Positions 1 through 32,000 of a stretch of 32,000 bases of DNA are shown here, one piece after another. The stretch lies in contig NZ_JAGIOS010000003.1 of NCBI RefSeq assembly GCF_017876815.1, positions 870,001 to 902,000 on the forward strand. The letters are read 5' to 3'. A model generated the notes under the pieces. The model saw nothing but the letters and a program-made list of their open reading frames with translations, searched no databases and was not told the DNA's origin. Every line of letters starts with the position of its first letter. Within the stretch, counting starts at the first letter, position 1. The position numbers and the translations under genes are program-made. The stretch is from Sinorhizobium meliloti (GTDB taxonomy: Bacteria; Pseudomonadota; Alphaproteobacteria; Rhizobiales; Rhizobiaceae).

Positions 1-16
1 ATCCTTCGGAAGTTCA

Positions 17-43
17 GCCCCGCGCCAGCGGGGCCTTTTTATT
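17..43 (+). terminator. Rho-independent terminator of a + strand gene lying upstream of the window
   Basis: Hairpin GCCCCGC-GCCA-GCGGGGC (17-34) is followed directly by CTTTTTATT. Confidence 0.7.
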
Positions 44-115
44 GTCCATAACCGACACTTCCTCCAGTTAAACTGTGACGGTCGCTTTGGGCCAGGTCCG
101 GGACGAGGCTGGCCT

Positions 116-140
116 GCAACAATTCAGTAGAGGATACGTT
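116..140 (+). promoter_or_regulatory. EcfG/RpoE2-like promoter pattern with one mismatch (GCAAC-N16-CGTT)
   Basis: GCAAC at 116-120, a 16-nt spacer, then CGTT at 137-140. It sits 27-33 nt upstream of the small ORF start at 168/174. The consensus GGAAC-N16/17-CGTT is quoted from knowledge of alphaproteobacterial general stress promoters. Confidence 0.35.
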
Positions 141-173
141 TCTTCACCAGGGGTGCACAAAAGGAGGATGGCG

Positions 174-269
174 ATGCGTCCTGCCGAACGCGTCAAGATT
201 ATAGAATGGATTTCATCCATAGCGGCTGTTGGATTGCTGGCATTGCTAGTAAATGCGGTGCTGGGTTGA
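174..269 (+). CDS. Small single-TM peptide (31 aa, or 33 aa from ATG 168): MRPAERVKIIEWISSIAAVGLLALLVNAVLG
   Basis: Strong SD AAGGAGG at 161-167, 6 nt before ATG 174. The C-terminal about 20 residues are hydrophobic. The ORF sits inside the longer 75..269 track ORF, whose N-terminal part looks non-coding. Confidence 0.45.
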   Translation: MRPAERVKIIEWISSIAAVGLLALLVNAVLG

Positions 270-1035
270 TTGAAGCTTCGCTTTTCATTGCCGACCTGGC
301 GCTCGCGAATGAGCTCCACGCGCAGGCACCGCGCTAGGTCGAGGCCCCCTAAAAAAAGACCGCCAACGAGGTTCCACGGGCGGTCATCGCGGCCAGCTTT
401 AAAGCTCTGATCCTGCGCGCTCCTTTGCCTCTCCAGTCGTAATCCATCTGGTCACCTTGGCGGTGAGATTGGCCGCCTCGGCGGCCTCCAGCCGCCTTCG
501 TGTGAGCGCCAGCCCCAGGCGAGGCCAGCCGCCAGAAGCGCCCGACCTCTAACCGCCTCTCCTCGTACGAGACGGCTGAAAGAACTTACCGCCTAACCCC
601 TGCTCAGGGCCATTAGCCCATCCGTCGTAATCCCGCCACTCAGGCACAATCAGGAGAAATCGATGGCGTACGGCCCCAAGCAGTCTCAGAGGTGTTTCGC
701 CGACATGCACGAGCGTGAAGGGCACGCTGAAGTGCGATTCCGCAGCTTCCGCAAGATCGATAGTATGGTCTAGCGCATCACAGTCACCGAGCAGTCGTCG
801 ACGAATACGGCGTTTCGATCAAGGACCGCGGACGCTTCTCAGACAACAGGTGATCTAAAAGTTACGCGGGAAATCTTCCGGCTCATAGAAGGCGGCACAT
901 GCGGCGAAATTGTAAAGGCAGCGCCCGCGGCGAGGCAGGGCCTGCCTGCTCAGGTCGGCTCCAGCAGTTGGAGGGGACGTTTTAAGAAGCCGACATGAGT
1001 TCGCGCTGAGCATCGCAACTCGCTAGCGACCGCGC

Positions 1036-1311
1036 CTAACTCCTCAGTTTCCACATCGTTCCGAAGAATTCCGGTTCGGTCCACCACCTCGTGGGCGCGG
1101 GGCTGCCGTCGTCTGCGCCGGCTGGGTCTTCGTCATCGGGCAGCCAGCCCTGCCAGCCATTTCCCAGCGCATCCTGCGCCTGCTGCCCGTCGAGGCGGCT
1201 GGCCAACTGCTGGAGCAGCTGGCGCTCCGAAATGCCGCTCTCCGGCGCTAGGTACGCGGCTATGTCCCTCTGGTAATCCCGAATCAGCTTTCTCATCTTT
1301 TCTGAACTCAT
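1036..1311 (-). CDS. Hypothetical protein (about 91 aa) with an acidic, Trp-containing C-terminus
   Basis: Track ORF 1036..1323. ATG at 1311 is preferred because the SD AAGGGAG lies 11 nt upstream. Composition is balanced and protein-like. No family recognised. Confidence 0.45.
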   Translation of the reverse strand: MSSEKMRKLIRDYQRDIAAYLAPESGISERQLLQQLASRLDGQQAQDALGNGWQGWLPDDEDPAGADDGSPAPTRWWTEPEFFGTMWKLRS

Positions 1312-1330
1312 TTCGGTGACCACTCCCTTT

Positions 1331-1359
1331 GAACAGCAAACCCCGCGGCTGTGGCGGGG
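1331..1359 (-). terminator. Candidate intrinsic terminator read on the minus strand
   Basis: Stem CCCCGC/GCGGGG (1341-1346 / 1354-1359). On the minus strand it is followed by TTTGCTGTTC. A second perfect 9-bp stem GTTCTGTCC/GGACAGAAC lies at 1363-1395. Could end the transcript of the small ORF at 1524-1604. Confidence 0.4.
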
Positions 1360-1523
1360 CTTGTTCTGTCCGGGACAGCCCGTTCAGGACAGAACATGAT
1401 ACTCCGGGCTGTCGTACTTCAATGCACAACTTGCTGGAGTAACGTTGGTTCCGCACCTAACTCTTAAGGATTATCGACGTTTGACGCTTCGAAGAGGCCG
1501 GCGTCCGCTGCCCGACCGGCTCC

Positions 1524-1604
1524 TCAGACTACGAGCCAAGCCAGGACGAACAGCGCAATGATAACGAGGAGGATCATGATACCAGCGACGTTGAGCGAGT
1601 GCAT
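1524..1604 (-). CDS. Small hydrophobic peptide (26 aa): MHSLNVAGIMILLVIIALFVLAWLVV
   Basis: ATG with AGAGG 8 nt upstream. Almost the whole ORF is one TM-like helix. Below the 60-aa cutoff of the supplied track. Translated by hand from the reverse complement. Confidence 0.45.
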   Translation of the reverse strand: MHSLNVAGIMILLVIIALFVLAWLVV

Positions 1605-1630
1605 ACGGCCTGCCTCTGTCTTTGCAAGTG

Positions 1631-1655
1631 AACCTTGCAGGCGACGGTATGTTCC
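1631..1655 (-). promoter_or_regulatory. EcfG/RpoE2-like promoter pattern with one mismatch (GGAAC-N16-GGTT on the minus strand)
   Basis: The plus strand reads AACC(1631-1634)-N16-GTTCC(1651-1655). The motif ends 26 nt upstream of the ATG at 1604. Confidence 0.35.
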
Positions 1656-1872
1656 GCATGGAGACTTCAAAGGCCCTGCAAAGTCACCAAGGGCCGGCCA
1701 AAAATGCGAGTGCCCGGGTGCGGGTCGACACGGCCACTGCTAACAGGTTTGGGGACCTGATTGCCGATTGGCTCGGCATGATAGGAATCCGCTGGACGCC
1801 GAGGCTGCCTTCGCGTGACGCAGGAACATTCTCGCGGCAATCTGCCTGTAAACTTGGCGCGCCGGAGGCGGC

Positions 1873-2283
1873 GTGGTCGGCCTTCTAACGGGGCTCGAGC
1901 TAATGGCAATCCTCGGAGTTGGGCCTGTGGTGGCCGCCGGATGGCTTGCGGCAACCGCCGCCGGTGCTGTAGCGGGCGCGGTGGCCGGCGGCGCGGCCGG
2001 AGGTTTGATCGGTGCGCTGACCGATTCCGGAGTCGATGAAGAGGATGCCCATGTCTTCGCCAAGGGCGTTCGGCGCGGAGGCACTTTCGTGACAGCAAGG
2101 GTGGACGACACTCTTGCGCCTGAAGCACAAGCAATACTGCAGGACCTGAACCGCTTTGACCCTGCCGCGCGGTGGGGCGTCTTTGCGCAAGAAGAATGGA
2201 CGCGTTTTGACGAAAATGCCGACCCTTACACGCTCGAAGCGGTACCGCTCTATGATACCGTAACGGCATCGAAAGATTGGTGA
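1873..2283 (+). CDS. Glycine-zipper membrane / general-stress-type protein, probably an N-terminally decayed copy
   Basis: GVGPVVAAGWLAATAAGAVAGAVAGGAAGGLIGALTDSGVDEEDAHVFAKGVRRGGTFVTARVDD matches, from memory, the conserved core of alphaproteobacterial stress proteins that also carry a YflT/GsiB-like N-terminal domain. GTG 1873 has GGAGG 4 nt upstream; ATG 1903 is an alternative start. Two in-frame stops lie just upstream (see findings). Confidence 0.6.
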   Translation: MVGLLTGLELMAILGVGPVVAAGWLAATAAGAVAGAVAGGAAGGLIGALTDSGVDEEDAHVFAKGVRRGGTFVTARVDDTLAPEAQAILQDLNRFDPAARWGVFAQEEWTRFDENADPYTLEAVPLYDTVTASKDW

Positions 2284-2328
2284 CGGCGCCGATGGGCGCC
2301 TTCACCGATGTCTCACCGGAAGCTCCAT

Positions 2329-2353
2329 GGAACCAACCTCCCTGCGGAACGTT
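2329..2353 (+). promoter_or_regulatory. Exact EcfG/RpoE2-type general stress promoter motif GGAAC-N16-CGTT
   Basis: GGAAC at 2329-2333, a 16-nt spacer, then CGTT at 2350-2353. It lies 52 nt upstream of the ATG at 2406. This was the only exact instance found in a by-eye scan of both strands. Confidence 0.55.
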
Positions 2354-2405
2354 GCCGTAGCACCCGTGCAGAGCGATGCAGACGGCGGGACTGGAGGAGG
2401 TCCAG

Positions 2406-2489
2406 ATGGATATCACCACGCTTTTAATTATTGTTCTTATCGTTCTCCTCCTAGGTGGCGGCTGGTACGGCCGAGGACGCTGGTATTAA
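2406..2489 (+). CDS. Small membrane peptide (27 aa): MDITTLLIIVLIVLLLGGGWYGRGRWY
   Basis: SD GGAGGAGG at 2393-2400, 5 nt before the ATG. A hydrophobic helix is followed by a Gly/Arg/Trp tail. It resembles short DUF3309-like stress-locus peptides of alphaproteobacteria (from memory, unverified). Not in the ORF track because it is under 60 aa. Confidence 0.6.
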   Translation: MDITTLLIIVLIVLLLGGGWYGRGRWY

Positions 2490-2658
2490 TCGGAACCTGA
2501 AGGGCCCGGTCTACCGTGGTGGCCAGGAACTCCGACGTCGAATATTCGTCTGGCAGTGCCCGGCAAATCAACAGCATTGGAGCCGACCGGCGGTTTGTGA
2601 CGGCGGGCAATCCGCTCCGGGCGAGGCGCGCTCACGAAGCGCCGCGGCACCAACGAAG

Positions 2659-3780
2659 TTAGCCCCCCTGGCGCGGTCCCGAACGCTGATCTCGCCCCGT
2701 TGAAGAGGACGGAGGTTGTCTTCGCTCTTCAAGCTCCGCCGCGATCCACTCGCGAAATAGGCTGTAGGCAACCGCCAGCAGCGTGGGCCCGAGGAAAAGG
2801 CCGATGAGGCCGAAGGCCAGGACGCCACCGATTAAACCGAAGAGCCCCAGCAAAACGGGTAAGTTGGTATTTCTCCCGAGGAGATACGGTCTCAGGAAAT
2901 TGTCGATACTGCTAACAAGAAGTAGGCCCCAAATCGCGACGAAGATGCCCCACCAGACTGATTCCTGCATGAAAAGCCACAGCGCGACAGGTCCCCATAC
3001 AAAGGGAGGCCCCGCCGGCACGAACGACAGAACAAATGTCAGGCATCCGAGCAACAACGCCTGGGGCACACCGGCGATCCAGAAACCTACGCCGGCCAGG
3101 AGGCCTTGGGCCAGGGCTGTGCCGATGAGGCCATAAACAACGCCCGTCACTGTCACTCCAACCACGCTAAGCAATCTTCGAGCGCGGGCTCCCGCCACCC
3201 GTTCCGCGATCTGACGGGTAAGGGCAGTCATGCGCCGCCCGTGCAAGAATAAGAAAAAGCCGATGAAGATACTTAACGCGAGTTCGAGAAGACCGGCGCC
3301 AAACAGCGTTCCCCCAATCAGAGCGACATCGGCGAAAGGGCCGATCACCTTCTTCAGCTCGATGGTGAAGGCCGGCGCGTTGTGTGCCAAGCCCTCCCAA
3401 TAAGTAGCCAAGCCCTCACCGGCGATGGGTAGCCCCCTCACCCAATCCGGCGGCGCCGGCGGGCCCTGTTCGAGGACATTGGTGACCCCTGCCACCAAGC
3501 TACTGATATTGTCCGCGAGTGTCGTTGCCAGCAATGCAAGCGGTGCGACGATGACAACGACGACCAGCACTGTCATGGCGGCCGCGGCGAGTGCCCGATA
3601 GCCGCCGACGGCTCGCTCAAACAATCTGTAGGCGGGCCATGTCGAGAAACATATCACAGCCGCCCACAGAATGGCGGATAGGAAGGGCCAAAGCACTAGG
3701 GTACAGCCGATCGCCAGCAAACCCAGTGCGCCGAACGCAAGAAGTTGCCCAATCAGTTTGCCCTGTGTAACCATCGACAT
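2659..3780 (-). CDS. AI-2E family transporter (PerM/UPF0118-type permease)
   Basis: 373 aa, polytopic. The C-terminal signature SSIDNFLRPYLLGRNTNLPVLLGLFGLIGGVLAFGLIGLFLGP is typical of the family. Confidence 0.9.
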   Translation of the reverse strand: MSMVTQGKLIGQLLAFGALGLLAIGCTLVLWPFLSAILWAAVICFSTWPAYRLFERAVGGYRALAAAAMTVLVVVVIVAPLALLATTLADNISSLVAGVTNVLEQGPPAPPDWVRGLPIAGEGLATYWEGLAHNAPAFTIELKKVIGPFADVALIGGTLFGAGLLELALSIFIGFFLFLHGRRMTALTRQIAERVAGARARRLLSVVGVTVTGVVYGLIGTALAQGLLAGVGFWIAGVPQALLLGCLTFVLSFVPAGPPFVWGPVALWLFMQESVWWGIFVAIWGLLLVSSIDNFLRPYLLGRNTNLPVLLGLFGLIGGVLAFGLIGLFLGPTLLAVAYSLFREWIAAELEERRQPPSSSTGRDQRSGPRQGG

Positions 3781-4176
3781 TGCTCATGTTGCGCACCCTA
3801 CCCGCACAATGCGGAAATGACGGCCGAGTTTCCACCTAGAAACGGCACACTTTTGGGAGGTCCTTGAAGCTAATGCGTTTACCGCGAACTGTCGAGCAAC
3901 ACAAAGTCACCAACGAGATCACCCCCTTTAAGTGGGGCATTCGTCCCAAAGGAAAACAATAAACCCGCGATTGTTGCCGCAGCTTCGCTTTCGGTACTCT
4001 CTACACGTTTAGCACAGAGCTCGACCGATCCCGAAACGCCCCAGACCTTATGCATCGTGCCCTCGAAACCAAGCTGGTTAAGAGTCTTCGAAGCTTGTGT
4101 TAAGGACCTACGCGAAATCCAGGACAATGCCGCGGTGTTCGATATCGCCACGCTTGGCGATCGCAGCTGACCGGCG

Positions 4177-4593
4177 TTACCGGTCGAGGTCGGCATGGTC
4201 GAGGCCGAAGTGATCCAGAACAAGCTGAAGATTGCGGCGATTGGATTTGAAGTAGACGTCGAAGACATCGCCAAGCACCGGCACACTTCCCGCAACCGTG
4301 TCAAAACCGACATTGACCAGCATCTTTACGAGCTTGTCGTTCGGCACGCCGAGACGCCGAGCCTCGTTGACGATGATGAGACTGACGGCGGCGGCCGCAA
4401 AATCGCCGACGCCGGGGATCAGGCCAAGGACCGAGTCAGCCCCGAGCGACATGCGTGTACCGGGAATTCGGAGCGCCGTATCCATCAGCCGCGCCAGTCC
4501 GCGTATCCGGCGAAGACGCGTGAGCTGTTCGATGGGTATGTTGGACTTCTTCATTCTTTTTGTGTGGTCTCCGCCCCGCGATTCAAATGTCAT
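4177..4593 (-). CDS. DUF4112 domain membrane protein
   Basis: GADSVLGLIPGVGDFAAAAVSLIIVNEARRLGVP...NVGFDTVAGSVPVLGDVFDVYFKSNRRN matches the DUF4112 pattern. The start overlaps the upstream stop as ATGA at 4590-4593. Confidence 0.8.
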   Translation of the reverse strand: MTFESRGGDHTKRMKKSNIPIEQLTRLRRIRGLARLMDTALRIPGTRMSLGADSVLGLIPGVGDFAAAAVSLIIVNEARRLGVPNDKLVKMLVNVGFDTVAGSVPVLGDVFDVYFKSNRRNLQLVLDHFGLDHADLDR

Positions 4594-4955
4594 GCGGCAG
4601 CCTTGTGCTTGCCAAGCCGCTTGATGGCCTGCTCATGCGGGCGCTGTCCATCGCAGTATTCCTCCCATGCGCTTGCCTTCGCCAGAAGCGCCGGGACGGT
4701 GCGGACGGTAAAGCGCTTCGGGTCAAGATTGGATTGGACCTGCGTCCACGGGAGATAAGCCCGAGCCTCCTCGATAGAGCCGATGCCGTAGAAGTTCGCG
4801 GTGGGAGACCGTCCAAGCGCACGCAGTTGCGGGAAGATGAACCACATCCAACGGGTTTCCTTGCGGCCGGCCCTCAGCTCAGCAAGGACCGTCTCGAAGA
4901 CGAGGTCTTGTGCTGCAACGAAGCGAGAAAGCTCGAAAGGATCGTCCTCTGCCAT
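4590..4955 (-). CDS. DUF1810 family protein (short form)
   Basis: FELSRFVAAQDLVFETVLAELRAGRKETRWMWFIFPQLRALGRSPTANFYGIGSIEEARAYL is the canonical DUF1810 N-terminal signature. The middle part appears shorter than I remember for the family. Confidence 0.7.
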   Translation of the reverse strand: MAEDDPFELSRFVAAQDLVFETVLAELRAGRKETRWMWFIFPQLRALGRSPTANFYGIGSIEEARAYLPWTQVQSNLDPKRFTVRTVPALLAKASAWEEYCDGQRPHEQAIKRLGKHKAAA

Positions 4956-5248
4956 CGATCGTCCTTTCGATGATGATGTCAGATCGGTGCGGCCGCTAGC
5001 AGAACCGCGACGGGCACCGTTATTGCTGACGCGCTGATCGCTACCGCCGCGGCAAGCCTAACCAGGCGTGCGCTTTGCGCGCGCCGAGAATCTTATTCAT
5101 ACGCCAACTCCCTTCGAAGCCCAGAACAGCATGCGGAGGCGGGAGAGTCCATTCCTTCTTGAGCGTGCGTAATCTCGCGAGCGCTCGCCATTGCAAAGCG
5201 CCCCGCGGCTCTTATCTTTTCACGAGGAGGTCAACGGAGAAGCGGGCA

Positions 5249-5536
5249 ATGAAGGAACTCGTCATCAACATCGTGTCGGAAGATATGGCCGAAATCGTGG
5301 TGCCGAGCGGAAACAATGGCCGGCTCCGATGCTCGGTCGTCTGCCTCTGTTGCCAGCGGGCCGACCAGCCGATGGACGACGATGGCTGCGGCATTTGCGA
5401 TGCGTGCCTCGACTTGCCTGTTCGCGCAATGGATGCCTTGGACGGTCTTGATTACCGACGCCATTCCCCCATCTATCGCCCACTACCCGTAATCAATGAC
5501 TACCTGCAGCGATGGAACTCTGTCGCGCGTTCGTAA
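5249..5536 (+). CDS. Hypothetical Cys-rich protein (95 aa)
   Basis: Internal ATG of track ORF 5075..5536, with GGAGA 9 nt upstream. A GC-rich hairpin (GAAGGGCGCTC...GAGCGCCCTTC, about 5549-5583) follows the stop. No family recognised. Confidence 0.3.
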   Translation: MKELVINIVSEDMAEIVVPSGNNGRLRCSVVCLCCQRADQPMDDDGCGICDACLDLPVRAMDALDGLDYRRHSPIYRPLPVINDYLQRWNSVARS

Positions 5537-6347
5537 GTCGTCCGGGTCCGAAGGGCGCTCCCCGAAAGTGTCGAGCGCCCTTCGTCATTTCGGGAGGGGT
5601 CGACGACGCTGCGACGATAATTTGACTTCCCGTTGCTGTGCACCAGATCAGCACCGTTGTCCGTCTTAAGCAGATGGACCGTGGAGGTACGAGCAGCCCC
5701 CGCTGCATCGAATCTCCCATAGACATGCATGTAGGAAACGATACCCTGGATGTCGATCCCTCTTGCTCAGGATGAAATAGCACCAATTCCATCGCCGGGA
5801 AAAACTGTCGCCCTAGCAAGACGCTCTCAATTCGCGAGCATGCGTCAGCCGAGTGATTTCCGCCATACCGATCTCGGCCGCCGCCATTATTCCACGGACA
5901 AACGCGAGCGATCTCGTGGCGGATGCCCGCCATTCGCCAAGGCAAATTGAGTCAACACATCCATTCCTAGTCGCGAAAAGTCCCGCCCGACCGGACAACA
6001 GATATTGCATTCGCAACTGCCTTGTTGTGCGATCATTCAACGATAAAACTTGATAGTACCGGGCATGACAGAATGGACGGCAAGAGGAAACTGCTATGCA
6101 GGGCTCCTCAGCCGGCTACGGTCTCACGCGGCCTTGCCTGAAGCCTCAAGCCCGACGGGCAGTCGGAAATCGAGGGGGCCCGCCCAGCGTTCGTTGCCCA
6201 CTGAGATCCCTCCCACGAGAGATAGCGTGGTACGATTACCCATCAGGCGTGTTAAAGTCCTCTAGTCGAGCCTGCCCTGCGGGGCTTGTCGGCAGTGCCG
6301 CCGAGCAATGACTCGCTCCGTGAGTCTCCGGCCCTGAGGGCCATTTC

Positions 6348-7409
6348 ATGTCAACCACCCCGACTGTGCATTTCGAAGCGGCAAGTACTCTTGCCGTCGT
6401 GGTCTCGTCCCACGAACCTCTGCTTTTCCTGTCCGACGACCTGAAAATCATCGCAGCGAGCGCCTCATTCTGCCGGGCCTTCGACATAGACCCCACGTCA
6501 GTTCCCGGCAAAAAGCTCGGCGAACTCGGACAGGGGGAATGGGCGATGCCCAAGCTTGAGTCACTCCTAAAAGCTACAGCCTCGCGAAGTGCGGACATTC
6601 AAGCCTATGAAATAGACCTAAAGCGGCCGAACCGCGGCACACGGCAGTTGGTCGTCAATGCACAGACGCTTGATGATGGTGACGTCGAACATATTCGCCT
6701 TCTTGTGGCCGTGACGGACGTGACCGATGCGCGCGCAGAGGCGCGACTGAAAGACGACCTGGCCCGCGACAAGGCCATCCTGCTGCAGGAAGTTCAACAC
6801 AGGGTCGCCAACAGTCTCCAGATCATTGCAAGTGTTCTGATGCAGAGCGCACGGCGGGTTCAGTCGGAGGAAGCGCGTGGCCATCTTCACAACGCCCATC
6901 ACCGGGTGATGTCGATTGCGGCTCTCCAGCGACAGCTTTCCACGTCGCCGGGCGGCAGCGTCGAACTCCGCACATATTTGAAGCAGCTTTGCCAAAGCCT
7001 CGGTGCATCGATGATAGCTGACCCTAGCCGGCTGTCGATCCACGTTTCGGCCGACGACAGCGCAGTGGAAGCGGATGTTTCCGTCAGCTTAGGACTTATC
7101 GTGACCGAGTTGGTCATCAATGCCTTGAAACACGCCTTTCCCGACGAGCGGACCGGCACAGTCATGATTGACTATCGATCCTCCGGCAGAGACTGGACCC
7201 TCGCGGTTGCCGACAACGGCATCGGCATGGCTGCAGGGCGCGACGCACCCAAGGCGGGCTTGGGAACCGGCATTGTGGAGGCGCTCGTCAAGAACCTGGA
7301 CGGCGAGATCACGTTGAGCGATGCAGGTCCCGGCACCATGGTCACAATCGGCCATCAAGAAAGCGCTGGGTTCCAAGCAAATCTTTCTCCATTCGTATAT
7401 GCCAGGTGA
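6348..7409 (+). CDS. PAS-domain sensor histidine kinase, HisKA_2/HWE-type
   Basis: N-terminal PAS-like region. H-box LLQEVQHRVANSLQIIASVL. HATPase_c motifs ELVINALKHAF, DNGIGM and GLGTGIVEALV. Confidence 0.9.
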   Translation: MSTTPTVHFEAASTLAVVVSSHEPLLFLSDDLKIIAASASFCRAFDIDPTSVPGKKLGELGQGEWAMPKLESLLKATASRSADIQAYEIDLKRPNRGTRQLVVNAQTLDDGDVEHIRLLVAVTDVTDARAEARLKDDLARDKAILLQEVQHRVANSLQIIASVLMQSARRVQSEEARGHLHNAHHRVMSIAALQRQLSTSPGGSVELRTYLKQLCQSLGASMIADPSRLSIHVSADDSAVEADVSVSLGLIVTELVINALKHAFPDERTGTVMIDYRSSGRDWTLAVADNGIGMAAGRDAPKAGLGTGIVEALVKNLDGEITLSDAGPGTMVTIGHQESAGFQANLSPFVYAR

Positions 7410-7792
7410 ACGATCCGGTCATCCTGGTCGTCGAAGACAGTGCGCTGATCCGGATGGGTGCGATCGATCTGGTGCTGCATGCAGGTTACGAAGCGCTTGA
7501 GGCATGTGACGCAGACGAGGCAATTCGCATACTCGAAGTGCGAAATGACATCGATCTGGTTTTCACAGATGTCCAGATGCCGGGCACGATGGACGGCATC
7601 AAACTATCCCACTACATCCGGGACCGTTGGCCACCGGTAAAACTGATCGTCGCCTCCGGTGCAACAATTCTAGAGGAGAGCTTGCTCCCTTCGGGAAGCC
7701 AATTCTTCTCCAAGCCCTATGAGAACCACACAATCACAGATGCTATGGCACGTCTCCTCTTACCGGAAAGTTCGCGCGCGCCGACCGCTTGA
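7406..7792 (+). CDS. Single-domain response regulator (receiver only)
   Basis: VVEDSALIRM...DLVFTDVQMPGTMDG...KLIVASG receiver signature with no output domain. The GTG start overlaps the kinase stop (GTGA at 7406-7409). Confidence 0.9.
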   Translation: MNDPVILVVEDSALIRMGAIDLVLHAGYEALEACDADEAIRILEVRNDIDLVFTDVQMPGTMDGIKLSHYIRDRWPPVKLIVASGATILEESLLPSGSQFFSKPYENHTITDAMARLLLPESSRAPTA

Positions 7793-7950
7793 ACCGGCGT
7801 CGACGACAGGATGCAGACAGCAGGCTGCTCGAAGCCTCATCCAGCCATGTCGCACCGGGTCCAGAGCCTCCGGCACGATCGTGTTCGATGGGTGTTGCGT
7901 GACCGTTTGTGGCTAATTGGGTACCATGCCTTTCAAGGCTGCGCGTCATT

Positions 7951-7973
7951 CCATCGAATCTAAAATTCGATGG
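7951..7973. repeat. Perfect 9-bp inverted repeat CCATCGAAT-CTAAA-ATTCGATGG in an intergenic region
   Basis: Read directly from the sequence. It lies in the roughly 340-bp gap between the response regulator and the RibD_C-like gene. Confidence 0.6.
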
Positions 7974-8130
7974 CAAAGTGCGAGCGGCACACCCCTTACG
8001 GTCAAGTGACAGCTTCACTGGCTATCCTGTCTGCCAAACAACAGGTAGCGCTCCCGTTGAATTTGAGAATCACAGAGCCGAAGAGCGGATTCGTGCGAAC
8101 ATCCAGCTTCGTCAACCCTCCCCTTCACTA

Positions 8131-8655
8131 TCACAGACGATAATGAAGCCGAACGCAGCCCTTGTCGATCGGCATCGCGCTAATCAGCGTCGGGCTTGCT
8201 CGTAAACCGGTGAGGGGGAACAGCGGCAAACCGGACCCCAGTATCTCCGGGATAACATAGATTTCGATCTCATCAAGTGCGCCTCGCTGCATGAAGGACA
8301 TCTGCAACTGACCGCCGCCCAGCATCCAGACGTCGCCGTCATCAAACGCGCGAAGTTCGGAGATCAGTGCATCAACATCGTTGCGAGTTTCAAGCGGCCC
8401 CTTCGGATTGTCCATCGGCCGAGAAGTGACCACGAACACTCGCTGATCTCCATAAGCCCACGGCGACGGCTCGTTGGCAATAAAGTCATAAGTGCCGCGG
8501 CCCATGACCACAGTACGGATCCGCTTTAGAAACCGGCGATAATCGTGCTCTCCCAGGTCCATGTCGTCATACTTGTAGAGCCAATCGAGCGAGCCGTCGC
8601 CGGAGACGATTAGCCCGTCAAGGCTCGCCGCGATATATCCCAAGATCTTAGCCAT
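8131..8655 (-). CDS. Dihydrofolate reductase-like (RibD C-terminal domain) family protein
   Basis: MAKILGYIAASLDGLI...TVVMGRGTYDF...VWMLGGGQL...LDEIEIYVIPEILGSG is typical of RibD_C family proteins. ATG 8655 is preferred because AAGGAGG lies 5 nt upstream. Confidence 0.85.
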   Translation of the reverse strand: MAKILGYIAASLDGLIVSGDGSLDWLYKYDDMDLGEHDYRRFLKRIRTVVMGRGTYDFIANEPSPWAYGDQRVFVVTSRPMDNPKGPLETRNDVDALISELRAFDDGDVWMLGGGQLQMSFMQRGALDEIEIYVIPEILGSGLPLFPLTGLRASPTLISAMPIDKGCVRLHYRL

Positions 8656-8677
8656 CAGCACCTCCTTGCCGAATAAG

Positions 8678-8691
8678 TAAACGTATGTTTA
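8678..8691. promoter_or_regulatory. Candidate TetR operator half-site palindrome TAAAC-GTAT-GTTTA
   Basis: A 5-bp inverted repeat within the 45-bp AT-rich divergent intergenic region between the RibD_C-like gene and the TetR gene. Confidence 0.3.
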
Positions 8692-8700
8692 TATATTTCG

Positions 8701-9264
8701 ATGCCGAGGCACAAGAAGATTTCCGATGAGCAGGTCCTCGATGATCTGTATGAACCTATTCTCAAGTTTGGACCTGACGGGCTGACATTCGCGCTGTCAG
8801 CCCAAGCCTGCGGGCTGTCCGCGGCGACACTGGTCCAACGATATGGCAGCCGCTTGGATCTCGTCGAGGCCGTCTTGCTGCGAGCATGGGACAAGTTGGA
8901 GGCTGAGACAGCCGCGGCCGATGCCGAGGAAGCGTTGACCCCCGAGGGTGCCATAGACTTCCTCATCCGTTTAATGCCGCCACACGACGCCGAGCGCAAT
9001 ACCGCGAACGGACTACTGCTGTTGAGAGAGGACATCCGCAATCGCAACCTGCGGGCTCGAGGTGCGAGGTGGGGGCAAACCCTCGCCACCGCCTTGGGCC
9101 GTCGCCTTTCCAGCGATAGAGAAGAAGCGGAAAGGCTCGGCTGGTTGATGGCCGCTGTCTGGCAGGGCGCGCATACATGGTGGGCATTCAACCGCAATGG
9201 CACAGCAGAGCAGGCAATTCGACGCGTGCTTGAAGAATGGCTGACCTCCATGCATAAGGCTTAG
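8701..9264 (+). CDS. TetR/AcrR family transcriptional regulator
   Basis: N-terminal HTH region GPDGLTFALSAQACGLSAATLVQRYGSRLDLVEAVL. About 187 aa and helical. Divergent from a small enzyme gene, as is typical for the family. Confidence 0.85.
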   Translation: MPRHKKISDEQVLDDLYEPILKFGPDGLTFALSAQACGLSAATLVQRYGSRLDLVEAVLLRAWDKLEAETAAADAEEALTPEGAIDFLIRLMPPHDAERNTANGLLLLREDIRNRNLRARGARWGQTLATALGRRLSSDREEAERLGWLMAAVWQGAHTWWAFNRNGTAEQAIRRVLEEWLTSMHKA

Positions 9265-9440
9265 ACGCATCCGCCCTGTATCTGAAGGGGCGGTGAGCTC
9301 GTCTGCTATGCGCCAAAAGCTGCCAAGCGACACGGCGACAGCGCCGTCCCTGTTGATACATTATGCGATCCTAAACGCACAAGGCGGGAACATCGAACGA
9401 ACAAGCCCTAGTTGAAGGTTGAAGACGCAGCTGCCGCGCC

Positions 9441-9920
9441 TTAGCGCCTTCTTCGCAATTTGGGAGCTGACCGCACGGGACCTCGCTCAATCCGACCGCA
9501 ATCCGGAAACTGATTACACTCATAAAACACCGAACCCTCCCGATTCCGTATCTCGACGATCTGCCCCACCAGGCAGGTGGGACATTGCTGCAGGGCGGTC
9601 CCTTCGGTCGTCTCGAACCGGATCTCATCGCCGGCGATCTCGCAGAGTTCCCGAATGTATCGAGATGGCTGGCGGCTGCCCGTAAAAAGGAACACGCCTC
9701 GGCTGGCATGTGTTAGCGCGACATAGAACAGGGGCCTTTCTTCAGCGTACGCGAACTTTTCGGGGCGAGGAATCACCAAGTTGAGCAGTTCATCGTCCTC
9801 AATGCGGCTCGGTACACCGTAATTGCCCTGGCTGACATCAAGCAGGATCGTATAGTCCGCTTCGAGCCCCTTCGCCCGATCATGGTCGATGCTACCATCG
9901 TCAAGGTCCACCGCCACGGC
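9441..9920 (-). pseudogene. C-terminal remnant of a UvrD/HelD-like superfamily I helicase with a topoisomerase-type zinc ribbon
   Basis: HDRAKGLEADYTILLDV...GVPSRIEDDELLNLV...AEERPLFYVALTHASRGVFLF corresponds to helicase motifs V-VI. It is followed by CPTCLVGQIVEIRNREGSVFYECNQFPDC. There is no helicase N-terminal ATPase region upstream. Confidence 0.7.
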
Positions 9921-10040
9921 CAAGGCGCAAAAGGGGGACTCAGAGCCAGGCCATGGGCCGTTCCAAGGGCGGCATGACGACCAAAATCCACCTTCGGCGC
10001 TGGCCAGACGGACACGCAGTCTTCGAACCCGATCACCTTC

Positions 10041-10925
10041 GTGGTTACCGCAAAGGAAGTTGTCGGACTCCATGAAGGCGTAAAATCCCTAAGCCTCGGG
10101 TACTACTCATCATGCGCCCTGATGGTCGACGGAACTGCCAAGTGTTGGGGTGAAAATGGAGGTCCAACTTATCGGCTACTCGCCACTGGCAGCACGGCGG
10201 AGTTCGTGACGACGCCGGAGACGGTGACACAGTCAGGGATTGTTCTCCACTCTCGCGGCCTCAGTAGCTCCTGCTTTGTCCTGAGCAAGGAGGTCCGTTG
10301 CACCGACAATACCGGAGCCAAGAAGTTGGTCAGCGGCCTAAGCACAGGCATCTCGGAAATCTCCTCAGGGTACGCACACCAGTGCGTCCGCATGAACTCT
10401 GGAGAGGTTCGTTGCTGGGGCGTTGGTAGAGCTGGTCAGCTTGGAAACGGGGGGACATCCTTCAGCAGTACACCTGTCGTCGCCACGGGCGTTTCGAATG
10501 CGGTCCAGGTGTCCGCGATGAATGACTTCACCTGTGCATTGACACAGGCCGGAGCGGTTATGTGCTGGGGAACGGGATATGGCGCGACACCGGCAGTGGT
10601 TCCAGGCTTGGAAAGCGGCGTGAGTGCTATCACGACGGGGCATGCTGCTTCGAACCTCTGTGTTATCATGCAAAACGGCGGCGTGAAATGTAAAGGAAAC
10701 GGCACCGCTGGGCAGCTGGGCAACGGCCAAAACAAGAGTTTGAATGTGATGGTCGATGTCATCGGATTGGAGGCTCCGGCGATCTCGTTGTCCACTTCGC
10801 TCGCGAGCAGCTGCGTGGTTCTGTCCAATGGTAAGACGCTATGCTGGGGCAACAACGGAAACGGCCGTCTCGGCGTAGGCGATACGGCGAATAGGAACGT
10901 ACCAACGCCGGTGGTGCTGCCGTGA
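10041..10925 (+). CDS. RCC1-repeat (beta-propeller) protein, apparently 5'-truncated
   Basis: Repeated motifs KCWGENGG, RCWGVGRAGQLGNG, MCWGTGYG, KCKGNGTAGQLGNG and LCWGNNGNGRLGVG at roughly 50-aa spacing. No signal peptide or N-terminal domain. The frame is open back to 9978, where it abuts the helicase remnant. GC looks lower than in the flanks. Confidence 0.7.
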   Translation: MVTAKEVVGLHEGVKSLSLGYYSSCALMVDGTAKCWGENGGPTYRLLATGSTAEFVTTPETVTQSGIVLHSRGLSSSCFVLSKEVRCTDNTGAKKLVSGLSTGISEISSGYAHQCVRMNSGEVRCWGVGRAGQLGNGGTSFSSTPVVATGVSNAVQVSAMNDFTCALTQAGAVMCWGTGYGATPAVVPGLESGVSAITTGHAASNLCVIMQNGGVKCKGNGTAGQLGNGQNKSLNVMVDVIGLEAPAISLSTSLASSCVVLSNGKTLCWGNNGNGRLGVGDTANRNVPTPVVLP

Positions 10926-10926
10926 A

Positions 10927-10973
10927 GATCAAGGAGGCGGCGAGACAGAGTTATCGCCGCCGCCGCCTTGATC
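10927..10973 (+). terminator. Imperfect GC-rich stem-loop just after the RCC1-repeat gene stop
   Basis: GATCAAGG(A)GGCGGCGA...TCGCCGCC(GCCG)CCTTGATC. No clear T tract. Confidence 0.35.
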
Positions 10974-11036
10974 TCGCCCGTGCCCGCATTTGTGTTCCTC
11001 GAAGTAAGGTGCTTTCGTCAACCACTCGCTGACCTC

Positions 11037-11046
11037 CCCCTGAAGG
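11037..11046. repeat. Left copy of the 10-bp target-site duplication CCCCTGAAGG of the ISAs1-family element
   Basis: Identical 10-mer at 12213-12222, immediately outside the other IS end. Confidence 0.75.
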
Positions 11047-12212
11047 CAGGGCTATCGCATATGAGCGATAAGAGAAGTGAGGAATTGGTCATCCCAGCCC
11101 GCCTTTTTGATTTTCCGGCGGATGGAAGCCTTGTCGGGGTGAGATCGCAAGAGGTTGAGAGCGATCTTGCGCAAGAAGGCAATGTTCTGAGGGCCGTTGT
11201 CCTTGCGGTTTCTGGCGGCGTCCTCGCGGAAGTGGACATCCAGAACCCAATGCAGTTTGTTTTCGATTTGCCAATGGGTTCTTACAACCTCGATCAGCGC
11301 GCTCGGCGACATGGTGGTGGAGAGCAGGAAGTAGCGGACATGGCTGGTCAAATGGCCGTTGGTATGACGGCTTGTGGTCTCGACGCAGCCGATGGCCTGC
11401 AGGCCCGGAAAGTTGATGTCGTCGACAGCCACAACGCTGGCGCGGCGTGTCTCGGTGCGGTCATGGGCAGTCTCGGCTGCAATCTGGATGCTCTCGACGT
11501 GGTCGGCGTCCTCGATGCGGGCGAGCGCCTGGGCCAAGAGGCCGGGCTGGTTGGCCTTGAGTGCCAGAGCATAATCGCCGCCGGCAGCGAGGATGGCGCG
11601 GGCGGTGTCGGGCCGGCAATGCAGGGCATCGGCGGTGACGATAGAGCCCTCCAGTGCCAGCAGCGCGAGCGCATCGAGAGCCCCTTGCACCTCATTGCGG
11701 CCCGGCGCGAGCTTTTGGCCGACGACCAGACCGGGACCGGCAGCCCAGACATTGACGAAGTGGAGTGGCGTGGCCTTGGCGGCGCGCCGGTAGGCACCGC
11801 GCACCGCCTTTCCATCGATTGCTACCACCCCTTCGAGACCCTGCGCAAAGCTCGCCGTGAGACGGCGAAAGGCCGCATCAAAGGCATCCGGATCGAGATG
11901 GCGGAAGACGGTGGAGAAGGTGTCATGGCTGGGAATGCCATAGGGCAGCGGCACGATTGTCTTCAGCCATTTCTTCTTGGCAACGCCGAAATCGGCCATA
12001 TCGGTACAGCTTTCCGCACCGCAGACAATCGCCGCAACGGCAATGAACAGGATCGACGTCAACGGATGGCGCGCATTGCGACCGCGCGGATCGGGCAAAT
12101 CTTCAAAGCAAGCGGCAAATCTACTCATCGAGACCTCCAAGTCAGCGGAGAACTCCAAGAATCGATTTGCCGCAACAAAACAACCGCTTATTTGCTAAAT
12201 GCGATTCCCCTG
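11047..12212 (-). mobile_element. ISAs1-family insertion sequence (1166 bp)
   Basis: Terminal inverted repeats CAGGGCTATCGCAT (11047-11060) and CAGGGGAATCGCAT (reverse complement of 12199-12212), 12/14 identical. CAGGG termini and 8-10 bp duplications are the ISAs1 family hallmarks as I remember them. Single transposase ORF. Confidence 0.8.
11052..12128 (-). CDS. ISAs1 family transposase (H-repeat-associated protein type)
   Basis: MSRFAACFEDLPDPRGRNARHPL...VAIDGKAVRG...THWQIENKLHWVLDVHFREDAARNRKDNGPQN is the typical ISAs1 signature. ATG 12128 is preferred because GGAGG lies 6 nt upstream. The stop codon lies inside the left IR. Confidence 0.9.
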   Translation of the reverse strand: MSRFAACFEDLPDPRGRNARHPLTSILFIAVAAIVCGAESCTDMADFGVAKKKWLKTIVPLPYGIPSHDTFSTVFRHLDPDAFDAAFRRLTASFAQGLEGVVAIDGKAVRGAYRRAAKATPLHFVNVWAAGPGLVVGQKLAPGRNEVQGALDALALLALEGSIVTADALHCRPDTARAILAAGGDYALALKANQPGLLAQALARIEDADHVESIQIAAETAHDRTETRRASVVAVDDINFPGLQAIGCVETTSRHTNGHLTSHVRYFLLSTTMSPSALIEVVRTHWQIENKLHWVLDVHFREDAARNRKDNGPQNIAFLRKIALNLLRSHPDKASIRRKIKKAGWDDQFLTSLIAHMR

Positions 12213-12222
12213 CCCCTGAAGG
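12213..12222. repeat. Right copy of the 10-bp target-site duplication CCCCTGAAGG
   Basis: See 11037-11046. Confidence 0.75.
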
Positions 12223-12249
12223 GAGGATTGCGCTCGGAATTTGTTCAAC

Positions 12250-13335
12250 TCAGAGCCGCGAGAGCAGCGAGGCAAGCTGACATTGGCTGTGCGTGTCCGT
12301 TTTGGCAAAAACCGCCTTGAGCTGGTTCCGGGCCGTATCGTAGGCGATGCCGCATTCGTGGCCAATTCGTTCCAGAGACTTCCCGAGGGCAATGTTCTGG
12401 GCGAGTTTGGCTTCCGCCACCGTCAGTTCAAAGCACGCCTGCAAGGCTGAGAGCGTCGGCGTACGCGCTGCCTCGGGATCGGTCACAACGGCGACCGCCT
12501 GACCAGGAGCCAACGGGCTATAGGAGACCGATGGCAGTTTCTGTACGTATGCAAGCATCGGTCGCCGTCCTGGCCGTGGCAACAGTATAGGACCGGGGGA
12601 ACGAGGCGATTCTCGGACGATGACCTCGTGCAGAAGCGTTTCAAGCGCCTGGGTGGCATTCCTATCCGAAGAAGTCAGTCGTCGCCCAGTGATCTTCAAT
12701 GTATCACCCAACAGCATCTCCGCGCTGGCGTTCAATCTCAGGACGTTGCCAGAGACGTCGAATACGAATGCCGGCGTGTTGCTCCTTTCGTAAGCGTCGA
12801 GCGCCGCATCGACGCGGGAAAATCCAAGCATGTTCGAGACTGCGGATGCCGAAGCAAGCCGACGGGACAAATCGGCGAGTGTTTCGAGCTGATCCGGCGA
12901 GAACGGTCCTTGCTCTATGGATCGCTGGATCGACAGGCACCAAAGACTGTCGCCTGATGCCACTTTCACCCCTGCGAACCAACGCAACTTGTGAGGGGCG
13001 AGAAACTCCTGATAGTACGGGTGCCGCTCGATCTGATCGGCTGTGAACAAGTCGAGATCGGTCGCCACTCCTTTTTGGAGAAGCCTGGACAAAATTCCGT
13101 AGCGGACATCTCGCTCGCTCCAACCTCCCTGGATGTAGGCTTCGGTAGCGGCCTCCATGTTTTCGCTCTGGGGAATTCCAGGGAGGTGGCTCTGCGCATC
13201 GAAAAGGAGCGCCCCAGTCGAACCCGTGGCTCTGGCCGCGACGGTCATTGCCTCTTTCCATTTTGTCGGATCCACAGCGGCTTCGACAAAAGCACGCTCG
13301 ATCGCCTCCAAGTCGAAGTTGGCATCCATCGGCAT
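12250..13335 (-). CDS. LuxR-family transcriptional regulator (C-terminal GerE-type HTH, large N-terminal sensor region)
   Basis: C-terminus LTVAEAKLAQNIALGKSLERIGHECGIAYDTARNQLKAVFAKTDTHSQCQLASLLSRL. ATG 13335 or 13329 is preferred over the track TTG at 13356 because GAGGGG lies just upstream. Confidence 0.85.
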   Translation of the reverse strand: MPMDANFDLEAIERAFVEAAVDPTKWKEAMTVAARATGSTGALLFDAQSHLPGIPQSENMEAATEAYIQGGWSERDVRYGILSRLLQKGVATDLDLFTADQIERHPYYQEFLAPHKLRWFAGVKVASGDSLWCLSIQRSIEQGPFSPDQLETLADLSRRLASASAVSNMLGFSRVDAALDAYERSNTPAFVFDVSGNVLRLNASAEMLLGDTLKITGRRLTSSDRNATQALETLLHEVIVRESPRSPGPILLPRPGRRPMLAYVQKLPSVSYSPLAPGQAVAVVTDPEAARTPTLSALQACFELTVAEAKLAQNIALGKSLERIGHECGIAYDTARNQLKAVFAKTDTHSQCQLASLLSRL

Positions 13336-13960
13336 GGACCCCTCTGGATTTATCAATTTGTTCGTATGACTATCTAAAATCGCGCCAGTTCATGCTGGCC
13401 ATGAGTATACGTTTCTATCCCTTGTGCGCTTGCTTCCCCCGAGATGCTATCCCACCGCGAACGCTCTCACCTCGGCGAAGCCGCAAAACACCGACGCGGC
13501 TTGCCCCTTGGCTGGGTTCACCCGCGAAGAAAGAATTTAGCTGACCGTATTTTAGTTTAAGCTGCAATACAACAGTCAATTGCACTGTGTTGCCTGCGCG
13601 ACGCGGAATCGCGCCGTGATGTACTATCAGTCCGACCATCCAGAAACGGCGGCCATCTGGAGATTTCCCGAACTCACGGGTCTAAAACGGATGCGAGGCA
13701 TTTGCCGATATTGTCCATCAGGGCGTCATCAGAAGGCGCTGTGGCGGCCATTTCCGTCGGAATCGGGAATTGCCGTCGGCTTACTACTCCAACGGCTCGC
13801 GAGGGACCCATGGGAGTGGTGTTGCGGAACGGCGTCAGGCATCCGCGAGCGGTACTCGCCGCCGCAGGTGTGCTGGAAAACCTTCAAGACAAGGGTGGTA
13901 TTGCCTGTGGGAACTACACCGCGCACCGCTGAACCCTCTCGGGCTGGACTAGCATGGCGA

Positions 13961-14251
13961 TCAGACGCCTTGCTCAACTTTTGGAAGCTCGCACCGCCAT
14001 TTTGTCACCCTAAAGGCTGGATGCTGCTCCGACCATTGTGCGACATAAATGACGGACCGAGACATACACTGGGTCAGGGTTACTTGGTCCCCAAGTTGAA
14101 AGCGCTCCTCCCGGCATTTTTCGGGTGCCGAGTGAAGACATATAGTCAGTACAAGCGTCACCACGCCCGCGGCGACTTCCGGAACGTGAGCGAACGTCAA
14201 AGCAAGCGCGAAAAACGTGACGCCCCAACCGAGTGTAAACACGCCGCGCAT
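13961..14251 (-). CDS. Hypothetical small membrane-anchored Cys-containing protein (96 aa)
   Basis: N-terminal hydrophobic helix GVFTLGWGVTFFALALTFA followed by a soluble domain with four Cys. A GGGGAA-like SD lies upstream. No family recognised. Confidence 0.4.
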   Translation of the reverse strand: MRGVFTLGWGVTFFALALTFAHVPEVAAGVVTLVLTICLHSAPEKCREERFQLGDQVTLTQCMSRSVIYVAQWSEQHPAFRVTKWRCELPKVEQGV

Positions 14252-14680
14252 TGTCGGTTCCCCGCGACTTTGACGGACACATGGTAGCGCGGGTTCACCA
14301 ACTCCACATGCCCCATATGGGTCATATGCGCGCTCTGGATGGCTTGGGCCAATCGAGACGGCGGGGTTTCATCTGGGGAGGAGTCCGATACCGCTCCGTC
14401 AATCACGGGTCCCGACCCGTGCGAGAGTGGCTGGACTCTGAGTGAAGATGGATGACGCGCAATTGCGAACTGGTGCACTTGGGCTCGTTCCACGAGGATG
14501 TCGCCGCGTTGCCCGGGCACTCTGTTGCTCGAGGAGTTCCGGCATAGGCTCATGAATTGGCGTCTGCCAGGAAAGTACCCGCCGCTGGCTCATACCTTGT
14601 AGGCTTCCTTGCGGAATCTCGGGTATAGTGTGTTGACGGGCAGAGCAAGAGCAGCAAAGCCTTGTCGCCGGGGGAGCAGA

Positions 14681-15061
14681 ATGACCGAGTTTGCAATCCA
14701 AGATGCCGATGCCGCGAAGCTCGAGGTGTTCGCGTCAGCCTTCCATCGCCTTTATGCGGGCAAGGGTCCAGACGCCGCGCTCAACCGTAACTCGGCTCGG
14801 AAGGTCGCCGACCTGGCTGTCGACGCCCTTGGGCAGCCTGCACGGGATTTCATGGCCATGGTCGATCCGTTGAACCCGCTCCGCCCAAAGGACCTCGACG
14901 ATCTCCGGATTACCTATCCAGCGGAAGCCGGAGACGAAATCAAGGCGGCGGTTGCGCTTGTCTACTGCTACAGGCACCCTGAACAAATCGATCTTTCCGA
15001 GCTGGACGACGCCTATTCGCTGCTGGCGTCGTCCGACATGGAACATTCGCCGTCCCCCTGA
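14681..15061 (+). CDS. Hypothetical protein (126 aa)
   Basis: Internal ATG of track ORF 14609..15061, with GGGGGAG 4-5 nt upstream. Acidic, protein-like composition. No family recognised. Confidence 0.4.
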   Translation: MTEFAIQDADAAKLEVFASAFHRLYAGKGPDAALNRNSARKVADLAVDALGQPARDFMAMVDPLNPLRPKDLDDLRITYPAEAGDEIKAAVALVYCYRHPEQIDLSELDDAYSLLASSDMEHSPSP

Positions 15062-15133
15062 AACCACCGGCGACACGAACATCACACGTTTTCGTCCTAC
15101 TGTTCGGGTGGACGACTGAAAGAGTTTTGACGA

Positions 15134-15577
15134 ATGTACTACGCATCACCACTCGACAGGCAGCATTTGCTGAGGAAACGAGCCGCCCACCGGATCATCG
15201 CCCGCTGTCTCCGTGGCGACAGGGGTGAATTCCTCATGGAGAAGGCGCGTATCGCCCTTTCGGAGATGGAGCGGTCTGACGGGCCGACACCCTACGTGCG
15301 TGGGTGGCAAGACTTGTTCTCGGGCGACAGGTTCGATGTCGCCCGGCGTATCGTCATGCGCGATGAAGCGGCCGAGGACCTGCGCGAAACGTCGCCCTTC
15401 ATGAAACTGCACGGCTTCGACTACGGCCAGCGCATGTCGATCGTCTTGATGGACGAGGGTAGTGAGGCCAAGGGAGCGTATCGTTCTGCCGAACGCCATA
15501 GCGGACACTACATTGCCGCCCCCGCTTTCAAAAGAACCTTCGCGCCGCTGGCGGCGACCTCGCGGGCGAGAGCTTGA
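15134..15577 (+). CDS. Hypothetical protein; only about 15134-15450 is likely authentic coding sequence
   Basis: The N-terminal two thirds look protein-like. The 3' third runs antisense through a fragment of the periplasmic-protein paralog, so the present stop is probably fortuitous. Confidence 0.3.
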   Translation: MYYASPLDRQHLLRKRAAHRIIARCLRGDRGEFLMEKARIALSEMERSDGPTPYVRGWQDLFSGDRFDVARRIVMRDEAAEDLRETSPFMKLHGFDYGQRMSIVLMDEGSEAKGAYRSAERHSGHYIAAPAFKRTFAPLAATSRARA

Positions 15578-15813
15578 GGATCATCCGAGTGCGTGAACTC
15601 CCCCTCAAGCAGGAGTATCGGCGGGGCATTGTCGATAGGAATGCGCTGCACCGTTATGTCGGCATGGGCTGCCGCACAGCTCAAAAGGTTTGCCAACAAG
15701 GCCACTAGTGCGACACGACGCAAGATCACGGTGAAAATACCCAACCAATTTACCATCCACACTAGCGTTTCGATTGCGCGACGCAATACTGGGACGTGTT
15801 CGACGATTATCAT
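15452..15813 (-). pseudogene. Frameshifted N-terminal fragment of a periplasmic ClpP/NfeD-fold (COG3904-like) protein, paralog of 17889-19135
   Basis: Signal-like LVALLANLLSCAAAHA, then ITVQRIPIDNAPPILLLEGEFTHSDDPQALAREVAASGAKV. After a frame change near 15510-15525 it continues FESGGGNVVSAMAFGRTIRSLGLTTLV. This parallels SIEQLQIEGGDIVLVVRGEFEFGDRPEALSAAVTQSGARVVTFNSDGGNVHAAMAFGRTIRALGLETI in the other copy. Homology stops at about 15452. Confidence 0.6.
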
Positions 15814-16232
15814 TCGCGCGCCAAACCGAATCGACGCTTGCAGTTTTTGAGGCGGAGAGTTTCGTGGGAAGAATGGTTTTGCTCACCAATGGCAACCCAA
15901 AGGTCACCAACGGCGCTAGGACGCATCGCAGCGGCTCGAGTAGAGACGGAGGTGACAGACACTAGAGAGTAGCCCGCTATCGGTCCAAGCGGACCGTCAA
16001 CTTTCAGGAAATGCCAAAGGCGACCTGAATGACCGACTTGGGCGCGCAAAAGAGACGTGGGCATATAGCATTCGGGCCCTTTGCTGCCGTTCGAGGTCGC
16101 AACGTGCGGTATGTGCTAGAATGCAACCGAAGGGCGGAACGCGACAGACGCACTGCGAGGGGCGGTGTGATCGAACCGGAATTCGCGCGACCGAGAGCCG
16201 GCGTTGTGCTCTTGGAAGGGGAGACGAGGACG

Positions 16233-17342
16233 ATGCCGACACCAGAGCGACCCAGTCTAATAGTTCGACAGAAATCCCCACAGAACATCGAGTTTCCGTT
16301 TGCGTCGCTCTCCGATTGGCTGATCCCAACCGAGCTGTTCTTCGTGCGAAACCATTTCGCGTCGCCGGACCTCGATGCGCGAGACTGGAGATTGCGCGTT
16401 GGCGGGGCGGTGGAGCGGCCAATCGAACTTGACCTCGACAGCATCAAGGCGATGCGGAGCACGATTTTCACCGCCGTCGTCGAGTGCGCAGGGAACGGGC
16501 GCGTCTACTATGAGCCGCCGAAGGAGGGGTTGCAGTGGCAGAACGGAGCCGTCGGCAATGCCGCGTGGACAGGTGTTCTTCTGCGCGAGATCTTGGAAAT
16601 GGCGGGCGTTAAGCGAACCGCACGTGAGGTTCTGCTCGTAGGCGCAGACAGCGGCGTCGTCGACACGAACAAGAAAACGGCTTCTCCCGGCCGCATCGCT
16701 TTTGCCCGCAGTTTACCGCTTGAGAAGGCAATGGCTCACAGCACGATCCTTGCCTATTCGATGAACGAGGAGGCGTTGACGCGCGATCACGGCTACCCGC
16801 TACGCGCGGTCGTGGGTGGCTGGTTCGGCATGGCTTGGGTTAAGTGGATCACGCATATCACGGTTGTGGAGCAACCGTTCCTTGGCTACTGGCAGGCGCG
16901 CGACTATTTCCGTTGGGAGCGCAGCCTCGGGGAACCCAGGCTGATCCCGCTTGCGGAGATGGAGGTCAAAGCACAGATCGCGCGTCCCGTGCAGGGGGCG
17001 CATCTCATCGCCGGCCAACCGTATCGGATTTTCGGAGCCGCCTGGAGCGGAGAGGCTGTTATCCGGCAGGTGCAGGTCTGCACCGGCGATGGCAGGGGCT
17101 GGCGCGAGGGAAGGCTCCTCGAAACAGAACGTCCCTTTGCATGGCGCTTGTGGGAGTACATGTGGACCCCTGAAGAAGTCGGGCGATATATACTGCGATG
17201 TCGCGCGATCGATGGGGCGGGGTGCGTGCAGCCCGAGCTCCCGCGTTCCGACTGCGAGAGCTACGCGGCCAATTGGATCGTTCCGGTGGAGGTTACGGTC
17301 GTTCCCGAGCCACAGACGTACGAGGAGGAATTCGTGATCTAA
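16233..17342 (+). CDS. Sulfite-oxidase-family molybdopterin oxidoreductase (369 aa, no signal peptide)
   Basis: FFVRNHF...WRLRVGG...VECAGNGR...WQNGAVGNAAWTGVLLREIL...HGYPLRAVVGGWFGMAWVKWITHI are SUOX-fold motifs, followed by a C-terminal dimerisation-type domain. ATG 16233 has GAGGA upstream. The longer track start at 16029 adds an Arg-rich, non-protein-like extension. Confidence 0.85.
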   Translation: MPTPERPSLIVRQKSPQNIEFPFASLSDWLIPTELFFVRNHFASPDLDARDWRLRVGGAVERPIELDLDSIKAMRSTIFTAVVECAGNGRVYYEPPKEGLQWQNGAVGNAAWTGVLLREILEMAGVKRTAREVLLVGADSGVVDTNKKTASPGRIAFARSLPLEKAMAHSTILAYSMNEEALTRDHGYPLRAVVGGWFGMAWVKWITHITVVEQPFLGYWQARDYFRWERSLGEPRLIPLAEMEVKAQIARPVQGAHLIAGQPYRIFGAAWSGEAVIRQVQVCTGDGRGWREGRLLETERPFAWRLWEYMWTPEEVGRYILRCRAIDGAGCVQPELPRSDCESYAANWIVPVEVTVVPEPQTYEEEFVI

Positions 17343-17888
17343 TCACCCGCATGGGGCGGAATGGCGACTTGGCGCAACTGCGACCCGCGTTGTCACTGCG
17401 TCATGTCCGCTTTGGGCCGAAAGCTGCCAAGTTACTTCGGCAGCGTCGCGCCCCGGAACGGACGCGGCACTTCAATTCGCGTTCGAAGGCCAACACTGGG
17501 TGATCAGGTCAACCGTCGAGGCCTGTCTGACGACATGGGACGGCTTCACGAAGCCGAGTATTCGACCGTTACGCCGCGCTGCCTTTGTCCAGTTCAGGCG
17601 GAGCGAAGTGGCAATGTAGAAATTCCCAAAAGCCGACGCCCGCTGGAGAATCCGAGCGTTGCGGTTTTGCATTGGACGCAATGGCCGCGCCGCGTGCGTA
17701 GACGATGTCCTCCGGAGCCACGAGGCACGCCGAGGACCAGCACCTTTCCCAGTGCCTTGGGCCTCATCCTTCACGTCTTTGATTGACCGCCCCTTCGCGT
17801 CGAACACGTCATCTGGACCCAGATCCTGCGGCTTGAGGAACAGATGTTCGGTTTTGTCAGCATCCAACACCCATCTAAGGCGCACCCC

Positions 17889-19135
17889 TTAGCATTGCCT
17901 TCCGCAAACATGCCATTCCCCCATCTGATAGCCATATTCCCCTTCCCGGCCATAGCACCATCCCACTGCCTGGAGTTTTGCCCCGATCGCCTCCCGACGG
18001 CTGCAGGCTTCCCGCGTCTCGTCTGAGTCGCCAGAACCTCCCCTGCACTGTCCGTTTTGATCCTGCCATTGAGATATGATCCTGACTGGTTCGCGCGCCT
18101 TCCTGTCCGTCGCCAGGACTGGACCGGTTTCGGACATGATCCTGCTTGTCGAGGGGTCCCATGTCAGGGAAAAATCGGCTACTCCCGACGAAGATTTCGC
18201 TCGTCTCGGACTATGCGCGAACCATTCGACAACACCGCTGACGGCACACGTCGAGGCGCAGACCACCCGCTCTGAGCTATGCTTCACGCTGTAAGCCCGT
18301 ACCGGCCACCTCTCAGCGAACGCAGCCTTTTCATTCAGGACCTCATCTCGTGATACAGCCTTGCCATAGAAGCCCACGCTCTCGGCGTAGACCGTGCTCA
18401 TGAAAGCCAGTGCGTCTGGGTTCGCCCGCGACCACGCATCGTGATACTCGGCAATAAACCGAAGGGCTCGGGTTTCGTCCGACGGCGCTGCGATCGTGGG
18501 CATCTGCTTAGTTGGTGGGGTGTTCCCACCGTTTGCTGTGACGTTCTGATTTGTGGCCGGTAAGGATGTCGTCACCCCGAACTGCGTCATCTCGCCGGCA
18601 GTCAGGTACCGGATGTCCGAACTGGGAATCGAAAGGCTCAGCTGCAGGAGCTTTGGATCGACCCCCATCTCAATAAGGTAGGTCATGATTTCCGCCGTGA
18701 TGGCCTGAACAGCTGCGACCGCCTCGTGACTTTAAGCGCCGCATCGCCCGAGAAGGAGGATTGATGGACCCCGATCGAACCTGGTTCGGCTGCTCGCCTG
18801 ACGCCGCCGACGAACGCCAGCGCGCAAGCCGAGGCACACTCCGCTGCCCGCAACTAGATTGTCTCGAGTCCGAGAGCGCGGATCGTCCGTCCGAAGGCCA
18901 TGGCCGCGTGGACGTTTCCGCCATCGCTGTTGAAGGTCACGACGCGCGCGCCGGATTGAGTGACCGCGGCACTCAGCGCTTCCGGCCGGTCTCCGAACTC
19001 GAACTCGCCACGAACCACAAGTACGATATCGCCGCCTTCGATTTGTAGCTGCTCGATTGAGACAGCCGCATGCGTGTGCGAAAACACTGCCATCAACCCG
19101 GCGAACAAACTCCAGACGCCCAGCCCAATACGCAT
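17889..19135 (-). pseudogene. Periplasmic ClpP/NfeD-fold (COG3904-like) multidomain protein gene, interrupted by an in-frame TAG and a frameshift
   Basis: Track ORF 18854..19135 (signal peptide plus N-domain) ends at TAG 18854-18856. The same frame continues LRAAECASACALAFVGGVRRAAEPGSIGVHQSSF, then shifts frame near 18700-18735 into track ORF 17889..18686 (SHEAVAAVQAITAEIMTYLIEMGVDPKLL...). Confidence 0.7.
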
Positions 19136-19306
19136 GCCTCGCCCCCGAACACTCTTCCCGCTCTAGGAGAATATCGATGTCCTAGACAACTGCAATCGCC
19201 TTGTGGGTGCCAAGTCGCGGGGAGACGCAATCCGCTTCTTTTGCGGTTTCATTGACAACGAACGCGTCGCCGGCTCAATCTTCGGTAGTTCCAAGAGGAC
19301 GGCGCT

Positions 19307-22069
19307 TTGGAAGAGGAAATACGCTTCGGGCCATTCCGGTTAATCCCCTCCAGGCGCAGCCTGTTGAAGGAGGGAGCAGCGGTGCCGCTGGGAAGCCGGG
19401 CGCTCGACATCCTGTCATTCCTCGCATCGCATCCCGGCGAGTTGAAGACCAACAACGAGATCGTGAAGCAGGTCTGGCCCAATACGTTCGTCGACGAGGC
19501 GAACCTCAGGGTGCATCTCTCGGCGCTCCGAAAGGCACTTGGGGATACCCAACGTTCTCCGCGGTTCTTAAGCAACGTTCCGGGACGCGGATACGCGTTC
19601 ATCGCCCCTCTGGAACGGGACAACCAGGCAGCCTCCCCACGTGTCGCTCCGCTTGCGAATTCGCACTCCGGACGCTTTCCCGCGCGCATTTTCGGCCGGG
19701 AGGAAAGCATCGCAGGAATTGCGGGCCAGCTGACCAAGGAGCGGCTGGTCACGATCTGCGGACCAGGCGGCATTGGCAAGTCAACCGTCGCGAAAGCCGT
19801 CTTGTCGAGGTGTGCGGCAGACCTTAACGCTATCTGGATCGACCTCTCGGAAGTCGGGAACGGAGTTCTGATCCCCACCGTGGTCGCGTCGGAGCTGGGC
19901 ATCCTGATCCGCACCGACAACATTTTGAAGGACATAAACGCACATCTTGATGGGCGTAATGTGGTGGTCGTCCTGGACAGTTGTGAGCACGTTGTGGAGC
20001 ACGCTGCCGAATTTGCGGAAGCGCTGCTGGATCAGACAACATCCCCGCGAATACTCACAACGAGCCGCGAGCCTCTCCGCGCACGCGGCGAACGCGTCTA
20101 CCGCCTGCAGCCTTTGGGTCTTCCTCCGTCTGCCGCCACCGCCGCGGCCGCTTTGATCTCCCCGGCGGTCCAGCTGTTCGTGGATCGTGCCGACGCCTGT
20201 CTTGGAGGGTACGAACTTTCGGATGTCGACGCGCCCTACGTCGCGGAAATCTGCTCGAGGCTCGACGGCATCGCGCTGGCAATCGAGCTTGCGGCGGGCC
20301 GCCTTGAGTCCCTTGGCATAGCCGCACTGTCACGGTCCCTCTCCGATTGCTTCCGCGTGCTGTCGCGCGGCCGAAGGACGGCGCTTCCCCGGCATCAGAC
20401 GCTTCGTGCGACGATCGACTGGAGCTATCTGCGCCTCCCGCCCCCCGAGCAGCAGGCTCTGAAAGAACTTTCGGTCCTGCCAGGCGGCTTCACGGGAGAA
20501 ACCGCGCGCGCCGTTATCTCCAGCGCCGAAGCCGACGACCTTCTTGCGGCGCTCGTGTCGAAATCGTTGCTGGTCGCGGACACCCATTACGGTGAGCCTA
20601 TTTATCGCCTGCTCGACACCACCCGCCTTTACGCTTTGGAGAAACTGGCCGACGCCGGAGAGTTCTCCGTTGTCATGTCCAGCTTTTCCGAACACCTCAT
20701 CGCGTTGCTGGAGGCGGCGGAAGAGGAGATTTATTCCGTCTCGATGGACGAGTGGTCGCAGGATTTCGCGCAGCAGGTGCCTGGCCTTCGCGCTGCGCTC
20801 GACTGGGGCTTCGGCAAATCGGGCGACATCCTCCGAGCGGTACGATTGACCGTGGCCGCTCTGCCCCTCTTCTTCCGCCTCTCCCTACTCGACGAATGTC
20901 TGGTCGCCGTAACCAAGGCGCTCGGCCACCTCGACGTGCGACCCGACCTCGACGAGCGGAGCAGGATGAAGCTGTACGCTGCGCTTGGATGGCCACAGAT
21001 GCGATCCACCGATGCGTCGAAGCATGGCATAGCCGCATGGACGACCGCCCTGCACATCGCGGAAAAGCTGGGCGACATCGACTACCAGCTGCGTGCCATA
21101 TGGGCGCTGTGGGTAGACGCCATAAACCGAGGGGAGCCGAGACTCGCCCTCGAGCTGGTCGATCGTTATCTGGCAGTCGCGCCATCCGCGCCCGACCGAG
21201 CAGACGTTATCATCGGACGCCGCATGCATGGAGCAACGCTGCACTGGCTCGGCCGACATGCCGAAGCGGCGGACGAGCTCCGGATGATGCTGGCCGATTA
21301 CGAGACCGTTCCCGACGGGCGGCATTCCGTCCGTTTCCAGTTCGACCAGCGAGTGACCGCGAGGATCATTCTGGCGCGGTGCCTTTGGGTCCTGGGGGAA
21401 GAGGATGCCGCCCTCCGTGAGATCGCAGAGACTCTCAGTCACGCGCTGGACATCCGCCACCACCTTTCGCTCAGCAACGTCCTGGCGGAGGCGGCATGTC
21501 CCATAGCTTTGCTTTCCGGCCGGAACGAGCTCGCAGCAGAATACATCCAGCTTTTGCGCGAACACACGAAAGCGCTGTCACTCGATGTCTGGAACACCTA
21601 TGCGGACTGCTTCGAGTCCGAACTTCAGCTCAGAGCGGGAAAGCCGGGCGAGTGCCTGACGCAGATACGCTCGAGCATGGGCGTGCTCGTCGGGGCAGGC
21701 TTCACGCTCTTCCAGACGATCTTCCAGACGACGGAGGCCAAGGCTCTTGCCGCCTCAGGCTGCCTAGATGAGGCGCTGGTGGTAATAAATGCAGCGCTCG
21801 GCCGCTGCGCCTCTTCTGGCGAGCGCTGGTGCCTGCCCGAGCTTCATCGAGTCAAGGGGCAGATAGAAGCCCAGACGGCGGGCGGTGGACCGTCGGCACT
21901 GGCCGCGTTCGAAACCGCTCTCGAAAGCGCCCTCGTCGACAGGGCGGAGGGATGGAAACGTCTCATCGTGGAGGACATCGCCCAGTGCCGCGCCGCGCTG
22001 GCCGCTGCCCAAGGCGGGATGCACCCACCGCCAATCAGTCCCCCAGGCGATCCTTCCGTGCCTTCGTGA
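19307..22069 (+). CDS. OmpR/PhoB-type winged-helix DNA-binding domain fused to a P-loop NTPase (NB-ARC/STAND-like) and TPR-like helical repeats
   Basis: N-terminus FGPFRLIPSRRSLLKEGAAVPLGSRALDILSFLASHPGELKTNNEIVKQVWPNTFVDEANLRVHLSALRKAL...GRGYAF. Walker A GPGGIGKST (nt 19760-19783). Walker B VVVVLDSCEH. Long helical C-terminus. TTG start with AGAGGA 8 nt upstream. Confidence 0.85.
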   Translation: MEEEIRFGPFRLIPSRRSLLKEGAAVPLGSRALDILSFLASHPGELKTNNEIVKQVWPNTFVDEANLRVHLSALRKALGDTQRSPRFLSNVPGRGYAFIAPLERDNQAASPRVAPLANSHSGRFPARIFGREESIAGIAGQLTKERLVTICGPGGIGKSTVAKAVLSRCAADLNAIWIDLSEVGNGVLIPTVVASELGILIRTDNILKDINAHLDGRNVVVVLDSCEHVVEHAAEFAEALLDQTTSPRILTTSREPLRARGERVYRLQPLGLPPSAATAAAALISPAVQLFVDRADACLGGYELSDVDAPYVAEICSRLDGIALAIELAAGRLESLGIAALSRSLSDCFRVLSRGRRTALPRHQTLRATIDWSYLRLPPPEQQALKELSVLPGGFTGETARAVISSAEADDLLAALVSKSLLVADTHYGEPIYRLLDTTRLYALEKLADAGEFSVVMSSFSEHLIALLEAAEEEIYSVSMDEWSQDFAQQVPGLRAALDWGFGKSGDILRAVRLTVAALPLFFRLSLLDECLVAVTKALGHLDVRPDLDERSRMKLYAALGWPQMRSTDASKHGIAAWTTALHIAEKLGDIDYQLRAIWALWVDAINRGEPRLALELVDRYLAVAPSAPDRADVIIGRRMHGATLHWLGRHAEAADELRMMLADYETVPDGRHSVRFQFDQRVTARIILARCLWVLGEEDAALREIAETLSHALDIRHHLSLSNVLAEAACPIALLSGRNELAAEYIQLLREHTKALSLDVWNTYADCFESELQLRAGKPGECLTQIRSSMGVLVGAGFTLFQTIFQTTEAKALAASGCLDEALVVINAALGRCASSGERWCLPELHRVKGQIEAQTAGGGPSALAAFETALESALVDRAEGWKRLIVEDIAQCRAALAAAQGGMHPPPISPPGDPSVPS

Positions 22070-22089
22070 GATTCTGTTAGAGCGTACCG

Positions 22090-22117
22090 TTTACACCGAT
22101 TTACAACTCGCAACTCG
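22090..22117 (+). promoter_or_regulatory. Candidate operator, site 1: TTTACACCGATTTACAACTCGCAACTCG
   Basis: TTTAC direct repeats start 10 bp apart, followed by a tandem CAACTCG CAACTCG. The site ends 49 nt upstream of the DJ-1-like start. About 22/31 positions are shared with site 2 at the same spacing. Confidence 0.4.
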
Positions 22118-22165
22118 TCCGCCCTCCCCGATCCGTGCACAAATGCCAGGAAGAGGAGAGTGCAA

Positions 22166-22714
22166 ATGGACCATGCCACACCGATCCGCCTATTGGTCAT
22201 TCTGTCGGCGGATATGGTCAGAGAGTCCCCGAACGATGAAATACGCATAGAGCGAATTGCGCACGTCTACTACATGTTCAAGGACTTAGAGGCGGACGTC
22301 GTTCTCGCCACGCCAACGGGCGGATATGCCGCACTTGCTTCCGATCTGCGCCAGTGCCCAAGCGAGGAGCCATGCGTTCAACGCTTTCTCTCGGATCGCG
22401 AGGCGCGAGATGACCTTGCGGATACCCTGAGCCTCGACCAGATCGTCATCGACGATTTCGACGCAGCGTTCTGCTTCGGATTTTCAGGATCAATCTGGGA
22501 GGCGGACGAGCTGGGCGTCGCGCCCGTAATCCGCGCATTCCTGGCAGACCAGAAGCCCGTGGCGATCATCCCCGGCCGAGGCCTCGACATCGCTGCCGAA
22601 GGTGCGGGGAGCGGCTTGCTGGTCGTCGGGGACAGTGGGCAGGCTGCGGCGCTCGCGGCACACGCACTCCTGAACGTGATCGAACTTCGCAGGCAGTTCG
22701 CGACGACGGCGTAA
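22166..22714 (+). CDS. DJ-1/PfpI-like (class I glutamine amidotransferase-like fold) protein, apparently lacking the nucleophile Cys
   Basis: Fold-typical layout: RLLVILS...VVLATPTGG...FDAAFCFGFSG...IRAFLADQKPVAIIPGRG. The position where family members have AICHG reads AIIPG. ATG 22166 has GAGGAG upstream. Confidence 0.5.
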   Translation: MDHATPIRLLVILSADMVRESPNDEIRIERIAHVYYMFKDLEADVVLATPTGGYAALASDLRQCPSEEPCVQRFLSDREARDDLADTLSLDQIVIDDFDAAFCFGFSGSIWEADELGVAPVIRAFLADQKPVAIIPGRGLDIAAEGAGSGLLVVGDSGQAAALAAHALLNVIELRRQFATTA

Positions 22715-22734
22715 CCGGCTAGCTACACCGCTCC

Positions 22735-22762
22735 TTTGCACGGATTTACGACACTTAACTCG
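22735..22762 (+). promoter_or_regulatory. Candidate operator, site 2: TTTGCACGGATTTACGACACTTAACTCG
   Basis: Same architecture as site 1. It ends 63 nt upstream of ATG 22825. GATTTAC was seen only at these two places in my scan of the window. Confidence 0.4.
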
Positions 22763-22824
22763 CGAAAACGCCCTTTCTGGAGGAGGTTGTAATCGGTCAG
22801 GCACACACCGCAAGGAAGATGCAA

Positions 22825-23802
22825 ATGGATGAACAATCAGACGCATTCACGGCGGAGGCCACACGGCGGGCCGTGCTGCTTGCGGGAGGTTTCGCCGTCG
22901 CCGCAATGGTATTGCCCGGCAAAACGTCGGCCGCGCCTCCAGAGACTTCAACCGGGAAGAGGAGTGAGGACATGTCGTTCATCAAGACCCAGGACCAAAC
23001 GAAAATCTTCTACAAGGACTGGGGACCACGCGACGCCCAGCCCATCGTCTTCCATCACGGGTGGCCGCTGAGCGCCGACGACTGGGACGCCCAGATGATG
23101 TTCTTCCTGGACAAGGGTTATCGTGTCATCGCGCATGACCGCCGCGGCCATGGCCGTTCGACGCAGACGTGGTCCGGCAACGAGATGGACACCTATGCAG
23201 CCGATGTCGCGGCGCTGACGGATGCACTTGATCTCAAGGACGCGGTCCATGTCGGCCACTCGACGGGCGGCGGCGAGGTCGCGCACTATGTCGCAAGGGC
23301 CAAGCTGGGGCGCGTTGCGAAAGCCGTGCTGATCGGCGCGGTTCCGCCGGTTATGGTGAAGTCGGACAAGAACCCCGGCGGCTTGCCGATCGAGGTCTTC
23401 GACGGCTTTCGCGCCGCGCTCGTCGCCAACCGCGCCCAGTTCTTCCTCGACGTTCCTGCCGGGCCGTTCTACGGCTTTAACCGTCCCGGCGCGAAAATCA
23501 GCCATGGCGTCATCGACAACTGGTGGCGGCAGGGCATGATGGGTGGCGCGAAGGCCCATTACGACTGCATCAAGGCCTTCTCCGAGACGGACTTCACCGA
23601 AGACCTCGAGGGGATAGCGGTGCCGACGCTGGTCATGCACGGCGACGACGACCAGATCGTCCCTTATGCCGACTCCGCTCCGCTTTCGGTCAAGCTCCTA
23701 AAGAACGGCACGCTCAAGACCTACGAAGGCCTGCCTCACGGCATGTGCACCACCCACCCCGAAATCATAAACGCGGACCTGCTGGACTTCATCCGCGACT
23801 GA
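22825..23802 (+). CDS. Alpha/beta hydrolase of the cofactor-free (non-heme) chloroperoxidase/perhydrolase type, with an N-terminal Tat-like signal extension
   Basis: [19 protein letters not shown]...[17 protein letters not shown]...HDRRGHGRS...[10 protein letters not shown]...[10 protein letters not shown]...GLPHGM. The upstream extension contains [24 protein letters not shown]. An alternative canonical start, ATG 22972, has its own SD. Confidence 0.85.
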
Positions 23803-23818
23803 CCCGCCGCCTTGGCGA

Positions 23819-23868
23819 GGCGAGCCGCACCGCGACCATCGTTTCGGTGCGGCTCGCCATCCTGTTTG
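23819..23868 (+). terminator. Strong stem-loop (perfect 13-bp stem) after the hydrolase gene; candidate terminator or attenuator
   Basis: GGCGAGCCGCACC (23819-23831) pairs with GGTGCGGCTCGCC (23846-23858) across a 14-nt loop. It is followed by ATCCTGTTTGCC, a weak T tract. Confidence 0.55.
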
Positions 23869-23910
23869 CCTGACAAGGCGATAAAGACGCATCGAAAAGG
23901 GGGAATACTG

Positions 23911-24372
23911 GTGACAACCGTCCTCGCACTGCTCATCGGCATCATCGCAGGCCTTCGTGCAATGACAGCCCCGGCGGCCGTCGCCTGGGCGGCCCACCTC
24001 GACTGGTTCGATGTCTCCGGGACGCCGCTCGCTTTCATGGGATACAGGTGGACGCCCTGGATTTTTACGGCGCTGGCGCTCATCGAGCTCGTCACCGATC
24101 AGCTCCCGAACACCCCGTCCCGCAAAGTGCCGATGCAATTCGGCGCTCGCATTCTCATGGGGGCACTCGCCGGGGGCACCGTTGGCGCGGCTGGAGGGTC
24201 TCTCGCCGGAGGCTTACTCGCTGGCACGCTTGGTGCGATTGCCGGGACGCTTGGGGGTGCTGCCGCCCGAGGCAAACTCGCTGCAGCGTTTCGACGCGAC
24301 ACTCCGGCCGCCCTCATCGAGGATGCCGTAGCTACCGGCGGCGCTCTCCTCATCGTGGCGGCCGTGCCATGA
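23911..24372 (+). CDS. DUF4126-like integral membrane protein
   Basis: IAGLRAMTAPAAVAWAAHLDW...ALALIELVTDQLPNTPSRKVP...ARILMGALAGG plus a Gly-rich C-terminal half. GTG 23911 has AAGGGGGAA upstream. The longer track ORF from 23812 would read through the terminator hairpin. Confidence 0.7.
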   Translation: MTTVLALLIGIIAGLRAMTAPAAVAWAAHLDWFDVSGTPLAFMGYRWTPWIFTALALIELVTDQLPNTPSRKVPMQFGARILMGALAGGTVGAAGGSLAGGLLAGTLGAIAGTLGGAAARGKLAAAFRRDTPAALIEDAVATGGALLIVAAVP

Positions 24373-24409
24373 CCGCTCTCAACGCCACTCAAGCGAATAG
24401 GAAAGCAAA

Positions 24410-25210
24410 ATGACACAAGGAACAGCACTTATCACCGGAGCCTCATCAGGCATCGGCGCGGTATACGCCGAACGCCTGGCTCGCCGGGGTCACGATCTCA
24501 TTCTCGTCGCCCGTGACTTCGACCGCCTGAAATCATTGGCCAGCAGCCTGTCAGGCGACCACGGCGTGGTCGTCACGCCTCTGATCACAGACCTTACCAG
24601 CGCTGCCGATCTGGAACGGGTACTGGCGAAGCTTCGGACGGACGCCGGGATATCCCTGCTTGTGAACTGTGCCGGCATCGGCCCGAACGGCCCTTTGCTG
24701 GCATCGGACCTTAACGGTCTCAGCAAGATGGTGCAGCTCAATGTCGACGTCCTGCATTCCCTGACCGCGACGGCGGCGAACGCCTTTGCGCGCCGCCGCA
24801 ACGGAGCGATCATAAACATAGCTTCCGCGGTGGCGCTGTTGCCCGAGCGTTTTAACGCGACCTATGTTGCGACAAAGGCGTTCGTTCTTGCTCTGACGCA
24901 GGCGCTCTCCGCAGAACTCGAGCCGCACGGCGTCCGAATGCAAGCCGTGCTTCCGGGCTTTACGCGCACCGAGATATTCGACAGAGCCGGCATCGACATC
25001 AGCGTGATCCCCGAGGACATGATGATGGATGCGGGCGAGATGGTGGACGCGGCCCTAGCTGGCTTGGATCGTGGCGAGGTGGTGACGATCCCCTCGCTCG
25101 CCGACAGCGACCTCTGGGAGCAGCATGAAAGGACAAGACGCGACCTCGGGCCGCACCTCTCGCTGAAACATGCGGCCGCACGGTATCGGCCGAGAGGAGA
25201 GACGAGATGA
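24410..25210 (+). CDS. Short-chain dehydrogenase/reductase (SDR) family oxidoreductase
   Basis: TGASSGIG cofactor motif, NAG-like NCAG, and the catalytic Y-x3-K in ATYVATKAF. Confidence 0.9.
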   Translation: MTQGTALITGASSGIGAVYAERLARRGHDLILVARDFDRLKSLASSLSGDHGVVVTPLITDLTSAADLERVLAKLRTDAGISLLVNCAGIGPNGPLLASDLNGLSKMVQLNVDVLHSLTATAANAFARRRNGAIINIASAVALLPERFNATYVATKAFVLALTQALSAELEPHGVRMQAVLPGFTRTEIFDRAGIDISVIPEDMMMDAGEMVDAALAGLDRGEVVTIPSLADSDLWEQHERTRRDLGPHLSLKHAAARYRPRGETR

Positions 25211-26142
25211 GCGATCCAAGAGCAGTGCTATTCACGCGTCGCGACTTACTCTCAGTCACCGCCGTGGCGGCTTCGGCCGCAATGTTCCCGCCAGGCGTGT
25301 ACGCCTCCGGTTTCCATCGGTTCACGCACGGCGCGTTCGACATCACCGTCGTCAGTGACGGCTTCATTACACTGCCGGCCGAAATACTCCTGCCGGACAC
25401 CACGCCCGAGGAACGGCAGATGATAATGGCAAGGCTCGGCGGCAACGACCAAGGCGCGCCCGTGCAGGCCAACATTCCACTCATCCGCCACGGCGACGAC
25501 CTCATTCTGATCGACAACGGCTCCGGGTCGAATTTCCAGTCCACGGCCGGGAAGCTCGCGGTCAACCTCAGCGCCTTGGGCGTGGACCCCGCGAAGATCA
25601 CGAAGGTCGTCTTCACCCATGCCCATCCCGATCACTCGGGCGCGACGACCACCTCCGACGGCAAGGTTCTGTATCCCAATGCCCATTACTTCGTCAGCCG
25701 GGTCGAATGGGATTTCTGGACCGACAAGAACTTCGAAGCCAAAATGCCTCAAGTCCTGCACGGTTTCGCGCAGGGGGCCCAGCGCGACCTGTTCGCCGTA
25801 CGGGACCGACTGACACTCGTCAAACCGGGCGAGGAGATCGTGCCTGGCATGCTGGTCGTTGGCACCCCAGGCCATACGCCAGGTCACATCTCAATCGAAC
25901 TCGCCGGCGACGGGAACCTCCTCGTCACAGGGGACGCCTGCACCAATGATGTCATCTTCTTCGAGCATCCTTCATGGCATTTCGGCTTCGATACCGATGC
26001 GGAGACCGCGCTCAAAAGCAGGCAAATGCTCTTGGATCGGGCTGCGTCCGAGAAGTTGCGGATGCTCGGTTACCACTGGGCGTATCCAGGCATCGGGTAT
26101 GCGGAGCGTCGCGGGAGCGGCTATGCGTTCGTGAAGGCATAG
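25207..26142 (+). CDS. MBL-fold metallo-hydrolase with a Tat signal (lactonase-like subgroup)
   Basis: N-terminus FTRRDLLSVTAVAASAAMFPPGVYA. Metal motif HAHPDH (nt 25618-25635), then GHTPGH and a later TGD. The start overlaps the SDR stop (ATGA at 25207-25210). Confidence 0.85.
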   Translation: MSDPRAVLFTRRDLLSVTAVAASAAMFPPGVYASGFHRFTHGAFDITVVSDGFITLPAEILLPDTTPEERQMIMARLGGNDQGAPVQANIPLIRHGDDLILIDNGSGSNFQSTAGKLAVNLSALGVDPAKITKVVFTHAHPDHSGATTTSDGKVLYPNAHYFVSRVEWDFWTDKNFEAKMPQVLHGFAQGAQRDLFAVRDRLTLVKPGEEIVPGMLVVGTPGHTPGHISIELAGDGNLLVTGDACTNDVIFFEHPSWHFGFDTDAETALKSRQMLLDRAASEKLRMLGYHWAYPGIGYAERRGSGYAFVKA

Positions 26143-26461
26143 GACGTCACTGTGCATTGGCGGCCCGGCGTCCACGAGATCATGAGGCTCATACCCAACA
26201 ATCTCATCCGAGCTCCCCCGTTCTCCCGCTGGAAGACGCCCACCACGAAGTCCCGAACGCCCGTGTCTTGGATGGCGGGGAACCGAGCTGTAAAGAAGCG
26301 ACCCGGCGGAGAACGATGCGCAGGGGACCGTGCCGAAGACGAGGATTCATTCGCGCCCTGGACCTTGCTCCGCTCGCTGGCGTGAAGAATCAAACTCCTT
26401 CGAGTTCGCAGCAGGACATCCAGACGGCCATTCACCCCGTTGACGTTGTAGGGGGCGATCT

Positions 26462-26651
26462 TCAGCGATCGCCCTTGTCGCCCTGGCCTGGTTTCGCTTC
26501 GTGCTTCGCCTTCTGTTCCCCTGTCCGACGACAGGGAACGGCCGGCATCCACCGACTCTTTGAACTTCCCGCTTTCGTCGCGCCGCACATAGCGCTTGTC
26601 GGTCCCGGTATCGATGAGTTCGCGCTTCGACTGAGGCCCTGTGAGTGGAAT
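26462..26651 (-). pseudogene. Remnant of a small stress-type protein gene (ELIDTGTDKRYVRRDE...GQGDKGD type)
   Basis: One frame reads (I)PLTGPQSKRELIDTGTDKRYVRRDESGKFKESVDAGRSLSSDR. A second frame reads EQKAKHEAKPGQGDKGDR-stop. So there is a frameshift near 26515-26530, and the expected start position is ATT (26649-26651). Family recognition is from memory. Confidence 0.5.
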
Positions 26652-26971
26652 GGGCGAGACCGTTTAGGATTATTGTTCGTCGCCGCCAACAACTTGCACA
26701 ACAAAAGCGTACTGCCGTTGCGCGGAATGGTGCAACATTGCTGCTGGCCTGAGGCCGAGTCCGGCGGCCGCGAAGTCGCTCGAGATCGTTGTCCGGAATC
26801 GTAGAGCTACGGATGCATATGCGCATAGCGTCACGGATAGTACCATTTCATCTCGAACTAACGGTCCGGCAAAGATGACGTGAAATGATCTATACTCATG
26901 CCGAACCGCTCAGTTTCCCGTGATCAGGATGAGCACCTGCGAAGGAAGTCTAAGCCAGTCACAGACCGATC

Positions 26972-27200
26972 TCACTTAACGACCGAGAATTCGAACCTGT
27001 CCGACTGGAGAACTAGCAGATACTCGTTTTTTTGAGCGAAAGTGCTGTCGGACTTGCGGAAAACGACGCCGCAGAAACGCCACCGCGTTGGATAGATAGA
27101 ACAAAGCATGTCGCCCTCGACTGTGCTAATCCCATGGTCAGTCCAATCGCCGACGGTCATTCGTGTCGTGCCGTCTTCCGCCGTCACCCGCCGATATGAC
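26972..27200 (-). pseudogene. C-terminal segment of the cyclase-TPR gene, displaced by the IS66 insertion
   Basis: After removing the IS and one TSD copy, the frame joins ...GRNVRTGESY to RRVTAEDGTTRMTVGDWTDHG...FEFSVVK-stop without interruption. Confidence 0.65.
27193..27200. repeat. Left copy of the 8-bp target-site duplication GATATGAC of the IS66-family element
   Basis: Identical octamer at 29709-29716, directly abutting the other IS terminus. Confidence 0.9.
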
Positions 27201-27208
27201 GTAAGCGG

Positions 27209-28828
27209 TTAGCTGACGGCGTCTGACCTGAAGTTCCAGGGCATGAGAGCTTCGATTTCGGATGCGGGCCAGCCTTGAGCGATGCGGGTCAAGGTCTCCG
27301 AGAGCCAGTCGAGCGGATCGACGCCGTTCATTTTGCAGGTCTGCAACAAGGTGGCCACCGTCGCCCAAGTTCGTCCACCGCCCTCGCTGCCGGCGAATAG
27401 GCTATTCTTTCTCGTAATTGTTTGGGGCCTGATCGCCCGTTCGACGATGTTGGAGTCGATTTCGATGCGACCGTCCGTCAGAAAGCGCTCCAGCGCCTCG
27501 CGCCGGGTGAGCGCGTAGCGGATCGCCTCGGCGGTTTTGGATTTTCCCGAGACTTTGCCCAGTTCCTTTTCCCAGAGCTCGAAGAGGCTGGCGACGGTGG
27601 TCGAGGATTTCTCCTGGCGCCGGGCCGCGCGGCTGTCGGCATCCTTACCGCGAACTTCATCCTCGATGCGCCAGAGCTCGGTCATTGCCAGGACAGTGTC
27701 TGTGGCGGCCTGCGAGACTCCGCTGATGTGCAGGTCATAAAACTTGCGCCGTAGATGTGCCCAACATCCTGCAAGCTGGACCGTTTCGTTGCTGCCGGTT
27801 TTGGCCCGCGTCTTGGCGAGATTAGTATAGGCCGAGTAGCCATCCACTTGCAGGATGCCGGTGAATCCGGAGAGATGACGCGTCACGCAATCCGCACCTC
27901 TGCTGTCTTCAAATCGATAGGCCACCATCGGCGGACTGGTTCCGCCATAGGGGCGGTCGTCGCGTGCGTAAGCCCAAAGCCAGGCCTTGGTGGTTTTGCC
28001 CGAACCGGGCGCAAGAGTGGGTAGGGTCGTCTCGTCGGCAAAGATCCTTTCGCTCTCCTTGACCCTCTCCAGGATATAATCGGCCAGCATCTGCAGTTCG
28101 AAGCCCAGATGCCCCATCCATTGGGCCATCAGCGATCGGCTGATCTCGACGCCATCACGCAAATAGATCGCTTCCTGCCGATAAAGAGGAAGGCCATCGG
28201 CGTATTTGGAAACGGCGATATAGGCGAGCAGCCGTTCCGTCGGCAGGCCGCCTTCGATGATGTGTGCCGGCGCCAAGGCCTGGACCACGCCGTCGCTGCC
28301 CCGGAAAGCGTATTTGGGGCGACGCGTCACGATAACCCTGAACTTCGGCGGCACTACGTCCAGCCGCTCGGAGCGGTCCTCTCCGATCAGAACCTTTGCC
28401 AGCCCCTCGCACCCGGCCGGGATTTCCGGCTCGATGACCTCTTCGATGCGCTCGAGATGGGCGGCAAAACCCTTGCGCGGACGCGGCGCTCGCTTCGGCT
28501 TGTCCTTGGCTGCGCGATCGAGTTCGCTGCGGATTGCCGATAGGCCGGTTTCGACCTCTTCGAAGGCAAAGGAGACCTGCTCGTCATTGACCCCGAGGCG
28601 GAGCCGCTCAGAGCGCTTGCCATTTTGCGTGCGCTGCAAAACCTTCATGATCAAGGTCAGGTTGGCAATCCGCTCGTTGGCGCTCTTCTCAACCGCCTCC
28701 AACCGCGCGATCTCAGCCTCGGCCACCTTCAGCCGGACCTCTTTCGCGGCTTGTTCGCGCGCCAACGCGAGAACCATCGCTTTCAGCGCATCAACGTCGT
28801 CCGGCAGGTCGCTAAGGGGCAAATCCAT
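27209..28828 (-). CDS. tnpC: IS66 family transposase TnpC
   Basis: 539 aa. N-terminal coiled-coil LPDDVDALKAMVLAL, a central DDE region and a conserved C-terminus, as in IS66/ISRm14-type transposases. Confidence 0.95.
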   Translation of the reverse strand: MDLPLSDLPDDVDALKAMVLALAREQAAKEVRLKVAEAEIARLEAVEKSANERIANLTLIMKVLQRTQNGKRSERLRLGVNDEQVSFAFEEVETGLSAIRSELDRAAKDKPKRAPRPRKGFAAHLERIEEVIEPEIPAGCEGLAKVLIGEDRSERLDVVPPKFRVIVTRRPKYAFRGSDGVVQALAPAHIIEGGLPTERLLAYIAVSKYADGLPLYRQEAIYLRDGVEISRSLMAQWMGHLGFELQMLADYILERVKESERIFADETTLPTLAPGSGKTTKAWLWAYARDDRPYGGTSPPMVAYRFEDSRGADCVTRHLSGFTGILQVDGYSAYTNLAKTRAKTGSNETVQLAGCWAHLRRKFYDLHISGVSQAATDTVLAMTELWRIEDEVRGKDADSRAARRQEKSSTTVASLFELWEKELGKVSGKSKTAEAIRYALTRREALERFLTDGRIEIDSNIVERAIRPQTITRKNSLFAGSEGGGRTWATVATLLQTCKMNGVDPLDWLSETLTRIAQGWPASEIEALMPWNFRSDAVS

Positions 28829-28903
28829 GCGGGCGAATAGAGCACAAAAACAGCCGCTTTCCCAATCATTACAGCAGCATGATTCATCTTGCCGCAGTCC
28901 TGT

Positions 28904-29248
28904 TCAGCCCGTCAGCAACGGCCGTCTGACCTTGGTTGGCCGGATCTTCTTCCAATCCAGACCGGCCAGAAGCGCCATTAATTGCGAATGGTCCAGACGT
29001 ATCCTGGCGGCCGATATGCCCGGCCAGCAAAAGCTCTGCTCCTCGAGGGTTTTCGAATAGAGGCAGACACCGCTGCCATCCCACCAGACGATGCGAACAC
29101 GGTCCGCCCGTTTCGACCGGAACACATAAAGCGCTCCGTTGAACGGGTCGAGACCGCCATCTCTGACCAGAGCCATCAAGGATGCCGCACCTTTTCGGAA
29201 GTCGACCGGCTGGCACGACACGTAAACGACAACGCCGGACGCGATCAT
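28904..29248 (-). CDS. tnpB: IS66 family accessory protein TnpB (Orf2)
   Basis: VYVSCQPVDFRKGAASLMALVRDGGLDPFNGALYVFRSKRADRVRIVWWDGSGVCLYSKTLE is the highly conserved IS66 Orf2 signature. Confidence 0.95.
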   Translation of the reverse strand: MIASGVVVYVSCQPVDFRKGAASLMALVRDGGLDPFNGALYVFRSKRADRVRIVWWDGSGVCLYSKTLEEQSFCWPGISAARIRLDHSQLMALLAGLDWKKIRPTKVRRPLLTG

Positions 29249-29652
29249 GCCTTGCGGACCGCTCGGAGTATCTTCACCAGGTGATCCGACTCGATATCGC
29301 CGCCGACGCGCACCACGACATCACCGAGGACGATTTCGACCGCAGAGCTTGCCACCGGCTCAACGCGCGCGAACTTGACCTCCTTCTTCGCGGTTTCCGT
29401 CAGGGGCGCAACCAACCCCGATGACAGTGCCTTGCGACGCCACCCGTAAAGCTGCGAGGGATCCAATCCCTCAGCGCGCGCGATCGCAGAGACATTGGCT
29501 CCAGGCAACAACGTCTCGGCAATCAGGCGCTCCTTCTCCTCGTTCGGCCAGTCTCGCGGCTTGCGCCGCGCCCGCACCGGCGCCGCCGTCAAAACCTCGA
29601 ATGTTCGTGGCTGATTCACACTGTCGCTCATAGGATTCTCCGCATGACTCAT
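29245..29652 (-). CDS. tnpA: IS66 family accessory protein TnpA (Orf1, HTH)
   Basis: RRKPRDWPNEEKERLIAETLLPGANVSAIARAEGLDPSQLYGWRRK is the typical Orf1 HTH region. The stop overlaps the tnpB start. Confidence 0.85.
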   Translation of the reverse strand: MSHAENPMSDSVNQPRTFEVLTAAPVRARRKPRDWPNEEKERLIAETLLPGANVSAIARAEGLDPSQLYGWRRKALSSGLVAPLTETAKKEVKFARVEPVASSAVEIVLGDVVVRVGGDIESDHLVKILRAVRKA

Positions 29653-29708
29653 GCAGAAAATCCTCGATCAGCGCGTCAATTGATACGTGGGGGTCCCTAC
29701 GCGCTTAC

Positions 29709-29716
29709 GATATGAC
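29709..29716. repeat. Right copy of the 8-bp target-site duplication GATATGAC
   Basis: See 27193-27200. Confidence 0.9.
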
Positions 29717-30792
29717 TCGCCTGTCCGGACATTGCGCCCCTGAATTTCGTGACCGAAGAGCAACGTCCTTACACTTCCCGCGTCGAGGCGAACTCCCCGC
29801 TTTGGGGTGAAGCCGTCGGGGAGCTCCGGCACGACTGCCTTGCGCAGACCCACGAGTAGTCGTTCGAGGTTGACGTAATCCTTGAACGGAAATTCGACGG
29901 CGGCCATCAACCCTGTGTATTCAGGCTCCTGTGCTTGGGCCAGATATGGCTTGAGCCTCTCACGAGCTGCGGTTGCATCGGCGTCTCTGTCCAACTGACC
30001 GTAGGAGGAAATGAGCACCATGAGGCCAGAGTAGCCCGACCAAAAGTCCCAATACGAGGTTTCCTTCAGTTCCGGACCGATCTTTTCGAGGGCGACGACA
30101 GCTTCCTCGTAACGGTCCGTCGAGAAGTAGGCGAGTCCGGCAAGGAAGTAGCGCCAGCGCGACCAAGCGGGATCGACACGTGCTGCGGCATCAAGATTGT
30201 CGAGCCCATCCTCGACCCTGCCGTTAAAAATCATGGCCATACTCAGCGACTCGTAGTTGGAAGGGTCGCTGGCGTCGAGTGCTATCGCCCGCGAGGCGGC
30301 GGCGATAGCCTCATCGGACTTCTGCATCATGTTCAGTCTTCCGGCAAGGAGGCGGTAGTACGCCGGAGAGGGGTTCTTGGCGGCCTGTGCGAAGTATGCG
30401 TTTGCCCTGCTACGGGCTTCGTCCTGCGAAACCCCGAGTAGTTTTGAACGGGCCTCGGTCCAATGAGCTTCCCTATACATCCAGGCGAGTGCCGCCGCTG
30501 CATTGCCAAAGGCATCATCATGGGCCAACGCCTGCTCGTAGTACTTTACCGCCTCTATCCAATCCTCTGGCTTTTCCCTCAGCTCCAGTTCGCGGCCGAG
30601 CAGATATGCCTCGTACGCGGCAGGGTTAGTTGTTCCACCAGCGACCGCAGTTTGCTCGCTCGTGACCAGCCGAAGCTTGAGCGCCGTTGCGACCTCCCCA
30701 ACCATCCTGTCCTGCAACTCAAACACTGCTTTCCATTCGCCGTCGAACCGCTCCGCCCATATGTTGCCATTGGTCATGGAGTCGATGAGTTT
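29709..30792 (-). pseudogene. Middle (TPR-repeat) segment of the disrupted cyclase-TPR gene
   Basis: Track ORF 29668..30777. KLIDSMTNGNIWAERFD followed by TPR-like repeats (AYEAYLLGREL, AVKYYEQALAHDD, etc.). The last 41 nt of the track ORF are IS66 sequence. Confidence 0.7.
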
Positions 30793-31718
30793 GCATTGAT
30801 GCGCATTTGGCCCCCGGTGCGACGCAGGCTGCCTTCCAGGATGTAGCGAACGCCCAATTGTGTCGAAACGTCTGATGGCAGGCGGGGCTTGTCTTTGAAG
30901 GTGAATGCGGCATTGCGTGAGATCACGAACAGCCCGGGAATGCGTGCCAGTTCCGTTGTCAAATCCTCGGTGAGTCCGTCGGCCAGATAGCCCTGTTCTG
31001 TGTCGGTGCTCAGGTTGTCAAAGGGCAACACGACAAGCGAGGGGCGGGTATCAGAGCTAACAACGGAGGCATCGCCCCCCGGCTGCCATGGCTGCCACCA
31101 TGTTAGTCCCGCAAATAAAAGGGTGGCGATCCCTATGGCGGCTACATGAACAGCTCCGGATTGCCGGTCTCTCCTTGCTCCGCTGATTTTGCCCTCTGTC
31201 ACCGGATCGAGCACCACGCGATAGACCCGGATGGGCTCCGAGATGCTCTTGACCTTCTGCTCGCCCAGCGCACGGTAGCCGATGGCGAGCTTGGATTTGA
31301 CGTGGTCGTATGTGGTTCCGGATATCGCGATGCCGCCGGGTTCCGCCAGCACCTGCATGCGGTCAGCTATGTTGACACCGTCGCCGTGAATGTCGTCGCC
31401 TTCGACGATGATGTCGCCTAAATTGACGCCGATGCGGAAAACCATTCGCTGTTCGGGCGGCAAGGCCGCGTTGCGCCGAGCTTTCTCCTGCTGCAGTTCC
31501 ACCGCGCAGTGCAGGGCGTCCACCACGCTGTGGAACTCGACAAGGACGCCGTCTCCCATTGTCTTCACAAGCCGGCCGTGATGCTGGGCGGTTCTCGGTT
31601 CGAAGAGTTCGCGCAGGTCGCTGTGGAAGAGAAGACGCGTTCTCGCTTCATCGATCTCGCTCATCCGGCTGTAACCGACGACATCCGCAATCAGCACTGC
31701 TGCTAGACGGCGCTCCAT
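30774..31718 (-). pseudogene. N-terminal segment: class III adenylate/guanylate cyclase domain, TM helix and a TolB-N-like periplasmic region
   Basis: MERRLAAVLIADVVGYSRM...LVKTMGDGVLVEF...FRIGVNLGDIIVEGDDIHGDGVNIADRM..., then the TM helix VAAIGIATLLFAGLTWW, then LVVLPFDNLS...YLADGLTEDLTTELAR. It ends prematurely through a frameshift at about 30790. Confidence 0.75.
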
Positions 31719-31893
31719 GCCCGTCTCTTCCCGGGGGCGACCCCCAAAACAATATCTTACAACACGTCGCGTGCCGGTGCCATCACCGTCACTGCGGCTT
31801 CCAATACCTGGCCCAGCAGAGGGGAGTTGCGGTACACGGCGGCGGGCCGATCCTGTCGCGGGAATTTGGAAGCCTGCTGAAAATAGGAAAGCA

Positions 31894-32000
31894 ATGACAC
31901 ATCGAACAGCACTTATTACCGGAGGCTCCTCGGGCATCGGCGCGGTTTACGCCGAACGTCTGGCGCGCCGGGGTCACTATCTTATCCTCGTCGCCCGCGA
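31894..32000 (+). CDS. SDR family oxidoreductase (5' part only, runs off the window); paralog of 24410-25210
   Basis: MTHRTALITGGSSGIGAVYAERLARRGHYLILVAR compared with MTQGTALITGASSGIGAVYAERLARRGHDLILVAR. The nucleotide similarity extends into the SD region. Confidence 0.8.
   Translation, partial: MTHRTALITGGSSGIGAVYAERLARRGHYLILVAR

What the first reader, a model, noticed from the sequence alone, without database searches (positions are those of the whole stretch)
116..2489. Three unannotated hydrophobic micro-ORFs, each with an SD and a general-stress (EcfG/RpoE2-type) promoter pattern
All three ORFs fall below the 60-aa cutoff of the supplied track, and each encodes essentially one TM helix:
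- A, 174-269 (+): MRPAERVKIIEWISSIAAVGLLALLVNAVLG, SD AAGGAGG.
- B, 1524-1604 (-): MHSLNVAGIMILLVIIALFVLAWLVV, SD AGAGG.
- C, 2406-2489 (+): MDITTLLIIVLIVLLLGGGWYGRGRWY, SD GGAGGAGG.

Each is preceded, 26-52 nt upstream of its ATG and on the correct strand, by the alphaproteobacterial EcfG/RpoE2 pattern GGAAC-N16-CGTT:
- exact at 2329-2353 for C
- GCAAC-N16-CGTT at 116-140 for A
- GGAAC-N16-GGTT at 1655-1631 for B

The exact motif has 9 fixed bases, so about 0.25 chance hits are expected in 2 x 32 kb. Single-mismatch hits are common window-wide, but not at the right distance and strand before three independently predicted ORFs.

The three ORFs flank a glycine-zipper stress-type gene (1873-2283). 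This looks like a small general-stress islet of membrane micropeptides. Such genes are routinely missed by annotation and their function is unknown; stress-induced membrane modulators or type-I-toxin-like peptides are both conceivable.
Basis: partly seen in the sequence, partly recalled or inferred. Interest (0 to 1): 0.7.

Follow-up and report, generated by a model that had tools for sequence, protein, structure and literature searches.

The report
Stress-promoter micropeptide genes on pSymA
Three tiny membrane-peptide genes sit among general-stress promoters on a Sinorhizobium meliloti megaplasmid; one 27-residue peptide belongs to a large, unnamed, strongly conserved family that standard annotation misses or mis-starts, so this is a solid but unsurprising addition to a known stress regulon.

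Summary
The window is S. meliloti pSymA (SMa0447–SMa0450 region).

- **Screen and matrix.** An objective screen (ATG, SD, 18–60 aa, hydrophobic helix) finds exactly these three ORFs in 32 kb. A matrix built from 57 TSS-validated RpoE2 promoters ranks the C and B sites first and second in the window (17.7 and 16.3 bits). The A site is marginal (12.7).
- **C (27 aa) is real.** It has about 1,900 database representatives. Conservation starts exactly at Met-Asp. dN/dS is 0.04–0.16. An EcfG-type promoter of at least 14.4 bits lies 46–87 nt upstream in 10 of 13 independent loci.
- **A (31 aa) is coding.** dN/dS is 0.08–0.13, in its own frame only. Its promoter assignment is weak: the spacer is N15 in some strains, and the published TSS is at 72, not 147.
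- **B (26 aa) is probable only.** Its promoter is conserved, but S. medicae truncates it and a published antisense TSS overlaps it.

Published TSS and array data for strain 1021 show none of the three predicted starts. The gene SMa0448 shows no stress promoter. Function is unknown. Verdict: new members of a known kind.

The parts
2329..2354 (+). EcfG/RpoE2-type promoter of micropeptide gene C (GGAACCA-N13-ACGTTG). The predicted TSS is about 2361–2363.
   Evidence: It is the best matrix hit in the window at 17.7 bits. It is invariant in diverged Sinorhizobium orthologues. Equivalent sites of at least 14.4 bits lie upstream of 9 further independent homologues. No TSS is reported here for strain 1021.
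2393..2400 (+). Shine-Dalgarno site GGAGGAGG of C, 5 nt before the ATG.
   Evidence: Read directly from the sequence. A GGAG/GAGG core is kept in all homologues; it shows up as 'EE' in the mis-started protein calls.
2406..2489 (+). Gene C: the 27-aa single-helix peptide MDITTLLIIVLIVLLLGGGWYGRGRWY.
   Evidence: The family has 102 clusters and 1,865 representatives. Conservation begins exactly at Met-Asp, and the N-terminal extensions are unrelated. dN/dS is 0.04–0.16 with third-position bias. It has no Pfam or NCBIfam family.
1630..1655 (-). EcfG/RpoE2-type promoter upstream of B (GGAACAT-N13-AGGTTC). The predicted TSS is about 1621–1623 (−).
   Evidence: It is the second-best matrix hit at 16.3 bits. 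GGAAC and GGTT are invariant in S. medicae and in a diverged S. meliloti strain, while the flank further upstream is full of substitutions and indels. No TSS is reported.
1524..1604 (-). ORF B: the 26-aa hydrophobic peptide MHSLNVAGIMILLVIIALFVLAWLVV. It is probably a gene, but this is not proven.
   Evidence: SD and ATG are conserved, and there are no indels in the ORF. It is restricted to S. meliloti, S. medicae and one metagenome relative. S. medicae has TGG→TAG at codon 23. dN/dS is 0.23–0.35 and not significant.
1470..1566 (+). Published transcript SMa_sRNA_31 (TSS at 1470). It runs antisense to the 3' half of ORF B. It may instead be a long leader of SMa0448.
   Evidence: Schlüter et al. 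2013, Table S2: SMa_TSS0635 at 240838 (−) in NC_003037, mapped through L083. No terminator follows on the + strand.
116..141 (+). Weak EcfG-like motif upstream of A (GCAACAA-N13-ACGTTT).
   Evidence: It scores 12.7 bits, the minimum of the validated range. Both boxes are conserved, but the spacing is N15 in CCNWSX0020-type strains. It is kept in L115 although 49 nt just upstream are deleted. No TSS is reported at about 147.
161..167 (+). Shine-Dalgarno site AAGGAGG of A, 6 nt before the ATG.
   Evidence: Read from the sequence. It is invariant in all relatives.
174..269 (+). Gene A: the 31-aa peptide MRPAERVKIIEWISSIAAVGLLALLVNAVLG, with a charged N-terminus and one helix.
   Evidence: dN/dS is 0.125 (P=0.0017) against L115 and 0.083 (P=0.0019) for L115 against L120. 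The other five frames give a dN/dS of 0.32–4.6, none significant. Length is kept at 31 aa in six variants. Indels flank the ORF but never enter it.
72..169 (+). Published sense transcript SMa_sRNA_34 (TSS at 72), covering the leader of A.
   Evidence: SMa_TSS0640 at 242239 (−) in NC_003037. This position is deleted in L115 and not conserved in L120.
1427..1452 (-). Experimentally validated RpoE2 promoter of SMa0450 (GGAACCA-N13-AAGTTG). The TSS is at 1418/1419 (−).
   Evidence: Schlüter et al. 2013, Table S19: SMa0450, signal log ratio 3.3, promoter 240856–240881, TSS 240889, class RpoE2. It scores 15.8 bits with a matrix trained without it.
1036..1323 (-). SMa0450, a 95-aa rpoE2-dependent protein of unknown function. 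B lies upstream of it on the same strand.
   Evidence: It has no Pfam family. Its leader carries a terminator-like hairpin at 1359–1341.
1037..1062 (-). A further RpoE2-type motif inside the 3' end of SMa0450.
   Evidence: It scores 14.2 bits and is conserved in relatives. The intergenic region downstream is rpoE2-dependent on arrays, log ratio 2.28. That region is non-coding in relatives.
1873..2283 (+). SMa0448, a 136-aa glycine-rich membrane protein that lies between B and C. It is a neighbour and is not shown to belong to the stress regulon.
   Evidence: It has only sub-threshold family hits. No RpoE2-type motif lies upstream here or in 69 homologous loci. It is not in the rpoE2-dependent gene list.

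Best explanation
**What it is.** The first 2.5 kb of the window lies in the SMa0447–SMa0450 region of megaplasmid pSymA of Sinorhizobium meliloti. It is part of a cluster of promoters for RpoE2, the EcfG-type sigma factor of the alphaproteobacterial general stress response. Three very small genes, each encoding one membrane helix, sit inside this cluster.

**How it is switched on.** This part is established knowledge for S. meliloti (Sauviac 2007 and Bastiat 2010, as summarised in PMC3616915). Stress leads to phosphorylation of RsiB1/2. These capture the anti-sigma factors RsiA1/2, which frees RpoE2. RpoE2 initiates 5–11 nt downstream of GGAAC-N16/17-(C/G/A)GTT.

**What I infer happens here.** Short mRNAs with strong Shine-Dalgarno sites are made. 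They are translated into peptides of 26–31 residues that insert into the inner membrane.

**Gene C (27 aa).**
- It is a member of a large unnamed family.
- By the positive-inside rule it is predicted to place its acidic N-terminus outside.
- Its invariant GGG-W/F-Y-G-R-G-R-W-Y tail is predicted to lie at the cytoplasmic interface.
- I think it most likely acts as a stress-induced accessory or modulator of a membrane protein or of the bilayer, not as a toxin.

**Gene A (31 aa).**
- It is restricted to S. meliloti and close relatives, and it is a genuine coding gene.
- It has a charged N-terminus (predicted inside) and one helix.
- Its transcription may come from the weak GCAAC-type motif, from the mapped TSS at 72, or from read-through of the upstream csbD gene.

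**ORF B (26 aa).**
- It is probably translated from an RpoE2-dependent transcript that starts about 18 nt upstream.
- That transcript runs on towards SMa0450.

**Shown versus inferred.**
- Shown: the sequence features, coding constraint for C and A, conservation of the promoters of C and B, and validation of the neighbouring SMa0450 promoter.
- Inferred: RpoE2 dependence of A, B and C themselves, their translation, membrane insertion, topology and role.
For: **Identity of the region.**
- The window is 100% identical to pSymA of strains SM11 and RU11/001, and 99.2% identical to strain 1021.
- In SM11-type strains a csbD gene lies just to the left. A 17.0-bit RpoE2-type site and a CGAAC-type site flank that gene.

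**Promoters.** The matrix was built from 57 TSS-validated RpoE2 promoters.
- C scores 17.7, B 16.3, validated SMa0450 15.8, the site at 1062–1037 14.2, and A 12.7.
- 1.5 sites above 14 bits are expected per 32 kb.
- GGTT, AGTT and other variants of the −10 box occur among validated promoters.

**Blind screen.** Only A, B and C pass in 32 kb. In 637 kb of control loci 13 ORFs pass, and 5 of them also carry an RpoE2-type site of at least 12.5 bits. Hydrophobic micro-ORFs behind such promoters therefore recur.

**Gene C.**
- There are 102 homologous clusters with an invariant core, and their N-terminal extensions are unrelated.
- There are 1,865 representatives with E ≤ 1e-3. In all but one of the 150 listed the match runs to within three residues of the C-terminus of the called protein.
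- dN/dS is 0.04–0.16. Binomial P reaches 6e-6 and is 0.009 or below against the five more distant homologues.
- A site of at least 14.4 bits lies 46–87 nt upstream in 10 of 13 independent loci. The background 99th percentile is 12.5 bits.
- Neighbours are typical stress-island genes: HWE histidine kinases with response regulators, and DUF2267, PRC and BON genes.

**Gene A.**
- dN/dS is 0.08–0.13 in the predicted frame only.
- The SD is invariant, the length is kept, and indels stay outside the ORF.
- Sense transcription has been mapped upstream of it.

**ORF B.**
- The promoter, SD and ATG are invariant across about 12% divergence.
- There are no indels in the ORF.

**RNA structure.** The predicted mRNAs of B and C fold no better than shuffled sequence, with z of −0.03 and +1.07. 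This fits plain mRNAs, not structured RNAs.
Against: **Published TSS map of strain 1021.**
- It pooled many stress conditions, yet lists no TSS at the three predicted positions.
- Consecutive TSS identifiers leave no gap for one.

**Published arrays.**
- The rpoE2-overexpression arrays carried tiled intergenic probes.
- They do not list the SMa0447–SMa0448 or SMa0448–SMa0450 intergenic regions as induced.

**Ribosome profiling.**
- The supplements of the S. meliloti ribosome-profiling paper that are held as text contain none of the three peptides or their coordinates.
- I could not confirm the growth condition. If stress was not applied, this weighs little.

**A's motif.** It sits at the bottom of the validated score range and has N15 spacing in some strains.

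**B's weaknesses.**
- It has a premature stop in S. medicae, and its substitution pattern is not significant.
- A mapped antisense transcript overlaps it.

**Direct evidence.** No protein-level evidence exists for any of the three peptides.
Confidence: 0.7

Rival explanations
1. B is not a gene. The conserved RpoE2-type promoter at 1655–1630 is a distal second promoter, or drives a long leader or small RNA, for the downstream rpoE2-dependent gene SMa0450. On this view the hydrophobic ORF is incidental.
For: - SMa0450 lies on the same strand and is validated as rpoE2-dependent.
- No convincing terminator lies between B and the hairpin at 1359–1341.
- B is truncated in S. medicae, and its dN/dS is not significant.
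- The first 38 nt of the ORF are identical even at synonymous sites, which hints at nucleotide-level constraint.
Against: - B is one of only three ORFs in 32 kb that pass a blind SD + ATG + helix screen, and it sits 26 nt behind a 16.3-bit site.
- SD and ATG are invariant, and the ORF has no indels while its flanks do.
- The transcript shows no unusual RNA structure.
Confidence: 0.3
2. B and the antisense transcript that starts at 1470 (+) form a type-I toxin–antitoxin-like pair. The toxin mRNA would be induced by the general stress response and held in check by a constitutive antisense RNA.
For: - B is very hydrophobic and 26 aa long, without charged residues. From my own knowledge this resembles Ibs and ShoB.
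- A mapped antisense TSS overlaps the 3' half of the ORF.
- B has a narrow, patchy distribution.
Against: - The antisense RNA has no terminator. It may simply be the 403-nt leader of SMa0448.
- The predicted leader of B is only about 18 nt and is unstructured. From my own knowledge, type-I toxin mRNAs typically have long, structured leaders.
- Toxicity is untested.
Confidence: 0.12
3. A is a real gene but is not an RpoE2 target. It would be expressed from the mapped TSS at 72, or by read-through from csbD, and the GCAAC…CGTT match would be fortuitous or serve another factor.
For: - The published TSS is at 72, with none near 147.
- The motif scores 12.7 bits, the minimum of the validated range.
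- The spacing is N15 in L120–L122.
- In SM11-type strains csbD lies directly upstream on the same strand.
Against: - Both boxes (GCAACAAT and ACGTTTCTTCAC) are conserved, while the spacer and the sequence upstream vary.
- The TSS-72 position itself is deleted in L115.
- GCAAC occurs in a published predicted RpoE2 promoter, that of SmelA018, and upstream of the R. giardinii homologue of C.
Confidence: 0.45
4. All three ORFs and motifs are chance features of GC-rich intergenic DNA.
For: The consensus string alone is not enriched in the window.
Against: - Purifying selection acts on C and A.
- The C family is very large.
- The C promoter is conserved across genera.
- The blind screen returns only these three ORFs, and each has a site of at least 12.7 bits upstream, against a background 99th percentile of 12.5.
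Confidence: 0.02

Closest known systems
Small, previously unannotated ORFs of the S. meliloti RpoE2 regulon (for example SMa_ORF_5; Schlüter et al. 2013, PMC3616915; Sallet et al. 2013, PMC3738161)
   Same: - Same organism and same sigma factor.
- Same promoter architecture: GGAAC-N16/17-xGTT, 5–11 nt before the TSS.
- Short genes of unknown function found in intergenic regions.
- The neighbouring gene SMa0450 is a validated member.
   Different: - A, B and C are much shorter (26–31 aa).
- They have no reported TSS and no reported rpoE2-dependent array signal.
- Their case rests on comparative sequence evidence obtained here.
Pfam DUF3309 (PF11752), roughly 50-aa membrane proteins of unknown function
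   Same: The C family has a hydrophobic stretch followed by a Gly- and aromatic/Arg-rich motif that aligns to profile positions 2–26. Ten of 26 family members give sub-threshold hits, the best at E=8e-4.
   Different: - C is half the length.
- All hits fall below the gathering score of 22.3 bits.
- The window's own peptide gives no hit at all.
- DUF3309 itself has no known function.
Stress-induced small inner-membrane proteins of enterobacteria (such as MgtS, AcrZ, KdpF, PmrR; from my own knowledge, Hemm/Storz work)
   Same: - Single helix and fewer than 50 aa.
- Induced by a stress regulon.
- Missed by annotation.
- They act by binding larger membrane proteins. I favour this mode of action for C.
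   Different: - There is no sequence relationship.
- No partner has been identified here.
- The sigma factor and the phylum differ.
- The analogy is functional only and is untested.
Type-I toxins (Ibs, ShoB, Ldr, TisB; from my own knowledge)
   Same: Short hydrophobic peptides. For B, an overlapping antisense transcript has been mapped.
   Different: - C is far too broadly and strictly conserved, and no antisense RNA is reported for it.
- The predicted leaders are short and unstructured.
- Toxicity is untested.

Membership tests
Direct RpoE2/EcfG regulon member | A promoter that matches validated RpoE2 promoters (GGAAC-N16/17-xGTT) within their score range. | tested here: met
   The matrix came from 57 validated promoters. 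C scores 17.7, B 16.3 and A 12.7, against a training range of 12.6–21.3 and a median of 16.6. A is only marginal, and its spacing is N15 in some strains.
Direct RpoE2/EcfG regulon member | A transcription start 5–11 nt downstream of the −10 element. | tested here: not met
   The published TSS table for strain 1021 has no TSS at window positions of about 147 (+), 1622 (−) or 2362 (+). The nearest are at 72 (+), 1470 (+, antisense) and 1983 (+). That map covers only about 45% of genes, so this is absence of evidence. The second TSS data set (Sallet 2013, Table S10) is not held.
Direct RpoE2/EcfG regulon member | Transcript abundance depends on rpoE2. | tested here: not met
   The rpoE2-overexpression array tables list SMa0450 and the SMa0450–SMa0451 intergenic region. 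They do not list SMa0447–SMa0448 or SMa0448–SMa0450. Short transcripts may be under-sampled by tiled probes, so the result is weak.
Direct RpoE2/EcfG regulon member | The promoter is conserved upstream of orthologues and paralogues. | tested here: met
   - C: 10 of 13 independent loci have a site of at least 14.4 bits at 46–87 nt. The more distant relatives, probably from outside the Alphaproteobacteria, lack it.
- B: conserved in S. medicae at 16.3 bits.
- A: the boxes are conserved but the spacing varies.
Protein-coding small gene | Purifying selection in the predicted frame, with length kept and no frame-breaking indels. | tested here: met
   - C: dN/dS 0.04–0.16.
- A: dN/dS 0.08–0.13, in this frame only.
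- B: inconclusive, with dN/dS 0.23–0.35 (not significant) and a premature stop in S. medicae.
Protein-coding small gene | Direct evidence of translation (ribosome profiling, mass spectrometry or tagging). | tested here: inconclusive
   The peptides and their coordinates are absent from the held supplements of the S. meliloti ribosome-profiling and proteogenomics paper. Stress conditions were probably not sampled there.
Pfam DUF3309 (PF11752) | Score at or above the Pfam gathering threshold (22.3 bits) over the roughly 50-residue profile. | tested here: not met
   The window's C peptide gives no hit. A diverged relative scores 17.9 bits over profile positions 2–26. Ten of 26 members hit only below threshold.
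Type-I toxin–antitoxin system | A small hydrophobic toxin ORF with an overlapping antisense RNA. | tested here: inconclusive
   - B: a published antisense TSS at 1470 (+) overlaps its 3' half, but that transcript may be the leader of SMa0448.
- A and C: no antisense TSS is reported.
Type-I toxin–antitoxin system | The peptide is toxic when overexpressed. | not testable with these tools
   This needs an experiment.

The most novel reading that the evidence does not exclude
The C-family peptide (MD-x-TT…GGG-W/F-YGRGRWY) may be a conserved effector of the alphaproteobacterial general stress response that works as a dedicated micropeptide partner of a larger membrane or signalling protein.

**Candidate partners from gene neighbourhood.**
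- AI-2E-family transporters. They lie next to C in three independent contexts, involving two different transporter subfamilies.
- HWE/HisKA_2 histidine kinases, the class of kinase that controls this stress response. They lie next to C in three contexts.

If the kinase link were real, it would be a micropeptide feedback on stress signalling, comparable in logic to MgrB acting on PhoQ.
Probability: 0.1. Interest if true: 0.7.

Novelty: new member of a known kind. Interest (0 to 1): 0.5.

Why it matters
[quoted passage not shown] Most of its target genes have no known function, and genes of 26–31 codons fall outside the arrays, gene finders and proteomics used to define the regulon.
- **What this analysis adds.**
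  - It shows that at least two of the three micro-ORFs are under coding constraint.
  - It defines a large, unnamed 27-residue family, currently called with random wrong starts or not at all, that carries a conserved EcfG promoter in rhizobia.
  - It suggests that hydrophobic micropeptides are a recurrent class of stress-regulon members.
- **Practical use.** It gives precise, cheap experiments: three predicted TSSs, three start codons, and candidate partners for C.
- **Limit.** It does not overturn anything. Small stress-induced membrane proteins and unannotated RpoE2 targets are already known phenomena.

Tried and rejected
**Family and RNA searches.**
- Pfam and NCBIfam scans of A, B and C found no family.
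- An Rfam scan of the whole window found nothing.

**Synteny route.**
- I fetched 80 loci around SMa0448 homologues.
- tblastn with A, B and C found no syntenic homologues outside S. meliloti.
- Two apparent B hits (LFVFAWLVV in L003 and L050) turned out to be the N-terminus of an unrelated larger protein. I rejected them.

- The search for homologous proteins and the search for related loci refuse queries as short as these.
- I worked around this with in-frame upstream extensions and with an alignment.

**Literature.**
- The ribosome-profiling paper's supplements gave no hit by sequence, locus tag or coordinate.
- The supplements of Sallet 2013, including the RpoE2 TSS table S10, are not held.
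- Sauviac 2007 is not held.
- Lang 2018 mentions none of these genes.
- No paper contains the GRGRWY motif in this context.

**Paralogue in strain 1021.** I looked for a C paralogue in 1021 that might have published TSS data. The pSymB-type paralogue (P0088) is absent from 1021.

**Ideas considered and rejected.**
- SMa0448 as a stress gene: it has no motif in 69 loci.
- The 52-aa ORF at 855–1013 (−), downstream of the 1062 motif, as a fourth small gene: its ATG is lost and it has indels in relatives.
- A structured-RNA function for the B and C transcripts: their folding z-scores are about 0 and +1.
- A conserved pairing between the SD and the ORF in C mRNA: it is seen in the window's fold, but the sequence is not kept in homologues.

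Full report
**Where the window comes from**

Bases 1–4000 are 100% identical to megaplasmid pSymA of Sinorhizobium meliloti SM11 and RU11/001. They are 99.2% identical to pSymA of the reference strain 1021, at NC_003037.1 239708–242289 on the opposite strand.

In 1021 nomenclature:
- The 373-aa AI-2E-family transporter at 2659–3780 (−) is SMa0447.
- The 136-aa glycine-rich protein at 1873–2283 (+) is SMa0448.
- The 95-aa protein at 1036–1323 (−) is SMa0450.

In SM11-type strains a csbD gene ends just left of base 1. Its terminator is the hairpin at 17–34. Strain 1021 lacks csbD at this place. The two annotated GenBank pSymA records I inspected do not list any of the three micro-ORFs.

**Checking the observation**

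The consensus string on its own is not significant:
- GGAAC-N15–17-CGTT occurs once, against 0.87 expected.
- With up to one mismatch at N16 there are 11 matches against 8.2 expected. Eight of the 11 lie in the first 3.2 kb.

I made two stronger tests.

*Matrix test.*
- I took 57 RpoE2 promoters with mapped TSSs from Table S19 of Schlüter et al. 2013, leaving out the one that lies in this window, and built a position matrix.
- On the window, the four best sites all lie between 1037 and 2354:
  - C promoter: 17.7 bits.
  - B promoter: 16.3 bits.
  - Validated SMa0450 promoter: 15.8 bits.
  - Site at 1062–1037 (−): 14.2 bits.
- Random sequence gives 1.5 sites above 14 bits per 32 kb on both strands.
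- The A site scores 12.7, equal to the weakest validated promoter. The training range is 12.6–21.3, with a median of 16.6.
- The table also shows that GGTT and AGTT are common −10 variants among real promoters, so B's 'mismatch' is not a defect.

*Blind screen.*
- The criteria were an ATG start, an SD core 5–15 nt upstream, a length of 18–60 aa, and a 15-residue window with mean hydropathy of at least 2.2.
- It returns exactly three ORFs in the entire window on both strands: A, B and C.
- In 637 kb of independent rhizobial loci the same screen returns only 13.

The word 'unannotated' needs qualifying:
- The SM11 GenBank record calls C as a 37-aa protein (SM11_pC0338).
- It calls B as a 48-aa protein (SM11_pC0341), with an upstream start.
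- AK83 and other records call A as 31 aa (Sinme_5286).

**Gene C**

A search with C plus 15 in-frame upstream residues found 102 protein clusters.

Conservation pattern:
- The 27-residue core MD-[ITL]-TT-LLIIVLIVLLL-GGG-[WF]-YGRGRW-[YF] is nearly invariant.
- Everything N-terminal of the Met-Asp is unrelated in sequence and length. Gene callers have evidently extended a too-short gene to reach their minimum length.
- The only recurrent upstream feature is 'EE', which is the SD GGAGGA read in frame.
- A profile search of 1.84 billion representatives finds 1,865 with E ≤ 1e-3 and 864 with E ≤ 1e-10. In all but one of the 150 listed the match runs to within three residues of the C-terminus.

Coding constraint:
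- Against seven homologues, synonymous sites are close to saturation (pS up to 0.67), while pN is 0.02–0.13.
- dN/dS is 0.04–0.16, with differences concentrated at third positions. P reaches 6e-6.

C is a protein-coding gene under strong purifying selection.

**The promoter of C is conserved**

In 13 independent loci that carry the close family, I scored the 200 nt upstream.

| Locus | Best matrix score (bits) |
|---|---|
| Mesorhizobium sp. AR10 (L087) | 18.1 |
| Rhizobiales isolate (L088) | 17.9 |
| This window | 17.7 |
| L125 | 17.5 |
| Second S. meliloti paralogue (L118) | 16.8 |
| L127 | 16.7 |
| L119 | 15.5 |
| L113 | 15.4 |
| Third paralogue (L123) | 14.6 |
| L128 | 14.4 |
| Rhizobium giardinii (L084, GCAAC variant) | 10.4 |
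| L100 | 9.5 |
| L126 (context rich in TctC genes, probably not alphaproteobacterial) | −4.0 |

- The sites end 46–87 nt before the ATG.
- The 99th percentile for random 200-nt windows of the same loci is 12.5 bits.
- A more distant subfamily from peat and soil metagenomes (MDTNT…GGFGWYGRGRWY) lacks the motif, with best scores of −4.7 to 0.8 bits. This would fit an origin outside the Alphaproteobacteria, to which the EcfG system is confined; I did not determine their taxonomy.
- Neighbours of C homologues are typical stress-island genes:
  - PAS–HWE histidine kinases with response regulators (L087, L088, L092).
  - DUF2267, PRC and BON genes (L123).
  - AI-2E transporters (this window, L088, L128).

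This is strong comparative evidence that C is transcribed by the EcfG-type sigma factor.

**Gene A**

A is restricted to S. meliloti and a close relative found in metagenomes.

Coding constraint:
- Against the 88%-identical relative L115, the ORF carries 13 substitutions. Eight of them are at third positions.
- dN/dS is 0.125 (P=0.0017). The other five frames give 0.32–4.6.
- L115 against L120 gives 0.083 (P=0.0019).
- All six known variants keep 31 residues, and the first 14 are almost invariant.
- Indels surround the ORF but never enter it: a 49-nt deletion upstream, one nucleotide in the motif spacer, and 15 and 2 nt just downstream.

A is a coding gene.

The promoter assignment is much weaker:
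- The site scores only 12.7 bits.
- Its spacing drops to N15 in CCNWSX0020-type strains.
- The only mapped 5' end is at 72 (SMa_sRNA_34), not at about 147.

In its favour:
- The two boxes GCAACAAT and ACGTTTCTTCAC are conserved, while the spacer and the region upstream are not.
- The TSS-72 position is itself deleted in L115.

**ORF B**

B occurs only in S. meliloti, S. medicae and L115.

In favour of B:
- Across about 12% divergence, the stretch from GGAAC through GGTT, the SD, the ATG and the first 13 codons is invariant. The 60 nt further upstream are riddled with substitutions and indels.
- The S. medicae site still scores 16.3 bits.

Against B:
- S. medicae has TGG→TAG at codon 23, which leaves 22 residues.
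- The few substitutions give a dN/dS of 0.23–0.35, without significance.
- A published TSS at 1470 (+), SMa_sRNA_31, gives a transcript antisense to the 3' half of B. No terminator follows it, so it may be the long leader of SMa0448.

I conclude that an RpoE2-type promoter here is likely real, and that translation of B is probable but unproven. The transcript may equally serve as a distal promoter for SMa0450, which lies downstream on the same strand.

**What published experiments say**

Schlüter et al. 2013 validate SMa0450 as rpoE2-dependent. The signal log ratio is 3.3, the promoter is GGAACCA-N13-AAGTTG at window 1452–1427 (−), and the TSS is at 1418/1419.

Their TSS list has no entry at the three predicted starts. 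Their array tables flag only the SMa0450–SMa0451 intergenic region. This counts against the interpretation, but only weakly:
- The map covers about 45% of genes.
- The predicted transcripts are very short.

The second genome-wide data set (Sallet et al. 2013) screened for exactly this motif upstream of 5' ends and found 108 units, including 26 putative ncRNAs. Its table is not available to me. The ribosome-profiling study lists none of the three peptides.

**How it most likely works**

*Established.* Stress frees RpoE2 from RsiA1/2 through phosphorylated RsiB1/2 (PMC3616915).

*Inferred for this region.*
- RpoE2 starts transcription about 8 nt after each −10 box.
- The leaders are short (about 18–45 nt) and unstructured, with folding z-scores of about 0 and +1. 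They carry strong SD sites.
- The products are single helices.

*Predicted topology, by the positive-inside rule.*
- C places Met-Asp outside and the GRGRWY tail inside.
- A places its charged N-terminus inside.
- B has no charged residue.

*Likely role.* For C, the strict conservation of GGG-W/F-YGRGRWY argues for a specific interaction, not generic toxicity. I favour a role as a stress-induced accessory or modulator of a membrane protein or of the interface, at about 50%.

**Comparison with what is known**

The closest known cases are:
- The small unannotated RpoE2 targets already reported in S. meliloti.
- Functionally, the enterobacterial small stress membrane proteins.

By sequence the nearest family is Pfam DUF3309:
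- A diverged relative scores 17.9 bits against the first half of the profile.
- Ten of 26 members hit below threshold.
- The window's own peptide does not hit at all.

C is therefore not a member of DUF3309.

**Verdict**

- C is a solid new micropeptide family with a conserved general-stress promoter.
- A is a real gene with an uncertain promoter.
- B is probable.
- SMa0448 is not shown to be a stress gene.
- Novelty: new members of a known kind.
- Interest: moderate, 0.5.

Noticed in passing
window 1300-1452 (-): The validated RpoE2 promoter of SMa0450 (1452–1427, TSS 1418/1419) is followed by a 95-nt leader. This leader holds a strong terminator-like hairpin (1359–1341, then UUUGCUGUU) immediately before the SD. 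It matches the published short 'SmelA021 cis-encoded mRNA leader', which suggests attenuation or premature termination. Folding z-score is −2.7.
   Followed up: partly
window 690-1062 (-): A fourth RpoE2-type site (14.2 bits, 1062–1037) lies inside the 3' end of SMa0450 and is conserved in relatives. The intergenic region downstream is rpoE2-dependent on published arrays (log ratio 2.28). The 52-aa ORF there (855–1013) loses its ATG and has indels in relatives. A block of about 70 nt (roughly 945–1015) is well conserved, so this is probably a 3' UTR or a small RNA.
   Followed up: partly
L018 7829(+), L030 3516(-), L039 1274(-), L056 5067(-), L063 1656(-): Two other hydrophobic micro-ORF families sit behind RpoE2-type sites of 12.6–17.3 bits. 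One is MGRGILLWLLGIPLPIVILLVLFLR in Shinella, the other MNSIIYLVGLVVVVLFILSLLGLR in Agrobacterium. They account for 5 of the 13 micro-ORFs found in 637 kb of control loci. Neither is in Pfam. Membrane micropeptides look like a recurrent class of EcfG targets.
   Followed up: partly
window 2406-3780; L088 2534-5117; L128 2621-4284: The C-family gene lies next to an AI-2E-family transporter in three independent contexts. L088 carries an orthologue of SMa0447 (78% identity). L128 carries a distant paralogue (24% identity). HWE histidine kinase and response regulator pairs adjoin C in L087 and L088, and an HWE kinase gene lies about 1.8 kb upstream in L092.
   Followed up: partly
window 917-1511: This stretch (SMa0450, its promoter and its leader) has a paralogue of about 88–90% identity on pSymB in many strains. 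The duplication ends just before ORF B.
   Followed up: no
window 1470 (+), 1381 (+), 899 (+), 878 (-), 1983 (+): Published TSSs of strain 1021 show dense sense and antisense transcription here.
- SMa_sRNA_31 runs antisense to B.
- asRNA_141 runs antisense to the SMa0450 leader.
- sRNA_32 and sRNA_33 form a divergent pair.
- There is also an internal TSS in SMa0448.

No TSS upstream of SMa0448 itself is reported other than the one at 1470.
   Followed up: partly
L081 1134-1240 (just left of the window in SM11-type strains): A 17.0-bit RpoE2-type site points at an 86-aa hypothetical gene. A CGAAC-N16-AGTT site (12.5 bits) lies 45 nt before csbD. The stress-promoter cluster therefore extends beyond the window's left end. 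Strain 1021 lacks this csbD copy.
   Followed up: partly
window 2393-2400 and 2444-2452: In the predicted fold of C mRNA, the SD GGAGGAGG pairs with CUCCUCC inside the ORF (the Leu codons). The complementary sequence is not kept in homologues, so this is probably incidental.
   Followed up: partly
hits H15/H16 (CP140942.1, CP140953.1), matching window 1-4000: In two S. meliloti strains the region is interrupted by an IS5-like ISRm4-3 element. I did not determine the insertion point relative to the micro-ORFs.
   Followed up: no
P0088 / L123 2001-2171: A C paralogue in some S. meliloti strains, next to DUF2267, PRC and BON genes, has lost its stop codon and reads on to 56 aa. It also carries a Tyr→Cys change (GGGWCGRGRWY…). 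It may be a decaying copy.
   Followed up: no

Follow-up and report, generated by a model that had tools for sequence, protein, structure and literature searches.

Next to the gene for a 920-residue regulator on a Sinorhizobium meliloti SM11 pSymA-type megaplasmid, two consecutive genes are each preceded by a similar 28-bp motif built from short repeats. The locus raises the question of what these motifs are for, and in particular whether they are the sites through which the neighboring regulator controls the two genes, as a sequence-only reading of the region had proposed. The window, meaning the whole stretch of 32,000 nucleotides that was analyzed, contains the following core features.

19307 to 22069, + strand: regulator gene, 920 amino acids; winged helix (about residues 1 to 105), STAND NTPase, C-terminal TPR-like helical array
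22090 to 22117, + strand: candidate operator 1 (type A), TTTACACCGATTTACAACTCGCAACTCG; units start at 22090 (TTTAC), 22100 (TTTAC), and 22110 (GCAAC)
22166 to 22714, + strand: target gene 1, encoding a DJ-1-like protein of 182 amino acids with a predicted DJ-1/PfpI/Hsp31 fold; a narrow family (32 clusters)
22735 to 22762, + strand: candidate operator 2 (type B), TTTGCACGGATTTACGACACTTAACTCG; units start at 22735 (TTTGC), 22745 (TTTAC), and 22755 (TTAAC)
22825 to 23802, + strand: target gene 2, encoding an alpha/beta-hydrolase (Pfam Abhydrolase_1, 2e-31)

Regulator, paired sites, and neighboring genes

In the regulator, an OmpR/PhoB-class winged helix is followed directly by a STAND NTPase and then by a TPR array. 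The sequence-only reading had called the gene in these terms, and domain searches agreed: Pfam Trans_reg_C matched residues 24 to 98 at 56.9 bits (cut-off, 26.2), with STAND-type NTPase matches after it. The winged helix, which starts at residue 2 to 4, is ToxR/CadC-like within the OmpR class, and its best PDB sequence matches were the CadC DNA-binding domain (4e-12) and ToxR (5e-9), with OmpR and PhoB also matched. Scores for nSTAND1 (24.5 versus 27.1) and NB-ARC (18.9 versus 23.5) fell below the Pfam gathering cut-offs, as did an AAA match, and the Walker A motif GPGGIGKS and hhhhD motif VVVLDSCEH were read directly from the protein sequence. A linker of about 20 to 45 residues separates the winged helix from Walker A; in the AlphaFold model (pLDDT 85), residues 106 to 116 are disordered and the NTPase follows directly. 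The same model matched the ToxR-DNA complex 8b4b with a TM score of 0.84 and an rmsd of 1.5 Å at 32% identity, and Foldseek placed the STAND-TPR structure 6mfv at the top (5e-12), followed by Apaf-1, CED-4, plant NLRs, and MalT (8bob, 1.5e-5), at a probability of 1.0. Paired helices run from about residue 487 to 903, and support for TPRs came from partial NCBIfam TPR matches in the regulator and from the TPR_4 and TPR_12 Pfam families recorded for orthologs.

The regulator had no Pfam match to a BTAD domain and no match to a Response_reg receiver domain, and its model suggested neither a transmembrane helix nor a periplasmic sensor, the DNA-binding domain being followed by the NTPase and then by TPR helices. 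Membership in the HilA/EilA family (NF009037) was rejected, at 26.5 bits against a cut-off of 589 and over the DNA-binding domain only. Similar architectures are abundant in Alphaproteobacteria, with 7,670 of 8,000 scored candidates at an E value of ≤1e-50, and are annotated merely as “winged helix-turn-helix domain-containing” or “ATP-binding.” Literature searches returned no characterized family member outside the actinobacterial SARP/AfsR branch.

The coordinates first given for the two sites were exact. Aligned without gaps, as originally proposed, the sites are identical at 22 of 28 positions, and remeasuring gave the same distances to the start codons, 49 nt from the end of site 1 to the ATG at 22166 and 63 nt from the end of site 2 to the ATG at 22825. 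A search of both strands of the 32 kb with the degenerate 18-mer TTTRCACSGATTTACRAC, allowing up to 3 mismatches, returned only these two sites (expected number, 0.07). Scored against a 26-position consensus, each reached 26/26; scores at all other window positions peaked at 17, block-shuffled windows reached 17 to 20, and no third site in the 32-kb window scored like the first two. In the S. meliloti clade, both window sites also share short downstream strings (TGCAAATGGA and CGCCCT), suggesting that the two intergenic regions share an ancestor.

Several other identities were considered for the motif and rejected. A dispersed repeat or mobile-element end is at odds with only 2 copies in 32 kb, unconserved flanks, and the co-directional orientation of every site with its downstream gene. 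A CtrA box (TTAA-N7-TTAAC) does not fit a sequence in which only one TTAAC can be read and the TTAA 11 nt upstream is absent. An Rfam scan of the whole window for RNA elements returned no family, and transcription is predicted to start downstream of the motif.

A further site had been proposed upstream of the regulator gene as a weaker, autoregulatory copy, and this part of the earlier interpretation did not hold.

19239 to 19266, + strand: proposed third site, containing TTGACA (19252 to 19257), which is followed after 16 nt by CTCAAT (19274 to 19279)

It scored 13 to 15 of 26, which is background in a window where about 300 positions score 14 and 107 score 15, and it showed no conservation as an operator. 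Even relatives that are 91% identical differ in its TTT parts, and no operator-like site was found just upstream of the regulator gene in orthologous loci. One locus (L022) has a 19/26 site upstream of the gene that precedes the regulator, a weak exception. What relatives do keep, including a 69% ortholog (L010), is the arrangement TTGACA-spacer-CTCAAY, and 19239 to 19266 is likely to be a sigma-70-type promoter of the regulator gene, judging from this pattern.

The first target gene encodes a protein with a nearly invariant Cys103 and no Pfam or NCBIfam match. Its model (pLDDT 83) retrieved 1u9c (7e-6), YDR533c/Hsp31, and glyoxalase III in Foldseek, which supports at the level of the predicted fold the earlier description of the protein as DJ-1-like and led to rejection of its PGAP name, “transporter.” The hydrolase encoded by the second target gene begins at 22825 in agreement with the MNEQS... 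N termini of its orthologs and is probably exported, given its Tat-type twin-arginine signal peptide (TRRAVLL). Beyond it lie a hairpin and three more genes.

23819 to 23858, + strand: GC-rich hairpin with a 14-bp stem right after the hydrolase stop codon; no T-run
23911 to 24372, + strand: DUF4126 gene (annotation)
24410 to 25210, + strand: SDR gene (annotation)
25207 to 26142, + strand: MBL-fold hydrolase gene; Tat signal, AidB-lactonase-like (below cut-off)

The hairpin folds at −48 kcal/mol (z = −6.4; 0 of 200 shuffles folded equally well) and probably closes the second transcription unit as a putative terminator or as an RNA stabilizer. The DUF4126, SDR, and MBL genes have no operator in this window; orthologs of two of them do have one in other genomes, the MBL gene in L009, L020, and L022 and the DUF4126 gene in L011 and L012. 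Individually, the target genes probably represent ordinary accessory-plasmid stress or detoxification metabolism.

Motif anatomy and promoter geometry

An anchored alignment of 27 non-redundant sites confined the information content to positions 1 to 28, an A at position 50 (25 of 27 sites), and a T at position 54 (21 of 27), with near-zero information in the remaining flank columns. Because sites in the profile were picked by consensus similarity, the information within positions 1 to 28 is partly circular, while the flank and −10 columns are unaffected. We read the conserved A and T as the predicted −11 and −7 bases of a −10 hexamer that begins exactly 20 bp after the motif, a fixed distance that would place the motif at about −60 to −33. 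The corresponding elements in the window are as follows.

22138 to 22143, + strand: predicted −10 of the DJ-1-like gene promoter, CACAAA; A at 22139, predicted start near 22150
22783 to 22788, + strand: predicted −10 of the hydrolase promoter, GAGGTT; A at 22784, T at 22788, predicted start near 22795

The hydrolase −10 lies 20 bp from the end of its motif, the same fixed distance as at other sites. Window site 1 has an A rather than a T at position 54 (the predicted −7), with a T one base later. The terminal TCG of operator 1 (22115 to 22117) falls where a −35 hexamer would start. A consensus scan found no canonical sigma-70 promoter in either intergenic region, and the −10 was seen only in the anchored multispecies profile. 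Both promoters are predicted to be weak, with only the −11 A and −7 T conserved and no real −35 beyond the terminal TCG of the motif. For promoters of the ECF type, a spacing of 16 to 17 nt is expected between AAC and −10. An ECF-sigma promoter was rejected here, as the spacing is 23 nt, the −10 has the housekeeping form, and no conserved sigma-factor gene lies nearby.

Within the motif, self-identity peaked at 0.515 for a shift of 10 bp, compared with 0.16 to 0.32 at other shifts. The helical phasing described earlier is therefore real, but the number of units is three, not two: TTTRC, TTTAC, and TYAAC, which share TTWRC and are arranged head to tail at 10-bp intervals (consensus TTTRCAYSGA / TTTACRACNC / TYAACTCG). 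In one locus (L022), four 10-bp units can be clearly recognized. Strong conservation extends to the positions between the pentamers, where type A and type B sites show systematic differences, which is more than a simple model of three identical half-sites accounts for.

Conservation and recognition helix covariation

Motif and regulator were followed from both directions. Starting from the regulator, either the motif or its TTCAC variant was found before the genes following the regulator in all 8 testable distant loci, which encode regulators of 47 to 59% identity and come from Sinorhizobium RAC02, Thalassospira, Marinibaculum, a Roseovarius MAG, and four metagenome or MAG contigs. An Azospirillum locus (L018), whose contig stops 51 nt after the regulator stop codon, and P0066, which lacks a recorded contig, lay outside this test. 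Flanking DNA could not be aligned in the distant loci, and close relatives retain both sites. Absence of the motif from orthologous promoters had been named as the outcome that would count against a link with the regulator; instead, the motif accompanies regulator orthologs across alphaproteobacterial orders as the flanks diverge.

Positions of the sites relative to genes were likewise repeated among loci. Orthologous type A sites precede the DJ-1-like gene in nine loci (L001, L002, L005, L007, L009, L010, L017, L019, and L021) and a gene for a small protein downstream of the regulator in two (L020 and L022). Orthologous type B sites precede the alpha/beta-hydrolase gene in nine (L005, L009, L010, L015, L017, L019, L020, L021, and L022), and type B sites also account for those at the MBL and DUF4126 genes mentioned above.

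Starting from the motif, a pattern scan of metagenome contigs returned 10 loci, 9 of them in the same gene set. In seven, the site has regulator, DJ-1-like, hydrolase, or MBL genes as neighbors; in two, it lies upstream of a DUF4126 homolog. The tenth (L008), in a low-GC MotA/MotB context, was taken as a chance match; a separate candidate (L003), a winged-helix protein of Oscillospiraceae, was discarded as unrelated. The site adjoins a gene for an RsgA-like GTPase in L011 and L012, where the regulator is absent from the short contig. A blastn search of 72,556 plasmids with a 31-mer query for the type B site returned 9 records, and all five good matches lay on replicons agreeing in organism and size with those that encode regulator orthologs. 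Across loci from several orders, the STAND regulator is the only transcription-factor gene in common.

Variation in the repeats follows the protein beside them. Regulators with TTTAC operators all keep the helix EANLRVH, and in four loci (L027, L028, L023, and L006) the helix reads NLR(A/F)Q and the units read TTCAC. This covariation is drawn from few lineages and is not clean, since the regulators of L020, L022, and L025 keep RVH yet carry some TTCAC units. Paralogs at 35 to 39% identity (Bosea, S. meliloti LMB1, and Indioceanicola) are accompanied by different but analogous repeat blocks, located right after the regulator gene and 19 to 20 bp upstream of a CAnnnT/AAGGAT hexamer. Among the sequences compared, then, the repeat co-varies with the recognition helix predicted for the adjacent regulator, including paralogs that have other target genes.

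Proposed operator function, rival explanations, and known relatives

The explanation that we consider likely is that the 28-bp motifs serve as operators for the adjacent regulator, which would activate a weak sigma-70-type promoter as a STAND multimer seated on the three repeats. Binding by the regulator is suggested by the way the motif tracks its orthologs, by the fixed distance to −10, by the 10-bp periodicity, and by the helix covariation; the core of the original proposal, a repeat site through which this regulator controls the two downstream genes, is to that extent supported by comparison of sequences. In outline, a ligand would be sensed by the C-terminal TPR array, and the STAND NTPase would switch to its ATP form and multimerize. 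The multimer would gather several ToxR/CadC-like winged helices, allowing cooperative occupation of three repeats on one face of the DNA helix, with one recognition helix per TTTAC unit, and the promoter-proximal protomer, beside the −35 position, would recruit RNA polymerase. Output in the window would be the DJ-1-like gene and the Tat-exported alpha/beta-hydrolase gene, as two separate transcription units, and in other genomes the MBL-fold hydrolase and DUF4126 genes as well. The comparisons show that the motif is conserved, keeps a fixed promoter geometry, and is linked to the regulator, and they establish the domain architecture; the parts of this scheme that we infer are binding by the regulator, activation rather than repression, the stoichiometry, and the ligand.

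The same regulator could instead be a repressor that blocks RNA polymerase by binding over the −35 region until a ligand releases it. The 3′ end of the motif does reach the −35 position, so occlusion is possible, and the linkage and covariation evidence is silent on the sign of regulation. Repression is nevertheless unlikely, because a repressed promoter is expected to be intrinsically strong, and the lack of a usable −35, the conservation of only two −10 positions, and the absence of a match in the sigma-70 scan form a pattern typical of activator-dependent promoters. Relatives among OmpR, PhoB, ToxR, and SARP proteins whose repeats end at or near −35 are activators, as are the STAND regulators MalT and AfsR. 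For AfsR, activation from such a position has been described (PMC10936776). Action through a different, unlinked factor, such as an OmpR-family response regulator, would reduce the proximity of the STAND gene to conservation of an operon neighborhood. TTTAC-N5-TTTAC resembles OmpR-class half-sites in general, and L011 and L012 have sites on contigs where no regulator is seen, yet we regard such a factor as very unlikely: no other transcription-factor gene is common to all loci, the repeat changes along with the recognition helix of the adjacent regulator even in paralogs, and the good plasmid matches fall without exception on replicons that correspond to regulator-encoding ones.

Finally, the block might need no dedicated factor at all and be a core-promoter or UP-element-like sequence of phased A/T tracts with a −35 remnant, or an alternative-sigma promoter, spread by intergenic duplication. 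Phased T-tracts can act as UP elements, and the downstream strings shared by the window sites in the S. meliloti clade are what duplication would leave. Outside that clade, the flanks are unrelated and the 28-mer is nearly invariant, which inheritance from a neutral duplication cannot explain, and the block is restricted to one gene set. With the ECF reading failing on spacing and on the want of a nearby sigma-factor gene, a −10 signature (A at −11 and T at −7) of the housekeeping type, no Rfam match, and a position upstream of the predicted transcription start that argues against an RNA element, this explanation is hardly credible.

Activation by the adjacent regulator also has parallels in known systems. 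Like AfsR and the large SARPs of Streptomyces, the regulator combines an N-terminal OmpR-class winged helix with a STAND NTPase and a TPR sensor, and like AfsR it would activate weak promoters via direct repeats reaching the −35 region (PMC10936776). The afs box consists of two 11-bp direct repeats at −40 to −19, centered at −29.5, with one protomer per repeat (PMC10936776), whereas the motif here has three 10-bp units predicted at about −60 to −33 and ending 20 bp upstream of −10. Unlike SARPs of the AfsR type (wHTH, BTAD, NOD/STAND, and TPR), the regulator has no BTAD, and its DNA-binding domain is ToxR/CadC-like; its host is alphaproteobacterial, and its predicted targets are not antibiotic clusters but small hydrolase and DJ-1 genes.

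The same 10-bp phasing is found in the direct repeat of the ToxR box, TNAAA-N5-TNAAA (PMC8517210). Read on the opposite strand, the motif is a similar A-tract repeat, though it has three units and its repeat on the ToxR-box strand is G(T/Y)AAA. CadC and ToxR provide the closest DNA-binding domains by sequence, and ToxR also by fold. In contrast to these membrane-anchored proteins, the signal module here is a cytoplasmic STAND NTPase and TPR array, as judged from the domain matches and the structural model. OmpR half-sites resemble TTTAC/GTTAC, and pho boxes take the place of the −35. With OmpR and PhoB the regulator shares the Trans_reg_C domain and head-to-tail sites one helical turn apart; it differs in having no receiver domain, so that activation would presumably be driven by ligand- and ATP-dependent multimerization rather than phosphorylation, and in an operator of three units rather than a dimer site. 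In MalT, inducer and ATP lead to multimerization and cooperative occupation of repeated boxes next to −35. MalT of Escherichia coli and archaeal PH0952 (6mfv) share with the modeled regulator the predicted fold of a STAND core with a helical-repeat sensor, MalT differing in its C-terminal LuxR-type HTH and unrelated hexamer boxes where the winged helix here is N-terminal. A multimerization model for STAND-TPR proteins is presented in PMC6468293.

A broader interpretation is put forward tentatively, as a possibility that we rate somewhat below even. The locus may provide the first operator and regulon for a large NLR-like (STAND) one-component activator family in Alphaproteobacteria, in which a NOD-TPR sensor directly follows a ToxR-type winged helix and the oligomer would load at least three DNA-binding domains on 10-bp-phased repeats ending at −35. 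A helix code, with H for T and Q for C at repeat base 3, would let paralogs diverge toward different sets of adjacent detoxification or hydrolase genes, and type A and type B sites, as graded operator classes, may set the order of induction.

The analysis makes a widespread and experimentally unstudied regulator family testable by providing a precise 28-bp candidate operator, a predicted promoter geometry, a candidate specificity residue, and a minimal predicted regulon of a DJ-1-like protein, Tat-exported alpha/beta- and MBL-hydrolases, and DUF4126. The signal of the TPR arm could be screened for directly with two short promoter fusions. The family would give AfsR and MalT a proteobacterial counterpart in which to study the coupling of STAND oligomerization to promoter activation, and the regulons of many paralogs would become predictable from sequence.

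Conserved sites beside the regulator gene and in homologous loci

Two 28-bp sites were found exactly where the sequence-only reading had placed them: site 1 (TTTACACCGATTTACAACTCGCAACTCG) at 22090-22117, 20 nt past the end of the regulator gene (19307-22069, forward strand), and site 2 (TTTGCACGGATTTACGACACTTAACTCG) at 22735-22762. The two agree at 22 of 28 positions. When both strands of the window were searched with a degenerate 18-mer drawn from the pair, allowing up to 3 mismatches, only these two sites matched (expected, 0.07). Both scored 26/26 against a 26-position consensus, for which the runner-up among ~64,000 window positions scored 17 and the best scores in block-shuffled windows were 17 to 20.

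The window matches the pSymA-type megaplasmid of Sinorhizobium meliloti SM11 at 100% identity. In strain R14, annotation of the homologous region gives the gene order regulator, 182-amino-acid "transporter," alpha/beta hydrolase, DUF4126, SDR, and MBL-fold hydrolase. In the S. meliloti clade only, TGCAAATGGA spans the start codons of both predicted target genes (22161-22170 and 22820-22829), and CGCCCT lies shortly 3' of the operator at both. Because these strings are not kept in other genera, the two intergenic regions may have undergone local duplication or gene conversion.

Relatives at 91 to 92% identity keep both sites, which proves little at such closeness. More telling is Sinorhizobium sp. 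RAC02 (regulator 59% and small protein 49% identical), where both intergenic regions are unalignable apart from the motif and hold TTAACACGGATTTACAACTCTCAACTCG and TTTGCATCGATTTACGACGCTTAACTCG. Contigs of more distant orthologs were then taken from a protein search. Among them, those of Thalassospira australica, Marinibaculum pumilum, and a Roseovarius MAG (regulator 56% identical in each) share the gene order and both sites of the window. Two contigs at 47 to 49% identity each carry two divergent regulator paralogs, and motif variants precede the small protein, MBL hydrolase, and alpha/beta hydrolase; two others, at 49 to 51%, carry TTCACACGGTTTCACA(C/T)C(G/C)CTTCATTCG immediately 3' of the regulator. 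The motif or a variant was present in 8 of 8 testable distant loci, in addition to the close relatives; an Azospirillum contig ending 51 nt past the regulator gene was left out of this count.

Searches that began from the motif led to the same genes. When a metagenome collection was scanned for exact matches to the pattern CAYSGATTTACRACNCNYAACTCG, ten contigs were retrieved, in seven of which a regulator, small protein, hydrolase, or MBL gene adjoins the site. In two more the site lies 5' of a DUF4126 homolog, after an RsgA-like GTPase gene, and the last (low-GC MotA/MotB context, poor first unit) was taken as chance. A blastn search of 72,556 plasmids with a 31-mer of the hydrolase-type site gave nine records, five of them convincing, and all five were replicons agreeing in organism and size with those encoding a regulator ortholog. 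The Roseovarius MAG also holds a third operator-like site (TTTACATCCATTTTCAGCGATTAACCCG, 4044-4071 of its contig, 21/26) ~2 kb upstream of the regulator, preceding an uncharacterised ORF of about 235 to 255 amino acids that is a possible extra regulon member.

An autoregulatory third site had also been proposed in the window, at 19239-19266, and did not survive. The region scores 13 to 15 of 26, as do hundreds of random positions, and its TTT parts change among 91%-identical relatives, while TTGACA (19252-19257), a 16-nt spacer, and CTCAAT stay constant, likewise in a 69%-identical ortholog. Rejected as an operator, it is more simply read as a putative sigma-70-type promoter of the regulator gene itself. 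In none of the orthologous loci does an operator-like site immediately precede the regulator gene.

Anatomy of the putative operator and predicted promoter geometry

Column information content, calculated from 27 non-redundant sites anchored on the motif, had a sharp onset at position 1 and ended at position 28. Flanking columns were at background except for A at position 50 (25/27) and T at position 54 (21/27), positions that played no part in choosing the sites. The two bases are spaced like the −11 A and −7 T of a −10 hexamer, which puts the hexamer at positions 49 to 54, 20 bp past the motif, and the motif at about −60 to −33. The nearly invariant terminal TCG of the motif coincides with the expected start of a −35 hexamer, given a 17-bp spacer; beyond it, the anchored alignment contains no −35. 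The predicted elements in the window are as follows.

22138-22143: predicted −10 (CACAAA) of the DJ-1-like gene, with a predicted start near 22150
22783-22788: predicted −10 (GAGGTT) of the alpha/beta-hydrolase gene, with a predicted start near 22795

When sites were compared with themselves, identity was 0.515 at a 10-bp shift versus 0.16 to 0.32 (shifts 4 to 14), and three repeat units could be stacked (TTTRCAYSGA, TTTACRACNC, and TYAACTCG). This peak and the stacked units show that the two phased TTTAC repeats noticed earlier are real and that a third, more degenerate unit exists, which is plain TTTAC in L020 and L022, the two contigs with divergent paralogs. Every site is directed toward its downstream gene. 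Type A sites, which precede the DJ-1-like gene, carry A4, A16, and C22, those before exported hydrolases or DUF4126 (type B) carry G/T4, G16, and T22, and both sets are kept across genera. Three equivalent half-sites do not predict these class bases, which could be explained by graded affinity or an additional contact.

A ToxR-like winged helix on a STAND protein

The gene 5' of site 1 encodes the predicted fusion, a winged helix (Trans_reg_C) followed directly by a STAND-type P-loop NTPase. By sequence, the solved structures nearest to the DNA-binding domain are CadC (4e-12) and ToxR (5e-9), before OmpR and PhoB. In an AlphaFold model based on 24 orthologs (pLDDT 85), the winged helix is followed by a disordered linker (106 to 116), an NTPase that has helical and winged-helix subdomains, and paired helices spanning ~400 residues. 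Foldseek matched the N terminus to ToxR-DNA complexes (TM, 0.84 to 0.85; rmsd, 1.4 to 1.5 Å) and the body to the STAND-TPR protein 6mfv (5e-12), Apaf-1, CED-4, plant NLRs, and MalT. The ToxR box, TNAAA-N5-TNAAA (PMC8517210), shares its 10-bp phasing with the present sites, whose units are G(T/Y)AAA on the opposite strand. Identity as a SARP was rejected because the regulator has no BTAD domain and no space for one, though its general logic is similar to that of AfsR. The GenBank start of the R14 regulator, equivalent to GTG 19382, cuts off the initial beta-strands of the winged helix and probably lies too far downstream; TTG 19307 has AAGAGGA 7 nt upstream, with the Trans_reg_C fit running from model position 2 and the CadC alignment from residue 4.

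No transcription-factor gene other than the regulator is shared by all loci. The regulator's recognition helix, EANLRVH(I/L/V)SALRKAL, is invariant in all orthologs with TTTAC units, and the 49 to 51% orthologs have NLRAQ or NLRFQ and TTCAC units. The H/Q-to-T/C correlation is imperfect in this small sample, as L020, L022, and paralog locus L025 keep RVH yet hold some TTCAC units.

L006 7862-7888, L023 6350-6376, and L025 6322-6350: 10-bp-phased repeat blocks of the Bosea, S. meliloti LMB1, and Indioceanicola paralogs
L020 1777-8769 and L022 1792-8766: two divergently oriented regulator paralogs ~1.4 kb apart and flanking an AP-endonuclease-family gene

Beside the Bosea and LMB1 paralogs (37 to 39% identical, NLRAQ), ACAAGAATTCAC-SAKRATTCWCTGGC, with CATCKT 19 nt on, precedes an alcohol dehydrogenase-tautomerase-hydrolase-MBL cluster, and the Indioceanicola paralog has TCACACCACTTCACACATCTTAAGTCG, with AAGGAT 20 nt on, ahead of a 2Fe-2S/molybdopterin oxidoreductase. 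Across paralogs 35 to 39% identical, blocks of the GAATTCAC or CACAC/TTCAC type follow the regulator gene immediately, 19 to 20 bp 5' of a CAnnnT/AAGGAT hexamer, and the enzyme clusters differ. Like architecture with shifted sequence is as expected if each regulator reads the block beside its own gene. In L020 and L022, one paralog lies ahead of a 142- to 150-amino-acid small protein and the other ahead of MBL and alpha/beta-hydrolase genes, each with a separate operator variant. The shared intergenic region of L022 has a weak (19/26) four-unit 10-bp array (ATTTGCAAAG twice, ATTTTCAGCG, and ATTGATTCG) 5' of the AP-endonuclease-family gene, which precedes the regulator.

Proposed activation, output, and significance

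The best-supported reading is that the sites form an activator operator at a promoter predicted to be unable to work alone, because the −10 is weak, a −35 is lacking, and a consensus promoter scan found nothing at either site's promoter. A ligand on the TPR arm would lift autoinhibition, the ATP form would multimerise, the clustered winged helices would occupy the three phased units, and the promoter-proximal protomer would touch RNA polymerase at the −35 position. MalT is among the analogies for this scheme. The scheme itself is modelled on STAND-TPR proteins (PMC6468293), with AfsR as a second analogy (PMC10936776).

22166-22714: DJ-1/PfpI-fold protein with a near-invariant Cys (structure model)
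22825-22900: twin-arginine (Tat)-type signal peptide of the alpha/beta hydrolase
25207-25300: Tat signal (FTRRDLLSV...) of the MBL hydrolase, an output in other genomes; AidB-lactonase similarity is sub-threshold

The 182-amino-acid protein falls in no Pfam or NCBIfam family; its own family is very small, with 32 clusters at 90% identity. Its model has a DJ-1/PfpI/Hsp31 fold in which the near-invariant residue is Cys103, and the public name "transporter" looks wrong. A second Met in the alpha/beta hydrolase (MSFIKTQD...) is at the start point of cytoplasmic homologs. The twin-arginine-type signal peptides on both hydrolases suggest that the cluster's enzymatic output is probably periplasmic. 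In Roseovarius, an isochorismatase and a catalase lie within the cluster. More speculatively, the output points to a small molecule of a reactive or ester/lactone type as the trigger of the response. Directly 3' of the hydrolase stop codon, a GC-rich hairpin (23819-23858; 14-bp stem; −48 kcal/mol; z = −6.4; no T-run) probably ends or stabilises the hydrolase transcript, parting it from the DUF4126 gene.

The DNA around the cluster has the appearance of accessory megaplasmid material. Genes there (27209-28828, reverse; 29668-31937, reverse; 16029-17342, forward; 6348-7409, forward; 10041-10925, forward) include an IS66-family transposase, a tandem TPR protein and adenylate/guanylate cyclase, a sulfite-oxidase-like molybdoenzyme, a PAS/HWE histidine kinase, and an RCC1-repeat protein.

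Phased direct repeats beside the gene of a one-component activator are already known in kind. Full-text searches for proteins of this architecture that have been characterised turned up only actinobacterial SARP/AfsR and general STAND literature, and database names of the orthologs are generic. Three things appear to be undescribed so far: the regulator family, with a ToxR-like winged helix joined straight to NOD-TPR; the predicted operator of three repeats at −60 to −33; and the predicted regulon. Through this operator and regulon, a large unannotated regulator family becomes directly testable.
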